A stretch of 38,883 bases of DNA, from the IMG/VR virus record IMGVR_UViG_2609459833_000016; one strand, 5' to 3'. Positions within the stretch are counted from its first letter, which is position 1. Every line of letters starts with the position of its first letter. Below, one piece after another: positions 1 to 38,883 of this stretch. The notes under the pieces were generated by a model. It was not told the DNA's origin. It saw nothing but the letters and a program-made list of their open reading frames with translations, and did not search any database. This DNA comes from a virus (taxonomy: Duplodnaviria > Heunggongvirae > Uroviricota > Caudoviricetes). The position numbers were made by a program, and so were the translations under genes.

Positions 1-549
1 ATGCAATTTAATATCCCTACGTTGCTTACACTGTTCCGTGTCATCCTTATCCCATTCTTTGTATTGGTCTTTTATCTGCCTGTCACCTGGTCGCCGTTTG
101 CCGCCGCGCTCATTTTCTGCGTCGCGGCGGTGACTGACTGGTTCGATGGTTTTCTGGCACGCCGCTGGAACCAGAGTACCCGGTTTGGTGCTTTCCTTGA
201 CCCTGTCGCAGATAAAGTTCTCGTGGCTATCGCCATGGTGCTGGTAACCGAGCATTATCACAGCTGGTGGGTGACATTACCGGCGGCAACGATGATCGCC
301 CGTGAAATTATTATTTCTGCGCTACGCGAATGGATGGCGGAGTTGGGTAAACGCAGTAGCGTGGCCGTCTCCTGGATTGGGAAAGTGAAAACCACTGCCC
401 AGATGGTGGCGTTGGCCTGGCTGCTGTGGCGTCCGAACATTTGGGTTGAGTACGCCGGTATTGCACTTTTCTTTGTGGCTGCGGTACTGACTCTGTGGTC
501 AATGTTGCAATATTTGAGCGCTGCGCGTGCAGATTTGCTTGATCAGTGA
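1..549 (+). CDS. pgsA: CDP-diacylglycerol--glycerol-3-phosphate 3-phosphatidyltransferase (phosphatidylglycerophosphate synthase), complete 182 aa
   Basis: Full-length ORF starting at window position 1; multi-TM protein with the CDP-alcohol phosphatidyltransferase motif region (DWFDGFLAR...[10 protein letters not shown]); followed by the Gly-Cys-Leu tRNA cluster as in enterobacterial genomes. Confidence 0.9.
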
Positions 550-599
550 TCGTTTCGGCGTAATTTTCAGCAAACGATCAAAAGTGGTGAAAAATATCG

Positions 600-627
600 T
601 TGACTCATCGCGCCAGGTAAGTAGAAT
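600..627 (+). promoter_or_regulatory. Putative sigma70 promoter of the tRNA operon (TTGACT -35, 16-nt spacer, TAGAAT -10, GC-rich discriminator)
   Basis: TTGACT at 600-605 and TAGAAT at 622-627, with A-rich upstream and GC-rich downstream sequence, about 70 nt before tRNA-Gly. Confidence 0.5.
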
Positions 628-700
628 GCAACGCATCGAACGGCGGCACTGATTGCCAGACGATAATAAAATCAAGTGATTAACTGATTGCTTGATGAAT

Positions 701-776
<76 letters not shown>

Positions 777-830
777 GTTTAAAAGACATCGGCCTCAAGC
801 GGATGTCTGGCTGAAAGGCCTGAAGAATTT

Positions 831-904
831 GGCGCGTTAACAAAGCGGTTATGTAGCGGATTGCAAATCCGTCTAGTCCGGTTCGACTCCGGAACGCGCC
901 TCCA
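831..904 (+). tRNA. cysT: tRNA-Cys (anticodon GCA)
   Basis: 74-nt cloverleaf: GGCGCGU acceptor stem, anticodon loop with GCA, T-arm GGTTCGACTCC, CCA end. Confidence 0.9.
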
Positions 905-916
905 CTTTCTTCCCGA

Positions 917-1003
917 GCCCGGATGGTGGAATCGGTAGACACAAGGGATTTAAAATCCCTCGGCGTTCGCGCTGTGCGGGTTCAAGTCCCGCTCCGGGTA
1001 CCA
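917..1003 (+). tRNA. leuZ: tRNA-Leu (anticodon UAA), class II with long variable arm
   Basis: 87-nt sequence GCCCGGA...TCCGGGTACCA with anticodon loop UUUAAAA and a long variable arm. Confidence 0.9.
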
Positions 1004-1046
1004 TGGGAAAGATAAGAATAAAATCAAAGCAATAAGCAGTGTCGTG

Positions 1047-1077
1047 AAACCACCTTCGGGGGGGTTTTTTTTTTTTT
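1047..1077 (+). terminator. Rho-independent terminator of the tRNA operon (GC hairpin with UUCG loop + T13 run)
   Basis: ACCACCTTCGGGGGGG followed by 13 T residues about 45 nt after tRNA-Leu. Confidence 0.55.
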
Positions 1078-1243
1078 GTGTTTTTGTATGTGGCGGTAAC
1101 GTGGCGATGGTATGGCGATATGCAGGAGCAAGAGTAAAGCAGGCTCAGTAGCAATTGCCTTTGCTGTCATAACTGCGCTTTTACTACTCTCGGTGTTATC
1201 CACAGTTTGTTGGTGTGGATTGCTTTCAATGATGCTGAAAAGA

Positions 1244-1282
1244 AAAGCCCGCAGTTTTTACGCTACGGGCTTTGTTTTTCTT
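1244..1282. terminator. Hairpin (AAAGCCCG / CGGGCTTT) followed by T-run; possible terminator or att-proximal structure
   Basis: Perfect 8-bp inverted repeat with a 14-nt loop followed by GTTTTTCTTT. Confidence 0.35.
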
Positions 1283-1634
1283 TGTGACTTGCGTGTGAGG
1301 GTGCTACTTTCGGCCTTACCTTGGCAACCGATTGACGGGGGATTGCTCCCCCGTCGCGGTTTCTTACGGTTTACACTGCAAGAACGCCGCAAATTCTGAC
1401 CACATGATGTTAAGTCTGAACTCACACGGCGAACGGTGTATCATCCAGACTGTCAACAACATGGTTAAGCATAAAATGCTCACGATGATCGTTTTTTGCG
1501 GCATAGCGCTTGCTCCTTTTTCAAAGAGGCGCTAACCTTCCACTTGCGAAGGTTAGATGGTTAGGGCCTCGGGTTAAACAAATGTTTGACTCGGGGCCTT
1601 TTCACATCCGGCCTTCAGGTAATCCTTCCAGCCG

Positions 1635-1937
1635 TCAGCCGAAAGGCACCCGCGCGTAATGTACAGTTTTTGACTGGGAGGCGCAATCGCCCAGGGGGAG
1701 GCTGAGTTGATCCCTTCCCCGGTGGCATGATTTGAAAGCTTCTGCGGGGACGACTCCCCGTTCTTCGGTGGGTTGCGGACGGCATACGGTTCTCACGACA
1801 AACTCGTGCGTCACAAAGGTGGCGCTGCATTCAATGTTGTTGCACTGGTAATATTTCTCCCTGATTGTTCCTGTATCGTTGGCGTCGCGGCTTGTTCTGG
1901 TGCGGGGACTTGCTCCGCAGTATGGGCAAGGATGCAT
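1635..1937 (-). CDS. ogr: Ogr/Delta-like zinc-finger late transcription activator (C-terminally extended relative to 72-aa P2 Ogr)
   Basis: N-terminus CPYCG...TSR...YYQCNNIECSATF matches the C2C2 zinc-finger pattern of P2 Ogr and 186 B; sits downstream of D as in P2. Confidence 0.7.
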   Translation of the reverse strand: MHPCPYCGASPRTRTSRDANDTGTIREKYYQCNNIECSATFVTHEFVVRTVCRPQPTEERGVVPAEAFKSCHRGRDQLSLPLGDCASQSKTVHYARVPFG

Positions 1938-1978
1938 GATGGTCCCCCTGGCTGAAACGGGGTGGGCTCGCGCTCATT

Positions 1979-3124
1979 CTAGCCAGTCGTGGCGCGCTCT
2001 GCTATCCAGTCTGCGATTTTTGCTTCCAGCTCCAGTCTGGTGGTGAAGCCGCTGTCGTCGATGACGTGCTCAATGCGCGAAATAATCCAGTCCTGATTGT
2101 CAATGTCGCTCTTGAACCCGGATACCGTGCCGTGCATCTCCGGATACAGGTCGGCGCGTCCGCGCGCCAGCGTGATGCTGAATTCTGCTGCACCCCGCTG
2201 AAGTTGCTGCCAGCGTGCGGCAGCTGCGCGACGCGCGGCTTCTTCGTTCGGGTAGGTTTTTCTCAGCACATACACATTGCCTTCTGCGCCTTCCATGTAT
2301 CCACCCTCCCGTGAACTGCTTTTCTCCGGCTTCTGTGTGGTTTTCGCGTTTCGCTTTTTCACGTTCACGGCCTTCTTCTGGCCGAACTTTAAATCCAGCC
2401 AGTAAGCTTTCACTCCGGTATAGGCTTTTCTGTCAGCAATGCGAAAGCGATGACTGTCGCCATCCGAGCGGGTCAGGGCGAATGAGGGGAGGGCGCGCCC
2501 GCTGGCTGTCACACCGCCACCCGGCAGAATGAACAGCAGGCACCCGTTTTTTACGGTGGTTATTGCACCCAGCATGTCAGCCATACGCGTGAGGAACGAG
2601 ATGTCGCTTTCCTCTGTCTGGTCTGCATGGTCGATTTCGATATTCATCAGCATTTCGCTGATTTGTGCTTTCAGTCCGTAACGGTGCGCGATGGCAGATA
2701 CCACACGCTCAACGGTCACGTCATGCCAGGAGACTTCGCGTTTCACGTTAAACTCTTCGCGAAAATCCGCACTGTTCGCGGATATGGTCAGCTTATCCGG
2801 CGGACCTTCGTGGCTCACTTCGTCCACCACAAACGCCCCCTTGCGAGTGAGGCTTTCACTTTTCCATCCCATCGCCAGCGATAATCGTGTTCCGCGCTCC
2901 GGAAGTACCCCCCCGCCGTCGGCGTCGTCGATTTCCAGTGTCACCCTGTCAGCCTCAAAACCCCTGTTGTCTGTCATGGTCAGGCTCATGATGCGCTGCG
3001 TGATGTTCTTCAGGCTGGCATCTTTCCCTTCCAGTGTGATAGTGAAGTCTGGCACCCTAACGGTATCTTCCGCTGCATCCAGTGCGCTGTTGATGTGATG
3101 TGTTACTGATTCAGTGATGCTCAT
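1979..3124 (-). CDS. D: Tail protein D (late control gene D family)
   Basis: 381-aa ORF with typical gpD length and sequence character; adjacent to ogr. Confidence 0.9.
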   Translation of the reverse strand: MSITESVTHHINSALDAAEDTVRVPDFTITLEGKDASLKNITQRIMSLTMTDNRGFEADRVTLEIDDADGGGVLPERGTRLSLAMGWKSESLTRKGAFVVDEVSHEGPPDKLTISANSADFREEFNVKREVSWHDVTVERVVSAIAHRYGLKAQISEMLMNIEIDHADQTEESDISFLTRMADMLGAITTVKNGCLLFILPGGGVTASGRALPSFALTRSDGDSHRFRIADRKAYTGVKAYWLDLKFGQKKAVNVKKRNAKTTQKPEKSSSREGGYMEGAEGNVYVLRKTYPNEEAARRAAAARWQQLQRGAAEFSITLARGRADLYPEMHGTVSGFKSDIDNQDWIISRIEHVIDDSGFTTRLELEAKIADWIAERATTG

Positions 3125-3184
3125 GATATCCCTCCCGTGTGCGTATCATCCCACGCGTACCTTGTCGTTTCTGTCCGGCTCTGT

Positions 3185-3202
3185 TGTAAAAAAATCCCCA
3201 CA
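3185..3202. promoter_or_regulatory. Ogr-type late promoter activator box (TGT-N12-ACA) between divergent D and FI
   Basis: TGTAAAAAAATCCCCACA read directly, about 65-75 bp from both the D and FI start codons. Confidence 0.45.
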
Positions 3203-3277
3203 GCCCGCATCAGGTGAGGGCTGTGCGCCAATGGTGGATTATTCAGGCGAGCATAAACACAACTGATGGTGAATCGT

Positions 3278-4471
3278 ATGGCTGAAAAACGATTTCACGG
3301 TGTGCGCGTCACGGAGAATACCGACCTTGTGACGGCCATTAATGACGTTGATTCCAGCGTCATTGGTATTGTTGCCGTTGCAGATGATGCGGATACCGGG
3401 CAGTTCCCCCTTAACAAGCCAGTGCTGATTACCCGTGTATCTTCTGTTCTGGGGAAGGCCGGGAAAGCGGGCACGCTTTATAAGGCCCTTAAAGCGATAT
3501 CTGACCAGGTCAGTACACGGGTGATTGTCGTTCGCGTGGAGGCGGCAAAAGAGGGGGCTGAGAATAAAACACAGGATCAACTGGTCATTGGTACCACGGA
3601 AGAAGACGGAAGCTACAGCGGTATGCAGGCGCTTCTGGTTGCCGAACAGATGGAAGGTATTGGTTACCGACCCCGCATTCTTGCCGCTCCGGGCCTTGAA
3701 TCGGATGCTGTCACGGCTGCACTGGTGACTGTTGCCGGAAAAATGCGCGCATTTGCGTATTCCGGCTGCCCTGGCTGCACAAAACCGTCCGATGCTATTG
3801 CGTTTCGTAAAAAGATTTCCGGTCGCGAAATCATGCTTCTGTGGCCTGATTTCATTGCGTTCAACCCGGTGTCCGGTAAAAACGAAACCTTCCCGGCTGC
3901 GGCGTATGCGTGCGGTCTTCGTGCCCGACTCGACCATGAACAGGGCTGGCATCGATCCCTTTCTAACATGCCTGTGAAAAATGTTCTTGGGGTGTCAGCG
4001 TCTGTTTCCTGGTCACTTCAGGATGAAAACAGCGATGCCAACACGCTGAACAATAGCGAGGTGACCACTCTTATTCACCAGGGCGACGGCTCCTTCCGTT
4101 TCTGGGGTAACCGTACACCGGATACGTCGGAATACATTTTTGAGGTGAGCGCCCGCACGGCGCAACAACTGGCTGACTCTATTGCGGAGGGGCAGCTTCA
4201 GGTGGTGGATTCGCCTCTGACACCTTCCAATGCGAAAGATGCTGTAAGTGCCATCAAGGCGAAACTGGATTCCCTGGTCACGGCCGGAAAACTCATTGGG
4301 GCGGAATGCTGGTTCGATATTGTCGACAACAATACAACCAGTCTTCGTCAGGGCATTGTGCGTATTCGCTACAAATACACGCCCGTACCACCGATGGAAT
4401 GTATGGAACTCTATCAGACGTTTACCGACGAGTTCTTTGGCTCTGCTTTTGCATCTCTTGGAGGTAGCTAA
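3278..4471 (+). CDS. FI: Tail sheath protein FI
   Basis: About 397-aa ORF with P2 FI-like N-terminus (HGVRV...FPLNKPVLIT); ORF track start is 3266, and 3278 has the better SD. Confidence 0.9.
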   Translation: MAEKRFHGVRVTENTDLVTAINDVDSSVIGIVAVADDADTGQFPLNKPVLITRVSSVLGKAGKAGTLYKALKAISDQVSTRVIVVRVEAAKEGAENKTQDQLVIGTTEEDGSYSGMQALLVAEQMEGIGYRPRILAAPGLESDAVTAALVTVAGKMRAFAYSGCPGCTKPSDAIAFRKKISGREIMLLWPDFIAFNPVSGKNETFPAAAYACGLRARLDHEQGWHRSLSNMPVKNVLGVSASVSWSLQDENSDANTLNNSEVTTLIHQGDGSFRFWGNRTPDTSEYIFEVSARTAQQLADSIAEGQLQVVDSPLTPSNAKDAVSAIKAKLDSLVTAGKLIGAECWFDIVDNNTTSLRQGIVRIRYKYTPVPPMECMELYQTFTDEFFGSAFASLGGS

Positions 4472-4983
4472 TGGCCGTACCCAAAAAACTTCGTGTGTTT
4501 ACCGTCTTTGTGGACGGTGACAACAAGCTGGGCAAGGTGACGTCTTTTACCCCGCCAAAACTGACCCGCAAAACAGAGTCGTATCGCGGGGCGGGTATGC
4601 CTGGCTCTGCGTCGGTGGATCTCGGTCTTGATGATGGTGCACTGGATCTCTCCTTTGCGGTTGGTGGCGTCGATCGTCACATCTTTGCCAAATACGCCGC
4701 CGGTATTGATGCCGTGCGTGTTCGCTTCTCGGGTGAATACTATTCCGAAGAGGGGATTGAGTACGTCGATATTGAAGCCCGTGGTCGCATTGTCGAAATC
4801 GACAAGGGCGAGGCCAAACAGGGTGAAGATACCGAACATACCTATGCGATGAAATGCACCTGGTACAAGCTCAGCGTTGATAACAGCGATGTTATTGAAA
4901 TCGACGTGCTGAACTTCATCTGGCGCATTGATGGTAAGGATGTTCTTCCTGACCGCACCCGCTCCATGCTGGGGCTTGGCTGA
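4471..4983 (+). CDS. FII: Tail tube protein FII
   Basis: 170-aa ORF directly after the sheath gene with stop/start overlap; P2 FII-like. Confidence 0.9.
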   Translation: MAVPKKLRVFTVFVDGDNKLGKVTSFTPPKLTRKTESYRGAGMPGSASVDLGLDDGALDLSFAVGGVDRHIFAKYAAGIDAVRVRFSGEYYSEEGIEYVDIEARGRIVEIDKGEAKQGEDTEHTYAMKCTWYKLSVDNSDVIEIDVLNFIWRIDGKDVLPDRTRSMLGLG

Positions 4984-5034
4984 TAGTTAAATCTGATAAC
5001 AGGGGCGGCGTCCTGTTGCCCCGGGAGAAAAATA

Positions 5035-5415
5035 ATGGATCAGACTGAAGAAAATATCGTGACGAATGACACAGATGCTGTGACGAATGGCGACACGGAA
5101 AACGCAGAGGCGATCGCAAATGACACGGTTAATCTCAGGGTTCCTGTTGTCTGCGGTAATAAGACGGTTTCCAGCGTGAAGATTGGGGCGCTTGCGCGTC
5201 AGGTGGGCTCGCTTCGAGGGATCCGCATGACGGACCTGTTCAACACCGATGTTGATGCTGCCGCCATTTTTCTGGAACGCGTAACTGAACCTCACCTCAG
5301 CCGCGCGGCACTTATGTCAATGTGCCCGGAAGACTTCTTTAAACTGTACGAGGTGGCAGTCGGTTTTTTGCTTCCCTCGTCAGCGAAGAAGGCGCAGGAG
5401 GCGGGCGGCGCGTAA
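5035..5415 (+). CDS. E: Tail assembly chaperone E
   Basis: 126-aa ORF between the tube and tape-measure genes; contains the T-TTT-TTG slippery site near its 3' end. Confidence 0.85.
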   Translation: MDQTEENIVTNDTDAVTNGDTENAEAIANDTVNLRVPVVCGNKTVSSVKIGALARQVGSLRGIRMTDLFNTDVDAAAIFLERVTEPHLSRAALMSMCPEDFFKLYEVAVGFLLPSSAKKAQEAGGA

Positions 5416-5570
5416 CGCTTCTTGCTTTTGATTACGTTGAAGATATTGTCGCTGATATAGCCGTTGTATTTCACTGGTCGCCCTCTGAAATCTTTGTGAT
5501 GACTCCCGGTGAACTGGTTGCCTGGCGAGAACGGGCGGCCGTCAGAACCGGGAATCATAACGATGAGTAA
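5035..5570 (+). CDS. E': Tail assembly chaperone E+E' fusion made by programmed -1 ribosomal frameshift at 5364-5370
   Basis: The -1 frame after the TTTTTTG heptamer stays open to TAA at 5568-5570, overlapping the tape-measure ATG at 5563, as in P2. Confidence 0.7.
5364..5370 (+). other. Programmed -1 frameshift slippery heptamer (T TTT TTG)
   Basis: GGTTTTTTG read directly in the E reading frame. Confidence 0.7.
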
Positions 5571-8394
5571 TAATCTCCAGATACGTGTAGCCCTTACTGC
5601 GGTCGACCGTCTCACTCAACCCGTCAGGCGCGCCCGGGAAATGACCGGCGCGCTTTCCGAATCTCTTTCCTCCACGCAGAACGCTCTTAAGTCACTCCAG
5701 CGAAGCAGTGATGCGTTTTCCCGTGCCCGCCAGCAGGTGACCTCGACTGAAAACAGTCTGAACGAGGCGCGTGCGCGACTTCAGCGCCTCCAGGAGGCCC
5801 AGCGTACAGGCACAACACTAACGGAAAAACAGCAGGAAGCTATCCGCTCGATGACTGTGAAGATTGATCGCCTTAATACGGTTTATTCCCTCCACAAATC
5901 CCGACTTAGCGAAGCCAGTCGCGAACTGGAATCTCACGGTATACGGGCGGACGGAAGTAACCGTGCGGTCGAGAGGGCAATCAGGCGGACGCAGGAATAC
6001 AACGATCAGCTCGAACGCCAGCGGGGCCAGCTTGCACGCGTCACGCAGGCGCAGCAACGCTATGACCGTGTTCAGGATATTGCCGGTAAGCTCAGTCAGC
6101 GCGGTGCTGTTGCCATGGCGGCTGGCAGTGCCGGTCTGTATGCTGCCGGTCGCGCGGTTGCACCTGTTGTTGAAGAGCAACGGCAGGGTGCGCTCATTGC
6201 GGCACAGAGTGGCGGCAGCGCAGAAGACGGCCAGCGCTACAGCCGTATGATTCAGAGCATCCGTGCGTCAGGTGCGGCCACGGATATCGCGATGATTTCG
6301 GAAGCAGCAGCTGCGGCGCAAAGCACGCTTGGCGCACTGGGTACCGTAGGGACTGAAGAACTGGAAAGGGTGACACGGCAGGCAATCGATCTTGCTCAGG
6401 TCACCGGCGGTAATGTGGCTGAACAGGTTCAGGCTGCTGGCATTATGCTGAAAAACGGGCTTGCCGCAAATGCAGGTGAGGCCGTCGACCTGATGGCGGC
6501 AGGGATGCAGAAAATGTCTGCCGAAATGCGCGGCGAACTTCCTGAAATTCTGCATGAGTATTCCACGCATTTCCGCAATATGGGGCTATCCGGCTCTGAA
6601 ACCATGACGCTGCTTGTCAGCATGGCGCAGCAGGGGAAATTCGCCCTGGATAAAACCGGCGATGCTGTCAAAGAATTCAGTATTCGCGGCTCGGATATGT
6701 CCAAATCCAGCGTTGAAGCCTATGAGCTGATTGGCCTTAACGCTGAAAGAATGTCGTCAGCGATCGCCAGTGGCGGCGCGGCCGCGCGTGAAGCGATGCG
6801 TCGCACCGCGTCAGGTCTGTTACAGATTCAGGATCCTGCAGAACGGGCCAATGCGGCGATAGCGCTGTTCGGCACACCCATTGAAGATCTGGCTGTTGAC
6901 CAGATCCCGGATTTTCTCCGGTCGCTTGCAACGGTATCTGACCGTATGGGGCTGGTTCAGGGAACCGCCCGGCGAATGGGGGATGTTCTGCGTGACAACC
7001 TCGGCGGCGACACCGATCGTCTGTCCGGCATTTTCTCCGGTATTCGCAGTGATGTTGTGTCGCTGGTTACTGATGATATCCGCGAGCTTGTACAGGCTGT
7101 TGCTTCTGTGGGTGAACGCTTCAGGTCGTGGGTTCAGGAAAACCCGCAGCTTGTACGCACGCTGACCCTTACCGTGGGTGGCGTGCTTGCGGCCACAACG
7201 GCCATTGGTGCGTTGTCTGTCGGAGGTGGGTTACTGACGGGGATTTTTGCAAAACTTCAGCTTGGCTCTGCGCTTCTTGGTGGCGGGCTGTCCTCGCTTA
7301 CAAACGGTGTTGGTGGTCTTGCTCTTCGCCTGTCCGGCCTTCCGGCACTGTGGGGGATGGTCTCCGGTGCGGTTTCTGTGCTGGGCGGGGTGCTTTCCGG
7401 TCTTCTCAGTCCTGTTGGTCTCGTGATTGCTGCTCTTGCCGGTGGGGCGCTGCTCATATGGCGTCACTGGGAACAGGTTAAGGCGTTCATGCTCGGCACA
7501 TTCCGGTCGCTGTGGGCTGGCCTTGCGCCTGTTCGTGAAAGTATTGCTCAGTTTGCTCCGTTGTTTGATCTGGTGTCGGGTGCGGTGTCCACGGTGTTTG
7601 ACTGGTTTACCCGGTTACTCACGCCTGTTCAGGCCAGCAACGAATCTCTTGAACGGTGTACGTCTGCGGGAGAAAGCTTCGGTCGTGTACTTAGTGGGGC
7701 GATATCGCTTGCGCTTACGCCGCTGAAGGCGCTGATGGATGGACTTGCCTGGGTACTGGAAAAGCTTGGCGTGCTGCCTGATGAAGCTGAAAGGGCGCGC
7801 CGGAAACTGGAGGATGCACAGCGGACTTCGTTTCTTCAGGGCAAGCTCTCCCTGCTTCAGGGGGATGTTAATGCCATTATCTCGCCCGCTAAGCCAGTTG
7901 ATGGCAATGATAAAGGTAATAATGGTGGCAAGCCTTCTGTCATAAACGACGGCACCAGTGGCGTTCTTCGCAGGCTCAAAGGTATCGAGGGTAATACGTC
8001 GGGTATGCTTCAGGAAGCCCGCAAGCGTATCGGTCCTGGCGATATCGTGTTTAAAAATCTCCCCCGTGCGCTGGCTGTTCGCGGGCAGTGGAATGAACCG
8101 ACTGTTGCACCCGGGCTTCCGCTTATGCCAGCGTTTTCGCCTGTGTCTCCGGCGGTTTCCCCGGATTCTTCCCGTCCTGTGGAGGTTAAGCGGTGGGATC
8201 CGGTGTCCCCGACACCCCGGGGGCCTTCGCGCTCTCCTGAACCGCCGTCTGTGTACGGTGGTGATATTCATGTTCACCTTCACAACGTGGTTACGCAGAA
8301 CCCTCGCGACCTTGCCAGAATGGTGGGGGAGGCGGTACGGGAAGAAATTCGCAGACAATCCGGCGGTATGAACAGTTTCCGCGATCGTGATTAG
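5563..8394 (+). CDS. T: Tail tape measure protein T
   Basis: About 943-aa ORF with coiled-coil N-terminus and Gly/Ala/Leu-rich hydrophobic segments, followed by U. Confidence 0.9.
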   Translation: MSNNLQIRVALTAVDRLTQPVRRAREMTGALSESLSSTQNALKSLQRSSDAFSRARQQVTSTENSLNEARARLQRLQEAQRTGTTLTEKQQEAIRSMTVKIDRLNTVYSLHKSRLSEASRELESHGIRADGSNRAVERAIRRTQEYNDQLERQRGQLARVTQAQQRYDRVQDIAGKLSQRGAVAMAAGSAGLYAAGRAVAPVVEEQRQGALIAAQSGGSAEDGQRYSRMIQSIRASGAATDIAMISEAAAAAQSTLGALGTVGTEELERVTRQAIDLAQVTGGNVAEQVQAAGIMLKNGLAANAGEAVDLMAAGMQKMSAEMRGELPEILHEYSTHFRNMGLSGSETMTLLVSMAQQGKFALDKTGDAVKEFSIRGSDMSKSSVEAYELIGLNAERMSSAIASGGAAAREAMRRTASGLLQIQDPAERANAAIALFGTPIEDLAVDQIPDFLRSLATVSDRMGLVQGTARRMGDVLRDNLGGDTDRLSGIFSGIRSDVVSLVTDDIRELVQAVASVGERFRSWVQENPQLVRTLTLTVGGVLAATTAIGALSVGGGLLTGIFAKLQLGSALLGGGLSSLTNGVGGLALRLSGLPALWGMVSGAVSVLGGVLSGLLSPVGLVIAALAGGALLIWRHWEQVKAFMLGTFRSLWAGLAPVRESIAQFAPLFDLVSGAVSTVFDWFTRLLTPVQASNESLERCTSAGESFGRVLSGAISLALTPLKALMDGLAWVLEKLGVLPDEAERARRKLEDAQRTSFLQGKLSLLQGDVNAIISPAKPVDGNDKGNNGGKPSVINDGTSGVLRRLKGIEGNTSGMLQEARKRIGPGDIVFKNLPRALAVRGQWNEPTVAPGLPLMPAFSPVSPAVSPDSSRPVEVKRWDPVSPTPRGPSRSPEPPSVYGGDIHVHLHNVVTQNPRDLARMVGEAVREEIRRQSGGMNSFRDRD

Positions 8395-8399
8395 GAGTG

Positions 8400-8870
8400 A
8401 TGGTTATGATGATGATTTACGGCATGTTTGTTTTTCAGTTAAGCACACTGCCACACCAACAAATACAACAGTCCCGTAACTGGAGGCATGTAAAGAACGA
8501 GCGAATCAACCGCTCAGCCAGCTGGCAGTATATCGGCGCGGGTGACGATACCATCACGCTTTCGGATTTGCTCTACCCGGAAATTACGGGCGGTGAAGTC
8601 TCCCTGACCGCACTGACCAGCCAGGCTTACGTCGGGCGACCATGGCCGCTGATTGATGGGGTAGGGCAGATTTACGGGATGTATGTCATTACCGGGCTTA
8701 ACACCACCCGCTCTGAACTTGATCGCTATGGTCGGGCAAGAAAGATTGAGTTTACTGTCACTTTTGAGCGTGTGGATGAAGATCTGCGTGAACGTCTTCA
8801 GTCCTCGTCGCTTGGTGATCTTGCGAATAACGTCAAAGGTGCCCTGAATAATCTGTCCATTCCGGTTTAA
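8400..8870 (+). CDS. U: Tail protein U
   Basis: N-terminus MMM..GMFVFQLSTLP and central PWPLIDG...GMYVI match the P2 gpU pattern; ORF track start 8397 is a GTG. Confidence 0.85.
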   Translation: MVMMMIYGMFVFQLSTLPHQQIQQSRNWRHVKNERINRSASWQYIGAGDDTITLSDLLYPEITGGEVSLTALTSQAYVGRPWPLIDGVGQIYGMYVITGLNTTRSELDRYGRARKIEFTVTFERVDEDLRERLQSSSLGDLANNVKGALNNLSIPV

Positions 8871-8876
8871 ATAATA

Positions 8877-8901
8877 ACGCCCTGGTGTCAGGGCGTTTTT
8901 G
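8877..8901. terminator. Bidirectional rho-independent terminator between convergent U and G
   Basis: ACGCCCTG-GTGT-CAGGGCGT hairpin with T-runs on both strands. Confidence 0.5.
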
Positions 8902-8905
8902 CTGT

Positions 8906-9514
8906 TCATCTTTCGGTGGCGGGTTCTTCCGTTGTGGGCCAGCCCACAACGTAACGCTGAATGGCCTCCGCATCCTGAAGTTCTGCAATCTCTTTTTTCA
9001 TGTTGCGCTGGCGCACATGAATTTCCATTCCCTTCGCGAACATTGCCTGTTGCGCGGCTTCACTCAGCGCAATCAGTTCTTCCGCAGTCATGGGGACGTC
9101 GTTGTTGTCTGCGTCTGTCCAGAAAAACTTCTCCGGGAGATTGCCTTCTTTTGCTGCGATAACTGATGGGCCAAGGCGATCCTGTGTTTCCTTTCCATAA
9201 TCCCAGTTACGGCCATTAAAGCTGAAAATATAACTGGCTGATTCCATTCTGTTCCGCCAGGCGTTGATCCCGGCGGTTTTGAGTTCTCTGGCTTTTTCCG
9301 GGCTGATGGATGGCTGTACATGTTCTGCAATTTCACCGGCCTCTCCTTTCTGACAAGCGGCATAAATATCCCGCCCGTATGCTTCGGTATCGCTGGCTGT
9401 TGCAGTGAAAGGAACCGCCTGCTCAATGTGCTCAAACTTCACCATGCAATTGACAGCAGTGTGATCTTTATCTGCCCATTGCGGATTGCTTATTTTTTCC
9501 ACATTCATGTTCAT
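8906..9514 (-). CDS. G: Tail fiber assembly (chaperone) protein G
   Basis: ORF immediately downstream of the tail fiber gene with an AGGAG RBS; start chosen at the internal MNMNVEK. Confidence 0.75.
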   Translation of the reverse strand: MNMNVEKISNPQWADKDHTAVNCMVKFEHIEQAVPFTATASDTEAYGRDIYAACQKGEAGEIAEHVQPSISPEKARELKTAGINAWRNRMESASYIFSFNGRNWDYGKETQDRLGPSVIAAKEGNLPEKFFWTDADNNDVPMTAEELIALSEAAQQAMFAKGMEIHVRQRNMKKEIAELQDAEAIQRYVVGWPTTEEPATER

Positions 9515-9524
9515 CTCCTGTCTG

Positions 9525-11126
9525 TCAGTATGCGCGCTGGAACAGCCCGATGCCTTCATTGTCATTTGTCGACGTAATTTCATTACACACCATCCATGAG
9601 CCCGGAACTGAGGATAGGTTGCCGTCAATGCCATCGGTGTTAGCTTTCATATAGTTCCCGCTTGCATCTTTGATTATGGCGCATCGCTTAAGGCGTGAAC
9701 CCTGTACAGTTTCTCCTGGCTGATAGGTTTTGTTGAGGTCGGTTACATACGGGGTTAGTGCGGCAATAATGTATGTTCCGATGCTGTAAATTTCCCCGGG
9801 TACCAGCCTTCCGGTTGGCCCTTGTGGTCCGGTTTCACCTGTCGGGCCCTGTCTTCCTGTTTCTCCCTGCAAACCTCGTGGTCCGGTGTTCCCCTGCGGC
9901 CCCGTCGGTCCCGTCGGTCCCGTCGGCCCCGTCGGCCCGGCAGGTCCTTGTCGACCCGCTGGCCCCTCGGCCCCCAGTTCCTTCCAGTCCGTCCATGGAC
10001 CATTTCCGGTGAAATTACCGTTGACAGCCCTGACAAACTTCCTGATGGGGTTCCATGTAGTGTATTCCTGTTGACAGAAACCCCAGGCTCCCATTTTCAC
10101 GGACAGGTATCCCGCCTGTTCAACGGGGTAGTGCATGGCGGTGGTTGCATCTTTATTGGCCGACTGATAGTAATCCCCGTGGTGTTCTGGTTTTCCCAGT
10201 GTATTGAGATCAACGGTCAGCGCGGTATATTTCGCCTTCTGTGCTCCGCTTTGTGTTGACTGTTGAAGTTGTTGTACGGTCTGGTTTGTGGCATTGATTT
10301 GTTGCTCCAGTGTTGAGGCTTTCTCACTTGCTGCCTGTGCACTCTGTTTAGCCTGTTCAGCCAGTTTTTCGGCTTCAGTGGCTTTCTGCATGGTGAGCTG
10401 GACTGCCTTTGGTGTTGCAGCGGCGTTTTCGGCGGCGCTGCCCGTTTCGCTGCTCAGCCGGACGATGCCTTTCTGGCTGGTCGTGGCGTCAGTGACTGAA
10501 GATTTTTCATTAATCATTCCTTTCAGCGTTTTGATGGCCTTAGAGGTTGCGGCTGTTTCTTCGCTGTCACTGTCGGTGGCACTGCTCAGTTGCACAAATC
10601 CCTTTGTGCTTGTGGATGCAGACTGGTGGGTGCCGCTTTTTTCATGTTCTTTGATGGCCTGATCCAGAGCGGCTTTTGTGACCATGACAACTGACTGATC
10701 CAGTTTAATATTCAGCGCAGAAATATTACTCAGGAGAATAACCATCCTGAATACCTGCTCCCGACCTGAACCTTCCTCCAGCTTCGGTTTGTAACCTTCT
10801 GCTACGTTGCCAACAGCAATCAGGGCACCTTCATCATCGAATAACCCAATCTCCCTCACCCAGAAGCCGCCCTGGTCAGCGGGAATAACCAGCTCTGCGG
10901 TGACAAAGCTTTCATTCTCCGCATCCTGTGTGATGCTGGAGATATTCCCTTCCCAGACTTTTTTCACCAGTTGTTTTTGCCCTTCTGATGGCTCCACTTC
11001 CTGGCCGTTGCCGTCGCCCACCTGCATCTTTGCCAGGGTGACTTTTTTTCCACCGGGCTTCAGGGCTTCGGCCAGCTTCCGGCGGCCCTCAGTGGTGATA
11101 ATGGTTTTGTATTTCTGTGTCATGGT
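9525..11126 (-). CDS. H: Tail fiber protein H with collagen-like Gly-X-Y repeat region
   Basis: N-terminus [20 protein letters not shown]...[21 protein letters not shown] matches the conserved gpH N-terminal domain; C-terminal part is divergent. Confidence 0.85.
9808..9976 (-). repeat. Collagen-like (Gly-X-Y)n coding repeat within tail fiber gene H, including a 4x 9-bp tandem repeat (about 9901-9936)
   Basis: Translation [52 protein letters not shown]; the plus strand shows CCCGTCGGT/CCCGTCGGC repeated four times. Confidence 0.7.
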
Positions 11127-11839
11127 TCCTCCGGTGCCGGTTTTACGATGGTCGTTGTGCCGTCGTATGTTGTTCCGGCTATACAGATAGCGGCTTGTGC
11201 GGCGCACGGTGACGGTATCTCCGTATCCGGTTTAACCCGGGTTATGTCACTGTCGTAAATCGCGCCAGCACAATAAATTTCTCCTCCGGTAATGCAGGGG
11301 TTCGGCAGTGTTGCGTCCGGATATACCTGTATGATGTCTCCGCTATGACTCACTGCCCCGGTAAAGACTTCCCCTTTTGCAATGTATGTCAGCCTCAGTG
11401 CTTTCAGGTGACGGCTTACCGGCTTCGCCAGCGCAATCATGCGCTCCATTTCCTGATAGGTCGCCTCTGTCAGGGCTGCATGTGTAACATCGATGTTGAG
11501 ACGAAAACTGCCTGGAGGGTCGCCGTTTTCCCACCACTCTGTAATGCTCAGCAGCGCGCCGAACGGGGCAATAGCTCTTCTCATGGCGCTGATGGTCCCC
11601 TTATGACGGTGAACCATCCACGACTCGCGTATAACGTCCCGGCGAGTCTCTTCCGTCCATGCCTTATCCCATCTGTCCACTGAAAGCGTCCATGCGAGCC
11701 ATGGCAGCAGTACTTCAGGGCATTCGTCCGCATTCCACAGGGTGTTAAGTTTCACCGGCAGCTGGCTGATTTTTTCCCCGGAGCGATCAACGGTTTTCAG
11801 AAAAACACTGGCAGACGGCGGAAGCACCGTTTTACTCAT
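11120..11839 (-). CDS. I: Baseplate protein I with a C-terminal extension carrying a duplicated Cys-containing motif
   Basis: N-terminal 170 aa match the gpI pattern ([15 protein letters not shown]...[13 protein letters not shown]...[18 protein letters not shown]); extra C-terminal 60 aa. Confidence 0.8.
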
Positions 11840-12728
11840 CGGTCCCCCCGGCGCGAATCTCTGTGGCGGAGCATCGCGCCGCCTGTGTTTCGCTGATCAC
11901 CAGATCCTTCGCTGGTTGTGTTAACTCCACCCGCTGAACTCCGGGCACATGCAGGGCCGCCATGATGGCTGAACGGGCAACGTCACGACCAATTCTTCGC
12001 TGCTCTGCCAGCCACGCCTCCAGTTGTGCCCGTGCGGCCTGAAGTATGGGTTCTGATTCCGGCCCCGGGTAAAAATAGAGTGTCGCATCAATCTTGTAGC
12101 TGATGATTTCCGCGCTTTTCACCGTCAGTCTGTCCGCCACGGGGCGAACTGTTTCGTCGTTCAGTACGGCTTTCACTTCGTTAATCAGTGCTTCGTTCGC
12201 CGTTCCGTCTCCGTCGGCTGAAAGGAGCGCAACCACAACTTCCGCCGGTGCCGGGCTGGTTGCTCTGGCATCTGCCACTTTTCCGCTTGCGCTGCGTGCA
12301 AAATACTCATATGAGCCGGAAGGCCCGGCAACACTCATCCCTTCAAAGGCGCTCTGTATGCGCATCCGGAACGCGGCGTCACTTTCCATTACCGCCGGTG
12401 TGGTCTCCGTTGCTTCGGTGATAACCAGGCGCTGCACATTCATGTTTACACCCAGATTGTCAAGATCGCTTCCTGATGAATGACTCAGCATACAGGCCGC
12501 TGCGCCATCATTGATACGCTGCCGCAGTAACAGCTCCCGCCATGCCATAGCCTGAGCGATGATGTTCAGTGGTTCGGACTCCAGTTCAAGGGCTGCCGCC
12601 ACTTCATCGCGCATGGCTTCCGGAAAGACGCTAATCATGAATGTCTTTGTCTGTGCCAGAATCACTTCATAATCCAGCGATTCAATGATCGCCGGTTGCG
12701 GCAGCTGGGATAAATCAATTGTCGGCAT
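11832..12728 (-). CDS. J: Baseplate assembly protein J
   Basis: N-terminus MPTIDLSQLPQP... typical of gpJ; overlaps W and I as in P2. Confidence 0.85.
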   Translation of the reverse strand: MPTIDLSQLPQPAIIESLDYEVILAQTKTFMISVFPEAMRDEVAAALELESEPLNIIAQAMAWRELLLRQRINDGAAACMLSHSSGSDLDNLGVNMNVQRLVITEATETTPAVMESDAAFRMRIQSAFEGMSVAGPSGSYEYFARSASGKVADARATSPAPAEVVVALLSADGDGTANEALINEVKAVLNDETVRPVADRLTVKSAEIISYKIDATLYFYPGPESEPILQAARAQLEAWLAEQRRIGRDVARSAIMAALHVPGVQRVELTQPAKDLVISETQAARCSATEIRAGGTDE

Positions 12729-13083
12729 CCTTCCCTCCCTGTATATCAACGGAAATACTGGCGCTCTGCATGGTGCTTACAATCAGATAGCTCATGGATA
12801 ACACTGCGCTGCCATTGTTTCTCCACGTCAGGTCCACGCTGTTTATGGCAACGCGTGGCTCCCATCGTGTAATGGCGATCACGGCGGCACTCATACAGCG
12901 CAGTCTGGTTATTTCATTTGCCGGACTGTCAAGAAGAGCGGGCAGGTTGCTGCCATACTCGCGCCGCATAACACGCGAACCTTCCGGTGTCAGGATAATA
13001 TCCGTGATTGACTGGTTCAGATGGTCGATGTCTGTCAGCGTTCCGTAGCCTGCGTGATTCATGCCTGTGTAGCCGGTACTCAT
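12715..13083 (-). CDS. W: Baseplate protein W
   Basis: 122-aa ORF with gpW-like sequence (GMN..G..LTD..H..QSI.DIL.TP.GSRVMRR.YGS). Confidence 0.85.
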   Translation of the reverse strand: MSTGYTGMNHAGYGTLTDIDHLNQSITDIILTPEGSRVMRREYGSNLPALLDSPANEITRLRCMSAAVIAITRWEPRVAINSVDLTWRNNGSAVLSMSYLIVSTMQSASISVDIQGGKDADN

Positions 13084-13661
13084 TGTGGGCCTCCGCTCGT
13101 ATCGCTACCGCTCTTCACTCCGCTGTGTACGTGGGTGTGTACGGTGATGCCGTTTGATTCGAGGCTGCCGCCACTGTGTTTCACGTTGCCTTTCATTGTT
13201 CCGCCGCTGGTCAGCTCGAATGTCTTTGTCTTCAGCAACTGCGTACATTCCACCTTTGGCGCGTCCAGCGTGATACTGGTTTCAGCCGTAATGGTTGCGG
13301 TTTTTATACCTCTGGCCGTCAGGCTGCTTTCCTGTGCGTTATAGCGAAATTCCGCACCGTCCGGCGCGGTAATGACCATTTCGTTTTCCAGCGATCCCGG
13401 TGGCGGGTTGTCGTTGCTGTACAGACTTCCTGCGCTGACTGCGGTTTCCGGATTGCCGCCCGGGCATAGGAGAAACACCTGTTCGTCCGGTGATGGGGGG
13501 ATCCAGATTTTAAATTTTCCGGCCCGCCCGCTGTTCCATCGGATCCAGTTTGTGGTCAGGCCGCCGGTCTGCACACGCACCTCCCAGGTGTCGGTGTTGA
13601 TTTCCGTAACCACACCAATCCGCACAATGTTTTCCAGCAGACGCATAAGCTCGATGTTCAT
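13080..13661 (-). CDS. V: Baseplate spike/hub protein V
   Basis: 193-aa ORF with gpV-like OB-fold N-terminus and C-terminal spike region; position between S and W. Confidence 0.85.
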   Translation of the reverse strand: MNIELMRLLENIVRIGVVTEINTDTWEVRVQTGGLTTNWIRWNSGRAGKFKIWIPPSPDEQVFLLCPGGNPETAVSAGSLYSNDNPPPGSLENEMVITAPDGAEFRYNAQESSLTARGIKTATITAETSITLDAPKVECTQLLKTKTFELTSGGTMKGNVKHSGGSLESNGITVHTHVHSGVKSGSDTSGGPQ

Positions 13662-14293
13662 TTCGCTGCTTTCCCCAGTCCGGCAATCACGGTTTCTGTG
13701 ATTTGCTGTTTGTCTTTTTCGTTCAGGCCCAGCAGCTCGCGCACGGGGTATTTCGTGGCGTTCCCGGGTGATACCAGGCCTACCTCACCGAACTGGTGCA
13801 CTCTGGCAATACGCGCGGCCCGGCCCTGAAAGCCGACACTTACGCCGTTTGTGTCGGGGATGATTCTCAGAAAGCGTGCTGTTCTCAGCTTTTCGAACAT
13901 AGGTGAGCGACGTGATGCTCTTGCTGCGACGCGCTGTGTGTTAATTTCCAGGTAGTCCCCGATGTCTGCCTTGTAAAACGTCCTGATCCCCCCGGCGTCT
14001 GTATCGTAGCCGGTGATTTTCTGCCCGAAACATCCCTGTGACGTGCTCCAGTTTTTCAGGTTTCTTACCTGGCCGTCCTTCCAGATAAACTTCACGCCTT
14101 TTTGTATGCGCATGATGCGGCGTTTTCGTTTCTCCCATGGCTGGCCTTCCGGGGATACCTGGCTTCTGATGCGTTTTGTCTGTAGCTGTCGGACGACCTT
14201 ACCCACGCTCATTGCCGTGCGCTGAATTCCGGCTGCCGACAGGCCGGAAAGAATATCCTGAAAGATGACATCCAGTTCGCGGTCCGCTCTCAT
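13658..14293 (-). CDS. S: Tail completion protein S
   Basis: Position between R and V; ORF track gives 13658..14320, and an internal start at 14293 overlaps the R stop. Confidence 0.75.
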   Translation of the reverse strand: MRADRELDVIFQDILSGLSAAGIQRTAMSVGKVVRQLQTKRIRSQVSPEGQPWEKRKRRIMRIQKGVKFIWKDGQVRNLKNWSTSQGCFGQKITGYDTDAGGIRTFYKADIGDYLEINTQRVAARASRRSPMFEKLRTARFLRIIPDTNGVSVGFQGRAARIARVHQFGEVGLVSPGNATKYPVRELLGLNEKDKQQITETVIAGLGKAAK

Positions 14294-14760
14294 GTGCTGG
14301 TCTCCGTTCCGGTTCGCCACGTCATGTCTTCAAACACTACGCGCCATGCTTCCAGTGCCCGGCTTATCGGGGGCTCACCGATGTGCTCTGCCGTCACCGT
14401 GCCGTCGTCATTACGGCGCACAATCACGCGCTCCCATACCGGGATTTCCAGCAGGATATCGGCACTGTCGTCATCGTTGATGGCCGTCGAAAATTTGATG
14501 CTTTTGTTCTTCTCCGGATTGAGAAGAAGAACCGGCTGATTCCTGTACAGCCACGCCATGACCGGCAGCATGATGTTGTCGATACTTTCTGTGAAGTCCA
14601 TGACGAACAACACCAGGTTGTAGCGGTACAGGAATGAGGGGGATTCACCGGTGGTTTCAATGCCACCCGATTCAATGAATACCGTGAATTTTTCCGGGCT
14701 GGCCTTACACCACCGGCAGTTGCTGGTCAGAGCTTCGCGTAATGAATTCAGTTTCAGCAT
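14290..14760 (-). CDS. R: Tail completion protein R
   Basis: 156 aa; N-terminus MLKLNSLREALT and central VMAWLYRNQP match the gpR pattern. Confidence 0.85.
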   Translation of the reverse strand: MLKLNSLREALTSNCRWCKASPEKFTVFIESGGIETTGESPSFLYRYNLVLFVMDFTESIDNIMLPVMAWLYRNQPVLLLNPEKNKSIKFSTAINDDDSADILLEIPVWERVIVRRNDDGTVTAEHIGEPPISRALEAWRVVFEDMTWRTGTETST

Positions 14761-14857
14761 AAAACACCGTAGAACGTGTTGCGTGTGGCAATTAAAAATC
14801 TCAAAATTAAATGGCTTTTAATTCGGGTTCTTTCTTGCTCACCTTTCCCCTCTTGCA

Positions 14858-14890
14858 CCCTCCGTATACCGGAGGGTTTTTTGTTTCTTT
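14858..14890 (+). terminator. Plus-strand intrinsic terminator (CCCTCCG-TATAC-CGGAGGG + TTTTTTGTTTCTTTT)
   Basis: Perfect 7-bp stem followed by a T-run on the plus strand only; lies between R and the inserted esterase module. Confidence 0.5.
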
Positions 14891-14932
14891 TGCTGTGGAC
14901 AGTGGTGCCGTTCTGATGCGCTGTGCCTGTTG

Positions 14933-15097
14933 TTATGGCAATACCCCGTTGACCGCTCCGCCAGCTGATTTCCTGGCGGCTGCTTCATCTATCTTTTTGT
15001 TCCAGAAATTGCGGACGGCTTTATATCCCCCTGAGATCAGATACAGAAGGGATACGGCGGTACTGAAATACAACATTATCTGATGAATAAATCCCAT
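14933..15097 (-). CDS. Small (55 aa) predicted single-pass membrane protein, not in the ORF track (below its size cutoff)
   Basis: Hand-translated: GGAG RBS 6 nt before ATG; MGFIHQIMLYFSTAVSLLYLISGGYKAVRNFWNKKIDEAAARKSAGGAVNGVLP; one hydrophobic helix. Confidence 0.35.
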   Translation of the reverse strand: MGFIHQIMLYFSTAVSLLYLISGGYKAVRNFWNKKIDEAAARKSAGGAVNGVLP

Positions 15098-15161
15098 GGC
15101 TTGCTCCTTTTATTTTCCCGGTTGTCAGCGAGCTTCCCCGCCGGATGGCTGGGAAGCATTG

Positions 15162-17132
15162 TTATGCCGGTGGCTGATTTACGACAACGCTCAGGCTGTC
15201 AATCAGTACGGTATAGGTCGGCCGATACGTGATATCGGTCACGCGTAACGTGTCGTTGGTAACATCGGCTTTTGATGTGGAAAGCATGAACGGTTTTCCG
15301 TCCACGCCATCCAGAACCGGTGTTACCTGGGTGCTGTTGTTTCCCGCAAAACGAAACGCTATGGTGTGCCAGTTGTTATTGAACTGACCAAAGGTTCCCA
15401 GTTGTTCGTTTGGCGTTTTGTGATACATCAGATTCAGGTTTGCGCTGTCTGTCTGAAGAAAGAATGAGAGCAATAAATTATTTGGATCTGCCCCCAGTAA
15501 TTTCACATCCTGCGGTAATGCTGATGTTTTCCAGTACATCGCCATTGCGTACTGGTCTTTTTTCAGCTCACCCTCGATTTTGAATCGGCAACTTACAGTC
15601 CCGCCATTTTTCAGAAGGTCAGCACCATTACCGGCCTTATGCTCCAGATACCAGGTATTGCCTTCCTGTTTGGTCAGTTTCAGGGCTTTTTTCCCTGTTG
15701 CTTCCTCATCACCGATCAGCATGTCTTTCAGTTGTTTTGGTGTGTTGGCCCCGTTTTTGCCTTCGCTCAGCGTCCAGCCCTGGCTTTCCAGTTCAGGAGA
15801 TGATGCCAGCAGACTCATGAGCGTGACCGGCCCCGGTCTGACTGCCGGTTGTTCTGCTTCCGGTGAAGATGGCTTACTGATGCCGCCCGGTGCATCCTGT
15901 GATGGTTTTGCCACGCGTTCCGGCTCTGTACCCGCAATAAATGGCAGCGTGCGGCCGACGTTAAGCAGGATTGCTGACGCCATGCGATCGGCAATAATGC
16001 CCCGGCGGGCCCATGAGCTGAAGTGCGTTCCACGCAGATGGCTTACCCAGTTTCCGCTACTGCGGGATGCGGCACCGTAATAACCCGCTTCCGCAATATC
16101 CGGATCTTCTGTCGGCTCGTTTGTTGGGGTGTTTTTCCCGTACTCATCCGTAACAAAAGGCACAAAAACAATATTCTTCTCAGTGCTGTTTTTGTATCCG
16201 CCATACACGGTTGCGTACTGTGCTTCGTAGGTTTTTTTCCAGTGGTAGGTGGTATCTCCACAAATCCACGGCACGCTTTCAGGGTTGCCCTGGTTGCACT
16301 GCTTCGCAACATCGGCCAGGTCAGCCCGGAACTGCTTCACCATGGCTGTGAAAAGATCTTTATGCTGTGCGGCGTTTTGTTCTTTCTCAAGATCTGCCTC
16401 GCCCTGTGTCCAGCAGACGGCCAGCAGGACGTTTTTCGGATTTTTCGCCAGCGCTGCTTTTGTGCGGCTGATTAAATCCTTGTACAGCGGCGTGTTCGTT
16501 CCCCAGCGGCAGGATTTTTCAGTTGCGCCGCCGATCTCGCTGAATTGCCCCGCATCACCGGTTGTAAAGCCGGAACCGCCACGGCTGCATGGGACCAGAA
16601 GGATCCCCGCATTTGCCGGGATAAATGGCAGCAGGCGCTTCGCAATGTGCAATCCCTGACTCACACAGCCATACTGACCTTTGTTCAGGTCGGCTTTCGG
16701 GTGGTTGTACTGGCTCATATCCTGCACGTCATGCAGGCAGTGATCCGCCAGAATGATGTCGTTATAGGCACAAGCTTTTCCGCTCGGGGTTACGGTGCTG
16801 CGGCGTGCCAGCTGGCGAATGCGCGAATCGGGTTTATCGTAACTTTCCGGGAGAGGTAACCCCTCACCGTATGCCATAGAGTTGGACTGACCAGCGCTCA
16901 CCACAACGTAATACCACTCCGGTTCGCTGTCGGATGTCGGGGTGATAATGGTGCCTCCCTGGTCATCACTGCCTGAAACCATAGCCTGCATGAGATACCA
17001 GGGGACTCCCGGCTCTGATGCAATACCGGCATTACCGAGAAGTTCCCAGCCTTCCTGTAACCGCTTGTTAACTTTTTCAGCGAATTCTGCGCGGTTGGTG
17101 GCAGTAATCAGTTCAAAGTGTTTTTTGCTCAT
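15162..17132 (-). CDS. NanS-p-like prophage esterase: N-terminal DUF1737-like domain + SGNH/SASA-type carbohydrate O-acetylesterase domain + C-terminal lectin-like domain (656 aa)
   Basis: MSKKHFELITATNRAEFAEKVNKRLQEGWELLG N-terminus; GQSNSMAYGEG nucleophile motif; about 250-aa beta-rich C-terminal domain; located after the lysis genes. Confidence 0.7.
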   Translation of the reverse strand: MSKKHFELITATNRAEFAEKVNKRLQEGWELLGNAGIASEPGVPWYLMQAMVSGSDDQGGTIITPTSDSEPEWYYVVVSAGQSNSMAYGEGLPLPESYDKPDSRIRQLARRSTVTPSGKACAYNDIILADHCLHDVQDMSQYNHPKADLNKGQYGCVSQGLHIAKRLLPFIPANAGILLVPCSRGGSGFTTGDAGQFSEIGGATEKSCRWGTNTPLYKDLISRTKAALAKNPKNVLLAVCWTQGEADLEKEQNAAQHKDLFTAMVKQFRADLADVAKQCNQGNPESVPWICGDTTYHWKKTYEAQYATVYGGYKNSTEKNIVFVPFVTDEYGKNTPTNEPTEDPDIAEAGYYGAASRSSGNWVSHLRGTHFSSWARRGIIADRMASAILLNVGRTLPFIAGTEPERVAKPSQDAPGGISKPSSPEAEQPAVRPGPVTLMSLLASSPELESQGWTLSEGKNGANTPKQLKDMLIGDEEATGKKALKLTKQEGNTWYLEHKAGNGADLLKNGGTVSCRFKIEGELKKDQYAMAMYWKTSALPQDVKLLGADPNNLLLSFFLQTDSANLNLMYHKTPNEQLGTFGQFNNNWHTIAFRFAGNNSTQVTPVLDGVDGKPFMLSTSKADVTNDTLRVTDITYRPTYTVLIDSLSVVVNQPPA

Positions 17133-17135
17133 CGT

Positions 17136-17447
17136 TTACTCCTGATGGGGCGCATCTTGCGCCCGTTCTGCTCTTTGTTTATCCAGCCAGGCGATCGCAG
17201 CCTTGTCTGCGTTGCATGTGTCGAGTGCTTCCAGTAGCCGATCGCTCCATTCAGTCACCCTGTACCATGTCACGGGTATTTCCAGTGCCGGAACCGGGGT
17301 CTGCCTTGTCAGAACTGTCGGCACCGGCTCGTAAACGAGTCTGGTTTTCAACGTGTGCGGCGTGTTGCTGCAACCGCTCAGTAACAGCAGCGGGAGGATA
17401 AGCGCTGGCACACGTGTCGCCCTGCACGGCTTTTTGCATTTCTTCAC
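17136..17447 (-). CDS. lysC: LysC/Rz1-like outer-membrane lipoprotein spanin (o-spanin), embedded out of frame in lysB
   Basis: Signal peptide with lipobox (LLLLSGCS), Pro-rich mature part, overlaps the 3' half of lysB in another frame. Confidence 0.6.
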   Translation of the reverse strand: MKKCKKPCRATRVPALILPLLLLSGCSNTPHTLKTRLVYEPVPTVLTRQTPVPALEIPVTWYRVTEWSDRLLEALDTCNADKAAIAWLDKQRAERAQDAPHQE

Positions 17448-17685
17448 GTCGTTGCTCTCCTTCTGTGATCCGTTGCTGGTCCAGAATGCGGATCACGTTT
17501 ATCACCCTGGAAAAGTCTGTGTATGCATGGCGAACTTCCTGCATGGCGGCGCGGTTGTCCTCTATGATGTCCATCATCTGTTCCCGTCCGAGACTTTCCT
17601 TCCCTTTGCGGTATGCTTCCCAGCCTGTCAGGCCACAAAGCAACAGGGTGGCAAGAAACCAGAGCAACACGGCAGGTGTTTTCAT
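17251..17685 (-). CDS. lysB: LysB/Rz-like inner-membrane spanin (i-spanin)
   Basis: N-terminal TM helix (AVLLWFLATLLLCGLTGW) then charged coiled-coil; start overlaps the endolysin stop. Confidence 0.7.
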   Translation of the reverse strand: MKTPAVLLWFLATLLLCGLTGWEAYRKGKESLGREQMMDIIEDNRAAMQEVRHAYTDFSRVINVIRILDQQRITEGEQRREEMQKAVQGDTCASAYPPAAVTERLQQHAAHVENQTRLRAGADSSDKADPGSGTGNTRDMVQGD

Positions 17686-18221
17686 TGCTTCACTCCGTTC
17701 ATACACCAGTTCCTGAAGTCATTGCGCCGGTTAAACAGCCCCTGTGAATAGCGTCCGCCGCTGTTCACAAAATCCGTCAGCCTGCCGCACATTGCGCTCC
17801 AGTTCTTTCCCTGAGCGAACTTCCAGATGGTTGTTCTGTGCATCCTCCCGTCACGCCCCTTAAACCACATCAGGCCTTTGCACCCCAGATTAAAGGCAGC
17901 ATCCGTCATTGCCTCAAAGTGGCGCTGTGGCATGTCGCGGCCATTGAAATTCTGATTGATGCAGTTCTCCGCCCGTCGTAAATCGTTCACCCATCGACCG
18001 GCAACTTCCTGTTTGGTATGGTGGCGGTCGGGGACGTTTCCCGTTGAGCCACAACCCACTGTTTTCACGCCAGCGATATCCCTGTACGGGAATGCCCGAC
18101 ACTCTTCCCAGGTGGCAATTTTTTCCTGTGCCTCCTGTGAGGTTCTCAGCTCCCCGGGGGCCAGCGAAAAACCCAGCGCCACGATGGCGGCAACGGCATA
18201 GCGTTTAATCTGTCCTGGCAT
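17682..18221 (-). CDS. SAR-type endolysin (lysozyme, T4-lysozyme-like GH24 with N-terminal signal-anchor-release helix)
   Basis: N-terminal hydrophobic SAR segment (YAVAAIVALGFSLAPG) followed by E-x8-D-x5-T catalytic spacing (WEECRAFPYRDIAGVKT), resembling phage 21 R. Confidence 0.8.
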   Translation of the reverse strand: MPGQIKRYAVAAIVALGFSLAPGELRTSQEAQEKIATWEECRAFPYRDIAGVKTVGCGSTGNVPDRHHTKQEVAGRWVNDLRRAENCINQNFNGRDMPQRHFEAMTDAAFNLGCKGLMWFKGRDGRMHRTTIWKFAQGKNWSAMCGRLTDFVNSGGRYSQGLFNRRNDFRNWCMNGVKQ

Positions 18222-18507
18222 GTGATTCCCCGTCTGCATTCAGGGCTTCCAGAGCGCGCTTCTCGCTGCCTTTTAGTGGTCGGTGCTGCATCTGGTCGGC
18301 AATGCGTGCAATAAGCTCATTGCGCCGCTCCTGTGCCTGCTCCATACGTGTTCTGTGCATCCATCCGCGCAGCAGTGAAAGCGCCCCCAGAATCAGTCCT
18401 GCCAGCGCCATCTTCTCGCTCAGCGTCATAACCCCTATACCGGTGACCATGACGGATGTGAAAAACGTAATGTGGTCGTAAATTCTCTGAAACATAATCA
18501 ATCCCAC
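18205..18507 (-). CDS. Holin
   Basis: 100-aa protein with two hydrophobic helices and a charged C-terminus, immediately upstream of the endolysin. Confidence 0.7.
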   Translation of the reverse strand: MGLIMFQRIYDHITFFTSVMVTGIGVMTLSEKMALAGLILGALSLLRGWMHRTRMEQAQERRNELIARIADQMQHRPLKGSEKRALEALNADGESHARTD

Positions 18508-18698
18508 AACTGAACGGTTTCGCGCTGTTTTTCCTGTGTGATTTCCGGTAATTCAACTTCCTGCCCGGCAGTGAGGAATACCGTGTTACTCAGCCCCGGA
18601 TTGGCAGCCAGAACGCGCTCTGTCACGCCCTTTGTCATGCCGTAATGACGCTGGCAGAGTAAGTCAACGGTGTCGCCGTCATGCGCGGTTACCTTCAT
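18498..18698 (-). CDS. X: Tail protein X (LysM-like)
   Basis: About 67-aa ORF MKVTAHDGDTVDLLCQRHYG... between L and the holin, as in P2. Confidence 0.7.
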   Translation of the reverse strand: MKVTAHDGDTVDLLCQRHYGMTKGVTERVLAANPGLSNTVFLTAGQEVELPEITQEKQRETVQLWD

Positions 18699-19192
18699 TA
18701 AATCAGCTCCGCATAAATCCGTCTGACGCCGCGAATATCGGATATTGCCCAGCGTGCATCGCGCCACATATCTTCAATCTGCATGTCCAGCGCATCGGCC
18801 CGGCGATCACCTTTGTCGGTGGTGTCCACATCCCGCGAACGCTCAAGAACGCCCGCGCGGGTCAGTGCATACACCGCGCGTCGATACCGGTGCACGTTCA
18901 CGCTCTCACCGTTGATGTGTGCTGCCGGAACGTCCGCCAGTGTCGACCGTCCCGCCGCCTCCTGTTTCTGTTTCCAGGCGTCAAGCTCTGCCGTTACATG
19001 TGCCACAGCTTCGGTGGCCGAATGCAGCAGACGTGAGGTGGTGGTGCGCCCGGGAATGCGCATGGCAAGGCGCAGCTCTTTCAGCACGATATCCGGCCAG
19101 AACGCGTCTGTACTGATGCGCGCTTCTCCGTCGTCGGTGTCTGTCGTGTCATCCGTGGCGTCGTTCACACGGGGTCTGGCTACCATGCTCAT
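18698..19192 (-). CDS. L: Head completion/stabilization protein L
   Basis: 164-aa ORF directly downstream of the terminase small subunit, matching the P2 order M-L-X. Confidence 0.8.
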   Translation of the reverse strand: MSMVARPRVNDATDDTTDTDDGEARISTDAFWPDIVLKELRLAMRIPGRTTTSRLLHSATEAVAHVTAELDAWKQKQEAAGRSTLADVPAAHINGESVNVHRYRRAVYALTRAGVLERSRDVDTTDKGDRRADALDMQIEDMWRDARWAISDIRGVRRIYAELI

Positions 19193-19300
19193 GATGTCTT
19201 CTCCTGTAGATCAGGCGGTGGGCGACCGGTGAAAATGACCGGGAGTCAGCGATCAGATCACCGGTCGCGCCGCCTGCCGACGAGGTCGGGTCCGGTGTTA

Positions 19301-20110
19301 TCAGGTCGCCTTGCGCGCCGGTTTTGCGGCGGTTTTTTTCGTGGCTTTTCTGGCCGTCGCTTTTGTAGTCGGCTTTTTGCGCCCTGATGTTGCTTTCGAT
19401 TTACTTTTCTCTTCTGCCGGTTTTTCCGGTTCCGGCTGAACCTTTGATACCTTTCTGGCCAGCGTGGCGATTTCACGCTTCACGCCCGCTGCCGGGTTGA
19501 TGCGCATGGCTTCACGCAGCAGACCAAGTGACACAGTCATGTCTTCCGTACTGCCTGATGCGCGCCGTGAAAATGCCCGCGCCTTATGTAGTTTTGCACG
19601 AACCTGATCCGGCATGTCCTGGTCGTGAACCAGTGCATCCAGCTCGTCCAGCATACGGATATAGCCGGATAAGTCGGTTTCGCTGTTGGTGGCGGCTTCT
19701 GTCAGCACAACTTCGGCAATTTCTTCGGTGAGCACGGTCGCCGAATCGCGCCCGAAGTTGTCCGGCAGTGCCAGCCGGTGACGAATGACGTACTCACCGA
19801 TACGCAGTGCCAGCGGATAATCCCGGCAGTCAATTGCCCACACCATCATGGTGGTAATGACTTCGTCCTGGCGTCCGCTGTCGCCTGCCAGCGTGCCGTC
19901 TATCCAGCCTTCAAAATTCGGTATCAGGTGCTTCTTCAGCTCCGCTTTCGCGATGTTCGACTGCACGCCCTTCAGCTGCAACTGGGCGAGGCGTAACTGG
20001 TGAAGAACCTGTTCATGTGCCGTTCGTGTTCGCTGCTCTTCGCGACTGAATGGATCAGCCCGATGATGCGCCATCACGCGCTGAAGGTATCGTTGTGCCG
20101 GTGTCAGCAT
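19301..20110 (-). CDS. M: Terminase endonuclease (small) subunit M with Lys/Ala-rich C-terminal tail
   Basis: 269-aa ORF between N and L; basic C-terminal low-complexity tail. Confidence 0.85.
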   Translation of the reverse strand: MLTPAQRYLQRVMAHHRADPFSREEQRTRTAHEQVLHQLRLAQLQLKGVQSNIAKAELKKHLIPNFEGWIDGTLAGDSGRQDEVITTMMVWAIDCRDYPLALRIGEYVIRHRLALPDNFGRDSATVLTEEIAEVVLTEAATNSETDLSGYIRMLDELDALVHDQDMPDQVRAKLHKARAFSRRASGSTEDMTVSLGLLREAMRINPAAGVKREIATLARKVSKVQPEPEKPAEEKSKSKATSGRKKPTTKATARKATKKTAAKPARKAT

Positions 20111-20159
20111 GTATTCGACTCCTGATTAACCGGCGGGCACATGTGCCCGCCATAATGCG

Positions 20160-21254
20160 TTACGCCTGTGCTTCTGCCTCTTTCTTGTCTTCCGGATCTT
20201 CACCGGCGAAAGAAATGCCCTCAATCAGTGCGCACTTGCCGTAGTCTTCCACCACGTAGCAGTCGTTCATGGACTGGTAGGTGGCGATACGGTTGTACTC
20301 CGGCTCTTCACGGATGAAGCGACGCAGTGACCCTTTCTGGAAGTAGACCGAAAGGTTGCTGAACGACGTGATCAGCATGGCATCGTCCGGGAAGTACGGC
20401 GCAAAGAAGGTTGGCAGCGCGCCAATGGTGCGGGAGGCTGTAATCAGCTGTCCGGCGACCAGCTCCGTGTTCGGGTTGGTGGTGCTGATGGCGTTAATCA
20501 TAGGCAGACGCAGCGTGTTGAACAGGTTGCGGCCCATGACAACAACCAGATCCGGGGCGTCCTTGTGCCACTCATCCAGTATGGAAGAGCGAATGTCGTT
20601 AACCATCGCGTCAGCGTTGCCGTAGTCGCCTTTTGCAACCAGTTTGTTTTCATGATCGCGACGGGTCAGCGTCATTGCCTTCACGACACGCGTCGTGGCG
20701 TGTTCACGGATGTGTTTCAGCCACCCGGTGTTAACGTCCTGAAGTTTCGGGTTGGCAGAACGATCGGAGATGATGGCGTGCGACTCACCGTTAAAGCCAA
20801 TCATGATACGGTCCAGTGCAATCTGTCGGGTGATTTGTGCACTCAGCAGTTGCTGGAAGTTTTTCTGGCTGCTCCACGCGTCAATCTGTGCGTAGCTGAT
20901 GAAGGTGTCGTAGTTCACCTGTTCGCAGCGATAACGACGTGATGCCAGATCAGAGACGTCAGCGGGATTGCGTCGCTTCACGCCGTCACTGGTTGAGTTG
21001 GTGCTGGCGATGGGGCCGCTGGTATTCACCAGGACTTTTTCACCCTCCTGATCGTCAACGCCGATGCTGTTGATTCTTTTCAGCAGCTCGTCGCTCTCTT
21101 TGATGGCGTTTTCCATCTTCTGATGAACAGCCGGATCAACGCTGAAGGTTTTCCCCAGTCGTTCTACGGTGGTTTCGGCCAGTTCAGCCTGGCGTGCAAG
21201 ATAGGCCTCAAGATTGCTGCGGCCTTCGCGAGAAAGCGTTAAGCGGTTTCCCAT
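20160..21254 (-). CDS. N: Major capsid protein N
   Basis: 364-aa ORF of gpN size and position between O and M. Confidence 0.9.
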   Translation of the reverse strand: MGNRLTLSREGRSNLEAYLARQAELAETTVERLGKTFSVDPAVHQKMENAIKESDELLKRINSIGVDDQEGEKVLVNTSGPIASTNSTSDGVKRRNPADVSDLASRRYRCEQVNYDTFISYAQIDAWSSQKNFQQLLSAQITRQIALDRIMIGFNGESHAIISDRSANPKLQDVNTGWLKHIREHATTRVVKAMTLTRRDHENKLVAKGDYGNADAMVNDIRSSILDEWHKDAPDLVVVMGRNLFNTLRLPMINAISTTNPNTELVAGQLITASRTIGALPTFFAPYFPDDAMLITSFSNLSVYFQKGSLRRFIREEPEYNRIATYQSMNDCYVVEDYGKCALIEGISFAGEDPEDKKEAEAQA

Positions 21255-21269
21255 GATTTTGTTCCTCTG

Positions 21270-22106
21270 TTAAAAATCAGCCAGGGCGTGGCTGTTGCCA
21301 CCGGTTGAAGCAAAGCGCTGTTCCTTGTCTGCATCTTCGGTTTTCAGCTGCGCCTTCAGTTCAGTCAGTTCGCGGGTCAGGGTTTCCAGTGATGCCTTAT
21401 CACTGCGCTGTTGCTCTTCCATCGCATGGAAGCGATCCAGAAGGCCGGCTTGTTCCGTGGCAATGCTCTCGACGGCTTCGCGCACGTGAGCGAACTGCTC
21501 GCTGTCCGTGTCACGGGTTTTGCTGATGAGCGCCATGACGCGCGAAAACCATTTCTGGCTTTCTTCGGTGCTGTCCTGTACGGAGGCCGCGAGTTCCGCT
21601 TCCATACATTCGGTGAACATGACTGGCTCACCGCTGCGGCTGTTGAACTGCATGATGCTGGCGCGCTGCTGGGCGGCAAACTTCAGTCGTTCAGTGCCGA
21701 GACTTGCCGGGGTATCGGTCATTGCCAGGCCAATTATGTAAGGGCCGCCAACGGCATCAATGTTGGGTTCAAGCTCAATGCTTGAGTAGATTTTCTTGCC
21801 ATCATTCAGCATCTGCGTCATGCGGTCGGTGGGCTCAATTTCGGCATACAGTGCGGTGCGGCCGGCCAGTTTGCCTTCCCTGATTTCTTCGGTGGACAGT
21901 GAAATCACATCGCCCACGGCACTGAATTCACTGGATGGCATACGTGAAAGCATGTGCTCCACGTTCACCCGTGACCCCCACACTTCCGGGTCGTAATTCT
22001 CAGCGGCCTGACGCAACATCAGCCCCGAAATCTCACGCCCGTCGATGGTGGTGCCCGAGACGGCGACGCGGAATTTTTTCCGTACTGGCGCGTTTTTACT
22101 TGCCAT
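21270..22106 (-). CDS. O: Capsid scaffolding protein O
   Basis: 278-aa ORF divergent from the terminase gene P; C-terminal coiled-coil. Confidence 0.85.
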   Translation of the reverse strand: MASKNAPVRKKFRVAVSGTTIDGREISGLMLRQAAENYDPEVWGSRVNVEHMLSRMPSSEFSAVGDVISLSTEEIREGKLAGRTALYAEIEPTDRMTQMLNDGKKIYSSIELEPNIDAVGGPYIIGLAMTDTPASLGTERLKFAAQQRASIMQFNSRSGEPVMFTECMEAELAASVQDSTEESQKWFSRVMALISKTRDTDSEQFAHVREAVESIATEQAGLLDRFHAMEEQQRSDKASLETLTRELTELKAQLKTEDADKEQRFASTGGNSHALADF

Positions 22107-22178
22107 GTAAATCCCCTTTCTGTGGGTTGCTTTTCTTCATGATGATAAGGGGATGGCTGCGCCTCAAGGCGGCGATGT

Positions 22179-22196
22179 TGTAAGAGCGTGGCGACA
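22179..22196. promoter_or_regulatory. Ogr-type late promoter activator box (TGT-N12-ACA) in the divergent O/P intergenic region
   Basis: TGTAAGAGCGTGGCGACA read directly, about 70-85 bp from both start codons. Confidence 0.5.
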
Positions 22197-22263
22197 ATGG
22201 CACCGGATACCTGGATGAATGCGCGGGCGTTTACTCTTGAGATCAAACAGCAAGGGGGCGTCA

Positions 22264-23997
22264 ATGATTCAGGATGCATTTGTCCGCATAAGGGCAAGAC
22301 AACTTTACTGGCAAGGGTACACACCTGCGGAAATCTCGCAACTGATGGGGATCAGCCAGAACACGATTTACTCATGGAAAAAACGCGATGAGTGGGATGC
22401 CACACCTCCGATCCAGCGGGTCACCCAGTCCATTGATGCGCGCCTGATCCAGCTCACCACAAAAACAGAGAAAAGCGGCAGCGATTTTAAGGAAATTGAC
22501 CTTCTCACGCGCCAGCTGAAAAAACTGAATGACGGTCAGGGAGAACAGGCCGTTTCCGGTAAAAAGCCCCGTAAACGCAGACTGAAAAATCACTTCACCG
22601 AAGAACAGATTGTCGCGCTTCGTGAAAAAATCCTCCCGACGCTGGCGTGGCATCAACGTGAATGGTACGAAAACCGTCACCACCGCAACCGTATGATCCT
22701 GAAGTCGCGTCAGATTGGTGCGACCTGGTATTTTGCGCGCGAGGCGCTCCTTGATGCACTGCGTGATGACGTCTCCGCCGGGTATCAGCGCAACCAGATA
22801 TTTTTATCCGCCTCCCGTCGTCAGGCGTATCAGTTCAAGCATTTTATTCAGCAGGCGGCGCTGGAAGTGGATGTTGAGCTGAAAGGGGGCGACAAGATCG
22901 TGCTGTCCAACGGCGCGGAGCTGCACTTCCTCGGTACGTCAGCTGCCACCGCGCAGTCCTATACCGGTCATCTTAAATTCGACGAATTTTTCTGGGTCAG
23001 TAACTTTGTGAACATCAGGAAGGTTGCCGGGGCAATGGCGACCCTGGAAGGGCTTACGCGCACTTACTTCTCGACGCCGTCGGGGGAAATGCATGAGGCG
23101 TATCAGTTCTGGACGGGGGACCGCTGGAACAGCGAACAGCCACGCTCAAAACGCAGTGAGTTTGATGTTTCACATGCTCACCTGAAGAGGGGCGTGCTCT
23201 TTCCCGACAAAACGTGGCGGCAGATTGTCACCATTGAGGATGCTGTCGCTAACGGATGGCAGTTCACCAGTATTGATGATATTCGCGGCGAAAATACAGA
23301 AAGTGAATTTCGCAATCTGTACATGTGCGAATTTGTCCGTGATGGTGAGGCAGCCTTCAGTCTGAATACGCTCGTCGGGTGCGGTGTTGATGGCTATGAC
23401 GAATGGCCGGACTGGAAGCCTTTTGCTGTCCGCCCCATGGGGGTGAGGGAAGTCTGGCTCGGGTATGACGCCAACGGCAGCAGCGGGAAGGGGGACTGCG
23501 GGGCGCTGTCGGTGTGCGTGCCACCCCTTGTTGCCGGTGGGCGTTTTCGTACGGTGGAAACCGTCAGGGTTCAGGGCATGGAGTTTGAACAGCAGGCCGC
23601 CCTGATTGAGGAGTACACCCAAAAATACAATGTGAAGCATATCGGGATTGATGTCACCGGCGGGAACGGGGGAGGGGGTTATCAGATAGTGAAAAAATTC
23701 TTCCCCCTGGCTGTTCCGTATAACTTTAATATCGCTTCAAAGCGGGCGCTGGTCATGAAGATGCTTCAGGTGGTCCGTGCCGGACGCTGGGAGTATGACC
23801 GCAGCGAGCGCGACCTGGTACAGGCCTTTGCATCGGTGCGAAAAATACAGACGCCCGGCGGCTATATCACCTATGACACTGACCGCTCACGCGGTGTCAG
23901 TCATGGTGATCTCGCCTGGGCAACCATGCTTGCTGTTATCAATGAGCCAATCGGCGCAGAGCGTGAGGATAATCGTGGCTTTGCAATGGAGTTCTGA
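22264..23997 (+). CDS. P: Terminase ATPase (large) subunit P
   Basis: About 577-aa ORF with N-terminal HTH-like segment and ATPase/nuclease-sized body; divergent from O as in P2. ORF track start 22219; 22264 has the better SD. Confidence 0.9.
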   Translation: MIQDAFVRIRARQLYWQGYTPAEISQLMGISQNTIYSWKKRDEWDATPPIQRVTQSIDARLIQLTTKTEKSGSDFKEIDLLTRQLKKLNDGQGEQAVSGKKPRKRRLKNHFTEEQIVALREKILPTLAWHQREWYENRHHRNRMILKSRQIGATWYFAREALLDALRDDVSAGYQRNQIFLSASRRQAYQFKHFIQQAALEVDVELKGGDKIVLSNGAELHFLGTSAATAQSYTGHLKFDEFFWVSNFVNIRKVAGAMATLEGLTRTYFSTPSGEMHEAYQFWTGDRWNSEQPRSKRSEFDVSHAHLKRGVLFPDKTWRQIVTIEDAVANGWQFTSIDDIRGENTESEFRNLYMCEFVRDGEAAFSLNTLVGCGVDGYDEWPDWKPFAVRPMGVREVWLGYDANGSSGKGDCGALSVCVPPLVAGGRFRTVETVRVQGMEFEQQAALIEEYTQKYNVKHIGIDVTGGNGGGGYQIVKKFFPLAVPYNFNIASKRALVMKMLQVVRAGRWEYDRSERDLVQAFASVRKIQTPGGYITYDTDRSRGVSHGDLAWATMLAVINEPIGAEREDNRGFAMEF

Positions 23998-24002
23998 ACA
24001 CA

Positions 24003-25046
24003 ATGAGTAAACGTAAAAAATACACCGGAAAGCGCGGCACGGGCTCACTGGCTGATGCACTGAAATCAGCGCCGTCACTCAGTGCTTTCACGTTTGACGG
24101 TCCTTATGAAGCAAGCCGTCTTGATCTGCTTGATAACATGTCGTGCGCCGATAATGGCCGCTACTATGACACCCCCATGGACTGGAATGCCATTGCTCGC
24201 GCCTCGCGTCGTGCATCATGGCACCAGTCGGCCCTGTATTTTAAGCGTAATGCCCTGAACGGCTGCTTTGTTCCTCATCCGCTACTGTCCCGCCAGGCGT
24301 TTTCCGCGTTTGCGCTGGACTGGTTCGTGTTCGGTAATGCCTATCTTGAAGTCCGCCGCAACAAGTTCGGTGAACCCATTGCGCTTCGTCCTGCGCTGGC
24401 GAAATACACGCGGCGGGGCAGTGATCTCGATACGTACTGGTACCTCAATGATGATGGTTCTGAATTTGCTTTCCGTAAGGGGGCTGTGTGCCACGTTCTG
24501 AACCCCGATATCAACCAGGAAATCTACGGGATGCCGGAGTATATCGGTGGGTTGCTGTCGGTGAGTCTGTCGAACTCAGCGGATACGTTCCGCAAGCTCT
24601 ACTATGACAACGGTTCACATGCCGGGTGCATTGTCTATGTTGGTGCCGCCCAGGCAAACGCTGAAAGCGTGGAAGCCATCAAGAAAACACTCACGGAATC
24701 CCGTGGCAAGGGGGCGTTCCGCAATATCCTTCTGCACGCGCCAGGTGGCGGCAAGGATGGTGTGCAAATACTGCCGTTCCAGCAAATCACCGCGAAGGAC
24801 GAATTCCTTAACATCAAGGGGAGTGCCCGTGACGATATCCTTGCGGCTCACCGTGTACCGCCTCAGCTGATGGGGGCAATGCCTGACGGGAACGCGGCGC
24901 TCGGTGACGTTGAGAAAGCGGCGAGGGTGTTTTTCATCAACGAGCTGCAACCTGTCATGGAGGCCATGAAGCATGTCAATGAATGGCTGGGAAGCGAGGT
25001 AATGCGCTTTAACCCCTATGCGTTGCTTCAGGATAACGCCAGCTGA
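24003..25046 (+). CDS. Q: Portal protein Q
   Basis: 347-aa ORF following P, matching P2 portal size and position next to cos. Confidence 0.9.
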   Translation: MSKRKKYTGKRGTGSLADALKSAPSLSAFTFDGPYEASRLDLLDNMSCADNGRYYDTPMDWNAIARASRRASWHQSALYFKRNALNGCFVPHPLLSRQAFSAFALDWFVFGNAYLEVRRNKFGEPIALRPALAKYTRRGSDLDTYWYLNDDGSEFAFRKGAVCHVLNPDINQEIYGMPEYIGGLLSVSLSNSADTFRKLYYDNGSHAGCIVYVGAAQANAESVEAIKKTLTESRGKGAFRNILLHAPGGGKDGVQILPFQQITAKDEFLNIKGSARDDILAAHRVPPQLMGAMPDGNAALGDVEKAARVFFINELQPVMEAMKHVNEWLGSEVMRFNPYALLQDNAS

Positions 25047-25049
25047 CGC

Positions 25050-25095
25050 GCTTCGCTTGTCGGCTGCTTCGCCGGGGAAAAAAAAATTTATCCCC
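25050..25095. other. Putative cos (cohesive end) region
   Basis: GC-rich motif CGGCTGCTTCGCCGGGGAAAAAAAAA directly after Q, loosely resembling the P2/186 cos core (GGCGnGGCGGGGAAAGCA) at the expected position. Confidence 0.3.
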
Positions 25096-25600
25096 CGACT
25101 CTCCAGCTCTGTCAACGCAATACACCTTTCGCTTCTCAACTCATCAATAACATTTAACATTATGTTTTTCTGTGGTTTTTCTCTTTTTCGCGTCATGCCT
25201 GCGGTGTGATGTTTCCGCATTTAATCCCGACCCCGTAAAACTCAACCAGACGCATTCTGGCGGCCTGTTTTTCTGACTCTGTTTCGGTGTGGTTTTTTCA
25301 GAACCGGCTTCACTGCGTGCGTATCACGCGCAATACGACCCCAAATAAAGCAACCTGCCTTCCACCCCTCAATTCGGGCGCCCTTCCCTCGTCGCCTGCG
25401 CGCTGCAATTGCCTCGTTTTTCGTGCACCGTGCAAACCGGCCTCAGCCAGCGCCGTTACTGGGCTGAATGGGGATGAAACACATAAGAAAAATTGTGCAA
25501 TTTCGTGCGCTTTTGTGCATTTTTTATCTTGCGATTTTTGGGGGTGGGTGGTGATGATAATCATCTGTCTGAATCAGTGGTGTATTGCCGGGTGAGAACT

Positions 25601-26137
25601 GTGAAAAATTACTCATATCCTTATTTAACTTTTGTCACGCTTTCTGTTTTGGGGGGGATTTTTCTTTTTATTTGGTGGCGAAACGATGTTTACAGAATTA
25701 CCTACCTTTATTCGTTCACGACAAACTGCCTTGTTTCAGTGTCTGTGGTGCTTTCGGTTTTTGTCTCACTGTGCCTGTTGAAAAAGAACCTGGTTGATCG
25801 GTCTAAATTTACCGGGGTTACATCGTATCTTAAGTTTTTTTCGGGTATGTGCCTTCTTACCTGGATGATTCTGTTTACCCTCCTGGTTACGCTGATATAT
25901 TTTCTTCCGGGTGAAGATTCATTCTATTCCGCTCCCTATGAGTACAGTCGCGGTAGCTCAAAAAGTTGTTCAGGGGCATTTGTTGATGATCCTGATTTGC
26001 AAAAAACAATCTTTATTTGCTACCCATACGGTGACTATCAGGATGGTAATGTGATTTATGTGAAGAAGCGTGTGAATGCGCTGGGTGCGGTGGTCACCTA
26101 TGCATACGCGACAAGCGGCCGATTTCGGTTTGACTGA
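25601..26137 (+). CDS. Hypothetical membrane protein (3 predicted TM helices + about 80-aa soluble C-terminal domain), AT-rich
   Basis: ORF track 25493..26137 starts at TTG; the AT-rich coding part and a GGTGAG SD suggest a GTG start near 25601. No recognisable family. Confidence 0.5.
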   Translation: MKNYSYPYLTFVTLSVLGGIFLFIWWRNDVYRITYLYSFTTNCLVSVSVVLSVFVSLCLLKKNLVDRSKFTGVTSYLKFFSGMCLLTWMILFTLLVTLIYFLPGEDSFYSAPYEYSRGSSKSCSGAFVDDPDLQKTIFICYPYGDYQDGNVIYVKKRVNALGAVVTYAYATSGRFRFD

Positions 26138-26139
26138 AA

Positions 26140-26176
26140 AAAGAAATCCTGTGTTACCCTCGCTGCTGAGGGTAAC
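26140..26176 (-). terminator. Hairpin terminator between convergent membrane-protein gene and post-A operon
   Basis: GTTACCCTC-GCTGCT-GAGGGTAAC perfect 9-bp stem, with T-run on the minus strand. Confidence 0.5.
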
Positions 26177-26186
26177 ATGCGTGAAG

Positions 26187-26504
26187 TCATCGCCCGGTTC
26201 TTGAGCTGATAATGCTTTGCGTCAGCAGCTGCCAGCCCTCTTTCTGTTGCCCGTACTTGTCCTGATACCTGTTTACCTGCAAGTTTCCGTGCACCAGAAT
26301 CAGATCGCCTTTTCTGTGTTTTGCCAGTTCTTCGTGCTGCTTCCCGAATGAAATAAGGTAAAGCCACATTGTGGTTGGCTGTTCTGCGCCATGGCAGGGT
26401 AGTGATACCGCCAGTTGTGCCGTTGTGACGTTGGTTCCTTTGGTTGTTCTCCTTGTGTTCGGGTCTGCTGCCAGTCGTCCCTCTGTTGCAACCTGTGTTG
26501 GCAT
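26187..26504 (-). CDS. Short SSB-like OB-fold protein (no Gly-rich linker or acidic C-terminal tail)
   Basis: Aligns by eye to the E. coli SSB core: ...FGK..E.....RKG....HG.L....Y.D..GQ..E..... Confidence 0.55.
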   Translation of the reverse strand: MPTQVATEGRLAADPNTRRTTKGTNVTTAQLAVSLPCHGAEQPTTMWLYLISFGKQHEELAKHRKGDLILVHGNLQVNRYQDKYGQQKEGWQLLTQSIISSRTGR

Positions 26505-26536
26505 ATTTGTCTCCCGTGTTGGTTTTATTGTTGGGG

Positions 26537-26875
26537 TTAGATGACTGGCAGCTCTTCGCCAGCGCCGTAGATAAACAGAATTCGCTTCATGATTTCGCTT
26601 CGCTTGCAGTCCTGGATTACGGACGGCTTTTGTTGCTGTTCAGCCCGCCGCTCCAGCTCCAGTCGTTCCTTTTCCGTTGGCTTCCGGTAATGCGTTATCT
26701 TGTCCGTGTACCCGTCCACAACCAGCAGCCCTTCGCGTACCATCTTTCCGGCGGCCTGATTAATGATGGTCCTTTTCACGCCCAGTTTTTCAACCAGCTC
26801 TGGCGCGCTGAAGCGTGCGTGCGTTTCCAGGTAGCGTAAAATGATTACCTTTCCGGTCATTCTGGGTGTCTTCAT
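26537..26875 (-). CDS. Hypothetical winged-helix-like DNA-binding protein
   Basis: IILRYLETHARFSAPELVEKLGVKRTIINQAAGKMVREGLLVVDG has HTH/wing character; start chosen at the internal MKTPRMTGK. Confidence 0.45.
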   Translation of the reverse strand: MKTPRMTGKVIILRYLETHARFSAPELVEKLGVKRTIINQAAGKMVREGLLVVDGYTDKITHYRKPTEKERLELERRAEQQQKPSVIQDCKRSEIMKRILFIYGAGEELPVI

Positions 26876-27081
26876 TTGGCGGCTCCTTCGTTGTTCCGGC
26901 GTTCGCGGAGTTCGGTCAGTGCTGCCAGTAAATTTTCCCACCATGTTTCTTCCACAACCGGATTTCGTCGTGAAAGCAGCTGCTGCGCCGACTCAATCAT
27001 TTTCGTAAGCTCTTTGTCGCTGATCCTCCTGATGTCGTTCATGGTGTGCTCCTTCGGTTTGCTGTTTCTGGTCATGTTCAT
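26872..27081 (-). CDS. Hypothetical small protein (69 aa)
   Basis: ORF in the operon downstream of A; helical and charged. Confidence 0.4.
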   Translation of the reverse strand: MNMTRNSKPKEHTMNDIRRISDKELTKMIESAQQLLSRRNPVVEETWWENLLAALTELRERRNNEGAAK

Positions 27082-27090
27082 GGTCTTTTG

Positions 27091-27495
27091 TTACCTGCGT
27101 GATTGCCTGCTGGCGGCCGAATGCACATAGCTGACAATTGCCGCTTTTCGGTTAACGACGGCCAGCGTTCTTGCCAGTTCTTCGTTGAGTTTTCTGGTCT
27201 GTTTTTCGTGGTATGCCTGCATGATTTTTCCTACGGGAGTCAGTGGTTCAGGCTCTGATATGGCGCGACGAGGGCGCACGGCAACGATGAATGCGCTTCT
27301 GTCGGTGTTGGTTCTTGCAGTCAGGATATCGGTCATGACGGTATCTGTGCTGCGATCGGGGTTTGCGATCGTGATCTCCAGTTCGTCGCCTGGCTGTGGT
27401 CGAACACTGACGCCGCTCAGCGTCAGTGCCGGAATGCGTCCACTCATGATGGCGCTGAAATCATGGTGCTGGAGTACACAATGGAATCGTGTCAT
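27091..27495 (-). CDS. Hypothetical protein (134 aa), translationally coupled to gene A
   Basis: Start codon overlaps the A stop by 4 nt. Confidence 0.55.
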   Translation of the reverse strand: MTRFHCVLQHHDFSAIMSGRIPALTLSGVSVRPQPGDELEITIANPDRSTDTVMTDILTARTNTDRSAFIVAVRPRRAISEPEPLTPVGKIMQAYHEKQTRKLNEELARTLAVVNRKAAIVSYVHSAASRQSRR

Positions 27496-30011
27496 GGGTT
27501 CACCTCCGGTTGATCTGCTGCCACCAGGCTTCGTGATTTCTCATCCCAGTGCACAATCCGCCCGTCAGGCAGGCGAACGCGTGCACCTCTGTGTACGGAA
27601 AGTGCTGCGCCACTGTGTAGCTCCTCGCCCGTCGCGCTCAGTGCCGACTTGATTACGGTGGTGGTGACGTCAGTCAGCGGCAATGCTGTACGCACATGTA
27701 TGACGTCATCGGGCGTGGTGGGGCCGCCGGTTTTCACGGTTTTTGTGTCAGATGGCGCATCTTTCAGCTGCCTGGTGAGTTGTTTTCGCTTTGTGGGGGT
27801 CAGTGACCTTAACCACTCACCCAAATCACCTCCCGGGACGACCAGTTTTTGTTCTTTCCTGGTTTCCGGTGGTGGGTTTTTACCCTCTCCGGTGTCTGTT
27901 TTTTCATCATGGGGACAGTTATTGCCACGAGTCCAAGGTGCGGCGAAGCCGCCCCCAACGTCAAAATCCTCGTCCGTGCTGTTGTCGGCTTTCGCTTCTT
28001 TTCTGACCAGTTTCCACTCGTCCGGATGGGTGCAGATGGTGTAGCGCTCGCCGAGTCCGAGCGACGGGGCACAAATTCCGTAGATGCGCTGCGGGAATTC
28101 GCCGTAGTCGTTGGCCTCATCTGCGGTTTCGTATGCGGTGCGGATCAGGTACAGGTTGCGTGGAATGAGCACGCCGCCCTGACGGTTGATGTAGGTGGCA
28201 AAACACCCCACGTCAGCGGCGGCCAGAATGGCGTCAATGTCGTCATGGTCCAGGCGCTTCGGTGATGCGGGGTTACGCTCCATTTGTCCGGCAAGGCGGC
28301 GGAGTTCACGCCATACCTGGCGGGGCGGGATACCGAAGAACTGGAACTGCCGGATGCGGTGGAGACTCGCCCAGGCAATGGCGTTTTCCACGGTTTCCGC
28401 CATGGTTTTTCCCGATTCTTTATCGGCGTAAGGTTTGCCGGTTTTCGGGTCATTGTCGTGAAAGGTGCTGGCGTCCAGGTTCTTGCCAATATAGGTTGCG
28501 ATGTAGCTTGCCGGTGTGCCTTTTGCCGGGTCGATTTTTTCGCACTTGAAGCGCGGAGAAATATCATTCCCCAGTTCTGCGCGATCTGATTTGATTGCTG
28601 CGTCACGCATGATTTCAATGATGCGTTCTTCATTGTCCGGGGCGGTGAATACCAGCATGTGCCAGTGCGGTGTGCCGTCATGGTGTGGCTCAACGGTGCG
28701 CACCCCGTACCAGCTCAGGCCTTCTTTGTTGAGTTTTTTTCTTGCAGCTGCAAAGACGTCGTAAACCAGATAATCACTGGCATCGCGCACGGTGGCACCG
28801 TTGTATTTCGGGTTCAGGCTGCCGTCCTCGTTTACGCTGTGAAAGCGGGAAGGGCAGGTCACTGTCACGAAGAACGCGGAGTCACCACGCGATTCGGCGA
28901 CCTGTTCCATCCCTCTGACGCAGGCCATCATCTCGTTGCGGCGGTTGCGCGGATTCCCCAGCCCTGACCAGTACACGTCCTCCAGGCTCAGGCGTTCACC
29001 GTCTTCGTTTTCAATGTCCCAGCTTTTGAGAAAATCACGGGTGCGCTGGCGTTTCTCCCGGAATTCCTGGAGTGACTCATGGCTGATGTAGGGGGATGCC
29101 TTGCGCGATACTCTTCCGGCGGCACGCAGTAATTCCTCCCGCCAGAGATCAGCGAGGTGGCGCAGCTGGTTGTTCCACCAGGTGGCGCAGGTGATACGCA
29201 TTACCGCGCCCGGTACCAGTTCAGGGTCTGGTGCCGTGCGGCGGTCACGTCTGATCTCGAGTGACGGCCAGTATGGTGGGTTCACGCCCAGTTTTATTGC
29301 CATGCGCGCCAGCTGCTGGTAAGTCAGCAACCAGGTAAACAGGTTATCGTCGCCTTTTCCTGTCCGCTCAGTAACTTCATCACATATGCGTTCCAGTTCG
29401 GTGGAAAATGCCGCCGCCGTTAGTGTGGCAAGGCGCTGAATTTGATCACGGTTGAGTTGTGGCAGCATGAGTAATTCATCAAGGCGATGGCGTGCTGCGG
29501 TGGCTTTGAATGCCGTCGTGGCGAAGCATTCATTCACCTGTTCGATGCGTTTCAGGCGTGTGCGCAGTCCACGGCGAACGAAGTTATCGGCCACGTGAGT
29601 GTTGTTGTTTTTCACGCCTTCATTGCGGGCGCTTTGTTGTTTGCGGTTTAAACGCGCCAGATCACGAATGAGCACGTTGCCAAGAAACGAGGGCAGGGCG
29701 CGAAGTTCTGCCATGGCTTCCGATACCACCGTGGGCGGATTCTCGCGTTTGTGCTTCGCCAGTTTTTCCAGTCTGACCCGACGCTCTTCGTCGTGGTGAA
29801 GATGCGAATTAATTCGCTTGCCTTCGTCTGTGTTTGTCAGGAAGGAGACGGTTTCTTCATCCAGTCTGGCATCAATGCGAATGTCCTCGTTGATGTAGCT
29901 CTGAATGGCCTGGCGTAATGCGGTTGGTTGTGCTCTGCCGAACGTTTCAGGATCGATAACCGGTAGCGGTGCGTTCCACGGGTACGCCAGCTGTGCATTG
30001 CGGTCACTCAT
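27492..30011 (-). CDS. A: Replication initiation endonuclease A (rolling-circle HUH relaxase-type)
   Basis: 839-aa ORF with HUH motif region (VEPHHDGTPHWHMLVF) and downstream catalytic Tyr region. Confidence 0.9.
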   Translation of the reverse strand: MSDRNAQLAYPWNAPLPVIDPETFGRAQPTALRQAIQSYINEDIRIDARLDEETVSFLTNTDEGKRINSHLHHDEERRVRLEKLAKHKRENPPTVVSEAMAELRALPSFLGNVLIRDLARLNRKQQSARNEGVKNNNTHVADNFVRRGLRTRLKRIEQVNECFATTAFKATAARHRLDELLMLPQLNRDQIQRLATLTAAAFSTELERICDEVTERTGKGDDNLFTWLLTYQQLARMAIKLGVNPPYWPSLEIRRDRRTAPDPELVPGAVMRITCATWWNNQLRHLADLWREELLRAAGRVSRKASPYISHESLQEFREKRQRTRDFLKSWDIENEDGERLSLEDVYWSGLGNPRNRRNEMMACVRGMEQVAESRGDSAFFVTVTCPSRFHSVNEDGSLNPKYNGATVRDASDYLVYDVFAAARKKLNKEGLSWYGVRTVEPHHDGTPHWHMLVFTAPDNEERIIEIMRDAAIKSDRAELGNDISPRFKCEKIDPAKGTPASYIATYIGKNLDASTFHDNDPKTGKPYADKESGKTMAETVENAIAWASLHRIRQFQFFGIPPRQVWRELRRLAGQMERNPASPKRLDHDDIDAILAAADVGCFATYINRQGGVLIPRNLYLIRTAYETADEANDYGEFPQRIYGICAPSLGLGERYTICTHPDEWKLVRKEAKADNSTDEDFDVGGGFAAPWTRGNNCPHDEKTDTGEGKNPPPETRKEQKLVVPGGDLGEWLRSLTPTKRKQLTRQLKDAPSDTKTVKTGGPTTPDDVIHVRTALPLTDVTTTVIKSALSATGEELHSGAALSVHRGARVRLPDGRIVHWDEKSRSLVAADQPEVNP

Positions 30012-30424
30012 GCGTCGTACTCCCCGCCAGTGACCTCCTGAAACGCCGCGCGGTACAGCACGAGAAGGCGCTGGTATTCACCGATAAAGTCTTCTGCGGT
30101 GTATATGCCTTTCACGGCCACGCTGTGGGTTGTCATTTCCAGAACCAGTGCCATCTCTGACGATGACCAGCTGATGGCGGTACTGTCGGTGCCGTTGATG
30201 TGAAATAAACCAAAGCCATCACCGTCACCTTTCACGTCCACGCGGTAACGACCGTCAACGGTGAAGGAGAAATCCCCGTATGTGGTGATGCTGCGGGCGG
30301 CCTGTTTACAGGCGCGGCGGTAGTAGTCGTGCCAGTTGTTCAGGCGGGAAGCCAGCAGGGGATCCACCGCCCACATCCAGTTAAAAAAGTCCTGAATATC
30401 TGAAAGTCCCTTAACGCTCTTCAT
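30008..30424 (-). CDS. Hypothetical protein (138 aa), coupled to A
   Basis: ORF overlapping the A start by 4 nt; position matches P2 orf80-83. Confidence 0.55.
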   Translation of the reverse strand: MKSVKGLSDIQDFFNWMWAVDPLLASRLNNWHDYYRRACKQAARSITTYGDFSFTVDGRYRVDVKGDGDGFGLFHINGTDSTAISWSSSEMALVLEMTTHSVAVKGIYTAEDFIGEYQRLLVLYRAAFQEVTGGEYDA

Positions 30425-30492
30425 GAGAACCTCCGGTAACAGACGTGCGGAAGCCTCCCGCGCACGGGTGCGGGATGGCTTCAGGATGTGGT

Positions 30493-30714
30493 TTATCGGT
30501 GCTGGTTGATGAGGCTTTGCAGTTCTGCCAGATCTTCGGCGAGATAGCTGAAGACAGCAGCGCAGTAACGGTTTGATAGTGCGTGCGTGCGCTCATGCAG
30601 CATGTTGATATGCATGATTTGCGCGACGCGTGTTGCGCGGAAAAGTCTGCGGTTGATTTCAGTCTGGATGTGACGACGCTCAGCGCGGGCGCGCTGTTGC
30701 TTGCGGTTTGCCAT
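30493..30714 (-). CDS. Hypothetical basic protein (73 aa)
   Basis: ORF with Arg-rich N-terminus. Confidence 0.4.
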   Translation of the reverse strand: MANRKQQRARAERRHIQTEINRRLFRATRVAQIMHINMLHERTHALSNRYCAAVFSYLAEDLAELQSLINQHR

Positions 30715-31097
30715 GGTGTGGCCTCTTCGTTTGTGAATTTTGAAAACTCACCAACCAGAGGTGGAAAACTCAGGGTGGCGAGACGTACAGGGTTTCCACA
30801 ACCGGCAAACGAAGAAACCGGCCCGACCGAAGTCGGCCCTGTACGCCCCGCCATAATTCTGACGCGAAAAAGACGTGGCGATACAGTACGCACAAAAAAA
30901 CCGCTGGCGCGGCTGTGCGCTTCGTTTGTCAGCGGGGTGGAAATCCCGGCACCCGTTTTATGAGGTGCAGCGGAAATGTAACCCGACACGACGAGCGCTG
31001 GCAAGCGGTTTTTGTGTTGCGTGCTGATGTGGTTAGAATGTTGCGAATTAATATCACCTGGCAACTGGTGATTGTCTGCATACGCGGGGTGTTTCTG

Positions 31098-31562
31098 ATG
31101 AGTGATAAGCTCCCTTCTGATTACGAAATTCTTTTTGACCTGTGGTACAGCTACTGGCTTGAACACATGACAAGCCTTCTCCACCGTCGCGCTTCCTTGG
31201 TTCTGAGGATTAGCGCTTTCCTTGCGATTGTTGCCGCATTCATTTTTTGCGACAGCGCAACGTTTGTTTTCGCCAGTGTGGTGCTCTTTCTGGTGTGGCA
31301 GGTCATGGCTGCCTCTCTTTCTATCAGAGCTGAAAAGGCTGAATGGCAGGCGCTTAGCTATCAAAGACTGATTAGCCAGCGCCACGTGCTCACCCCGGAA
31401 TGCATGATTGCGCGCCTCTCCTTTGTTGAGGAAAGTGACAGCCCCGTGATGGAGTGCATGATCAACCTTGCCTGGAATAAAGCCTGTGAGACGGTTGGTA
31501 GCTCTTCGCGCAATCATGTTTCGATCTCCGGTCGGTTACTCAGTCGCCTGTGTGGCTTTTGA
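31098..31562 (+). CDS. Hypothetical 2-TM membrane protein (about 154 aa) on the strand opposite to the early operon
   Basis: Start at the internal ATG of ORF 30915..31562; hydrophobic helices ISAFLAIVAAFIFC and FVFASVVLFLVWQVMAASL; promoter-like TTGCGT/TAGAAT upstream. Confidence 0.5.
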   Translation: MSDKLPSDYEILFDLWYSYWLEHMTSLLHRRASLVLRISAFLAIVAAFIFCDSATFVFASVVLFLVWQVMAASLSIRAEKAEWQALSYQRLISQRHVLTPECMIARLSFVEESDSPVMECMINLAWNKACETVGSSSRNHVSISGRLLSRLCGF

Positions 31563-31886
31563 TTTGTGAAGCAGCTGCGCGACGGTTTCGCCGGCTGCCC
31601 GGTTTTCCGGGAATGACACTGGCATGTTCAGTTTGAGTGCCATTACGTACTCCGCCCGCGCGCCAGCTGAATCCACCCAGCCTTCCAGTAAGTAAATGGC
31701 ATCGGCACACATGAGCATCGGAATACAAATGCTCATGTACTGCTGCTGGCTTAATCCTTCCGGCAACGTGGCAGGGTTCAGCACAACGTGCCCGTCTGCC
31801 GCGAGCCTCATCGCCTCTGTGAAAAACGCCGTTCTGTTGTGATCTTTGTATCCGGTCATTGGACCGGCGATATAAATCACTGCCAT
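31536..31886 (-). CDS. DUF4406-like / nucleoside 2-deoxyribosyltransferase-like protein
   Basis: N-terminus AVIYIAGPMTG is the characteristic Rossmann-like start of this family. Confidence 0.55.
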   Translation of the reverse strand: MAVIYIAGPMTGYKDHNRTAFFTEAMRLAADGHVVLNPATLPEGLSQQQYMSICIPMLMCADAIYLLEGWVDSAGARAEYVMALKLNMPVSFPENRAAGETVAQLLHKSKATQATE

Positions 31887-32095
31887 GCTTTACCTCCCGT
31901 ATTGCGTGTTGCTGTCAGCACGCGTACTTCTTCCATGTTCGTGGCGCAGAAGTGCGAACCGTTGATAAGGCGGATGTGATGCATCTCAGAATTGCGTGAG
32001 TCCTGGCGTGTCATGCCCTGGTCAATCAGGCTTTCGTCTACCTCGTACTGACGGCCGTTGGCTGTGAACCGGATAACGGTTGATTCCTGGATCAT
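31877..32095 (-). CDS. Hypothetical protein (72 aa)
   Basis: ORF coupled (4-nt overlap) to the upstream gene. Confidence 0.4.
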   Translation of the reverse strand: MIQESTVIRFTANGRQYEVDESLIDQGMTRQDSRNSEMHHIRLINGSHFCATNMEEVRVLTATRNTGGKAWQ

Positions 32096-32328
32096 TGCTG
32101 ACTCCTTTGCCCGGCAGATTTCTCGTTGAGCTGCTTTTTAAGGGTGGCGATTTCACTTTCCTGATCCTGAATCACCCGGATTGCTTCCATGGTGATCCTC
32201 AGTGAGATTGCTGAAGCGATAACGAGCTCTGGTCTTCCAGCAGCTGCGATAACTTTTGCTGCTTCCTCATGTGCACGGGCGATGAGACGCAATTCCCGCA
32301 AAAGCTCTTTGTTGTTTTCGCTATTCAT
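32092..32328 (-). CDS. Hypothetical coiled-coil protein (78 aa)
   Basis: Helical, charged ORF directly downstream of dam. Confidence 0.4.
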   Translation of the reverse strand: MNSENNKELLRELRLIARAHEEAAKVIAAAGRPELVIASAISLRITMEAIRVIQDQESEIATLKKQLNEKSAGQRSQQ

Positions 32329-32363
32329 TTCCTGACTCCGGTGTTACTGATTCATCTGTTTAT

Positions 32364-33344
32364 TCACGTACTGGCAGGGGTAAACATCACGCTGTAAGTT
32401 GCATCTCCCGTTACAGGTCCGCAGTCCGGGCAGTAGCCACCGCCATGGTGACCGCAGGCGTCGCACTGTCTCAGGGTGGCGATAACCTCCGGTGCTGATT
32501 CCCGGGTTCTTGCGCCAACGCTTCGTGGTGCCTGTATGCAGTTCATCCGGTAACCCCGATAAATGCGTCGTGTTTCCGGTGTGTCGGAATTGGAGATGGT
32601 GATGCTGGTCATGCCGCCCGTTTCCTGTGAAAGGCGGTCAAGCGCTGCCCTCAGACGAACGTGCTCGTCTTCATCGAATGGTTTTCCGTAGGCGGTAAAA
32701 TTGTCCCGGCCACTGAATTGCAGGTAAGGGGGATCGCAGTACACGCAAAGCGTGTTGCCCATGCCGAACAGGTGACTGGCAGAGTTCAGCGTATCCTTAA
32801 AATCTGCGTGGATAAGCAGCGTTCGGGTGCTGTTTGCCTTGTCTGCAAATGCGCGGATTTCACGCTCAGGGAAGTAGGGCTTGCGGTAGCAGCCGAAAGG
32901 CACGTTAAAATCGCCTTTTCCGTTCACGCGGAACAAACCGTTAAAGCTGTGTCGGTTCAGGTACAAAAACATGGCGGCCAGTCGCAGTTCACGGCGGTCG
33001 CTTATTCCCGTTCTGCTGTTCAGGAAGGCATGATTCTCTGCGTTAAAGGTTTCGCGAATGATGAGATAGTCACCCCTGTTGTTGTGGTTCAGGAACAGGG
33101 TTTTCGCCTCGTCGATCAGGCTGTCGGAGTTGTCCCTGGCTTGCCGGTAGAAATTAATCAGCGCACCATTGGAATCACCCAGGATGTAACGCTTGTAACT
33201 GGTGTTCATGAATACCGATGCGCCACCCACAAACGGCTCAACCAGGCAGTCTGCTTCTGGCAGATGCGCCTTCAGTGTGTTCATGATGCGACTTTTTCCG
33301 CCCACCCATTTAAGCGGCGTGCCGGATAACAGTTCTTTGCTCAT
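32364..33344 (-). CDS. dam: DNA adenine methyltransferase (Dam family) with C-terminal Cys-rich zinc-ribbon-like extension
   Basis: Motif I LVEPFVGGASVF and motif IV VYCDPPY; C-terminal CDACGHHGGGYCPDCG. Confidence 0.85.
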   Translation of the reverse strand: MSKELLSGTPLKWVGGKSRIMNTLKAHLPEADCLVEPFVGGASVFMNTSYKRYILGDSNGALINFYRQARDNSDSLIDEAKTLFLNHNNRGDYLIIRETFNAENHAFLNSRTGISDRRELRLAAMFLYLNRHSFNGLFRVNGKGDFNVPFGCYRKPYFPEREIRAFADKANSTRTLLIHADFKDTLNSASHLFGMGNTLCVYCDPPYLQFSGRDNFTAYGKPFDEDEHVRLRAALDRLSQETGGMTSITISNSDTPETRRIYRGYRMNCIQAPRSVGARTRESAPEVIATLRQCDACGHHGGGYCPDCGPVTGDATYSVMFTPAST

Positions 33345-33577
33345 AACGCGGCCTCTTTGTTATAGGTTTCGTGCGTTAATAAATCCCATGACGCCCCGTT
33401 GTTTTTGCTCAGCAATCGCCAGCGAAAACCGATTCTTATTACCAGGTAGTCGTGGGGTTTTATGCGTGAAAAATTCCGCACGCCGTCGCGGAATAAACGC
33501 AGCGATGCGCGGGCTTTTCTTTCCACGTTCAGGGGGGGGCAGCAACACACATTCAGGATGGCGACCATGGCTTCACC

Positions 33578-34168
33578 TCATATGTTCAGGAATGGTGTTG
33601 TGAAGCGCTGCCAGATTTCTGACACGACCTTTGCCTGGTAAACGGCATCGCCCAGTGCAGTGTGAGCAATAGCCTCCTTTCCTGATCTGCCTGGCATTTT
33701 CCATCCAGTTGATTCAGCCATGGCGATAAGCGGGCGCATACAGCGCTCGTTCCAGTAGCACCAGGGGATGCTTTTTTCTCCGGCTGTGCGTGTTATGGCG
33801 GATTTCAGGATCGGGAAATCGAAGGATGCGCCTTTGCACCATATGGTCAGTGAATTGCCCGGGCTTTCGTCATGCATATTGCGTGAAATGAACGCCAGAA
33901 ATTCGGTTACTGCCGCAAGCTCTGTTCCCTCTGCGTTGCGCAGGCAGGATCTGGCCTCCACGGATTGTCCGGCCCACCATACAGCGGTGGCTGCATTGAC
34001 GGTTCCGCCGTTGCGTTCTGAATCCACCGGGTCGATGAATTTCTCAAACTGCTTGCCCAGCTTTCCGGTGAACGGGTCGAAAAACACCGCCCCAATCGCG
34101 AATATGGCTGCGCCCGGTCCGTTACCCAGTGTTTCGGTGTCAATCATGAGATGGTTCATTATGCGCAC
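33578..34168 (-). CDS. DEDD-family 3'-5' exonuclease (DnaQ-like)
   Basis: Exo I motif MIDTETLG and Exo III-like HTALGDAVYQ. Confidence 0.75.
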   Translation of the reverse strand: MRIMNHLMIDTETLGNGPGAAIFAIGAVFFDPFTGKLGKQFEKFIDPVDSERNGGTVNAATAVWWAGQSVEARSCLRNAEGTELAAVTEFLAFISRNMHDESPGNSLTIWCKGASFDFPILKSAITRTAGEKSIPWCYWNERCMRPLIAMAESTGWKMPGRSGKEAIAHTALGDAVYQAKVVSEIWQRFTTPFLNI

Positions 34169-34389
34169 CCCTTCAGTTCGTCTGGGTTGGCGAGTATTGC
34201 AATCAGTCGTTCAATGGCTGCGCAGGTTTCCTGTGGACAGGTGTGTGTCTCTTTCGCTGTCTCAGTCAGCTCGCGCAGTAATTCGCAGATATGTGCACGC
34301 TCGGCTTTTCTTGCGGCCATGCTGATATGCGCATGATGGTTAGCTGGTCTGGCGGTTATTTCTCTGCCGGGTGATTCGGCTGTTCTCAT
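34159..34389 (-). CDS. Hypothetical protein (76 aa)
   Basis: ORF upstream of and overlapping the exonuclease gene start. Confidence 0.4.
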   Translation of the reverse strand: MRTAESPGREITARPANHHAHISMAARKAERAHICELLRELTETAKETHTCPQETCAAIERLIAILANPDELKGCA

Positions 34390-34726
34390 TTGTTGACTCC
34401 TGAAAAAAAAGACAAAGGGAACCCGAAGGCATGAATGCCTTAATTAATTGCTCGTGTGTTTTCTGGTGTTATTCCGCGCCTGCTTTCGGCTTCAGGTTAT
34501 TCCCAGATCTTCAGGGCTAACCAGATAAGCGCACTCACCTGAAATATCACCCATACAGTGGCGATGGTGTGTATTGCTTTTACATTCTTCATAAGGTTTT
34601 CGCTTTATTTACGGCGTTTATCGCCGGTAAAGAATAATTCGATATCCTTCAGTGTGTGGATAATTCGCATAATGCCGATTGCCATAAGCACGGAGATAAT
34701 CAGAATTAGCCATGAAAGAAATACGC

Positions 34727-34966
34727 TCATGCGGCCTCCAGATTGTAGGGTTCTATGTTTCCGCCTTTTTCAATGTCTAATAACAGGTTGTTTATTTCGA
34801 TGGTGGCATCAATATCGTTAGCTGCCAATGCGGCCAGTGCCAACCCGTTCAGTCCTTGCATTAATGAATGCGTCTCCATTATGCGTATGAACTCGGGTAA
34901 TTTTGCAATGCGGTGGCTGTAAGCCTTAATGATCTGATTGACGATTTCTTTGTAATTTCTGGTCAT
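34727..34966 (-). CDS. Hypothetical protein (79 aa), AT-rich
   Basis: ORF in the AT-rich early-operon island. Confidence 0.45.
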   Translation of the reverse strand: MTRNYKEIVNQIIKAYSHRIAKLPEFIRIMETHSLMQGLNGLALAALAANDIDATIEINNLLLDIEKGGNIEPYNLEAA

Positions 34967-34984
34967 GGTTATTTTTCCTGTTGC

Positions 34985-35200
34985 TTAAAATACAATGGTA
35001 CTTGTTAACTGTATTATCTGACGTTCAATAGCTTTTTTTATTTCAATGGCGTCTGCTTCGCTTTTTGCGATGATTTCAAGCTTTATGTTTTGCTTCAAAA
35101 TCACATCTACTTCATTGAAAATCCTGACAACACAAGCAACATGTTCAGCGCTGAAAAAACCGTCATGGTGTTCAATATCTTTAATTTTGTATGTTTCCAT
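34985..35200 (-). CDS. Hypothetical protein (71 aa), AT-rich
   Basis: ORF in the AT-rich early-operon island. Confidence 0.45.
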   Translation of the reverse strand: METYKIKDIEHHDGFFSAEHVACVVRIFNEVDVILKQNIKLEIIAKSEADAIEIKKAIERQIIQLTSTIVF

Positions 35201-35213
35201 GTTTTCATCTGTA

Positions 35214-35537
35214 TCATTTAGCGTGAAAATTACGACCAGTCATTAACCGATCGACCGTTCTTAAGGCTTCAAAAAATGTGAAGTCCTGTCCGAAGTAATC
35301 ATCTCCGCGAGTCAGGGTAAAATTAATTCTGCCAGTAACAGGGCTACGAAAACTTTTGTGAATAACGATGCCAGTGTCGCCAATCGCCCAGGTGTGCTTT
35401 CCGGTTTGTTTTATCTGATGACCGTCTGGTGTGGTATGGATTTCAGTGGTTGCGGTCGCACTATTTTTACGGAAGTGCTGGCGTGCAACGTGGCGTTCGG
35501 TGTTGTTATTGATGCGTGCATTTCGTTGTTGCTTCAT
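35214..35537 (-). CDS. Hypothetical protein (107 aa)
   Basis: ORF with basic N-terminus. Confidence 0.5.
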   Translation of the reverse strand: MKQQRNARINNNTERHVARQHFRKNSATATTEIHTTPDGHQIKQTGKHTWAIGDTGIVIHKSFRSPVTGRINFTLTRGDDYFGQDFTFFEALRTVDRLMTGRNFHAK

Positions 35538-35610
35538 TCTTCACTCGGTCCTTATGCGATGATTACAGTGATTCGTCTCTTGTTAGCTTAAAAATCACTT
35601 CAGCCATGAC

Positions 35611-35757
35611 TTAGCTAATTACATCGATCCCCTGATCGGTAAGTGCTTCTTTCCAGGCCTTGCTTGCACGTGTTGGATCCAGTCTGCCTGATTGCTGTTG
35701 TATGATGATGAATCGTAAATCGCTGTATAAGTCTTTTGTTTGAGTGGAGTCAGTCAT
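35611..35757 (-). CDS. Possible small ORF (49 aa), not in the ORF track
   Basis: Hand-translated MTDSTQTKDLYSDLRFIIIQQQSGRLDPTRASKAWKEALTDQGIDVIS with an upstream AAGGTG SD; fills an otherwise empty 290-bp gap. Confidence 0.3.
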   Translation of the reverse strand: MTDSTQTKDLYSDLRFIIIQQQSGRLDPTRASKAWKEALTDQGIDVIS

Positions 35758-35824
35758 GTCAACACCTTCAAATCTTGATGTTTTTAATGAAACGTTTTCT
35801 TCATAGTTATGCTCGCTTCATTGT

Positions 35825-36028
35825 TTAGCTGTTGGCTATTGCGTCTTTTAACATAGCTATAAGGTTTACTTCTGGTTTTTCCATTTTGGCGCGTTTGGGG
35901 CGGATAATAATTCGACCGTCAGCCAACATCTTTTTGCATGTGTTAAGAGGAATGCCTGTTATCTCGGCGTATTTCTTCAGAGATACGTAAGGGGCATTAA
36001 CGTTGATGTTTATTGTTATACCTTGCAT
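35825..36028 (-). CDS. Cox/Apl-like excisionase-type HTH protein
   Basis: YVSLKKYAEITGIPLNTCKKMLADGRI resembles excisionase-type HTH; second gene of the early operon. Start taken at internal MQGITININ. Confidence 0.55.
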   Translation of the reverse strand: MQGITININVNAPYVSLKKYAEITGIPLNTCKKMLADGRIIIRPKRAKMEKPEVNLIAMLKDAIANS

Positions 36029-36032
36029 CCCG

Positions 36033-36251
36033 TTAACCTCCTGAGCATGAAGATTGGTTTTGCTCTTTCTGGATAATCTCAAGGCCACGAAGGAAGATCA
36101 TGCGTGCCATGTTAGAGGATGAGCGCTGTTCTTTAGTTGCCATTTCATCAATGACGGCTCGCTCTTCTGCTGACAATCGAAGTGCCAGTCGCGGTCCTGT
36201 AGCTGTGTTACGCGGAATCCGTGATCTGGTGTCGTGAACAACTTGTTTCAT
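36033..36251 (-). CDS. Ribbon-helix-helix (Arc/MetJ-like) regulator, first gene of the early operon (Cro-like role inferred)
   Basis: RLALRLSAEERAVIDEMATKEQRSSSNMARMIFLRGL has beta-strand/helix/helix RHH character; divergent from the repressor gene. Confidence 0.5.
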   Translation of the reverse strand: MKQVVHDTRSRIPRNTATGPRLALRLSAEERAVIDEMATKEQRSSSNMARMIFLRGLEIIQKEQNQSSCSGG

Positions 36252-36326
36252 AGTGGTATATTGTGTTCATCTAATGGCTCATGAAAGTATTTTGGTATCA
36301 AAAAAGATACCTGTCAAGGTTTTTGT
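36252..36326. promoter_or_regulatory. Lysis-lysogeny switch region with divergent promoters and operator-like palindrome GGTATC-N6-GATACC
   Basis: 75-bp AT-rich intergenic region between divergent starts; perfect inverted repeat GGTATCAAAAAAGATACC. Confidence 0.5.
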
Positions 36327-36731
36327 ATGAAAAATGATATTGGCCAACGGTTGCGTGAGGAAAGGGAACGGCTGGGTCTTAGCCAAGTCGCTATGAGTGA
36401 TATTGGTGGGGTTAAAAAGTTAACCCAACTTAGATATGAGAAAGGGGATAGCTTTCCTGATGCGGCGTACTTATCAGCGTTGTCGCGTTTTGGCCTTGAT
36501 GTTCAGTATGTCGTGTTGGGAATTCATTCACCTGAAACTTATAACGATGATGAGCAGGAGTTGATCACACGTTTTCGGAGTGCCTCACTAGATGTGAAAA
36601 ACGCGGTGATTGGTGCTTTGAAAGGTGCAGTCACTGAAAAGGAGAGTCAGTCATCAGGGGGAGGGTTAAATATCTCTGGCGGGAATAACCGCATCGCAGG
36701 CCGTGACTATAACGAAACAAAGGGTAAGTGA
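36327..36731 (+). CDS. C: Immunity repressor (XRE-family HTH, C/CI-like)
   Basis: N-terminal HTH (LREERERLGLSQVAMSDIGGVKKLTQLRYEKG); divergent from the early operon and same strand as int. Confidence 0.75.
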   Translation: MKNDIGQRLREERERLGLSQVAMSDIGGVKKLTQLRYEKGDSFPDAAYLSALSRFGLDVQYVVLGIHSPETYNDDEQELITRFRSASLDVKNAVIGALKGAVTEKESQSSGGGLNISGGNNRIAGRDYNETKGK

Positions 36732-36746
36732 TAGCAAGGAGGTGGC

Positions 36747-37391
36747 ATGACGGTCAACTCAAACGGTTCAGATAATCGTATTGCTGGGCGAGATTACCAA
36801 GAAAAGAATATTCAGATAGGGCGATATGATGGCTCTCATACCGTCAATATCGCAATTCCTTCGAGCAATAACAGTGATCCACGCCCCTTACTTAAGGGGC
36901 AACGGAAGGCATTAAATAGATTAGTTGCTGCTATTGTAGATGCCAGCAATACCGAGGCGTTTATTATTTGGCAAAAATTGCATGCAGAGATTGGTGTAGA
37001 CAGTATTGATGATATAACAATGAATCAATATAAGACCGCAGAGAGCTTTCTGTGTGCGATGCTTGAACGATGTAAAGATCATGATGCGCGTAAGGCGCTT
37101 GTAAGTATTTTACTTCGTAATAGTGAAGATGGAGTGCTTCGTCAAAAACTTATCCGCTATTGCCATATCAATTTCGGAACGGGTCGCTTAAACGATCTTA
37201 CTCGTTCTCAGCTTCAGATGGCTCTTTCCTGGTTAGACCAACAATCAGTGGAAGGAGAAAAGAAATTAACTGCCAACAATTCTGCCGGTAGTCAATTACA
37301 GATGAATTTTCAGCAAATAATTAGAAAATACCCGAAAGAAACAGGAATGTGTTTCGTTGTTGGTGTTTTATTAGGCAGTGTTCTTTTCTGA
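36747..37391 (+). CDS. Hypothetical C-terminally membrane-anchored protein (214 aa) downstream of the repressor
   Basis: Strong AGGAGG RBS; C-terminal hydrophobic anchor (MCFVVGVLLGSVLF); N-terminus repeats the NRIAGRDY motif found at the repressor C-terminus. Confidence 0.6.
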   Translation: MTVNSNGSDNRIAGRDYQEKNIQIGRYDGSHTVNIAIPSSNNSDPRPLLKGQRKALNRLVAAIVDASNTEAFIIWQKLHAEIGVDSIDDITMNQYKTAESFLCAMLERCKDHDARKALVSILLRNSEDGVLRQKLIRYCHINFGTGRLNDLTRSQLQMALSWLDQQSVEGEKKLTANNSAGSQLQMNFQQIIRKYPKETGMCFVVGVLLGSVLF

Positions 37392-37589
37392 TAGATAGTT
37401 GTTGGAGAAAGATATTATGACAAAAGCTTGCTTTACCGACTTTAAAAGAAATGAAAAAGATAAATTAAGCGAGCTGACAAAGGTGGGAGGGGGCAACTAG
37501 TGATGTAAGAAATGGTGTGAATTACTTGTTATGGTCTTAAAGAAAAGTAAGTCTTTGTTCATGAGGAAGTCCAAAGAGGTAAATGAATT

Positions 37590-37847
37590 ATGGTAACTAA
37601 TCCGCAAATTCCATTAATTGGTTTATATGTATCTAAAGTTAATCCATCTAATCGTATAGTTGTTACTAATGTTCATATTGTCAAGGACGATGACGATGAG
37701 CCCGGAGATCTTCCTTTCTATTTGGTTACTTTTGTAAATGAGGGGGATGAGGATGATATGTCGGCTCCTTCTTGGGAGCTTGATCCCGATGAATGGGAGC
37801 AGTTAGTTGATGAAAAGCTCTTTATGCGGGTTGAGCAACCATCTTAA
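37590..37847 (+). CDS. Hypothetical highly acidic small protein (85 aa)
   Basis: ORF with Asp/Glu-rich segments (DDDDEPGD, EGDEDD, ELDPDEWE) between the repressor region and int. Confidence 0.5.
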   Translation: MVTNPQIPLIGLYVSKVNPSNRIVVTNVHIVKDDDDEPGDLPFYLVTFVNEGDEDDMSAPSWELDPDEWEQLVDEKLFMRVEQPS

Positions 37848-37881
37848 TCACGAAAATTTTCCTTGGTGTGCACTTTTTAAT

Positions 37882-38883
37882 ATGTCTGTTCGTAAACTAT
37901 CTACTGGTAAATGGCTCTGTGAATGCTATCCCTACGGAGCAGCAGGAAAACGCATTCGTAAGCAGTTTGCTACTAAAGGTGAGGCGCTCTCTTATGAGCG
38001 CCGTTTAATGAACGGTAATTTAGGGGGCGAGTTTCAGGATGGTTCTGGCCCCCGTCTTTCCGAGTTGGTTGCTCGCTGGTTTGAAATGTACGGTAAAACG
38101 TTGTCTTCCGGTGAAGAGCGCAAGGCTAAACTTGAGGCGATTTGTTCTAGGTTGGGTGATCCGTTTGCTTCTCAATTTGATAAAAATATGTTTGCCATCT
38201 ACAGGGAGCGGCGGTTATCAGGTGAATGGAATCCAAAGGGGAAGAAAAAACTTAGTGAAGCAACCGTTAATCGCGAACAGTCATATTTACATGCTGTTTT
38301 TGCTGAACTGAAGCGCCTTGGGGAGTGGTCTGGTGAAAATCCATTGACAGGTATTCGCAAGTTTCGTGAGGAAGAAAAGGAACAGGCGTTTCTGTATGCA
38401 GATGAGATTGAACGCCTTCTGATTGCATGTGATGAGTCACGGAATAAAGATTTGGGTGTTGTCGTCCGTATTGGGCTTGCGACTGGTGCCAGGTGGAGTG
38501 AAGCAGAGGGATTAAAGCAATCTCAAATACTGCCTGGACGAATCACATTTGTTAAAACCAAAGGAAAGAAGAACCGCACTGTACCTATTTCACCTCAATT
38601 GCAGGCCATGCTTCCTAAAAAACGCGGGGCGCTTTTTTCACCATGTTATGAGGCTTTTGACGCCGCTATTAAGAGAGCAAAGATCGAACTTCCTGACGGA
38701 CAATTAACTCATGTGCTACGTCATACGTTTGCCAGCCATTTTATGATGCGGGGAGGAAATATTCTTGTGTTGCAAAAAATACTGGGGCATAGCGATATAA
38801 AAATGACTATGCGTTATGCACACTTTGCGCCGGGTCATTTAGAGGCTGCTGTTGAACTGAATCCCTTTGACAATAGAGGGTAA
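37882..38883 (+). CDS. int: Tyrosine-type site-specific integrase (P2 Int family)
   Basis: C-terminal catalytic region HVLRHTFASHFMMRGGNILVLQKILGHSDIKMTMRYAHF (R..H-x-x-R...Y); start chosen at MSVRKL; stop codon is the last codon of the window. Confidence 0.9.
   Translation: MSVRKLSTGKWLCECYPYGAAGKRIRKQFATKGEALSYERRLMNGNLGGEFQDGSGPRLSELVARWFEMYGKTLSSGEERKAKLEAICSRLGDPFASQFDKNMFAIYRERRLSGEWNPKGKKKLSEATVNREQSYLHAVFAELKRLGEWSGENPLTGIRKFREEEKEQAFLYADEIERLLIACDESRNKDLGVVVRIGLATGARWSEAEGLKQSQILPGRITFVKTKGKKNRTVPISPQLQAMLPKKRGALFSPCYEAFDAAIKRAKIELPDGQLTHVLRHTFASHFMMRGGNILVLQKILGHSDIKMTMRYAHFAPGHLEAAVELNPFDNRG

Follow-up and report, generated by a model that had tools for sequence, protein, structure and literature searches.

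An inverted tail module with a predicted bidirectional late promoter is the normal gene order in the P88/phiT5282H/SEN4 branch of P2-related phages

Genes and junctions of the tail module

The stretch of DNA analyzed here (the window; 38,883 nucleotides, IMG/VR record IMGVR_UViG_2609459833_000016) holds a P2-family prophage in an E. coli context, with leuZ adjoining. Its tail genes are distributed over both strands. FI-FII-E/E'-T-U lie on the plus strand (3278-8870), and ogr and D (1635-3124), on one side, and G-H-I-J-W-V (from 8906), on the other, lie on the minus strand. The genes and intervals of the region are as follows:

1635-1937, minus strand: ogr homologue, 100 aa, Ogr/Delta zinc-finger late activator (Pfam Ogr_Delta, E 1.5e-15)
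1979-3124, minus strand: gene D (late control D/baseplate hub), 381 aa (phrog_52, E 1e-152)
3125-3277: 153-bp spacer between the divergent D and FI, a proposed late promoter acting in both directions
3278-4471, plus strand: FI, tail sheath (phrog_23, E 3e-113; start at 3278 as in RefSeq)
4471-4983, plus strand: FII, tail tube (phrog_55, E 9e-57; RefSeq "phage major tail tube protein")
5035-5570, plus strand: E and E+E', tail assembly chaperones (phrog_103; Phage_TAC_7)
5563-8394, plus strand: T, tape measure protein (phrog_28, E 7e-120; coordinates from RefSeq)
8406-8870, plus strand: U, tail protein (phrog_76, E 7e-68; start at 8406 as in RefSeq)
8876-8897: bidirectional intrinsic-terminator-like hairpin, stem of 9 bp (6 of them GC), with a T-rich tail on each strand
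8906-9508, minus strand: gene in the G position, fibre-assembly-like (Pfam DUF4376, E 3e-20; RefSeq annotation)
9525-11114, minus strand: H, tail fibre (phrog_988, phrog_381; RefSeq annotation)

The gene identities and strands had been proposed in an earlier reading made from the letters alone (the sequence-only reading), and they agree with the PHROG and Pfam matches and with the RefSeq annotation of an identical E. coli copy, in which 1635-1937 is labeled "ogr/Delta-like zinc finger family protein". The features expected of a Peduoviridae late tail module are present, that is, homologues of FI, FII, E/E' with a -1 frameshift, T, U, D and Ogr/Delta, and tblastn against P2 gave 25-54% identity over all genes. 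The Ogr homologue is 46% identical to P2 Ogr across the zinc finger (E 8e-16), and D is 48% identical to P2 D and 72-76% identical to the D proteins of P88-type loci; for the FI sheath the values are 46% to P2 FI and 73% to the P88 sheath. The frameshift site, T_TTT_TTG, is at 5364-5370. E alone stops at 5415, and the -1 frame that yields E+E' is open through to a TAA at 5568-5570. On the far side of the module, the gene in the G position resembles fibre and assembly genes of lambdoid phages (86-90% identity at the DNA level), and I, J, W and V come after H on the same strand, based on the gene order in tblastn. The order is not that of P2 and 186, as the strand of FI-U is opposite to that of G and D. 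The P2/186 type, with G, FI...U, D and ogr on one strand and U next to D, is found in Peduovirus, Eganvirus and most other Peduoviridae. An Rfam scan gave no match within the region of the inverted module.

At the distal junction U and G converge with 35 bp between them, and the hairpin at 8876-8897 is flanked by the stop codons of U (8868-8870) and G (8906-8908). The stem was found on both strands, as the sequence-only reading had described, and a GC-rich stem-loop with a T-run on each strand between convergent genes is predicted to act as an intrinsic terminator in both directions. Many relatives have a strong GC-rich hairpin just past U, although unrelated in sequence. The same reading attributed the absence of the Z/fun cargo site to the inversion. 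Z/fun is indeed absent from the short U-G interval of the window, but its loss is not a general consequence of the inversion, because in P88 the interval between U and G is occupied by a DNA invertase and alternative fibre genes.

At the proximal junction D and FI are divergent, also as first described, and the length given for the gap (140 bp) needs revision. This is because FI most likely starts at 3278, based on homology and the RefSeq annotation, rather than at 3266, so the gap measures 153 bp.

Distribution and origin of the inverted order

A megablast search of positions 1500-12000 against 50,697 phage records returned no match over D-FI-U, and only fibre-tip matches to lambdoid phages. 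As the nucleotide search found no homologue of the tail module, protein-level searches were required. All 54 loci with a sheath 53-73% identical to that of the window, including P88, phiT5282H and SEN4, have the same inverted layout, and all 33 more distant loci, P2 among them, are collinear. Sorted by FI identity, the loci at 54% or above were D(-)|FI-U(+)|H..V(-) in 51 of 51 cases and those at 45-48%, P2 included, were collinear in 31 of 31. The 51 inverted loci come from Salmonella, Citrobacter, Edwardsiella, Enterobacter, Klebsiella, Kosakonia, Pantoea, Erwinia, Brenneria, Serratia, Symbiopectobacterium, Aeromonas, Morganella, Photorhabdus and Xenorhabdus, together with phages P88 and phiT5282H. 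As to the direction of the change, U and D are adjacent in 390/535 phage records, including those of distant Burkholderia, Ralstonia, Mannheimia, Stenotrophomonas and Xanthomonas phages; on layouts of the P88/phiT5282H/SEN4 type a chimeric U+D query was covered over its D part only.

In a neighbor-joining tree of FI and D, with Burkholderia AP3 and a Mannheimia phage as the root, the loci with the inverted order were monophyletic in 100/100 bootstraps, with the window inside the group. That they form one clade means that one old inversion accounts for them. Judged from these layouts and the tree, the inverted tail module is the normal, anciently fixed order of the P88/phiT5282H/SEN4 branch of P2-related phages, to which the window belongs by both its layout and its tree position. 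The rarity implied by the sequence-only reading did not hold up: P2 and 186, with which it compared the locus, are not its closest relatives, and in those relatives this order is the norm.

Two other origins of the layout were considered, an assembly or scaffolding error that misoriented a 5.7-kb block in this one sequence, and a segment that flipped recently or still does so, by a site-specific or repeat-mediated route, with both orientations present in populations. The chance of the former is negligible. We found nothing in its support, the sole prior suspicion having been the difference from P2 and 186, and at least 10 complete E. coli genomes match the 8.2 kb over both junctions as a single collinear block, with identities of 99.0-99.9% (coverage of the 8.2 kb reaches 80% or more in 16 records). 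The same order occurs in 54 other loci and phage genomes, and both junctions have conserved signals appropriate to the orientation. The view that the arrangement evolved and has clean junctions is supported by independent genomes and by these signals. An invertible segment is also very improbable, if marginally less so. A DNA invertase does lie between U and G in relatives such as P88, and in this group fibre segments often undergo inversion (PMC13280938), but the P88 invertase adjoins duplicated fibre and assembly genes rather than the FI-U block, and the window has no invertase gene in or beside the module. Among the longest 25 of 90 inverted-repeat pairs, none joined the two junctions (3125-3277 and 8871-8905), and the opposite orientation was seen in 0/54 related loci and in none of the E. 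coli copies listed. The locus differs from segments of the Gin/Cin/Hin type in having no junction-pairing inverted repeat among those 25 pairs, no invertase in or beside the module and a single orientation in the loci and genomes above. A recent site-specific or IS-mediated flip was rejected on the lack of such a repeat among those pairs.

The D-FI spacer

The spacer between D and FI contains a single symmetric TGT-N12-ACA box at exactly the position noted earlier. The elements considered here, and a similar site elsewhere in the window, are listed below:

3145-3150, minus strand: -10-like hexamer GATGAT of the proposed D promoter, read from the sequence; predicted start ~3138, 55.5 nt from the box centre
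3185-3202: palindromic TGT-N12-ACA dyad (Ogr-type activator box), exact match, centre 3193.5
3237-3242, plus strand: -10-like hexamer GATTAT of pF, read from the sequence; predicted start ~3249, 55.5 nt from the box centre
22179-22196: second perfect TGT-N12-ACA, exact motif match, in the divergent O/P region; the phage's own pP/pO-type site

Over the whole window the motif occurs no more often than expected by chance (7 vs. 9.1), so the weight of the dyad at 3185-3202 comes from its position and conservation and not from its frequency. From its centre, the distance to the ATG is 69.5 nt for D and 84.5 nt for FI. The box occurs at the same position in the inverted loci, where it is perfect in 27/52, has one mismatch in 22/52 and two in 3/52; it is therefore perfect or one mismatch off in 49/52. 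In the sequences displayed, the one-mismatch boxes have an AGA half-site in place of ACA. The dyad is often imperfect outside the window, with about half of the relatives having AGA for ACA in one half-site and P2 having CCA.

The distance from the box to the FI ATG is 74.5-88.5 nt across the inverted loci, compared to 79.5 nt for P2 pF by the same measure. On the other side, D starts in relatives were re-called with a check for a ribosome-binding site, and in enterobacterial loci with an assignable ATG and ribosome-binding site the box centre is 64.5-71.5 nt from the D ATG. A wider spread of 36-93 nt, obtained from extrapolated tblastn starts, was misleading and was discarded after this re-calling. 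In Xenorhabdus and Photorhabdus loci the D start is farther from the box (78-86 nt), and less certain.

The two hexamers mirror each other, with their proximal edges both 43.5 nt from the box centre. Their clade consensus sequences are GAntAT for pF and, on the D sense strand, nAtcAT for the D side, in which A2, A5 and T6 are conserved. Both halves of the spacer are conserved over 50 distinct relatives, in contrast to the side upstream of pF in P2-type loci, where no conservation was seen; the D-proximal half, ATGATTTCACGCGCGCG, is strongly conserved in the inverted clade only. The predicted D leader is only ~14 nt. A dyad between divergent late genes is what characterizes the shared activator sites of the P2 pP/pO type. 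The P2 record has a single annotated activator site for divergent pO and pP, with starts 55.5 nt either side, and Smp131 has been described with one 18-nt site for PP'/PO' (PMC3931495). From the dyad in the O/P region of the window, the distances are 81.5 nt to the O ATG and 76.5 nt to the P start, which is likely at 22264. Since the Ogr box is a dyad, it is proposed to serve two divergent late promoters and, from its sequence and by analogy with these sites, the spacer most likely acts as one bidirectional Ogr-dependent late promoter for D and FI.

An alternative is that the inversion is ancient and clade-typical, but that the box acts on FI only and D has its own promoter within the conserved CGCGCGCG/TGAAATCAT element, for instance one of the sigma-70 type or one dependent on another activator. 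Nothing in P2 late promoters corresponds to the D-proximal block, and this block could represent a regulatory site of its own; the dyad is imperfect in half of the relatives, and D starts are placed differently in Xenorhabdus and Photorhabdus. We nevertheless regard an independent D promoter as unlikely, while giving it appreciable weight. A sigma-70 scan detected no sigma-70-like promoter in 3125-3277, and the near-constant spacing of the D ATG from the box over many genera would not be needed if D made no use of the box. In addition, the D-side hexamer is exactly mirror-symmetric to that of FI and, in P2, D is an essential late tail gene under Ogr control within the F operon (P2 record; PMC3931495).

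We propose the following history for the module. In the common ancestor of the P88/phiT5282H/SEN4 branch, a 5.7-kb segment of the pF operon, from the pF activator box through FI-FII-E/E'-T-U, would have inverted in place, with breakpoints in the G/pF and U/D intervals, and the inverted order has been inherited since. The inversion would have severed D from the ancestral operon (FI...U-D in P2) and left it back-to-back with FI beside the pF box. Two late promoters facing away from each other would now depend on the dyad, each starting ~55 nt from its centre, the start at ~3249 driving FI-U and that at ~3138 driving D and possibly ogr, on the model of the single annotated P2 site acting on pP and pO. 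What were once the ends of the V-G operon and the FI-U segment now converge, and the hairpin that they share could terminate transcription in both directions. This account as a whole, an ancient clade-typical inversion with a shared bidirectional Ogr-dependent promoter, has our considerable confidence. We also lean, less firmly, toward the idea that the palindromic nature of the Ogr box made the ancestral inversion viable, the opposite face of this activator site having "rescued" D. That would have created a second bidirectional late promoter like pP/pO and uncoupled the dosage of D (and of ogr, by read-through) from that of FI-U.

Significance and comparison with known phages

The layout itself is present in annotated, published genomes (P88, phiSM, phiT5282H and SEN4) and in dozens of enterobacterial prophages and tailocin-like loci, and so has little value as a discovery. 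The D|FI divergence is a marker that cleanly splits one monophyletic Peduoviridae branch from P2/186-type phages. It could aid prophage typing and avert false alarms of "rearrangement" when P2 is the sole reference. The orientation of FI-U is not discussed in papers on P88, phiSM, SEN4 and the regulatory phylogeny of P2-like phages, nor in those on dickeyocin, Xenorhabdus tailocins and Burkholderia P2-like phages; inversions, where those papers mention any, concern fibre segments. The open-access literature searched contained no experimental precedent for a D promoter in such a layout and no description for Peduoviridae of operon splitting by inversion with promoter capture. To our knowledge, such a split with capture via a symmetric site is undescribed in this family. 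If confirmed, the clade would represent a natural, datable case in which inversion split an operon and a promoter was captured at once through a symmetric activator site. The evolutionary lesson would be that a dyad-symmetric activator site permits an operon to be split in this way with late control kept. For the engineering of P2-type tailocins or transducing particles of this branch, D would need its own late promoter.

The closest likeness in layout is to P88, Xuanwuvirus P884B11 and Citrobacter phage phiSM (Peduoviridae, Xuanwuvirus), which have an identical D(-)|FI FII E E' T U(+)|fibre genes(-) order and, also like the window, a hok/gef gene at the D-side end. Identity between P88 and the window is 73% for the sheath, 73% for D and 78% for U, within a range of 31-78% over the proteins. 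The P88 box is at the same position with an AGA half-site, one mismatch, whereas that of the window is perfect, and the P88 U|G junction is occupied by the invertase and alternative fibres where the window has 35 bp. The ICTV genus criterion is ~70% genome-wide nucleotide identity. With no nucleotide match to P88 over the tail module (D-FI-U) and protein identities in the range above, the window is not of the same genus, Xuanwuvirus, by DNA identity. Enterobacter phage phiT5282H (Novemvirus) and Salmonella phage SEN4 (Senquatrovirus) have the same inverted layout with ogr adjoining D. Both are more distant than P88 (sheath identity to the window 67% and 53%, respectively) and differ from the window in fibre genes and cargo, the SEN4 fibre operon having a macro-domain gene.

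The F operon of P2 (Peduovirus) has the same genes, the E/E' frameshift and an Ogr homologue, with a box-FI distance of 79.5 nt vs. 84.5 nt in the window. Unlike the window, P2 has G, Z/fun, FI...U, D and ogr co-directional, and D ends the F operon, overlapping U by 1 nt; relative to P2, the window has FI-U inverted, D alone with ogr and no Z/fun. The D/FI spacer has its nearest parallel in P2 pP/pO and Smp131 PP'/PO', where one dyad lies between divergent late operons with starts ~55.5 nt either side (PMC3931495). The predicted geometry in the window is the same as that of P2 pP/pO, and the genes predicted to be served are D and FI instead of P and O.

Gene order and integrity of the tail region

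The left end of the window is E. coli chromosome, followed by a P2-family prophage with the features below. The RefSeq annotation of one E. coli copy agrees with this gene layout.

Features of the window
Left end, E. coli chromosomal pgsA, before the tRNA genes
701-1003, tRNA-Gly, tRNA-Cys and tRNA-Leu, after pgsA
1364-1504, minus, hok/gef
1635-1937, minus, ogr (Ogr/Delta zinc-finger gene, 100 aa)
1979-3124, minus, D
3150-3145, minus, D-side hexamer GATGAT
3185-3202, TGT-N12-ACA dyad, exact match, centre 3193.5
3237-3242, plus, FI-side hexamer GATTAT
3278-4471, plus, FI (sheath)
4471-4983, plus, FII (tube)
5035-5415, plus, E
5364-5370, plus, -1 slip site T_TTT_TTG within E, extending E' to 5570
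5563-8394, plus, T (tape measure)
8406-8870, plus, U
8876-8897, hairpin, 9-bp stem with 6 GC pairs, terminator-like on both strands by scan
8906-9508, minus, DUF4376 gene in the G position
9525-11114, minus, H (fibre)
After H, minus, I, J, W, V, S and R

The sequence-only reading had placed the tail genes FI-FII-E/E'-T-U on the plus strand between minus-strand flanks, and these gene identities and strands were borne out; three minor details needed correcting. The start of FI is most likely 3278, not 3266, and the D-FI spacer is 153 bp, not 140 bp; ogr, rightly placed beside D on the minus strand, is now pinned to the 100-aa ORF. The single dyad between D and FI lies exactly at 3185-3202, and the hairpin proposed as a bidirectional terminator sits between the stops of the convergent U (8868-8870) and G (8906-8908) and is predicted to be terminator-like in both directions.

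An assembly error as the source of this order is excluded. Among the matches listed, 10 complete E. coli genomes carry positions 1500-9700, 8.2 kb that include both junctions, unbroken and collinear at 99.0-99.9% identity, and 16 records cover at least 80% of this stretch; the earlier view that the order is evolved therefore holds. It is also very unlikely that the module is an active invertible segment. The proposed search for short inverted repeats found none pairing the two junctions among the longest 25 of 90 repeat pairs, no invertase lies near the module in the window, and a single orientation was seen in 54 loci and the E. coli genomes listed.

Several other genes of the prophage were noted. 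The hok/gef-family toxin gene sits beside tRNA-Leu (leuZ) at the end of the prophage, and P88 has a MokW-like hok gene at the corresponding position. A 656-aa ORF (15162-17132, minus) with DUF1737, SASA (sialate O-acetylesterase-like) and DUF6645 domains is cargo between R and the lysis genes of this P2-family prophage; it is similar to NanS-p esterases, which Stx and lambdoid prophages carry. In the early region, a C4 antisense RNA (30771-30858, minus, 82 bits) and an isrK Hfq-binding RNA (30894-30968, minus, 64 bits), both at Rfam gathering level, fall within a mechanically called 368-aa ORF (30411-31517); these matches suggest a P1-type C4/antirepressor-like control element. The early region also includes an ORF (33578-34168, minus) in which an Rv2179c-like 3'-5' exoribonuclease domain is matched over its full length (E 1e-50).

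Distribution and origin of the inverted layout

By sheath protein, the closest phage records are Xuanwuvirus P884B11, P88 and phiSM (73% identity), followed by phiT5282H (67%) and several Klebsiella phages (62-64%). The annotations of P88 and phiT5282H give D (minus), FI-FII-E-E'-T-U (plus) and fibre genes (minus), the order of the window, and SEN4 also has the inverted layout. To survey the layout more widely, 80 genomic loci were gathered with a sheath-alignment query and the window's D, FI, FII, E, T, U, H, I, J, W and V proteins were mapped onto them by tblastn. Where FI was at least 54% identical to that of the window, 51 of 51 loci were inverted, including phages P88 and phiT5282H and loci from Salmonella, Citrobacter, Edwardsiella, Enterobacter, Klebsiella, Kosakonia, Pantoea, Mixta, Erwinia, Brenneria, Pectobacterium, Serratia, Symbiopectobacterium, Yokenella, Aeromonas, Morganella, Photorhabdus and Xenorhabdus; where FI was 45-48% identical, all 31 loci, P2 among them, were collinear. 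The inverted layout is thus universal among the closest loci, the outcome that the sequence-only reading had itself named as refuting its finding.

Published and annotated genomes from at least three ICTV genera already show the layout. The prophage is one more member of the P88/phiT5282H/SEN4 branch and lies outside Xuanwuvirus by nucleotide identity. Accessible papers on phages with this layout or on P2-like relatives contained no comment on it; a specialist using P88, not P2, as reference would find it no surprise.

Adjacency of U and D was probed with a chimeric U+D protein query; of 535 matching phage records, 390 covered at least 80% of it at a single place. Since U and D are also adjacent in distant Burkholderia, Ralstonia, Mannheimia, Stenotrophomonas, Achromobacter and Xanthomonas phages, the collinear U-D order is the ancestral state; in the 60-80% identity band the query matches D alone, and the records have two matching places. 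A neighbour-joining tree was computed on joined FI and D for 82 distinct loci, with Burkholderia AP3 and a Mannheimia phage as its root, and in it the 49 inverted loci formed one clade (100/100 bootstraps). A single old inversion, inherited since, is the parsimonious account.

The Photorhabdus and Xenorhabdus loci (L040-L050 of the survey) combine the inverted D/FI-U layout with a perfect dyad and a different D-side spacing; tailocin clusters for xenorhabdicin or photorhabdicin may be among them. Their U/G junction corresponds to the hypervariable fibre region described in such loci (PMC13280938).

Content of the U/G junction

A strong GC-rich hairpin directly follows U in many relatives, its sequence not conserved, and junction content varies. 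The Z/fun cargo site is indeed absent from the window, where the junction is 35 bp, but not as a general consequence of inversion, to which it had been ascribed: the P88 junction carries a DNA invertase and alternative fibre genes, so inversion does not as a rule abolish a Z/fun-type cargo position, which is merely empty here. Beyond the junction, 8986-9894 (the DUF4376 gene and the 3' end of H) has 86-90% DNA identity to lambdoid fibre and fibre-assembly genes (PhiR12 series, P-EibC/D/E), and the remainder of the tail module had no nucleotide match in the phage collection searched. This pattern points to fibre-tip exchange across phage families.

A probable shared activator site between D and FI

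From the box centre it is 69.5 nt to the D ATG and 84.5 nt to the FI ATG. Across all 52 inverted loci the box was perfect in 27; 22 loci had one mismatch, which gave an AGA half-site in those displayed, and 3 had two. Its distance to the FI ATG was 74.5-88.5 nt (P2, measured likewise, 79.5 nt). After D starts were re-called with a ribosome-binding-site check, the D ATG was 64.5-71.5 nt from the centre in enterobacterial loci with an assignable start, and 78-86 nt in Xenorhabdus and Photorhabdus. When 50 distinct spacers of the inverted clade were anchored on the box, a GAntAT hexamer was conserved on the FI side and the D side was strongly conserved (ATGATTTCACGCGCGCG; nAtcAT on the D sense strand); in 31 P2-type loci the sequence upstream of pF, the P2 F-operon promoter, was essentially without conservation. 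Both window hexamers are exactly 43.5 nt from the centre, which predicts transcription starts near 3138 and 3249, 55.5 nt to either side.

Conservation and geometry make it most likely that the spacer is a bidirectional Ogr-dependent late promoter. The serious alternative is that D is driven from a separate promoter within the conserved D-proximal block, independent of the box, yet the constant spacing between box and D and the mirrored positions of the hexamers argue against it. As to how a bidirectional promoter would have arisen, D in P2 is the final F-operon gene, overlapping U by 1 base, and pF has its activator site centred ~55 nt upstream of the start. If FI-U and pF were inverted together, D would lose its upstream operon and end up beside the pF box. 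We lean towards promoter capture through the symmetric activator site, which would have made the inversion viable; if true, this is modestly interesting only.

Four late promoters of P2 depend on Ogr and share the consensus TGT-N12-ACA (PMC3931495), and the window encodes an Ogr homologue whose zinc finger has 46% identity to that of P2 Ogr. The only other perfect intergenic dyad in the window lies at 22179-22196 in the O/P divergent region. Its distance to the O ATG is 81.5 nt and to the likely start of P 76.5 nt, as in P2 pP/pO; that start is probably the ATG at 22264, not 22219, as P2 gpP aligns only from residue 23 onwards. The P2 GenBank record gives a single "activator binding site; pO, pP promoters" and puts the starts at 3016 and 3127; a dyad centre placed at 3071.5 puts either start 55.5 nt away. 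The D-FI spacer has this same geometry, and the box shared by D and FI would be another instance of the pP/pO site type.

Follow-up and report, generated by a model that had tools for sequence, protein, structure and literature searches.

A P2-like E. coli prophage very probably carries, built into its late operon, a cargo module of two genes, encoding an esterase of the NanS-p type and a small DUF1378 membrane protein, whose esterase would be produced late in the lytic cycle and released upon lysis to act on mucin sialic acids. The window analysed is a stretch of 38,883 nucleotides (IMG/VR record IMGVR_UViG_2609459833_000016), and all positions refer to it. The NanS-p family is already known, and its esterases have so far been studied almost entirely in Shiga-toxin and other lambdoid prophages of pathogenic E. 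coli; the two-gene module had been described in lambda-like Shiga-toxin phages only, and what is new here is the P2-type phage setting, and the behaviour of the module as a swappable cassette. The module and its flanks, read from left to right along the direction of transcription, comprise the following features:

17136..17447, minus strand: LysC, an Rz1-like o-spanin, left flank (Pfam LysC).
15162..17132, minus strand: gene for a putative NanS-p-family sialate O-acetylesterase of 656 aa (ORF, Pfam, PHROG and PDB matches).
16977..17132, minus strand: N-terminal DUF1737 domain of the esterase, aa 1-52, P2-type variant (Pfam, alignments).
15963..16925, minus strand: SASA/SGNH catalytic domain, aa 70-390 (3PT5 match, motifs).
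16884-16886, minus strand: Ser83 of block I GQSN (motif position).
Within 15963..16925, minus strand: block III, Q243-G244-E245 (motif position).
16023-16025, minus strand: catalytic His370 (motif position).
15834..15962, minus strand: Pro/Ser-rich interdomain linker with PSSP, aa 391-433, of low conservation.
15162..15833, minus strand: C-terminal lectin-like jelly-roll domain DUF6645, aa 434-656, and stop codon (6YP6, Pfam).
15098..15161, minus strand: spacer between esterase and DUF1378 genes, containing an AAGGAG ribosome-binding site.
14933..15097, minus strand: gene for the DUF1378 small membrane protein of 54 aa (Pfam, phrog_494).
14761..14932, minus strand: spacer between DUF1378 gene and R, right edge of the exchangeable segment (DNA identity resumes at about 14800).
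14857..14887, plus strand: GC-rich hairpin and T-run, intrinsic-terminator-like, antisense to the operon, a conserved accessory of the module.
14290..14760, minus strand: gpR tail completion protein, right flank (Pfam P2_Phage_GpR, E=1.5e-39).

The 656-aa ORF reported by a first-pass annotation of this DNA is present at 15162..17132 on the minus strand, and corresponds to NCBI WP_021577194.1, annotated either as ‘DUF6645 domain-containing protein’ or as ‘sialate O-acetylesterase’. The NanS-p architecture that had been claimed for it (DUF1737, SASA, lectin-like C-terminus) was recovered with Pfam, all three domains scoring above their gathering thresholds: DUF1737 (PF08410) at aa 3-52 with E=1.6e-8 and 34.7 bits for a cut-off of 24, SASA with 50.3 bits for a cut-off of 24.8, and DUF6645 with 151.3 bits for a cut-off of 27. 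The protein also matches phrog_143 over its full length (E=1.6e-296). Among solved structures, aa 70-389 match E. coli NanS (PDB 3PT5, E=8.6e-114) and aa 434-652 match the C-terminal domain of a NanS-p (PDB 6YP6, E=1.3e-63); with such values, these sequence features are not a chance result. No NCBIfam model matched the esterase, and a PADLOC defence-system search with the esterase and the DUF1378 protein gave no match. Neither a signal peptide nor a transmembrane segment was found in the esterase, whose Kyte-Doolittle hydropathy over 19 residues reaches 1.26 at most, and 0.07 in the N-terminal region. An AlphaFold2 model computed from an alignment of 22 sequences was poor (mean pLDDT 61, pTM 0.45, N-domain pLDDT 41-67), and the matches to solved structures are stronger evidence than this model.

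SASA proteins are defined by a block I GQSN (with the Ser nucleophile, and a Gln in the oxyanion hole), a block III (H)QGE and a catalytic His (PMC9487903). The GQSNS nucleophile motif of the earlier annotation was located at aa 81-85 (G81-Q82-S83-N84), and the catalytic Ser, His and QGE are intact. GQSN with Ser83, Q243-G244-E245 and His370 are invariant across the 22 homologues aligned, and they align to 3PT5. Substitutions adjoining the catalytic blocks in the window allele (GQSNS, PCSRGGSG and WTQGEAD) occur in other natural alleles too. The 656-aa protein is a NanS-p-type sialate O-acetylesterase with intact catalytic residues, its activity being predicted from the sequence.

The window allele is an outlier. 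By BLASTP, no other protein cluster built at 90% identity exceeds 60% overall identity to it, and its own cluster counts 277 member sequences. Its C-terminal domain is the most divergent part, 38-59% identical to all other alleles, and the G+C content of this region is 0.47-0.50, compared to 0.54-0.58 in the flanks. Four aromatic residues have been proposed to bind glycans in vb_24B_21 of phi24B, Y510, Y515, Y540 and F611 (PMC10462455). In the alignment with the window protein, Y528 and Y533 are retained, a Phe stands in place of Y540, and F611 is lost to a 1-residue deletion; with this last change, the ligand specificity may differ. A fast divergence of the C-terminal binding domain is expected if it follows variable surface glycans, as it would were the esterase a receptor-modifying enzyme, removing O-acetyl groups from O-antigen, K1 polysialic acid or other capsules, and thereby aiding adsorption or preventing trapping on debris. 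This idea was already raised for NanS-p (PMC8065619), and association with virions was shown in the case of phi24B (bioRxiv 10.64898/2026.04.10.717836). We nevertheless consider it improbable, as the catalytic domain is very close to that of the sialic-acid-specific E. coli NanS, the substrates measured for the family are all sialic acids or mucin glycans (PMC8065619; PMC8319020), and the esterase gene lies outside the tail-fibre/baseplate module.

The lambdoid NanS-p esterases (933W L0105/z1466, phi24B vb_24B_21 gp84, BP-4795 YjhS) have the same DUF1737-SASA-DUF6645 order and the same catalytic motifs, and the window protein is 55% identical to vb_24B_21 over its full length. The likeness extends to the surroundings, since these too are late genes adjoining the lysis cassette, followed by a DUF1378 gene, then by an A-run and a hairpin. 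However, lambdoid NanS-p genes sit between Q/stx and the holin gene S, whereas the window gene is found downstream of the spanins and upstream of R, in a P2-like (Peduoviridae), myovirus-type prophage with no Q-antitermination context, and its N-domain is 27-47% identical to the lambdoid ones. The chromosomal E. coli NanS (YjhS, 3PT5) shares with the window protein the GQSN, the QGE and the His of the Ser-His pair, but it is a single-domain protein, to which the window protein adds DUF1737 and the lectin-like domain, without export signal. Esterases of Mu-like prophages (for example that of the Mu-like element located inside Stx1_JNE122137), encoded past the gin invertase, where the phage genome ends, are 56-72% identical in their catalytic and C-terminal domains and are also followed by a DUF1378 gene and a hairpin; they differ by an unrelated N-terminal segment of about 105 aa without Pfam match.

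The ATG of the esterase is placed 3 nt past the lysC stop codon (TAA-ACG-ATG), and its ribosome-binding site, AGGAG 6 nt before the ATG, overlaps the end of lysC. In P2 and in 186, lysC overlaps R, and in P88 and phiT5282H, the nearest deposited relatives, the esterase is absent and LysC runs directly into R. This synteny check agrees with the earlier statement that P2 has no such gene between lysC and R, and as all four phages pass straight from LysC to R, the 2.4 kb are extra relative to them. The term insertion, used by the first-pass annotation, holds with respect to P2 and 186, but does not describe a singular event, as the module is fixed in a whole P2-like prophage lineage, with exchanged alleles. 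An insertion borne by a transposon or an IS was rejected: a search for flanking repeats around the module gave nothing above chance-level matches of 14-27 nt, and no transposase ORF was found. No Rfam family matched within 14200-17800.

The placement of the module in the late operon, which had also been proposed, is sustained by the 3-nt junction with lysC and by the fact that no dedicated promoter was predicted. Nothing resembling a sigma-70 promoter precedes the esterase ATG, and the sole sigma-70-like site detected lies inside the esterase gene, a rate below chance. TGT-N12-ACA dyads, typical of late promoters, are present only at 3185 and 22179, which are expected intergenic positions, and none occurs between O and S; in the P2 record, R and S are annotated within the O operon. 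A late promoter in the spacer between the DUF1378 gene and R was rejected, as neither a dyad nor a sigma-70-like site was found there, and the spacing from DUF1378 to R is 15 nt in locus L003. A classical phage moron was rejected as well, given the absence of an own promoter, the ATG 3 nt past the lysC stop, and the antisense orientation of the sole terminator-like hairpin.

We propose that transcription would take place in lytic growth only, driven by the Ogr-dependent late promoter that precedes O, the esterase gene being carried on an O...lysC-esterase-DUF1378-R-S message. The esterase would accumulate in the cytoplasm, and would reach the gut lumen when the cell is lysed by the phage holin, endolysin and spanins; that it is made late and freed by lysis is the most likely. 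In the lumen, the C-terminal lectin-like domain would direct it to glycans, and it would strip mucin sialic acids of their 7/8/9-O-acetyl groups, an activity established by biochemistry for lambdoid NanS-p. Sialic acid would then become usable by surviving sister lysogens, and/or virions would better handle mucus. More speculatively, the DUF1737 domain would dock the esterase on the capsid, by analogy with gp84 of phi24B. Lambdoid NanS-p enzymes take O-acetyl groups off Neu5,9Ac2 and mucin glycans, and their strong induction coincides with that of late genes (PMC8065619; PMC8319020). By analogy, release at lysis or virion association of the window esterase would agree with what is known of the family.

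The second gene of the module had been described as a 55-aa single-TM ORF. It does lie on the same strand, with a strong ribosome-binding site (AAGGAG, 7 nt before the ATG) and a TM segment, but its product counts 54 aa, the 55 codons including the stop. DUF1378 was recognised in it with 74.8 bits for a Pfam cut-off of 25 (E=6e-21), and the protein consists of an N-terminal TM segment (hydropathy peak 1.43 over aa 7-25) and then a basic helix. The gene is placed 64 nt downstream of the esterase in the window, and 64-165 nt downstream in 70 of the 75 IMG/VR loci; the esterase-DUF1378 pair travels jointly in lambdoid and Mu-like prophages too. Values of dN/dS between DUF1378 homologues range from 0.06 to 0.43, for pairs with unsaturated dS, meaning that the gene is under purifying selection. 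It is frameshifted in locus L002 and missing in L095. DUF1378 is a real, selected, yet dispensable inner-membrane accessory.

A plus-strand terminator was said to sit before R, and it exists, with a stem at 14857-14877, then TTTTTTGTTTC. Read on the coding strand, the site is made of an A-run, the hairpin and GCAAGAGG, with no U-tract; it is thus a terminator on the plus strand only, antisense to every gene of the region. An A-run and a hairpin are found right after the esterase stop in phi24B, BP-4795 and Mu-like loci, with an equivalent in P2-like loci. Because the hairpin points against the direction of transcription, and is conserved in lambdoid and Mu-like modules, it forms no boundary between the module and R.

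Of 5,426 complete genomes, about 25 have an esterase at the lysC-R site, within a single lineage of P2-like E. coli prophages, and the module keeps this position in all lineage members that could be detected. The order lysC-esterase-(DUF1378)-R was also found in L002, L003, L094 and L095, and 9 further genomes have lysC and R separated by about 2.5 kb. We considered whether the module could be an inert passenger, a decaying remnant with no current use to phage or host. The frameshift and the loss of DUF1378 in L002 and L095 would fit with it, as would the Leu that replaces the block III Gln in the L003-type esterase. It is however most implausible, since all 14 near-identical genome copies have an unbroken ORF and its cluster holds 277 members, the catalytic residues are invariant in the 22 homologues, DUF1378 is under purifying selection, and a full-length esterase is kept in every detectable lineage member despite repeated allele replacement.

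Among deposited phages, the lineage lacks a close relative: for gpR, the best match has 58% protein identity, and megablast of the 3.6-kb region against them found nothing. A homologue of the esterase is present in 347 deposited phage records, and those sampled were all lambdoid/Stx, except for one copy in an inserted Mu-like element. A scan of genome contigs returned 5 loci only (Escherichia albertii, Escherichia sp., Proteus with single-domain NanS, and a Bacillota metagenome-assembled genome likewise with single-domain NanS), which says little about distribution, and searches with the 59-70-aa N-domain alone gave fragments and a few weak matches only.

In the P2-like lineage, this site is taken by at least five diverged alleles of the esterase, with overall identities of about 57-63%. 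The DNA of L095 and L002 is 93-100% identical to the window until about 150 nt into the esterase gene; past this point, identity is 30-73%, and it is back to 96% just before R. This collapse just after DUF1737, and the recovery before R, mean that exchange affects the catalytic and lectin part, the N-domain being retained along with the backbone. N-domains are 75-92% identical where major capsid proteins are 98-99% identical, and 52-60% identical where these are 83-84% identical, whereas identities of the catalytic and C-terminal domains do not follow that of the major capsid protein. In its catalytic domain, L002 shows 85% identity to a lambdoid allele, and C-terminal domains are 30-59% identical between alleles. 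The exchanged part comprises the linker, the catalytic domain, the lectin domain, and usually DUF1378 and the hairpin, and it is exchanged by recombination with the modules of other phages.

In phi24B, the NanS-p gp84 binds capsid hexons through DUF1737, as a capsid-bound hexamer, its Tyr42 being a ‘tooth’ that inserts between helices of the major capsid protein, and SSP-type motifs in its interdomain linkers are discussed as self-processing sites (bioRxiv 10.64898/2026.04.10.717836). By analogy, the window esterase may dock on the phage capsid, DUF1737 being common to both proteins. P2-type DUF1737 domains have a conserved loop, ASEPG(V/A)P(W/F)YLMQ, which is 4 residues longer than the lambdoid one, and the candidate docking loop in the N-domain of the window esterase is ASEPGVPWYLMQ. 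Tyr42 of phi24B aligns with Val43 of the window protein, and W45 and Y46 are 2-3 residues further, in the longer P2-type loop. A PSSP is present in the linker between the catalytic and C-terminal domains of the window protein, and no SSP is found in its N-terminal linker.

It is conceivable, although rather unlikely in our view, that the P2-type DUF1737 is a backbone-encoded capsid anchor, showing an exchangeable, glycan-targeted esterase on the T=7 gpN shell, with the lectin domain tracking host mucin or bacterial glycans. Psu of P4 decorates gpN hexamers of P2-derived shells, which is a precedent, and Hoc of T4 is a functionally comparable capsid decoration protein. In phi24B, docking takes place at the facet centre of a T=9 shell, on a flat hexon that has no counterpart in the P2-type T=7 shell. 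Against a capsid anchor, the N-domain/backbone linkage could merely mirror where homology permits crossovers. The esterase would then be a soluble enzyme only, free and possibly hexameric at lysis, with DUF1737 as an oligomerisation or solubility domain, and the link to the backbone would be a by-product of crossovers falling, on the left, where the catalytic domain begins with conserved sequence and, on the right, in the R flank. This has close to an even chance of being correct. Recombinant soluble lambdoid NanS-p works, and supports growth on Neu5,9Ac2 (PMC8065619). In lambdoid phages, the DUF1737 type ITPYTLMQA accompanies at least three distinct terminase/portal sets, and the anchor Tyr42 of phi24B is not positionally conserved; the association between N-domain type and head-gene type in these phages is only partial, and speaks neither for nor against capsid specificity. 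Hybrid loci, with a Mu-type N-domain upstream and a lambdoid DUF1378-S-R-Rz arrangement downstream, further suggest that the catalytic domain is a crossover site. On the other hand, no part of the N-domain is better conserved in P2-type alleles than the loop matching the gp84 capsid anchor, a loop that differs from every lambdoid type, and the unrelated domain of about 105 aa that Mu-like phages have for DUF1737 is a swap unexpected for a generic oligomerisation domain.

If capsid anchoring were true, the esterase would be the first decoration protein known for a P2-like phage, and lambdoid, P2-like and Mu-like gut E. coli phages would share a general system of anchor and swappable cargo, with a different anchor in the Mu-like ones. 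Taken with the phi24B preprint, the DUF1737/backbone breakpoints make a concrete prediction for P2-like virions.

The esterase-DUF1378 module is a standing component of the P2-like lineage and of Mu-like prophages, and many of the strains that host it come from healthy human carriers or wastewater. Sialic acid de-O-acetylation hence looks general to temperate gut coliphages, rather than a trait of STEC. One of the carrier strains, NCTC9112, bears an NCTC culture-collection designation, so that experiments should be feasible.

The window comes from an E. coli chromosome: pgsA and the tRNA genes Gly-Cys-Leu are followed by a complete P2-like prophage. Its late genes run on the minus strand in the order M, L, X, holin, lysozyme K, LysB, LysC, a 656-aa ORF, a 54-aa ORF, R, S, V, W and J. 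The first-pass annotation had proposed at 14761-17132 a 2.4-kb insertion encoding a NanS-p-like esterase and a small membrane ORF; the sequence bears this out in its coordinates, in the GQSNS at aa 81-85 and in the strong ribosome-binding sites.

Genes around the lysC-R junction
17136..17447, minus strand: LysC, directly before the esterase
15162..17132, minus strand: esterase (656-aa ORF), between LysC and the 54-aa ORF
14933..15097, minus strand: DUF1378 (54-aa ORF, Pfam match)
14290..14760, minus strand: R, then S, V, W, J

The 656-aa product matched PHROG 143 along its full length and, above the Pfam threshold, DUF1737 (aa 3-52), SASA (aa 143-273) and DUF6645 (aa 507-620). In a search of solved structures, aa 70-389 matched E. 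coli NanS (PDB 3PT5, E=8.6e-114) and aa 434-652 the NanS-p C-terminal domain (PDB 6YP6, E=1.3e-63), which, together with the Pfam check, confirmed the proposed NanS-p-like esterase. The SASA family is defined by GQSN, a QGE block and a catalytic His (PMC9487903). GQSN with Ser83, the predicted nucleophile, Q243-G244-E245 and His370 are all present in the window esterase, and invariant in an alignment of 22 homologues. The protein is a genuine NanS-p member: its architecture and catalytic motifs are those of the family, and it is homologous to each of the two solved domains. Its existing NCBI names are "sialate O-acetylesterase" and "DUF6645 domain-containing protein". The allele is an outlier, with at most 60% overall identity to any other 90%-identity cluster (BLASTP), and of the four aromatic residues with a proposed role in glycan binding (PMC10462455), one is deleted in the alignment to phi24B vb_24B_21. 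In the esterase of L003, a related P2-like prophage (L003 5758-7803, aa ~253-259), block III reads WMLGEFD, with Leu where the SASA QGE motif has Gln, and catalysis may be impaired or altered in this allele.

We conclude that a known family is found here in a new genomic setting. Whereas described NanS-p genes belong to lambdoid phages and lie between Q/stx and the holin gene, this one belongs to a P2-like phage, follows the spanin genes and precedes R, and carries another DUF1737 variant. A literature search, with subscription journals partly outside its reach, returned no description of NanS-p in P2-like or Mu-like prophages, nor of domain-level cassette exchange. What it implies for capsid display is testable and of moderate interest.

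In P2 and 186, lysC overlaps R. Of the deposited phages, P88 (Xuanwuvirus) and phiT5282H (Novemvirus) come nearest, with gpR 58% identical; in both, the interval from the spanin genes to R contains no esterase gene. The 2.4 kb is thus extra compared to every characterised P2-like phage examined. In this synteny check the proposed insertion holds relative to P2, 186, P88 and phiT5282H, but it is not private to the window. A survey of 5,426 complete E. coli genomes found 14 with a copy at least 99% identical to it, and two with the related L002 prophage, whose backbone proteins are 85-98% identical to the window and whose esterase is only 57% identical. The more distant L003 sublineage (backbone proteins ~60-76% identical) has the order lysC, 681-aa esterase, DUF1378, R, with a lysC-R distance of ~2.5 kb in nine further L003-type genomes. 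P2-like prophages of other assemblies yielded two more alleles at the same site, P0004 (locus L095) and P0006 (locus L094). No esterase-free member of this lineage was found in the complete E. coli genomes or the other assemblies. In phiT5282H, a different 30-aa hydrophobic ORF lies between LysC and R (L007 4396-4488); genes for small membrane proteins may have landed at this junction repeatedly.

The esterases were compared domain by domain. P2-type N-domains (the DUF1737 part) are 53-71% identical among themselves and 27-47% to lambdoid ones, grouping by phage type. No such grouping was seen for the catalytic domain, which in L002 is 85% identical to a lambdoid allele and in the Mu-type locus L057 88% identical to lambdoid L036, nor for the C-terminal domain. 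Within the P2-like lineage, N-domain identity tracks that of the major capsid protein (MCP) and backbone, while that of the cargo, the part after the N-domain, does not.

Identity of MCP and esterase N-domain in pairs of P2-like prophages
Window, L002 and L095 pairs: MCP 98-99%, N-domain 75-92%
L003 vs L094: MCP 92%, N-domain 64%
All other pairs: MCP 83-84%, N-domain 52-60%

Between L002 and L095, catalytic domains are only 63% identical and C-terminal domains 30%. Their DNA identity is 93-100% until ~150 nt into the esterase gene, then 30-73%, and 96% just upstream of R. The domain-wise identities, with this drop and recovery, indicate that DUF1737 stays with the backbone and that the exchangeable unit, as read from these comparisons, comprises the linker, catalytic domain, lectin domain, DUF1378 where present, and hairpin.

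The 54-aa ORF matches DUF1378 in Pfam. Its dN/dS between homologues (0.06-0.43, where dS is unsaturated), and a conserved N-terminal hydrophobic segment followed by a basic helix, are the properties expected of a real gene. It is a frameshifted pseudogene in L002 (6562-6861) and absent from L095, and is therefore dispensable for retaining the esterase. The window copy (14933-15097) reads YFSTAVS against YFCTxVC, with Ser at both conserved transmembrane Cys positions of most homologues.

A tblastn search of deposited phages gave 347 records with a homologue; the rows sampled were lambdoid/Stx phages at ~55% identity, the one exception being a copy that lies within a Mu-like element. The 80 best IMG/VR loci include 53 lambdoid ones (order Q, (stx), esterase, DUF1378, S, R, Rz), 16 with a Mu-type esterase, the majority directly after a gin invertase, and 3 identical to the window. 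In 70 of 75 loci with enough downstream sequence, DUF1378 follows the esterase at a distance of 64-165 nt; the two genes form a mobile pair. Mu-like prophages with the pair include L004 (5686-7728), P0062, P0099, L047-L049, L057 and others. The Mu-type esterase has, instead of DUF1737, an unrelated N-terminal domain of ~105 aa without a Pfam match, which may be a different virion anchor. In the hybrid loci L047 (96-6042, with gin upstream) and L053, the esterase N-domain is Mu-type and the DUF1378 and S-R-Rz that come after it are lambdoid, which suggests recombination between different resident prophages with the conserved catalytic domain as crossover site. These hybrids fit the picture of an exchangeable cassette, as do the lower G+C of the window's C-terminal and DUF1378 part (0.47-0.50, versus 0.54-0.58) and the lack of a transposon signature at the module in a repeat search.

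In phi24B, the NanS-p protein gp84 is reported to be a capsid decoration protein, whose DUF1737 hexamer plugs facet-centre hexons of the T=9 shell, the enzyme part being cleaved off later (2026 preprint, bioRxiv 10.64898/2026.04.10.717836). The window protein retains DUF1737, and its loop ASEPGVPWYLMQ, nearly invariant in P2-type alleles and unlike all lambdoid types, is consistent with a conserved partner peculiar to P2-like phages. By analogy, the window esterase might dock on the capsid via DUF1737, which we consider less likely than not. P2-type shells are T=7, which counts against docking of the phi24B kind; moreover, the phi24B anchor Tyr42 aligns with Val43, and one lambdoid DUF1737 type was found with several head-gene sets. 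The association of N-domain and backbone could also be simple linkage.

Only 3 nt separate the lysC stop codon from the esterase ATG, an AGGAG overlaps the lysC end, and no promoter-like site was found upstream. Dyads of the P2 late-promoter type (TGT-N12-ACA) stand in front of FI (3185) and in the O-P interval (22179), with none between O and S; their total in the window is not above chance, and only their positions are informative. As R and S are annotated as part of the O operon in the P2 record, we infer that the esterase is a late, Ogr-dependent gene. No signal peptide or transmembrane segment was found in it, and its exit from the cell would then be by phage lysis only. Lambdoid NanS-p is strongly induced along with the late genes, de-O-acetylates Neu5,9Ac2 and mucin glycans, and benefits lysogen growth (PMC8065619, PMC8319020). 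We consider it very likely that the protein acts as such an enzyme and is released late.

In lambdoid, Mu-like and P2-like versions, the esterase stop codon is followed by an A6-7 run and a strong GC hairpin, for which folding of lambdoid and Mu-like copies gave ~-21 to -23 kcal/mol.

A-run and hairpin after the esterase, and window equivalent
L093 25252-25295
L004 7726-7765
L094 9948-9990
L095 9950-9980
Window 14857-14877 (site 14857-14887): equivalent hairpin, after DUF1378, ~-16 kcal/mol

The plus-strand terminator previously noted before R does exist at 14857-14877, but has intrinsic-terminator form for antisense transcription only, and transcription should thus be able to continue into R and S. 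Further on, S and V overlap by 4 nt (13658-13661) without a TGT-N12-ACA dyad before V, where P2 has instead a terminator, orf30 and the pV promoter; the O operon may consequently run uninterrupted into the baseplate genes in this lineage.

Compared with 8900-22100 (minus strand), the region ~3287-8880 is on the plus strand: the genes for tail sheath and tube, E, T and U run opposite to H-G on one side and to D-ogr on the other. The FI-U block is thus inverted relative to P2 in this lineage; L094 and L095 have the same arrangement. Between tRNA-Leu and ogr, at the end of the prophage, is a toxin gene of the Hok/Gef family (window ~1373-1513; 7174-7314 in locus L001).

Follow-up and report, generated by a model that had tools for sequence, protein, structure and literature searches.

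A three-helix membrane protein gene in the cos-proximal cargo slot of P2-like prophages, a candidate superinfection-exclusion factor

The window, meaning the whole stretch of 38,883 nucleotides analysed here, is a complete P2-like prophage of Escherichia coli, and its nearest named relatives are the P88-like phages (Xuanwuvirus). The tRNA genes Gly(GCC)-Cys(GCA)-Leu(UAA) adjoin the prophage at positions 701-1003 and an integrase gene (37807-38883) closes the window. The genes for the terminase ATPase (22219-23997) and the portal protein Q (24003-25046) are read rightward and are followed by a gene for a small membrane protein of 178 aa (25601-26137, plus strand). Converging on it from the opposite strand is an operon with genes for SSB (26187-26504), a MarR/Ren-like winged-helix protein (26537-26944) and the replication endonuclease A (839 aa, 27492-30011), together with two small genes. 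An earlier, sequence-only reading of this DNA had placed the membrane-protein gene on the strand opposite to the replication operon, with which the gene map agrees, and had compared its position and orientation with those of the old and tin genes of phage P2. The P2 reference has the same layout: Q is followed by the terminator tQ, by cos and by the old-tin transcript, which starts about 150 bp from cosR, is directed to orf91 and A and converges on them. The cos-proximal interval between Q and A is a defence hotspot in P2-like phages, and the supplementary table of the study that described it contains WP_000801013, the RefSeq protein of the gene discussed here, as 'hypothetical' within Q-to-A loci and not among the cloned systems (Rousset et al., 2022, PMC9122126).

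The gene opens with GTG and closes with TGA. In identical prophages PGAP makes the same call, 25601-26137 (WP_000801013.1), and homologues support the start, so that the coordinates originally proposed are borne out. The N-termini of these homologues read MKKDSYPYL or MKNYSYPYL and their ATG aligns with the GTG at 25601, which identifies the latter as the correct start. A longer mechanical ORF from the TTG at 25493 (214 aa) is ruled out as the true reading by the same ATG-initiated homologues, and an internal start at Met89, which would give a short isoform with one helix, was discarded because this residue is not kept in other alleles. The gene is AT-rich, as had been noticed, with a GC content of 0.42 versus 0.54 for the prophage. 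Between the allele of an E. coli P2-like locus (L013) and that of phage 434, dS is 1.2 and dN/dS is 0.10 (0.12 for the membrane half and 0.07 for the C-terminal half), and across both protein halves the values for diverged alleles range from 0.07 to 0.16, which places both halves of the protein under purifying selection. A disrupted reading frame had been named as an observation that would speak against the proposal; the frame is instead under selection. Judged by a dN/dS of about 0.1 and by the 58 representatives of its family, the ORF at 25601-26137 is a real gene and not a chance ORF.

A strict promoter scan called nothing upstream of the gene. The cassettes of L013 and phage 434 share, 35-70 nt before the ATG, the nearly invariant stretch CTGTTTTCTGCGCAAAAAACGGATGGTAAATTTGT, which contains TGgTAAATT, an extended -10, and is conserved far above synonymous sites. 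The hexamer GATAAT of the window (25556-25561, plus strand), which has no good -35, aligns with TGgTAAATT in this conserved stretch and is a candidate for the gene's own promoter. A possible Shine-Dalgarno sequence, GGTGAG, can be read at 25591-25596, 4 nt before the GTG. Between the stop codon and the converging SSB gene lies a GC-rich hairpin of 10-11 bp (26151-26178) with folding energies of -22.5 kcal/mol on the plus strand and -19.6 kcal/mol on the minus strand (z about -3). The sequence-only reading had described it as a terminator shared by the two converging units. The hairpin itself is real, but the plus strand has no U-run and a terminator scan did not call it; since a U-run occurs on the minus strand only, 6 nt past the stem, the shared terminator is only partly supported. 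The hairpin is no canonical terminator for the 178-aa gene.

From the end of the portal gene at 25046 to the start of the membrane-protein gene the gap measures 554 bp, and the ORFs inside it match no PHROG family, in agreement with the roughly 500 bp of non-coding DNA described before. The putative cos motif that the earlier reading saw directly after the portal gene has to be reassigned: the feature there is a hairpin (about 25071-25097, plus strand) in the place that the tQ terminator takes in the P2 annotation, and it is conserved in P88, where its stem is perfect. Further along, alignments delimit a conserved non-coding block (25375-25520) common to the window phage, P88 (Xuanwuvirus) and Enterobacter phage phiT5282H (Novemvirus), that is, to three Peduoviridae genera, and this block is the probable cos region. 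At its end stand three (T/C)(T/C)GTGC(A/G) repeats with 10-nt spacing (25493-25519, plus strand). In a repeat scan of all loci each P2-like locus had a single copy of this repeat block; loci with the gene have it 106-108 nt upstream of the latter, and P88 and phiT5282H, both of which are devoid of the gene, contain it too. The repeats are probably the terminase-recognition part of cos. P2 has ATGCA repeats at the corresponding place, as read from its sequence.

Where within this region the DNA is cut was approached through linear phage records. The ends of the P88_4B11 record map to about 25474/25475, and a sister record from the same study begins inside lambda cos, which suggests that the records of that study take cos as their origin; that of phage 500465-2, also linear, does not terminate at cos. 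The cut could alternatively lie in a P2-like C-rich motif (25375-25400). With up to 3 mismatches allowed, the window contains no copy of the 19-mer of the P2 cohesive end, and a blastn comparison of the P2 cos region with the window gave short chance matches only, so the site is not placeable by homology to P2. A match to mir-84, the sole Rfam match in the region 24900-26400, was dismissed as spurious.

The protein has three hydrophobic segments by hydropathy, at about residues 8-26, 41-60 and 82-102, which correspond to AlphaFold2 (AF2) helices at residues 5-30, 38-61 and 73-101 (region 25622-25906; pLDDT 72 for the full-length model). The loop between the second and third transmembrane helices (TM2 and TM3) is rich in Lys and Arg, with five such residues, and the stretch directly after TM3 is acidic; Lys+Arg counts favour an N-in/C-out topology in 27 of 28 diverse family members. 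Residues 103-178 (25907-26134) form a conserved C-terminal domain of about 75 aa, which modelled alone with AF2 yields a five-stranded small beta-barrel with a pLDDT of 87.8. Three transmembrane helices followed by a soluble C-terminal domain had been read from the sequence before; hydropathy and AF2 agree on this architecture and set the domain at 75 aa. These 75 residues are the best-conserved part of the protein, above the helices, and carry the motif YFLPGE...SCSGA.V.DP.L...I.IC.P....K..N.LG.VV. In the family alignment C140 is invariant and C123 near-invariant, and the domain contains exactly two Cys in 27/28 members, a pattern that fits a periplasmic disulfide. From the charge bias and this Cys pair we infer that the barrel faces the periplasm. 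The loop between TM1 and TM2, which contains a short strand in the full-length AF2 model, is predicted to lie on the same side. The description of the protein as a small inner-membrane protein with three helices and the barrel as its sole soluble part is well supported by these models.

Searches with the protein against Pfam and NCBIfam gave nothing above noise, nor did Pfam, holin families included, with any of the 28 aligned family members, and none of the 5027 models of PADLOC-DB v2 matched at E values up to 10. The sole PHROG match is phrog_1416 (E 1e-49), a family of unassigned function whose profile of 90 positions covers only the C-terminal half of the protein because phage annotators took an internal Met as the start. 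Annotated exclusion PHROGs (including those of SieA and of the T4 Sp/Imm/gp15 type) did not match, and neither did holin or lysis families in Pfam and PHROG. A sequence profile search of the PDB returned hydrophobic noise only, and Foldseek against BFVD found no match at E up to 0.001, with TM-scores up to 0.31. The best structural matches, among DUF1093 (YxeA-like) and other membrane-anchored small beta-barrel proteins, are 3npp and 2k5q, and no solved structure is close. Homology to a housekeeping or phage structural protein, which would have weakened the original proposal, was looked for in Pfam, NCBIfam, PHROG and PDB and none was found. Literature searches for WP_000801013, WP_000120056 and WP_000120065 found no mention, phage mEp332, which has a homologue, appears in a single qPCR methods paper only, and the DefensePredictor supplements do not contain WP_000801013.

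The gene had been called an orphan, a label that is too strong since a family exists. An exhaustive profile search gathered 58 representatives at 50% identity from Enterobacterales and Pseudomonas, and the genera of named members are Escherichia, Shigella, Salmonella, Klebsiella, Phytobacter/Citrobacter, Hafnia, Providencia and Pseudomonas. Near-full-length members measure about 165-200 aa, with the same architecture in all those examined. Most of the contexts examined are prophages. In P2-like prophages of E. coli, Salmonella and Klebsiella the gene occupies the same slot in the same orientation as in the window; three lambdoid phages (434, 2B8 and mEp332) have it between xis and exo, encoded on the other strand from the pL operon; and in a Providencia prophage it is part of the late operon, between the Q antiterminator and the holin genes and directly upstream of the latter. 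Of 5426 complete E. coli genomes, 29 contain the window allele, and the same number have this portal lineage. The 434-type allele, 52% identical to the window protein, occurs in 915 of the 5426 (about 17%), and in both genomes examined it is located inside a lambdoid prophage beside ybhC. One of these two is a decayed, cryptic att-lambda prophage of an O157:H7 strain in which the gene is retained; this retention and the prevalence of the allele suggest a benefit to the host.

Some family copies lie outside recognisable prophages, in Hafnia, Phytobacter and Pseudomonas. In Hafnia alvei the gene was found at the same chromosomal place, next to phoPQ, in 24/24 contigs read, and its surroundings contain no recognisable phage genes; the genes downstream encode a lipoprotein with a TolA domain-III-like fold and then an Ail/Lom-type outer membrane protein. 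The Pseudomonas copy overlaps a nucleotidyltransferase (NTP-transferase) gene and precedes a gene for a PMT-family glycosyltransferase, and the Phytobacter copy has DUF4062/TPR NTPases and an Apyc1-like gene as neighbours, a setting linked to phage conflict. No conserved partner gene was seen across the contexts compared, which argues that the protein works as a single gene.

Comparison of the Q-to-A interval among related prophages confirmed that this is a variable cargo site. The gene is absent from the relatives P88 and phiT5282H and present in others, extra genes are inserted at the slot in STEC2018-607 and in Klebsiella, and the gene has been exchanged between unrelated backbones. Two Salmonella P2-like prophages with portals 40% and terminases 43% identical encode membrane proteins that are 100% identical, on a shared cassette of about 815 bp with 96.6% nucleotide identity. 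Between STEC2018-607 and the window the portal is 84% identical in nucleotides and the gene differs by one synonymous base. The cassette of phage 434 and the E. coli P2-like locus L013 are 76% identical, a similarity that sets in 137 bp ahead of the ATG and ends about 105 bp beyond the stop. It is well supported by these alignments that the gene moves as a cassette of about 0.8 kb among unrelated P2-like and lambdoid backbones. The two independent cassette transfers both have their start near the point that matches the virion end of P88_4B11: when loci L010 and L011 are compared, the cassette starts within about 3 nt of it. Between 434 and L013 a weaker similarity (12/20 positions, read from the alignment) reaches 15-19 nt further left; this extension is about as long as a P2-type 19-nt cohesive end. 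The cassette may be a terminal fragment of P2-like virion DNA captured by free-end recombination, a placement that depends on the termini of one record.

The gene is best read as a moron, an add-on gene equipped with expression signals of its own, that has settled in the cargo slot beside cos; a conserved -10-like element precedes it, while the strict promoter scan was negative and the downstream hairpin has no U-run on its strand. The word denotes a genetic arrangement, so the label is silent on mechanism. As to function, the reading preferred here, tentatively and at somewhat below an even chance, is that the protein represents a new family, is expressed from the prophage and excludes superinfecting phages at the envelope. 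The lysogen would make it from the gene's own weak promoter. The periplasmic barrel and the conserved TM1-TM2 loop would jointly bind something that an incoming phage requires for its passage through the periplasm and the inner membrane, either a tape-measure or ejection protein or an inner-membrane or periplasmic cofactor of the host; genome entry would be stopped and the cell would not be killed. An exclusion protein fits a barrel that is predicted to be periplasmic and is most conserved, the lack of a cytoplasmic sensor, and a single mobile prophage gene that is kept during prophage decay. Several observations were counted against it: there is no PADLOC or exclusion-PHROG match and no SieA homology, the strict promoter scan was negative, the Hafnia (phoPQ) and Pseudomonas (glycosyltransferase) copies lie outside recognisable prophages, where a host envelope function is possible, and the Providencia copy is in a late operon, which is untypical of a prophage-expressed gene.

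The alternative that survives best, though it is rather unlikely, is a lysogenic-conversion or host-fitness factor unrelated to phages whose periplasmic barrel protects or modifies the envelope. Such a protein could confer immunity to colicins, tailocins or contact-dependent toxins that act from the periplasm, could provide stress or serum resistance in the manner of lambda bor and lom, or could modulate an inner-membrane complex. The fixed locus of Hafnia alvei, with its TolA-like lipoprotein, Ail/Lom-type outer membrane protein and adjacent phoPQ, the overlap of the Pseudomonas copy with a nucleotidyltransferase gene ahead of a glycosyltransferase, and the persistence of the gene in the cryptic O157:H7 prophage all speak for it. 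On the other hand, the gene is mostly found in prophage cargo slots that are known to house defence genes, and the Phytobacter neighbours point to phage conflict.

Abortive infection, in which the protein would respond to infection by permeabilising or depolarising the inner membrane, so that the cell dies before progeny are formed, is improbable. In its favour, effectors of hotspot systems are often transmembrane proteins (PMC9122126), the old and tin genes of P2, which occupy this slot, act after DNA entry, and a GTG start with a weak promoter would suit a protein that harms the cell when overproduced. However, this is a single gene for which no partner is conserved across contexts, its product has no sizeable cytoplasmic domain and therefore nothing with which to sense intracellular infection, and the best-conserved part is the barrel and not the helices; with the sole soluble domain predicted to be periplasmic, exclusion at the envelope fits better. 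A phage life-cycle accessory, either an antiholin-like regulator of lysis timing or a helper for the phage's own establishment, is equally improbable, for although the Providencia homologue lies directly upstream of a holin gene in a late operon, three helices and small size recall class I holins and in P2-like phages the gene is the first beside the virion DNA end, no holin or lysis family matches, the topology and folded periplasmic domain are unlike those of class I holins, the P2-like relatives P88 and phiT5282H dispense with the gene, and the unit that the gene forms in P2-like and 434-type phages is separate, on the opposite strand and away from the lysis genes.

A more far-reaching version of the exclusion proposal joins the function of the protein to the way in which its gene is exchanged, and is doubtful as it stands: the family would be a new and very common one, consisting of a disulfide-bonded OB-like barrel on a three-helix anchor, in which the periplasmic barrel would intercept the DNA-delivery machinery of incoming phages and the gene would spread because it makes up the last ~0.8 kb of virion DNA in P2-like phages. 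The cassette of a lambdoid phage and that of an unrelated P2-like backbone both begin at or near the equivalent of the virion DNA end. If this version is true, recombination initiated at cos ends could explain why defence hotspots lie beside cos, and this common starting point of the cassettes offers a testable reason for the presence of cargo hotspots next to cos. Envelope-blocking prophage genes shape which phages infect clinical E. coli, Salmonella and Klebsiella, and for this reason they bear on phage therapy; most of the known ones are single families discovered by chance. The present family has no annotation in domain or defence databases, yet it resides in a proven defence hotspot, passes between P2-like and lambdoid backbones and is retained by a considerable fraction of E. 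coli genomes, O157:H7 among them. It is a real, well-defined gene family in a known hotspot and a candidate, not a demonstrated, defence gene.

Among known systems the nearest by position is P2 old/tin, with which the window gene shares the slot, transcription away from cos, convergence on the end of the A operon and variable content. It differs in that its protein has no ATPase, TOPRIM or known domain and no similarity to Tin, and in consisting of one small membrane protein predicted to act at the envelope rather than inside the cell. P22 SieA, which prevents DNA injection, is an inner-membrane protein of 162-164 aa for which three helices are predicted (PMC10883804). Both proteins are prophage-borne, of 160-180 aa, with three predicted helices and each with its own transcription unit, a probable one in the case of the window gene. 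The soluble stretch of SieA, of about 60 aa, is placed between TM1 and TM2 and SieA is devoid of a folded C-terminal domain, whereas the soluble domain of the window protein is its C-terminal barrel. Homology between the two was considered and rejected, as the family profile aligned to SieA with an hhalign probability of 2.4% and no SieA PHROG matched. T4 Sp, T4 Imm and HK97 gp15 are small inner-membrane-anchored proteins that act in the periplasm against genome entry (in part after the review PMC11436027). They resemble the window protein as small phage membrane proteins proposed to act against genome entry, and differ from it in the number of helices and in the soluble fold, with no PHROG match. 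Class I holins share the three helices and the small size, but are N-out/C-in with a short charged cytoplasmic C-terminus, in contrast to the predicted N-in/C-out arrangement and 75-aa folded C-terminal domain of the window protein. With the lambdoid morons (lom, bor and HK97 gp15) the gene has in common a lower GC content, a separate unit and a patchy presence, and the classic moron sites, between xis and exo and between Q and the holin gene, are used by members of its own family.

Two cassettes that were transferred independently have left ends that coincide, or nearly so, with the position corresponding to the ends of the linear P88_4B11 virion record, the equivalent position in the window being ~25474. 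In the two Salmonella P2-like prophages the left end lies at L010:7884 and L011:7874, and in the pair formed by the lambdoid phage 434 locus and an E. coli P2-like locus it lies at L003:~4864 and L013:7864. These positions suggest that the terminal fragment of virion DNA was captured.

Besides the slot of the studied gene, a second cargo slot occurs on the portal side of cos. In STEC2018-607 it holds a 167-aa gene on the minus strand (L006:3329-3832) between the tQ hairpin and cos, assigned to phrog_5091, a PHROG of unknown function. The equivalent portal-to-gene-X interval of the Klebsiella prophage encodes a 790-aa AAA_16 protein and a 279-aa protein, also on the minus strand (L021:4281-7623).

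Start-codon calls across the membrane-protein family conflict, the 434-type allele (L003:4965-5531; L025:5066-5668) being annotated as 188, 200 or 223 aa. The PHROG 1416 profile covers only the last 90 aa of the family, and alignment gives a 176-aa product of this allele beginning MKKDSYPYL. Upstream of the gene in phage 434, a 56-aa "membrane protein" ORF without a family match overlaps a decayed repeat block.

Outside the P2-like slot, the homologue of Hafnia alvei is followed by a 134-aa lipoprotein with the lipobox LVGC (L018:8571-8975, plus strand), which matches TolA domain III over residues 32-127. An Ail/Lom-type outer-membrane protein comes next, and the group looks like a small envelope-acting gene set adjoining phoPQ. 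In Phytobacter metagenome contigs (L019, L020) two large DUF4062/TPR NTPase genes adjoin the homologue, and one variant also has a Lactamase_B/anti-Pycsar Apyc1-like gene.

Within the window, the tail of the A operon carries a winged-helix protein gene (26537-26944, minus strand; PGAP places the start later, giving 339 nt) that may be another exclusion-related gene: its product hits phrog_142, "Ren-like exclusion protein", at E 3e-29 and has a weak match to MarR_2. The early-operon genes at 32364-33344 and 33578-34168 (both minus strand), for a Dam-type N6-adenine methyltransferase and an Rv2179c-like 3'-5' exonuclease, could provide counter-defence functions. The region 34400-38883, where GC is only 0.36-0.46 and thus much lower than in the remainder of the prophage, includes the integrase gene (37807-38883) and an HTH protein gene (36327-36731) encoding a possible repressor.

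A non-coding block at 25375-25520, also present in L005, L007, L011 and L013, is conserved among three Peduoviridae genera. In some identical prophages PGAP calls an 84-aa hypothetical protein, WP_447310369.1, on the minus strand at 25310-25564; this ORF is probably spurious, because it overlaps the block and its product has no family match. The right end of the block consists of three (T/C)(T/C)GTGC(A/G) repeats with 10-nt spacing, the repeat block being single-copy in each locus. In P88-like phages the conserved block probably serves as the part of cos that terminase binds, and P2 has ATGCA repeats at the position matching the (T/C)(T/C)GTGC(A/G) repeats.

Follow-up and report, generated by a model that had tools for sequence, protein, structure and literature searches.

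The acidic C-terminal tip of single-stranded DNA-binding proteins (SSBs) is a hub that recruits host replication and repair enzymes, and several bacterial immune systems have recently turned out to be set off by phage SSBs. SSB-type proteins that have dispensed with this tip are known. PriB is an SSB-derived primosome protein of 104 aa that has an OB fold without a tail, about the size of the 105-aa protein described below. Another is Bacillus subtilis SsbB (PDB 3vdy), a chromosomal competence protein that binds and protects internalised ssDNA (PMC3384303). Tailed SSBs of 133-153 aa are found in Enterobacterales satellite-like islands, which are common in E. coli. The early regions of temperate phages offer two further points of comparison. 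In lambda, ren follows the replication gene P with an overlapping start, and in P2 the genes old and tin sit between gpA and gpQ, a hotspot that also holds many defence systems. Tin poisons the T4 ssDNA-binding protein gp32 (Mosig et al. 1997).

Here we describe a string of small genes behind replication gene A of a P2-family prophage, the last of which encodes an SSB without a tail. A tip-less SSB in the replication operon of a temperate phage is a natural experiment: it could show how a coat for ssDNA serves a rolling-circle phage when cut off from the host SSB interactome, and whether loss of the tip alters visibility to immunity. Furthermore, the string holds a homologue of lambda Ren and an ASCH-like protein, which open two further ways into the little-understood accessory genes that follow A in P2-family early operons. 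The SSB annotation is correct and is already the one in RefSeq ("single-stranded DNA-binding protein"), the gene is rare and optional, and Rousset et al. 2022 already include its arrangement in their table of the hotspot; the role we propose for it is a prediction.

Layout of the genes downstream of A

The window, by which we mean the whole 38,883-nucleotide stretch of viral record IMGVR_UViG_2609459833_000016, carries replication initiator gene A at 27492..30011 on the minus strand. Its 839-aa product is an HUH nicking endonuclease of P2-family phages (Pfam Phage_GPA, E = 1.9e-108; phrog_91, E = 1.6e-242), which RefSeq names "replication endonuclease". Gene A heads a coupled string in which, as an earlier note on this DNA had it, four ORFs follow on the same strand: g134 (27091..27495, 134 aa), g69 (26872..27081, 69 aa), a 112-aa gene (26537..26875) and, last, the 105-aa SSB gene (26187..26504). 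The overlaps and short gaps can be read directly from the sequence. The A stop codon TGA (27494-27492) overlaps the g134 ATG (27495-27493) as ATGA, with GGAGG 7 nt upstream, and 9 nt separate the g134 stop from the g69 ATG. The g69 stop in turn overlaps the ATG of the 112-aa gene (ATGA, 26875-26872), with GGAG upstream, and a 32-nt gap leads from the stop of that gene to the SSB ATG, which has GGGAG 6 nt upstream. Directly behind the SSB gene lies a terminator-like element (26137..26177, minus strand), made up of a 10-bp hairpin (26152-26177), a 5-nt spacer and UUUCUUUUUU (26137-26146). The RNA fold of hairpin and U-run has an MFE of -20.5 kcal/mol (z = -2.95); the element is absent from the consensus-scan list because the U-run begins 5 nt past the stem.

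A consensus scan, which would miss a weak internal promoter, found no sigma-70-like site on the minus strand from A to the last gene. The string has what is expected of an operon with A: a shared strand, genes that overlap or lie close together, a terminator at the end, and neither a promoter-like site nor a terminator inside it. Judging from this arrangement, the SSB gene is apparently co-transcribed with A rather than driven by a promoter of its own. The order A-g134-g69-Ren-SSB is repeated in every related locus that spans all five genes, and pairwise dN/dS in the string is 0.12-0.60, so these genes are not chance ORFs. We read the region as the last part of the early (replication) operon in an E. 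coli prophage of the P2 family, with four small genes translationally chained to A; this explanation, taken as a whole, could in our judgment equally turn out right or wrong. A P2-like A is present in 2420 E. coli genomes, and only 27 of them share the DNA of the last ~135 codons of the A described here (about 27492-27900 in the window). A 19-mer of the P2 cos site, used as a query, had no match.

A genuine SSB core

The 105-aa product is a genuine SSB-family OB-fold core. The likeness had been seen by eye in the earlier note, and profile searches and structure comparison agree with it. The protein scores 50.9 bits with Pfam SSB PF00436, a model whose cut-off is 26 (E = 1.7e-13). It matches phrog_44 with an E value of 2.8e-23 and scores 47.6 bits with TIGR00621, which is under the cut-off of that model (53.95). 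Its PDB matches, by sequence or profile and by fold, are SSBs only. We took an SSB-type OB fold to be a five-stranded barrel with a helix between beta3 and beta4, and the AlphaFold2 model of the protein (pLDDT 86.9) has its strands and helix in the expected SSB order. When this model was compared with the PDB using Foldseek, the top 50 matches were all SSB cores, with TM scores of 0.66-0.81. An identity as PriB was rejected: no PriB family or structure appeared among the NCBIfam matches, when the PDB was searched by sequence and by profile, or in the Foldseek top 50. The gene context, unlike that of PriB, is not rpsF-priB-rpsR.

Identity to E. coli SSB is 27%. W54, F60, W88 and W40 of E. coli SSB align with W47, F53, Y80 and C37, so that three of the four positions are still aromatic; the Cys at the W40-equivalent position is invariant across the mobile-element SSB subfamily. 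H55 of E. coli SSB is L48 here. The fold-defining residues are conserved, and the N-terminus fits that of the family (MPTQV vs MTAQI).

The linker and the acidic tip are missing from this protein, as had been noted earlier, and their absence is conserved throughout the clade. The chain ends in SIISSRTGR. In the alignment, tailed relatives have SVISARTVRP at this place, ahead of their linker and DDxPF tip, and the protein stops exactly where the linker of these relatives begins; the relatives continue for 30-50 residues to DDxPF-type tips. The clade falls into three sequence clusters (76-97% identity), and the protein is 105 aa long in each of them. No remnant of a tail was found 3' of the SSB stop codon, which is directly followed by the terminator hairpin. 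The partner factors of SSB bind the acidic tip (PMC10018359). A decoy for SSB-interacting factors, as had been suggested, is thus mechanistically unlikely, since the docking site of these factors is what the protein does not have.

Relatives of the SSB

At 44-53% identity, the tailed SSBs of the satellite-like islands are the closest relatives. They share with the 105-aa protein the OB-fold core, the N-terminus and the W47, F53 and G54 positions. Their genes adjoin DUF927 primase/helicase genes, which gives this SSB family a replication-module context. The protein described here differs from them in having no linker or DDxPF tip and in being encoded in a P2-family early operon. In a neighbor-joining (NJ) tree its clade sits on a long branch of its own, within the wider mobile-element SSB family and outside the satellite clade; direct descent from the island SSBs is not supported by this tree. 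SsbB is distant in sequence. A sequence search matches it with E = 1.4e-3 and a profile search with 2.7e-10. Both proteins consist of an SSB OB core (about 105-115 aa) and lack a partner-recruiting tip; SsbB is the product of a chromosomal competence gene and the protein studied here that of a phage early gene. By analogy, the role of the 105-aa protein may parallel that of SsbB.

The kinship with island SSBs raises the question of whether the protein is a dominant-negative subunit that co-assembles with tailed host or satellite-island SSBs, forms tip-poor tetramers and so cripples the replication of a competitor or of the host. A tetramer of E. coli SSB does not function unless several of its tails are present, and the tailed island proteins are both the nearest in identity and widespread in E. 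coli, as this idea would have it. An identity of only 27% to E. coli SSB and the separate long branch of the clade speak against co-assembly, and we consider it highly improbable. A broader version would make tail loss either a weapon of the helper phage, dominant-negative against satellite-island or host SSB and leaving replisomes starved of tip contacts, or a stealth device, in which the shed tip leaves host ssDNA-processing enzymes unperturbed and SSB-responsive immunity untriggered. Were it true, loss of the SSB tail would be an adaptive move in phage-satellite or phage-host conflict; of all the readings weighed here, we give it the least credence.

Distribution and selection

Of 5426 complete E. 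coli genomes, 27 carry the SSB gene. No near-identical phage has been sequenced: the phage collection held no DNA match and no protein match to g134, and the only match to the 105-aa SSB there was a distant one in a Faecalibacterium phage. In two sibling prophages (L032 and L033) the cassette runs A-g134-small ORF-Ren and ends at Ren, without an SSB gene, and the P2-type Ren loci L039 and L040 have none either. One copy of the SSB gene is interrupted by an IS3-family insertion, and some copies have an in-frame deletion of 20 aa. The gene is an optional, dispensable distal member of the cassette, and since it is often lost, any benefit that it brings to replication is small or conditional.

Such a record is what one would expect if the gene were a functionless remnant of a once-tailed SSB gene, drifting toward loss. 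It is rare, it has been inactivated independently by insertion, by deletion and by clean absence, and no isolated phage carries it. We consider this explanation quite unlikely, however, because the gene that remains looks maintained. Its product keeps its length of exactly 105 aa across three clusters, even where identity has fallen to 76%, and the fold-defining residues are retained; its dN/dS is 0.13-0.40 at dS values up to 0.35, which indicates purifying selection; the ribosome binding site is good; and the terminator stands right behind the stop codon. A recent truncation or pseudogene is unlikely too, given the lack of a tail remnant behind the stop codon, the constant length at 76% identity and a dN/dS below 1. 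Neither an unrelated family nor a degraded remnant without homologues, the outcomes that would have spoken against the original assignment, was encountered: profile searches put the protein among the SSBs, and its homologues are conserved and evolve under purifying selection.

The gpA-gpQ hotspot

The gene order here is A ... SSB-like gene, 178-aa gene, portal gene Q, which places the SSB gene at the edge of the gpA-gpQ defence hotspot. The earlier note had pointed to P2 Tin as a neighbour that targets a phage SSB. This is correct as background, and the link is positional only: none of the genes in the string resembles Tin. Common to P2 tin and old and to the SSB gene are the map interval and the theme of ssDNA-binding proteins. 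Unlike that cargo, the SSB gene shows no Tin homology, no PADLOC family match and an apparent co-transcription with A.

One could nevertheless suppose that the protein is a Tin-like exclusion factor of the hotspot, made in the lysogen and disturbing the ssDNA metabolism of superinfecting phages. Its gene does lie between gpA and gpQ, at the site of old, tin and many defence systems, it comes and goes among otherwise similar prophages, and the arrangement has its place in the table of Rousset and colleagues. A factor made in the lysogen would fit poorly with a gene that begins 32 nt past the Ren stop, preceded by a ribosome binding site and by no promoter-like site. The truly variable cargo sits further on, between the SSB gene and the portal gene (a 178-aa membrane protein here, a TumE toxin-antitoxin pair elsewhere), and in composition the SSB gene is like the phage backbone (GC content 0.52) and unlike its low-GC neighbour (0.42 in the adjacent cargo gene). 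In PADLOC we found only noise (the SSB matched BrxA at E = 0.018, and Ren had weak wHTH matches), so membership in a known defence system was rejected. Neither a promoter of its own nor similarity to known defence genes was found for the SSB gene by promoter scan and PADLOC, and we regard an exclusion factor as very unlikely.

Predicted role of the SSB

The suggestion of a replication accessory fits the 105-aa SSB best, to judge from its sequence and context. We propose that it is a coat for ssDNA in the lytic cycle that is unable to recruit the host partners of SSB, a proposal for and against which we see the case as evenly balanced. The protein would be made only in lytic growth, along with A, and would probably bind ssDNA as a homo-oligomer, with the equivalents of W54 and F60 kept, W88 replaced by Tyr and W40 by Cys. 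It may then coat the strand displaced by rolling-circle replication initiated by A. Having no tip, the coat would recruit none of the host SSB partners, such as ExoI, RecJ, RecQ, PriA and RecO. Such a passive, non-signalling coat could supplement host SSB and aid replication without being essential. The Ren homologue and the ASCH-like protein would be other early accessories associated with nucleic acid, and not obligate partners of the SSB.

A different purpose for the same lack of a tip would be counter-defence. The tail-less SSB, possibly with Ren, might keep abortive-infection sensors from noticing the ssDNA or the replication intermediates of the phage, or loss of the tail might be an escape from SSB-responsive immunity. 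Indeed, Hachiman, Nhi, Retron-Eco8, AbpAB, Hna and DRT10 are all activated by phage SSBs, and with DRT10 it has been suggested that a motif at the C-terminal tip of the trigger matters. The sole known phenotype of Ren is protection of lambda from Rex exclusion, Ren and Rex make contact in two-hybrid assays, and the SSB gene is an accessory early gene in the variable region behind A. On the other hand, T7 SSB activates Retron-Eco8 without its C-tail, which means that losing the tail is no general escape route, and Ren and SSB are not generally linked. Within 4 kb of the Ren gene, not one of 71 lambda-type loci in IMG/VR contains an ORF of the SSB family, and Ren of the P2 type is also found where the SSB is absent; an obligate functional pair of the two was rejected on this basis. 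We therefore hold counter-defence to be unlikely.

The Ren homologue, g134 and g69

The winged-helix character ascribed to the 112-aa protein is borne out by weak Pfam matches to the MarR_2 and GntR wHTH models. On sequence grounds this protein is also a homologue of lambda Ren, which had not been noticed before. It matches phrog_142, "Ren-like exclusion protein", with an E value of 2.8e-29; BLASTP aligns it to lambda Ren at 41% identity over 99 residues, nearly the full length (E = 1e-25); and tblastn finds the lambda ren gene. Its dN/dS is 0.12-0.22. Like ren after P, the gene comes directly after replication genes with an overlapping start. It differs in being 16 residues longer and in belonging to a phage of the P2 family, where the rolling-circle initiator A takes the place of O and P. 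The longest ORF for this gene would be 135 aa, from 26944; the ATGA overlap, the ribosome binding site, RefSeq and the alignment with lambda Ren favour 112 aa.

The product of g134 bears an ASCH-type fold, which had likewise been missed. An ASCH/PUA-like beta-barrel takes up residues of about 1-75 and a long C-terminal helix residues 87-133. The similarity is at the level of fold only, and the Pfam ASCH model gave no match to g134 at E ≤ 1.

For g69 the start codon is uncertain and could be M1, M3 or M14. The protein matches phrog_14672 (E = 1.1e-34) over residues 14-69, and residues 20-69 are highly conserved. In one related locus (L002) there is no ATG at the M14 position and the start lies further upstream, which supports a long form.

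A P2-family prophage with four small genes behind replication gene A

The window is a P2-family prophage of Escherichia coli. Genes for portal, large terminase, scaffold and capsid lie to the left of the four small genes, and replication gene A (27492-30011, minus strand; Pfam Phage_GPA, E 1.9e-108) lies to the right. The 1.5 kb spanning the four genes is 99.9% identical to prophages of several complete E. coli genomes, where RefSeq annotates a "replication endonuclease," two "hypothetical proteins," a "MarR family transcriptional regulator," and a "single-stranded DNA-binding protein." The naming of the 105-aa protein as an SSB is thus already known from RefSeq. For E. coli, Rousset et al. 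2022 extracted all gene sets between gpA and gpQ; this arrangement is in their supplementary table, with the same protein accessions and the label "SSB," and their main text never mentions SSB. In the phage collection we searched, neither the 1.5-kb DNA nor g134 nor any close relative of the SSB-like protein occurred in a sequenced phage. Upstream of A, on the same strand (about 30008-34200, placed by correspondence with 9903-13501 of the related locus L001), RefSeq annotates a DUF4406 protein, a DNA adenine methylase, a ParE-family toxin-like protein and a 3′-5′ exonuclease, with several hypothetical genes interspersed.

The earlier note placed four ORFs here and described them as tightly coupled to A; both the coordinates and the coupling hold, and the ORFs are on the minus strand. 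The stop codon of A overlaps the start of g134 (27091-27495) in an ATGA, with GGAGG 7 nt upstream. A 9-nt gap separates g134 from g69 (26872-27081), and a second ATGA, preceded by GGAG, joins g69 to the 112-aa gene (26537-26875). Only 32 nt, with GGGAG among them, precede the 105-aa gene (26187-26504). A consensus scan and a relaxed scan found no sigma-70-like site on the minus strand of the gene string. Following the last stop is a terminator-like element, a 10-bp hairpin, a 5-nt spacer and UUUCUUUUUU (MFE -20.5 kcal/mol, z -2.95). As read from these signals, the layout is that of a single transcription unit, which would start upstream of A and end after the 105-aa gene. The start of g69 is ambiguous: its PHROG profile spans residues 14-69 only, and a strong GAAGGAG lies upstream of M14, but the orthologue in locus L002 lacks an ATG there, so its start must be further upstream.

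The last gene encodes an SSB without a tail

The 105-aa protein belongs to the SSB family. It scores 50.9 bits against Pfam SSB (cutoff, 26) and E 2.8e-23 against phrog_44, and sequence and profile searches of the PDB returned SSBs only. An AlphaFold2 model built with 37 homologues (pLDDT 86.9) has the SSB order of strands and helix, and every one of its top 50 Foldseek matches in the PDB is an SSB core (TM 0.66-0.81). The OB-fold core that had been aligned by eye is therefore the right structural interpretation. PriB was also considered; none of the sequence, profile or Foldseek searches recovered a PriB model or structure.

In an exhaustive protein search, a single cluster at 50% identity contains the 105-aa protein. 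The next matches share 37-47% identity and are mostly 120-170 aa long. A tail of 30-50 residues beyond the OB core, finishing in DDxPF-type tips, is present in many of these and in nearly every relative from enterobacterial genomes. The 105-aa protein ends in SIISSRTGR, which aligns with SVISARTVRP, the residues preceding the linker in relatives. No remnant of a tail was found in the sequence 3′ of its stop codon. Proteins in each of the clade's three 90%-identity clusters (76-97% identical to the query) are exactly 105 aa long, which, together with the missing remnant, indicates that the tail-less state is inherited and maintained in the clade. Family, fold and loss of the tail are thus direct observations, the last bearing out what the earlier note had proposed. 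We file the protein as a tail-less SSB paralogue in a P2-family early operon.

Aligned to E. coli SSB, the protein retains W54 and F60 and has Tyr for W88, Cys for W40 (invariant in the mobile-element subfamily), and Leu for H55. Judged by these residues, the protein probably binds ssDNA. P2 A initiates rolling-circle replication, and the SSB tip recruits host partner proteins. The best-supported reading is that of a passive ssDNA coat in lytic growth: the 105-aa SSB would be produced together with A, would coat the ssDNA arising when A initiates rolling-circle replication and, without a tip, would recruit no host SSB partners. The role of the tip is summarized in published abstracts. Naturally tail-less SSBs that protect ssDNA are known, as B. 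subtilis SsbB binds and protects internalized ssDNA (PMC3384303). For the phage protein we infer ssDNA binding, the timing of expression, the oligomeric state and any advantage to the phage. That it mixes with tailed SSBs as a dominant-negative subunit strikes us as very improbable. A decoy for SSB-interacting factors, one suggestion of the earlier note, is also unlikely, because those factors bind the tip that this protein lacks.

The same note had pointed to P2 Tin. Tin does target a phage SSB (Mosig et al. 1997, as related by a citing paper), but its link to the present gene is only positional. That the SSB acts in the lysogen to exclude other phages as Tin does is very doubtful: both promoter scans left the region upstream of its gene without a promoter-like site, and no PADLOC defense family matches the protein.

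The neighboring genes and the end of A

The 112-aa protein is a homologue of lambda Ren. It matches phrog_142 (E 2.8e-29), tblastn places it on the lambda ren gene, and it shares 41% identity with Ren over 99 residues (E 1e-25). In lambda, ren overlaps the end of P; likewise, the homologue here comes after the replication genes. The sole known phenotype of lambda Ren is protection from Rex exclusion; a recent study ascribes to it a likely part in replication and describes contacts with Rex proteins in two-hybrid assays. A tail-less SSB next to a Ren homologue could suggest counter-defense, all the more since phage SSBs are published triggers of Hachiman, Nhi, Retron-Eco8, AbpAB, Hna and DRT10. 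We nevertheless consider this rather unlikely, as Ren and SSB have no general linkage and T7 SSB activates Retron-Eco8 without needing its tail (published).

In another P2-like lineage (locus L031, 3325-4615), a g134 homologue is joined to A by ATGA, and unrelated small genes (64, 104 and 69 aa) replace g69, Ren and SSB. Such lineage-dependent content shows that the region after A is a modular string of accessory early genes. The DNA of the last ~135 codons of A (27492-27900, minus strand) is itself lineage specific. Of 2420 E. coli genomes in which A is P2-like, only 27 match it, and these are the few that also carry the cassette; in the rest, the alignment of A is confined to the part upstream of about 27900. 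The end of A thus travels with the cassette.

The SSB gene is under selection and optional

Every related locus that spans all five genes (3 E. coli genomes and 4 IMG/VR contigs) has the order A-g134-g69-Ren-SSB, and two shorter IMG/VR contigs keep it over the part they hold. In pairwise comparisons, the SSB gene has a dN/dS of 0.13-0.40, the Ren homologue 0.12-0.22, g134 0.16-0.26 and g69 0.17-0.60, a direct sign of selection; the GC content of the four genes (0.51-0.54) is like that of the phage backbone. That the SSB gene is drifting towards loss is quite improbable.

The SSB gene occurs in 27 of 5426 complete E. coli genomes and the g69-Ren pair in 33 (coverage of at least 80%). Sibling prophages L032 and L033 run A-g134-small ORF-Ren and then directly into hotspot cargo or ogr/portal; they lack the SSB gene, as do two IMG/VR loci with a P2-type Ren. 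In IMG/VR contig L028 (3804-5385), an insertion of ~1.2 kb with ORFs of the IS3-family OrfA/OrfB type splits the gene after about codon 44. Loci L003 (5001-5258) and L029 (568-822) encode an 85-aa variant with an in-frame 20-aa deletion between two "RLA" repeats, which removes strands β1′-β2 of the barrel; the shortened protein keeps its SSB annotation. Dispensability is thus seen directly, and the SSB-less siblings, the split copy and the deletion lineage make the gene an optional, distal member of the string.

Tailed relatives in islands and the variable slot

In one-genome-per-species data, tailed SSBs of Enterobacterales come closest in identity (41-53%). At 16 of the 20 loci found, the gene lies directly 3′ of a DUF927 primase/helicase gene, frequently flanked by Ash, DUF4222, ProQ/FinO and PerC genes, and the context is, judging by these neighbors, that of a satellite-like integrative element. 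Locus L012 (2520-7279; also L004-L021) has the order Ash-DUF4222-DUF927 primase/helicase-SSB-ProQ/FinO-PerC, and in L012 an autotransporter adhesin gene comes next. Tailed SSBs of this island type are common within E. coli too. In a neighbor-joining tree, the tail-less clade forms a long branch of its own within the mobile-element SSB family and outside the enterobacterial island clade; tail loss is therefore derived, and the tree points to no particular donor. In a Klebsiella michiganensis island (L009, 6484-6792), a fragment directly 3′ of the tailed SSB gene matches residues 239-341 of the P2-type portal protein encoded in the window at 53% identity. There are hints here of past recombination between a P2-like phage and an island of this type.

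The truly variable slot of the hotspot is between the SSB gene and the portal gene. In the window it holds a gene for a predicted 178-aa membrane protein (25601-26137, plus strand; phrog_1416; GC 0.42), convergent to the SSB-like gene. In related prophages, the same slot carries a pair of toxin-antitoxin type, a TumE-family toxin and an HVO_A0114 DNA-binding protein.

Follow-up and report, generated by a model that had tools for sequence, protein, structure and literature searches.

The early region of this prophage raises the question of what occupies the space between its last upstream early gene and the genes for derepression and replication, and whether the contents of this space belong together. 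The window, i.e., the whole stretch of 38,883 nucleotides that was analysed, carries the locus within an E. coli P88-like (P2-like) prophage, and E. coli NCTC9112 is 100% identical to it at this place; the identical prophage is carried by E. coli EC2 as well. The first-pass annotation had described a minus-strand early operon interrupted by a stretch with no credible open reading frame (30715-31097), followed by a plus-strand membrane-protein gene, and had presented the two as a single feature. All the elements that it described are present where it had placed them, and three details were corrected. The oddity of the early region consists of two independent features lying side by side, namely an RNA module at 30715-31004 and a gene at 31098-31562. 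We consider it highly probable that the former is a P4-type IsrK-C4 immunity module and the latter a separately acquired moron, encoding a protein with two transmembrane segments (2-TM).

An IsrK-C4 module upstream of the derepression gene

On the minus strand, the stretch from 30968 to 30894 matches the isrK family of Rfam (RF01394) over the full length of the model (positions 1-77), with a score of 64.1 bits as compared to a gathering score of 50 (E 1e-11). It corresponds to an IsrK-family leader RNA, homologous to seqA of P4, with two hairpins at its 5' side. Upstream of it, a promoter motif scan found a sigma-70-like, promoter-like element, P(isrK), at 31004..30975 (minus strand), in which TTGCCA (31004..30999) and TACATT (30980..30975) are separated by an 18-nt spacer. 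This element agrees with the consensus, at the level of the motif only, in 9 positions out of 12, and the stretch is kept in 62 of 62 distinct relatives. The start predicted from it, at about 30968, coincides with position 1 of the Rfam model, and TACATT ends 7 nt before. At the 3' side, a putative intrinsic terminator is represented by a stem at 30914..30899 and a U-run extending to 30894. The score therefore assigns this RNA to RF01394, while the 5' promoter and the 3' rho-independent terminator are recognised as motifs only.

A second full-length match follows at 30858..30771 on the same strand, to the C4 family (RF01695, model positions 1-87; 82.1 bits as compared to a gathering score of 45, E 8e-15), and corresponds to an antisense RNA homologous to CI of P4 and c4 of P1/P7. 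Its recognition element b' (UCUUCGUUUG, 30815..30806) is located in the loop of the second hairpin, and a' (GUGGAAA, 30799..30793) in an internal loop. The target sequences are present on the minus strand in two copies, one of which lies within IsrK (a1, UUUCCAC, 30943..30937; b1, CAAACGAAG, 30928..30920) and the other within the 5' leader of the derepression gene, at 30770..30715 (a2, UUUCCAC, 30767..30761; b2, CAAACGAAGA, 30733..30724). The b2 copy overlaps the Shine-Dalgarno sequence GAGG (30725..30722), 7 nt ahead of the ATG at 30714, and the b-target sequence has no further occurrence within the 38.9-kb window.

The gene that begins at this ATG (30714..30493, minus strand), 56 nt from the 3' end of C4 and on the same strand, encodes a 73-aa derepression protein, an anti-repressor of the P4 epsilon type. 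The protein is a member of Pfam PF25738 (30.4 bits, gathering score 27), matches phrog_3688 (E 3e-41) and shares 32% identity with P4 epsilon over 50 aa (BLASTP, E 8e-9); its RefSeq name is also "derepression protein". Its presumed target would be a P2-type C repressor, and the prophage has a gene for a C-type repressor at 36327..36731. The same transcription unit continues downstream with a 138-aa ORF (30424..30008, minus strand; phrog_3237) and with the gene for the gpA replication endonuclease (30011..27492, minus strand; Pfam Phage_GPA, E 2e-108). Judging by analogy with the known systems, the derepression gene is the first gene under the control of the RNA module. Six further loci with a gene for the derepression protein were compared, and in each of them C4 follows isrK at the spacing seen here. 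The assignment of the second RNA to RF01695 is supported by its score, by its position upstream of the derepression gene in the same unit, and by its compensatory complementarity to both targets. The early operon is thus not interrupted at 30715-31004, since this stretch, on the same strand as the operon, would provide the promoter, the leader and the antisense-RNA control of the derepression and replication genes.

The description of the island as non-coding was right in that it holds no supported protein gene; it is not empty, however, because C4 and isrK are encoded on its minus strand. A structured RNA, which had been mentioned as a fallback, is in fact what the matches to two curated Rfam families indicate. 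Three long ORFs cross 30715-31097, one on the minus strand (30411..31517, 368 aa) and two on the plus strand (30583..30963, 126 aa; 30915..31562, 215 aa). They had rightly been considered artefacts, and none of them matches Pfam or NCBIfam. In the RefSeq records examined, the two RNAs are missing and spurious coding sequences (a "hypothetical protein" and an "ash family protein" pseudogene) are annotated in their place. That the island is protein-coding, either through the 62-aa plus-strand RefSeq CDS at 30775..30963 or through the minus-strand "ash family" frame, appears scarcely credible. Although both are annotated by RefSeq, and the frames are open in relatives (36 of 46 for the plus strand and about 41 of 46 for the minus strand), neither frame matches Pfam or NCBIfam, both sit exactly over the two full-length Rfam matches, and they are broken in 5 to 10 of the 46 relatives. 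The openness of the frames is uninformative at this island, because most relatives keep them open. Moreover, sequence variation among relatives clusters in six short blocks with base-pair-compensating changes, which a protein does not explain, and the old "cI protein" CDS of P4 likewise overlies the CI RNA.

An origin-like or repressor-binding DNA element, in place of an RNA locus, is barely conceivable. Such an element would be in keeping with a non-coding stretch that adjoins the replication gene and contains a few short direct repeats, e.g., the CTGGCAA-containing copies at 30998 and 31058. A repeat search, however, found no iteron arrays in the island, which speaks against the origin that had been suggested; the GC content is 0.56, and the island is therefore not AT-rich; and the detected repeats are none other than the a/b RNA elements. 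Origins of the P2 type are located within gene A.

Covariation and proposed working of the RNA module

Comparison of 30715-31097 across related prophages, which had been indicated earlier as a way to check the island, gave a clear result. The diversity of the relatives was drawn from IMG/VR; a search of genome contigs with the 73-aa protein gave 3 loci. In 46 distinct sequences, a' and b' co-vary with both copies of the target: they are paired with a1/b1 at 99.4% and with a2/b2 at 97.7%, with 182 and 180 double-sided changes, respectively. None of 500 shuffles matched the observed values, and slid partner columns paired at 27-52%. Among these sequences, 6 a' and 15 b' alleles occur in 26 combinations, with 0-1 mismatches over 16 positions for self pairs as compared to an average of 4.7 for non-self pairs. 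The b'/b2 duplex contains one mismatch in 17 of the 46 sequences. Folding of the leader as a whole gave a z-score of -3.9, and in this predicted fold a1/b1 are paired with a'/b' in cis.

From the analogy with P1/P7, P4, N15 and Gifsy-1, we infer how the IsrK-C4 module may work. P(isrK) would fire in the lysogen, and most transcripts would end at the IsrK terminator, the C4-like RNA being made from those that read through. Elements b' and a' of C4 would pair with b2 and a2 at the Shine-Dalgarno sequence, blocking translation of the derepression gene and probably limiting the expression of the 138-aa gene and of replication gene A as well. A further pairing of C4 would be with a1/b1, the identical copies carried by the IsrK leader. 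The consequence of this pairing might be enforced termination, as in P4; alternatively, as in Gifsy-1, the anti-repressor might be released through titration of C4 by free IsrK. The two systems assign opposite roles to the IsrK copy of the target: in P4, CI RNA pairs with seqA and seqC, leading to transcription termination, whereas IsrK provided in trans increases translation of the anti-repressor 140-fold (PMC4825925). The mode ascribed to C4 in the present prophage, be it translation block, termination or both, is borrowed from these analogies; the overlap of b2 with the Shine-Dalgarno sequence points to a block of translation, as in P1, and not to termination alone. The specificity of immunity would be set by the a and b sequences.

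Recognition of the module explains how the anti-repressor and replication genes of P88-like phages may be gated. Of 5,426 complete E. coli genomes, 1,237 matched part of a 1.5-kb query containing the module. The natural series of alleles, with its 26 a/b combinations and near-perfect three-way covariation, represents ready compensatory-mutation data for RNA-RNA recognition, and it may serve the study of phage hetero-immunity as well.

An antisense gene in a variable slot

The second feature, on the plus strand at 31098..31562, had been read as a gene for a protein of about 154 aa with two hydrophobic helices, and the TM check located these segments at about residues 33-51 and 56-76. The product, a predicted inner-membrane protein, matches phrog_6315 (E 1.5e-65). 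The start at 31098 is supported by the alignment of its homologues (151-167 aa), which runs from about residue 5 through to the C-terminus. The AlphaFold model consists of a long helical hairpin (pLDDT 84.6), with a helical domain of about 75 residues predicted to be cytoplasmic. The family is small, uncharacterised and only remotely SLATT-like: 21 representatives were found among 1.8 billion proteins, nearly all of 151-167 aa and with conserved motifs, sharing 25-38% identity at a constant length and having a PHROG of their own.

Of the promoter originally assigned to this gene (TTGCGT…TAGAAT), TAGAAT is present at 31034-31039, but TTGCGT (31017-31022) is only 11 nt away from it, and the -35 box had been mis-assigned; TTGTGT at 31012-31017, with a 16-nt spacer, is a better one. 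The candidate promoter thus spans 31012..31039 on the plus strand, as a motif-level match only, and was missed by the consensus scan because its -35 matches at 3 of 6 positions; transcription from it would be expected to begin near 31046. At the 3' end of the gene, a weak terminator-like hairpin with a T-rich tail (31542..31567, plus strand; motif only) falls inside the 3' end of the DUF4406 gene (31886..31536, minus strand), which is the last upstream early gene and encodes a nucleoside 2-deoxyribosyltransferase-like protein (Pfam E 1.5e-33). The two genes do converge, as had been reported, with an overlap of 27 nt (31536-31562) instead of 26. Signals proper to a moron are therefore a weak -35 at a site not listed by the scan, the sequence TTGTGT-16-TATAAT in a second, diverged allele of the gene (L019-type), and a terminator-like hairpin that is only weak.

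Two TM helices in a small protein recall class II holins. It is nonetheless highly improbable that this ORF is a holin or lysis accessory gene, or that it is spurious. The gene sits among the early genes, in the opposite orientation and well away from the late genes, and its product carries the predicted cytoplasmic domain; the conserved family of constant length, the confident fold and the PHROG argue against a chance ORF. In addition, the gene is absent from most P88-like relatives, phage P88 included, and thus it is not needed for lysis. For these reasons, it was not classified among the phage holins.

The 2-TM gene was found in 18 of 84 P88-like loci and is replaced in the remainder, where the slot is occupied by SPFH, SANT/Myb-like and further genes; eleven fillings of the slot were counted. 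Three 2-TM alleles with 36-38% mutual identity share this one slot in P88-like prophages, and the DUF4406 genes that flank them are clearly alignable over their whole length. DUF4406 always adjoins the 2-TM gene in P88-like prophages, and only there; a literature search on DUF4406 turned up nothing of use. Homologues of the 2-TM gene are present in an Erwinia P2-like prophage, in a Pseudomonas lambdoid prophage, and in lambdoid prophages of Citrobacter and other enterobacteria, in the latter directly beside a cI-type repressor. In intact prophages they are solitary and opposite to the neighbouring early genes; the exceptions are locus L098, in which one small ORF of the same orientation immediately precedes the homologue, and locus L101, which an IS element interrupts. 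Across the ten contexts examined, no partner gene of the family proved to be conserved. This patchy presence, together with the solitary and antisense position elsewhere, agrees with the moron character that had been proposed for the gene.

We also considered that the island and the 2-TM gene might form one unit, that is, a membrane toxin controlled by small RNAs, similar to type I or type III toxin-antitoxin systems. The two features are in fact neighbours, with putative promoters that diverge from a back-to-back position (7 bp between the -35 boxes), and the predicted product is a small membrane protein. Both RNAs, however, are encoded on the strand opposite to the 2-TM gene and have no overlap with its transcript, and the 2-TM mRNA contains neither a C4 b-target (with up to two mismatches) nor an exact a-target. 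Moreover, no isrK/C4 was found within 5-6 kb of the homologues in nine other loci, 66 of the 84 isrK/C4 loci lack the 2-TM gene, and the C4 elements co-vary with the leader of the derepression gene instead. A single unit of this kind is very improbable and largely refuted, and the same evidence contradicts the original presentation of the island and the gene as a single feature. Since the 2-TM gene occurs without IsrK/C4, and most IsrK/C4 loci are without the gene, it is an independent moron that was separately acquired in a variable slot.

The remote likeness to SLATT proteins emerged at the level of the family. A hand-made family consensus matched NCBIfam SLATT_4 with E 5e-6 (26.5 bits, the cut-off being 55), the same model matched 8 of 17 family members (E 2e-4 to 1e-2), and Pfam SLATT_4 gave E 0.11; all these scores are below the curated cut-offs and derive mostly from the hydrophobic helices, where composition inflates them. 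The "2TM" effector models of PADLOC matched the family with E 1e-4. The 154-aa protein of the window matches no SLATT model and has no significant match in PADLOC, Pfam or NCBIfam, its only Pfam match being DUF6239 at E 0.003, below threshold. Six of its top 11 fold matches in BFVD are SLATT proteins (E 0.01-0.2), and those in the PDB are generic helical hairpins.

The 2-TM protein may be anti-phage. We tentatively put forward, as a possibility, that it is an exclusion or abortive-infection effector expressed in the lysogen. In the lysogen, its own promoter would drive transcription of the gene, and the protein would reside in the inner membrane as a SLATT-like effector, excluding other phages or aborting their infection; on prophage induction, convergent early transcription would silence the gene. 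The family is a cheap, testable candidate for a single-gene function of this kind and, if inert, it represents one more uncharacterised moron. Somewhat more doubtful is a wider reading, in which the 154-aa protein founds a family of stand-alone SLATT-like effectors and the a/b elements of C4 act as a hetero-immunity barcode. If this were true, unrelated temperate phages (P2-like and lambdoid) would plant such effectors antisense in their early or immunity regions, with their production confined to the lysogen, and competing phages would be excluded, or their infection aborted, with no need of a dedicated sensor partner. The adjoining DUF4406 gene could conceivably supply a nucleotide signal in P88-like prophages, and the 6 x 15 a/b alleles would represent a large barcode among E. 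coli P2-like prophages.

Comparison with known exclusion and immunity systems

SLATT proteins (SMODS and SLOG-associating 2TM; CBASS/retron-type defence) resemble the 2-TM protein in that about 150 aa comprise a helix at the N-terminus, a tight hairpin of two TM segments and a C-terminal part that is helical; the 2-TM gene, however, is solitary, with no conserved cyclase (SMODS), SLOG or reverse-transcriptase partner, and its product stays below the SLATT cut-off. With rexB of lambda, sieB of P22 and old/tin of P2 it shares the character of a small membrane or accessory gene, variably present in the early or immunity region and with candidate signals of its own, although there is no sequence relationship. 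The slot between DUF4406 and P(isrK) differs from the P2 old/tin hotspot as far as the latter is described in the accessible text of PMC9122126, and it is not mentioned in the accessible text of the two P2 defence hotspot papers (PMC9122126 and PMC13586616).

As to the RNA module, our literature search found no paper specifically on IsrK-C4 in P88/Xuanwuvirus phages. The isrK - orf45 - anrP region of Gifsy-1 is similar in that an IsrK sRNA, which has a promoter of its own and ends at a leaky terminator (PMC4825925), is followed by a conserved non-coding stretch (STnc1160/"orf45") in the position of C4, to which IsrK is complementary, and then by an anti-repressor; the type of phage and the anti-repressor family are different. 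The immI region of P1/P7 (c4 - icd - ant) and the CA RNA of N15 share with the proposed working of the module a C4-family RNA that is processed from the transcript of the very anti-repressor that it represses, a'/b' elements that pair with the ribosome-binding region, and a hetero-immunity defined by alleles. In particular, the regions to which c4 binds by complementarity precede ant (bioRxiv 10.1101/2020.03.17.996009), and the gene 32 region of N15 matches the module at the DNA level. The anti-repressor of those phages is Ant/Icd, whereas here it belongs to the 73-aa epsilon family, and the classical P1-versus-P7 pair is opposed here to a far greater diversity (6 x 15 alleles).

Comparison with P4 reveals several differences. 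P4 is a satellite, while the element analysed here is a complete P2-like phage; the replication protein is the alpha primase in P4 and a P2-type gpA here; the distance from C4 to the ATG is about 245 nt in P4 as compared to 56 nt here; the 138-aa gene is unrelated to P4 orf151, no similarity being found between the proteins; and the downstream target here overlaps the Shine-Dalgarno sequence. The organisation, on the other hand, is the same. The immunity region of P4 has the order PLE, seqA, CI RNA, seqC, epsilon, ..., alpha, and on the P4 sequence isrK maps at 8692..8615, C4 at 8507..8420 and epsilon at 8175..7888, followed by the replication gene alpha. Both elements therefore contain the two Rfam families in equal order, then an epsilon-family derepression gene and then a replication gene, and in both the antisense RNA is complementary to one upstream and one downstream copy of the target. 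An "IsrK-C4 immunity system of P4", in which IsrK is equated with seqA and C4 with CI RNA, has already been described (PMC3632133). The IsrK-C4 module of the window is thus an already published immunity system, carried in this case by a P88-like prophage.

The RNA island and its place in the early region

The window is a P2-like (Peduoviridae) prophage from E. coli, of the P88 / Xuanwuvirus type. The 1.5 kb surrounding the noted region occurs at 100% identity in E. coli EC2, JNEC-KY204, NCTC9112 and further strains, and matches phage P88 and its relatives in part, at 85-88% identity. The early genes on the minus strand run in the order Dam methylase, two small ORFs, DUF4406 (31886..31536), the region in question, a 73-aa gene (30714..30493), a 138-aa gene and, downstream of it, the replication endonuclease gpA (839 aa). 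A 75-aa ORF inside this operon (33341..33568, minus strand; RefSeq 'ParE family toxin-like protein') overlaps the start of the Dam methylase gene, with no obvious antitoxin partner in the annotation. Positions 1-1003 hold a 182-aa ORF followed by tRNA-Gly(GCC), tRNA-Cys(GCA) and tRNA-Leu(TAA). The length of this ORF equals that of the CDP-alcohol phosphatidyltransferase gene adjoining the same tRNA trio in comparison locus L014; the trio also adjoins a Citrobacter lambdoid prophage carrying a homologue of the two-helix (2-TM) protein described below.

The first-pass annotation had described 30715-31097 as an island without a credible ORF, and the ORFs crossing it indeed have no family support. 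Its alternative suggestion of a structured RNA was borne out by two curated Rfam families, both matched at full length on the minus strand, which is that of the operon: C4 antisense RNA (30858..30771; 82.1 bits, gathering score 45) and IsrK (30968..30894; 64.1 bits, gathering score 50). A sigma-70-like motif, TTGCCA-18-TACATT (31004..30975, minus strand; P(isrK)), has its predicted start at position 1 of the IsrK model, and the 3' end of the IsrK match is a terminator-like hairpin with a U-run. We also observed a 17-nt inverted repeat (30892-30908 and 31001-31017, 88% complementary), whose nearly invariant arms are the 3' half of the IsrK terminator with its U-run and the sequence just upstream of P(isrK). 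It could be an anti-terminator in transcripts from an upstream early promoter, absent when transcription starts at P(isrK). Protein CDSs are annotated in RefSeq and GenBank exactly over the two RNAs: a 62-aa 'hypothetical protein' in the window (WP_024192890.1; 30775..30963, plus strand), an 'ash family protein' pseudogene in L004 (4371..4631, minus strand) and the old 'cI gene product' of satellite phage P4 (L097, 8168..8584). The RNAs themselves are annotated in none of the E. coli records examined; one phage record, LC710661, already has both.

The gene 56 nt 3' of C4, which encodes the 73-aa protein, belongs to the Pfam 'Derepression protein family', and its product is 32% identical to P4 epsilon (E 8e-9). 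P4 has the same order as the window, namely isrK, C4, epsilon and then a replication gene. All six further loci retrieved through the derepression protein carry isrK and C4 at equal spacing; the module was matched in 151 phage records, Stx phages, mEp460 and N15 among them, and 1,237 of 5,426 complete E. coli genomes match part of the 1.5-kb query. The island is a known regulatory system, IsrK-C4 RNA immunity over an epsilon-type anti-repressor, here in a P2-like prophage, and the replication gene A would, by position, be under the same control.

Recognition elements of C4, IsrK and the leader

The leader alignment (92 loci giving 62 distinct sequences, 46 of them distinct over the span from IsrK to the ATG) showed that the stems are almost invariant and that variation is limited to six short blocks, corresponding to two elements in three copies. 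C4 carries a' (GUGGAAA) in an internal loop and b' (UCUUCGUUUG) in a hairpin loop. The target copies in IsrK are a1 (UUUCCAC), in a hairpin loop, and b1 (CAAACGAAG), just 5' of the terminator; those in the mRNA leader of the derepression gene are a2 (UUUCCAC) and b2 (CAAACGAAGA), the latter overlapping the Shine-Dalgarno GAGG, 7 nt before the ATG. Pairing of a'/b' was found in 99.4% of cells with a1/b1 (182 double-sided changes) and in 97.7% with a2/b2 (180 double-sided changes); no shuffle out of 500 was as high, and sliding the partner columns brought pairing down to 27-52%. Six a' and 15 b' alleles form 26 combinations, with 0-1 mismatches per 16 positions between cognate elements as compared to a mean of 4.7 between non-cognate ones. 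The b-target sequence has no other occurrence in the window. The full leader folds with a z-score of -3.9, a1/b1 pairing with a'/b' in cis.

Two loci depart from this pattern. In the C4 of L093 (IMGVR_UViG_2582580934_000004) an insertion of 17 nt has duplicated the specificity hairpin, CCGGAUUCUUUGCUCUCCGG then UGUUCUUGUGUAGCCGG, so that two different b' alleles stand in tandem; this C4 may have dual specificity. L018 (IMGVR_UViG_3300029738_000139) is a recombinant module with window-type a1/b1 in IsrK and C4 and leader of another allele, so that its C4 mismatches the upstream copy (4 mismatches) and still matches the Shine-Dalgarno copy.

The 2-TM gene and its slot

The plus-strand ORF noted at 31098..31562 codes for a 154-aa protein whose hydrophobic segments lie at about residues 33-51 and 56-76. 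This protein matches phrog_6315 (E 1.5e-65), and the ORF is a real gene. The reported 3' overlap with DUF4406 is present and measures 27 nt, not 26. As to the promoter, TAGAAT (31034-31039) stands, whereas the claimed -35 element TTGCGT is only 11 nt off; TTGTGT (31012-31017), with a 16-nt spacer, is a better -35 for this putative promoter, and in a diverged allele TTGTGT-16-TATAAT precedes a GGAGG ribosome-binding site. The copies of a direct repeat, CTGGCAAGCGGTTTTTGT (30998-31015) and CTGGCAACTGGTGATTGT (31058-31075), 78% identical and 60 bp apart, flank the putative promoter and could be a protein-binding site or due to chance.

When 1.8 billion representative proteins were searched exhaustively with HMMER, only 21 relatives came up, nearly all of 151-167 aa and aligning from about residue 5 to the end, which supports the start at 31098 over the 174- or 215-aa forms of some RefSeq records. 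Common to the family are the two-TM hairpin and a motif towards either end, F.L.YSY.LE at the N terminus and IEE.DS...NPA.NRA at the C terminus; the AlphaFold model, a confident one (pLDDT 84.6), shows three short helices after a long helical hairpin. Weak SLATT and '2TM effector' signals recur: NCBIfam SLATT_4 matches 8 of 17 family members and also, at E 5e-6, a consensus made by hand (26.5 bits, below the cut-off of 55), PADLOC 2TM effector models match at E 1e-4, and SLATT proteins are six of the top 11 matches in a BFVD fold search (E 0.01-0.2). The window protein itself matched neither SLATT nor 2TM effector models, and for this reason we refrain from assigning it to SLATT.

Homologues were found in one P2-like prophage, from Erwinia, and in lambdoid prophages, one from Pseudomonas and several from Citrobacter and other enterobacteria; the lambdoid copies directly adjoin a cI-type repressor gene. 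Wherever the prophage context is intact, the gene stands alone and opposite to the neighbouring early genes, except in L098, where a single small ORF just upstream shares its orientation, and L101, where the locus is disrupted by an IS element. On this metagenomic contig (L101) an isrN Hfq-binding RNA (3864..4006, minus strand; 119.6 bits), probably unrelated, lies beside the IS element and the homologue. Neither isrK nor C4 was found within 5-6 kb of these homologues outside P88-like phages. Among 84 P88-like loci, the slot that separates P(isrK) from the preceding early gene is filled in 11 different ways, for example by SANT/Myb-like proteins and, in P88 itself, by an SPFH protein; homology between variants breaks at about 31018-31034, right at the border of the conserved promoter block. 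Only 18 of the 84 loci hold the 2-TM gene, as three alleles that are 36-38% identical to each other beside a DUF4406 gene clearly alignable over its whole length, which fits fast diversification or repeated replacement.

When the window allele was compared with that of L005-L007, the 170 bp before 31165-31400 and most of the 3' end were almost identical, and 31165-31400 (TM hairpin and next helix) differed at many positions; the allele is a mosaic. DUF4406 (nucleoside 2-deoxyribosyltransferase-like) converges on the 2-TM gene in all 18 P88-like loci, occurs without it in 10, and does not neighbour the homologues outside P88-like phages; the association could be linkage or a functional tie.

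Homologue contexts and the variable slot support the first-pass reading of a moron and do not support its coupling to the island, since homologues outside P88-like phages lack isrK/C4 nearby and most isrK slots lack the gene. These comparisons indicate INDEPENDENCE of the two features, the 2-TM gene and the RNA island. The gene is a moron in its own right, and the membrane protein that it encodes is uncharacterised and remotely SLATT-like.

Comparison with known systems

Among the by-products, two are the most useful: the series of alleles seen for the RNA recognition elements, and a single gene that can be tested as a candidate for prophage-encoded exclusion or abortive infection. By analogy with P1/P7, where c4 blocks the ribosome-binding site of ant (bioRxiv 10.1101/2020.03.17.996009), the C4-like RNA would block that of the derepression gene. 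It may also favour termination, as does P4 CI RNA with seqA and seqC (PMC4825925). The identical target copy in IsrK would compete for C4, and such competition would explain why IsrK in trans raised anti-repressor translation 140-fold in Gifsy-1 (PMC4825925).

Follow-up and report, generated by a model that had tools for sequence, protein, structure and literature searches.

The window analysed here, a 38,883-nucleotide stretch carrying a Peduoviridae prophage, encodes on its plus strand an immunity repressor of 134 amino acids (36327–36731), a 214-amino-acid protein that we refer to as its partner (36747–37391), an 85-amino-acid acidic protein in the interval between partner and integrase (37590–37847) and, from an ATG at 37882, a tyrosine integrase of 333 amino acids (37882–38883). 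The integrase matched Int_N (6.3e-32), Phage_integrase (7.6e-23) and phrog_1 (2.6e-77), and the spacing between the repressor gene (C) and the integrase gene (int) is 1,150 nt. The partner gene is preceded by an AGGAGG ribosome-binding site (36737–36742, plus strand) located 4 nt before its ATG, and reading the sequence confirmed this strong site, the open reading frames and their coordinates as given in the original prediction. Both intervening genes are indeed co-oriented with the repressor and the integrase, and no terminator-like site was found on the plus strand between the repressor and integrase genes; from this layout, we infer co-transcription in the lysogen. The repressor stop and the partner start lie 15 nt apart in this locus, and the corresponding gap fell between −4 and +32 nt in all but one of 17 tabulated loci (75 nt in L029). 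A read-through fusion of the two proteins was also considered, as the genes share a frame in the window with only TGA TAG and four further codons between them, and was rejected because this frame relation is not kept in other loci.

Upstream of the repressor gene, a consensus scan pointed to a candidate lysogenic promoter (TGAACA-16-TATATT with TG; 36235–36262, plus strand), a weak candidate given that promoter-like sites in the region were no more numerous than in shuffled sequences. It is opposed by a second site from a consensus scan (TTGACA-17-CAAAAT; 36289–36317, minus strand), which may serve as the early promoter of Arc-like and Cox-like genes. The record of the related phage 520873 has annotated genes of both kinds at the equivalent places in its divergent operon. 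LexA-box-like patterns occurred at chance level (4 versus 3.9 expected), giving no signal of SOS control, no Tum-like gene was evident from ogr to the attachment end, and an Rfam search of 34000–38883 returned no match at E ≤ 0.1.

The repressor classifies as an Xre-type HTH protein and as kin of the BcepMu gp17 and KS10 gp13 repressors. Its best family matches were of the Xre, RstR and DicA types, with the HTH_31/HTH_3 and RstR/DicA-type matches falling below curated cut-offs; it also matched phrog_8 (transcriptional regulator; 3.8e-14), and its homologues in KS10, KS5 and BcepMu carry a repressor annotation. Beyond the HTH, the protein comprises a helix (..FRSASLDVKNAVIGALKGA..), a Ser/Gly linker, the tail motif ISGGNNRIAGRDYNETK (residues 116–132; 36672–36722, plus strand) and a basic end, the C terminus reading ...GGNNRIAGRDYNETKGK. 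Most of the listed enterobacterial homologues keep the tail motif at their C terminus. As in the C–int operon of P2, the repressor gene of this prophage points away from a Cox-like gene and in the same direction as int; it differs from P2 in the two additional genes between repressor and int and in an early operon that starts with an Arc-like gene. The comparison with P2 that had been drawn may not extend to the repressor itself, which does not appear to be P2 C-like by sequence. A structure of P2 C exists, and a PDB sequence search with the repressor returned no chain at E ≤ 0.01.

The partner begins MTVNSNGSDNRIAGRDYQEKN and carries a head motif, SNGSDNRIAGRDYQEKN, at residues 5–21 (36759–36809, plus strand), in which N10, R11, G14 and D16 are invariant in a 20-sequence family alignment (A1). 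Over its full length, the protein matched phrog_5825 (5.6e-92), and precomputed annotation assigns PF27202 (Flk_N) to the identical protein and to every homologue listed. The NCBIfam Flk model matched residues 38–168 (1.1e-15) with a score of 57.8 against a cut-off of 353, and BLASTP against Escherichia coli Flk gave 27% identity over 123 residues (3e-09). This Flk_N-like domain (residues about 38–168; 36858–37250, plus strand) is predicted to be helical: in an AF2 model, residues 50–170 were all-helical with a pLDDT of 85–96, whereas confidence in the head was low (43–52), making the model uninformative on that segment. Searches of the PDB by fold and by sequence, one with the family profile among them, gave no significant match to the domain. 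The protein ends in a predicted hydrophobic tail anchor, GMCFVVGVLLGSVLF (residues 200–214; 37344–37388, plus strand); the anchor that had been proposed here is thus only about 15 residues long, but the hydrophobic C terminus is conserved throughout the family. With Flk, the partner shares the Flk_N helical domain and, by prediction, its placement facing the cytoplasm and its anchoring in the membrane by the C terminus. Flk itself consists of two tandem domain copies in 331–333 residues and lacks the NRxAGRDY head, whereas the phage protein combines a head with a single domain copy and is linked to a repressor gene. Because of the score far below the cut-off and the single domain copy, the partner is not equivalent to Flk, and its domain architecture marks it as a single-domain, tail-anchored Flk relative, a paralogue and not Flk itself.

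The 85-amino-acid protein contains 19 acidic residues against 5 basic ones, with a pI of about 4.05, bearing out the strong acidity noted originally, and its acidic runs are conserved. It is named DUF8087 (PF26332) in RefSeq and matched phrog_17127 (3.6e-43); DUF8087 proteins form only 23 clusters, all with PF26332. An AF2 model (mean pLDDT 77) showed beta strands and one helix, and a Foldseek search of the PDB with this model found nothing at E ≤ 0.001, the best hits being EF-P- or Tudor-like barrels at E > 1. Comparison with known DNA mimics of the Ocr/ArdA type gave no Pfam, NCBIfam or PADLOC match, so of the DNA-mimic-type inhibitor once suggested, the charge stands and a family or fold match does not. 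The DNA leading up to the gene is rich in A and T (GC 0.32–0.35). The gene is separate cargo in a truly variable slot between partner and integrase. Some of the alternative genes that occupy this slot in relatives had partial PADLOC matches to candidate PDC-S48.

The octapeptide NRIAGRDY, noted originally as shared between the repressor and the next protein, is part of a longer match between the repressor tail and the partner head. The local alignment score of the two segments was 61, compared with 22.3 ± 4.8 and a maximum of 47 in 5,000 head shuffles. Within the best 14-residue match, 10 residues are identical and none of the 10 uses the same codon, as had been claimed for the octapeptide; nucleotide identity between tail and head is 27/51. 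In a wider count, the same codon was used at only 34 of 101 identical residues. These codon counts led us to reject gene conversion as the source of the match, and they support the earlier proposal that the shared peptide is maintained by selection on the protein and does not stem from a recent DNA duplication.

This pairing of tail and head, encoded by juxtaposed genes and maintained at the peptide level, is conserved in very different phages and co-varies within loci, a check that had been set beforehand for related prophages. Seven enterobacterial-type loci among those compared combine a ..GNRxAGRD[FY]NE.. repressor C terminus with a ..NRxAGRD[FY].E.. partner N terminus, even where the repressor N terminus differs (for example, in L002), and degraded symbiont loci (L013 and L016) retain the motif pair in damaged form only. 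The motif carried by Mu-like prophages and isolated phages is very different and yet matched inside each locus, as illustrated by the tails and heads of a Pectobacterium locus (QIFNGDISGQFAGNQIINN and QEFNGTAQGQFSSRDIINI), L024 (FHGAVSGGVAARDI and FQGNVDGGVAGRDI), KS10 (MVASGSGITQVG and MSASGFGIIQVAG) and BcepMu (QEQVFHGSVGQAV and GKQEFNKPVGQAI); matched pairs also occur in phiE202, KS5 and RsoM1USA. When heads were permuted among 14 motif classes, the within-locus score sum of 561 compared with 324 ± 32, and 0 of 300,000 permutations reached it, a count that is not a true probability given the phylogenetic non-independence of the loci. The N terminus was the partner's best window for its own repressor tail in 14 of 14 loci; four motif classes matched weakly (L022, L025, L028 and L029, with self-ranks of 3–8). 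Between motif classes, the first 65 residues of the repressor, containing the HTH, averaged 65% identity and the last 28 residues 29%; the tail thus diversifies and tracks the partner head and not the conserved HTH. In Pseudomonas phage Dobby, the tail motif is absent, and so is a neighbouring head-bearing gene.

The same head is found on changing partner bodies: Flk_N with a transmembrane (TM) segment, two TM segments, a Zn-ribbon with a TM segment, and a TM segment with a periplasmic Cys domain. Membrane tethering is not universal, since the partners in L027 and L029 (by hydropathy scan) and KS10 gp12 (by sequence reading) have no predicted membrane segment. BcepMu gp17/gp18 and KS10 gp13/gp12, from transposable phages of Burkholderia, resemble the pair described here in that an Xre-type repressor with a homologous HTH is divergent from the early operon and directly followed by a head-matched protein. 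They differ in motif sequence and in the partner, BcepMu gp18 being a TM protein whose C terminus is periplasmic and contains Cys, and KS10 gp12 having no TM segment. The BcepMu record annotates gp18 just as 'membrane protein', and the KS10 paper lists gp12 as 'hyp. protein, no sig. match' and leaves the pairing unmentioned (PMC2628397). Both phages are resident in strain J2315 (PMC2628397), and their co-residence with different pairs fits orthogonal recognition. On one inovirus-like (filamentous-phage-like) contig, a natural HTH–Flk_N fusion, P0255, occupies the repressor position (hhalign probability 92.7%, E 4.4e-07). The module was present in 519 of 5,426 complete E. coli genomes. Judged by its distribution, the 214-amino-acid gene is a conserved, tightly linked repressor partner that travels among P2-like, Mu-like and inovirus-like elements. 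The original description of two cargo genes thus holds for the 85-amino-acid gene in its variable slot, whereas the 214-amino-acid gene is not cargo and belongs with the repressor.

We lean, by a modest degree, towards a model in which the repressor and the 214-amino-acid protein form a two-gene immunity module with direct tail–head recognition, the 85-amino-acid gene being separate cargo downstream. Tail and head would be versions of one short, beta-prone motif in which N, G, Q, I and V abound, and would recognize each other directly through strand pairing or cross-beta stacking. A DNA-bound repressor would thereby be coupled to a protein that is anchored by its C terminus on the cytoplasmic side of the inner membrane. 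Binding might sequester or inactivate the repressor at the membrane, acting as a switch for induction or homeostasis; alternatively, the state of the repressor might control the membrane protein, which would then be a repressor-guarded exclusion or abortive effector. We infer both the mutual binding of the two motifs and its consequence for the repressor or the membrane protein.

The arrangement recalls amyloid signalling pairs, such as fungal HET-S/NWD2, bacterial BASS1–10 (Bell/NLR) and E. coli Bab/Agp with BASS11. Such pairs are encoded by adjacent genes, and the C-terminal motif of the upstream product equals the N-terminal motif of the downstream product (bioRxiv 10.1101/2024.11.07.622273), which is the tail/head layout seen here. 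BASS motifs are reported to favour Q, N, G, V and I and to be poor in K, P and L (bioRxiv 10.1101/2020.01.06.895854). The phage motif has a similar composition, with N (2.7×), G (2.4×), Q (1.9×), I (1.6×) and V (1.45×) enriched over background and L (0.21×), K (0.37×) and P (0.42×) depleted. One partner is membrane-directed in both cases, and Bab/Agp likewise lies in an E. coli prophage. By contrast, the C-terminal motif here is on a phage repressor, where amyloid pairs have a Bell or HeLo pore-former, and the N-terminal motif is on small membrane-anchored proteins in place of an NLR/STAND or TPR sensor. In place of an NLR/STAND sensor and a Bell/HeLo effector, we found an Xre HTH repressor paired with Flk_N or other small membrane proteins. 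The conserved core spans about 14–20 residues, compared with about 25 in amyloid motifs. It is possible, if doubtful, that temperate phages of several families use a prion-like amyloid signalling motif to control or read out their repressor; clustered heads or DNA-bound tails would template the matching motif of the other protein and so end lysogeny or, upon disturbance of the repressor, trigger a membrane effector, and lineage-specific motif variants would insulate co-resident prophages from each other.

Other explanations of the match would dispense with mutual binding. Tail and head might both fit one groove, for example in the Flk_N domain or a repressor oligomer, so that the head would act as an intramolecular plug or competitor, much like an anti-repressor; we regard this as unlikely. 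It is quite improbable, in our assessment, that both motifs are tags read by one and the same third factor (a protease or chaperone of the host, for instance), through which repressor and partner would be degraded or handled together. The terminal position of the motifs and the low confidence with which the head was modelled would suit such tags, and terminal tags are known to control phage repressors, as in the case of ClpXP and the Mu repressor. Reading by a conserved host factor would, however, keep the motif constant, and the wide differences between motifs therefore speak against a common tag: even among phages of the same host, such as KS10 and BcepMu in one Burkholderia strain, the motif varies widely yet matches within each phage.

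We give still less credence to the 214-amino-acid protein serving lysogenic conversion or exclusion independently of the repressor, perhaps as a phage paralogue of Flk that targets the flagellar export gate, with the motif similarity a roleless relic of an old gene fission or duplication. Its homology to Flk, which acts from the membrane to inhibit the flagellar secretion switch (PMC13344023), would be in keeping with this, and the HTH–Flk_N fusion is compatible with an ancestral fission. A relic would decay, however, whereas the pair is kept and co-varies over at least 14 classes with synonymous divergence. The Flk score is also far below its cut-off, and the partner family is frequent in Klebsiella (P0084, on 754 contigs), which is non-flagellate. 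Nor is the exclusion or defence role originally envisaged for this protein supported: its clear homology is to Flk, a non-defence protein, an outcome that had been named beforehand as refuting such a role, and PADLOC returned zero families at E ≤ 1 for both it and the 85-amino-acid protein.

P2-like and BcepMu-like phages have small repressors without an autocleavage domain, and how they sense when to exit or protect the lysogen is poorly understood. Direct repressor–partner recognition of the kind proposed here has not yet been described for lysogeny control, and our literature search found no paper joining Flk-like proteins, amyloid motifs and phage repressors. The lineage-specific pairs would supply ready orthogonal short interaction tags. 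If amyloid-type templating were true, amyloid signalling would reach past cell-death effectors to transcription factors, and into ordinary enterobacterial prophages. More generally, a co-evolving tail–head motif would join the repressor to a membrane-anchored protein, and so connect the genetic switch with the cell envelope through a concrete physical link that can be tested.

The window extends from the host gene pgsA (1–549) and three host tRNA genes (tRNA-Gly, tRNA-Cys and tRNA-Leu, 701–1003) to the stop codon of the prophage integrase. The host DNA at its left end (1–1003) therefore places the prophage at the tRNA cluster flanked by pgsA and yecA; the equivalent region of other E. coli strains adjoins yecA and tyrP. 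The prophage is P2-like, with an Ogr-type zinc-finger ORF on the minus strand (1635–1937), and its nearest phage record is Escherichia phage 520873 (Peduoviridae, Xuanwuvirus). All ORFs of the original prediction were found in place on the plus strand: the 134-aa Xre-type repressor (36327–36731), a 214-aa ORF preceded by AGGAGG (36747–37391), an 85-aa ORF (37590–37847) and the integrase (ATG at 37882, to 38883), with 1150 nt from repressor stop to integrase start. A consensus scan returned candidate promoter-like sites at 36235–36262 (plus strand) and, facing it, at 36317–36289 (minus strand), and no terminator-like site on the plus strand from repressor to int; the count of such consensus matches was not above that in shuffled sequence. 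A 72-aa ORF (36033–36251, minus strand), where an Arc-like repressor is annotated at the matching position in phage 520873, overlaps a 45-aa ORF on the opposite strand (36100–36237, plus strand; hypothetical protein in RefSeq), and it is likely that at most one of them is real. In a 96%-identical copy, match H11 in E. coli strain Bongo (NZ_CM153263.1), RefSeq features include a 'uL18 family ribosomal protein', probably a misannotated repressor because other strains list a transcriptional regulator there.

The C-terminal tail of the repressor and the N-terminal head of the 214-aa protein, hereafter the partner, had been predicted to share an octapeptide written in different codons. This holds, and the shared peptide is longer (repressor, ISGGNNRIAGRDYNETK; partner, SNGSDNRIAGRDYQEKN). 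Tail and head align locally with a score of 61, compared with 22.3 ± 4.8 for shuffled heads (maximum 47 in 5000 trials). None of the 10 identical residues in the best 14-residue match is encoded by the same codon in both genes, and 27 of 51 nucleotides are identical; selection acts on the peptide. The two ORFs share a reading frame, with just TGA TAG and four sense codons between them (36729–36749), and a read-through fusion was considered; it is unlikely because other loci do not preserve this frame relation.

The partner belongs to phrog_5825, matched over its full length (5.6e-92), and it and all its homologues contain the Pfam domain Flk_N (PF27202). The NCBIfam Flk model matches residues 38–168 (1.1e-15), with a score of 57.8, far under the equivalog cut-off of 353. 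E. coli Flk also ends in a C-terminal anchor; it differs in having two tandem Flk_N-type domain copies and in lacking the N-terminal motif of the phage protein. An AF2 model gave a confident helical domain (residues 50–170, pLDDT 85–96), low confidence over the N-terminal 45 residues and a terminal helix corresponding to the predicted anchor. Among 1.84 billion representatives, this small family accounts for 139 clusters at 50% identity. The partner also has a weak match to phrog_245, 'anti-repressor Ant', echoed by the architecture of a 270-aa protein, P0227, in which an N-terminus that is Rha/antirepressor-like by eye is joined to part of a Flk_N-like domain. Phage 520873 (NC_049344) is the sole phage-database record with the repressor–partner module; there, the unannotated Flk_N gene was recovered as three tblastn pieces and the integrase is divided into two CDS.

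The suggestion that the 214-aa gene is cargo did not survive comparison with other phages, as it is paired with the repressor in varied backgrounds. Repressor and partner genes occur together in 519 of 5426 complete E. coli genomes, and the gene before int varies. Seven enterobacterial-type loci, drawn from several locus sets (one of them of 12 loci), keep the gene pair, with a copy of the motif in both repressor tail and partner head; two are from E. coli, the others from Rosenbergiella, Enterobacter, Kosakonia, Hafnia and Arsenophonus. The pairing survives a different repressor N-terminus, for example in locus L002. Homologues of the repressor whose tails differ pointed to Mu-like transposable prophages, encoding an rve transposase, DUF3102, holin and SLT, in which a partner gene again directly follows the repressor. 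The same layout is present in the isolated phages BcepMu (gp17/gp18), KS10 (gp13/gp12), phiE255, phiE202, KS5 and RsoM1USA. An inovirus-like contig that also encodes Rep_1 and a gene V-type DNA-binding protein carries, in the repressor position, a 239-aa protein in which an Xre HTH is fused to a Flk_N domain (hhalign probability 92.7%, E 4.4e-07). Its recurrence in P2-like, Mu-like and isolated phages, together with this fusion, marks the repressor–partner pair, as judged from sequence, as a portable immunity module.

The motif pairing is present in related prophages and co-varies within loci. The tail is highly variable across lineages, and each head resembles the tail of its own locus, as in Pectobacterium (tail QIFNGDISGQFAGNQIINN, head QEFNGTAQGQFSSRDIINI), two further loci, L023 (KQTFHGSVGQSVAG, SQDFHGGVGQAAAG) and L024 (FHGAVSGGVAARDI, FQGNVDGGVAGRDI), KS10 (MVASGSGITQVG, MSASGFGIIQVAG), BcepMu (QEQVFHGSVGQAV, GKQEFNKPVGQAI) and phiE202 (QQDFSAASIGQQVSGDV, DQKFSGEVGQVAGRDV). 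Across 14 motif classes, within-locus alignment scores summed to 561, compared with 324 ± 32 for permuted pairings; none of 300,000 permutations reached 561, a count that is not a probability because the loci are related to each other. The best-matching 30-residue segment of the partner was its N-terminus in 14/14 loci, and four classes matched weakly (L022, L025, L028 and L029). Mean identity between classes was 65% over the first 65 repressor residues and 29% over the last 28, and the tail diversifies while tracking the partner head. A common codon is used for only 34 of 101 identical residues, and recent gene conversion therefore does not account for the match. The head is also kept on other partner bodies: a 2-TM protein, a Zn-ribbon+TM protein, and a TM protein with a periplasmic Cys-containing domain. 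In a single negative control, Pseudomonas phage Dobby, a related repressor has neither the tail nor an adjacent head-bearing gene. KS10 and BcepMu, which are co-resident in B. cenocepacia J2315 (PMC2628397), have related repressors and quite different tail/head pairs, which fits pair-specific recognition.

Relative to background, the 552 tail and head residues are enriched in N (2.7×), G (2.4×), Q (1.9×), I (1.6×) and V (1.45×) and depleted in L (0.21×), K (0.37×) and P (0.42×). Several distant partners contain the core twice, at a spacing of about 15 residues (NRAAGRDFNES...LIGRDIVNIS in P0122, for example), which recalls HET-s, a protein with two repeats. Bacterial amyloid signalling motifs are reported to be beta-prone stretches of about 25 residues in which Q, N, G, V and I are over-represented and K, P and L under-represented (Dyrka and colleagues, bioRxiv 10.1101/2020.01.06.895854). 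One copy lies at the C-terminus of a protein, the other at the N-terminus of the protein encoded by the neighbouring gene. For Bab/Agp of an E. coli prophage, amyloid templating has been shown as the signalling mode (bioRxiv 10.1101/2024.11.07.622273). The likeness is one of composition and gene layout, and the proteins involved differ from those of known amyloid signalling systems, being a repressor and small membrane proteins. On computational evidence throughout, we provisionally regard the tail–head pair as an amyloid-signalling-like motif pair in which the partner classes are new; a wholly new type of repressor–partner coupling is the alternative reading. No description of the tail–head pairing was found in the literature searched, and the KS10 paper reports no significant match for gp12 (PMC2628397).

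The 85-aa gene, by contrast with the partner gene, proved to be genuine cargo as predicted, since relatives have different genes in this slot, between partner and int, and the DNA leading up to the gene is AT-rich (GC 0.32–0.35). The alternatives (L007:4635-5513, L010:4663-5538, L003:4726-5073 and L006:4653-5387) include a periplasmic DUF2511 protein, a protein with a BRCT domain, unknown membrane proteins and proteins that partially match the PADLOC candidate PDC-S48; the slot looks like a cargo or defence hotspot in these P2-like prophages. The 85-aa protein, named DUF8087 in RefSeq, is from a very small family of 23 clusters, every one of them carrying PF26332, and the family has an invariant EGDE.DM.AP core. 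The proposal that it is a DNA mimic stands as to composition (19 acidic and 5 basic residues, pI 4.05) and drew no support from fold or family matches: its AF2 model (mean pLDDT 77, several beta strands and a helix) gave no significant match in a fold search, nor did the protein match local Pfam, NCBIfam or PADLOC libraries. A 27-codon ORF (MTKACFTDFKRNEKDKLSELTKVGGGN, 37417–37500) with a GGAG-type RBS also lies in the AT-rich DNA that separates the 214-aa gene from the 85-aa gene.

Several explanations of the matched termini were weighed. A mimicry reading, in which the two peptides dock in a common groove, is weakened by partners without Flk_N that still have a matched head. The idea that a host factor reads the two peptides as tags is weakened by the range of motifs seen in a single host. 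The reading as an independent conversion gene of Flk-like type with a relic motif would sit poorly with the co-variation of tail and head, and a Flk-like role fits poorly with the abundance of the 214-aa family in Klebsiella, which is non-flagellate. On balance, we lean slightly towards direct recognition of tail and head through a beta-type interaction, which would couple the repressor to its membrane-anchored partner. Two directions of such coupling are possible and equally compatible with the evidence. The partner may capture or convert the repressor, forming an induction or homeostasis switch that would suit phages whose repressors are without an autocleavage domain. Alternatively, the state of the repressor may gate the membrane protein, which would then act as a repressor-guarded exclusion or abortive effector.
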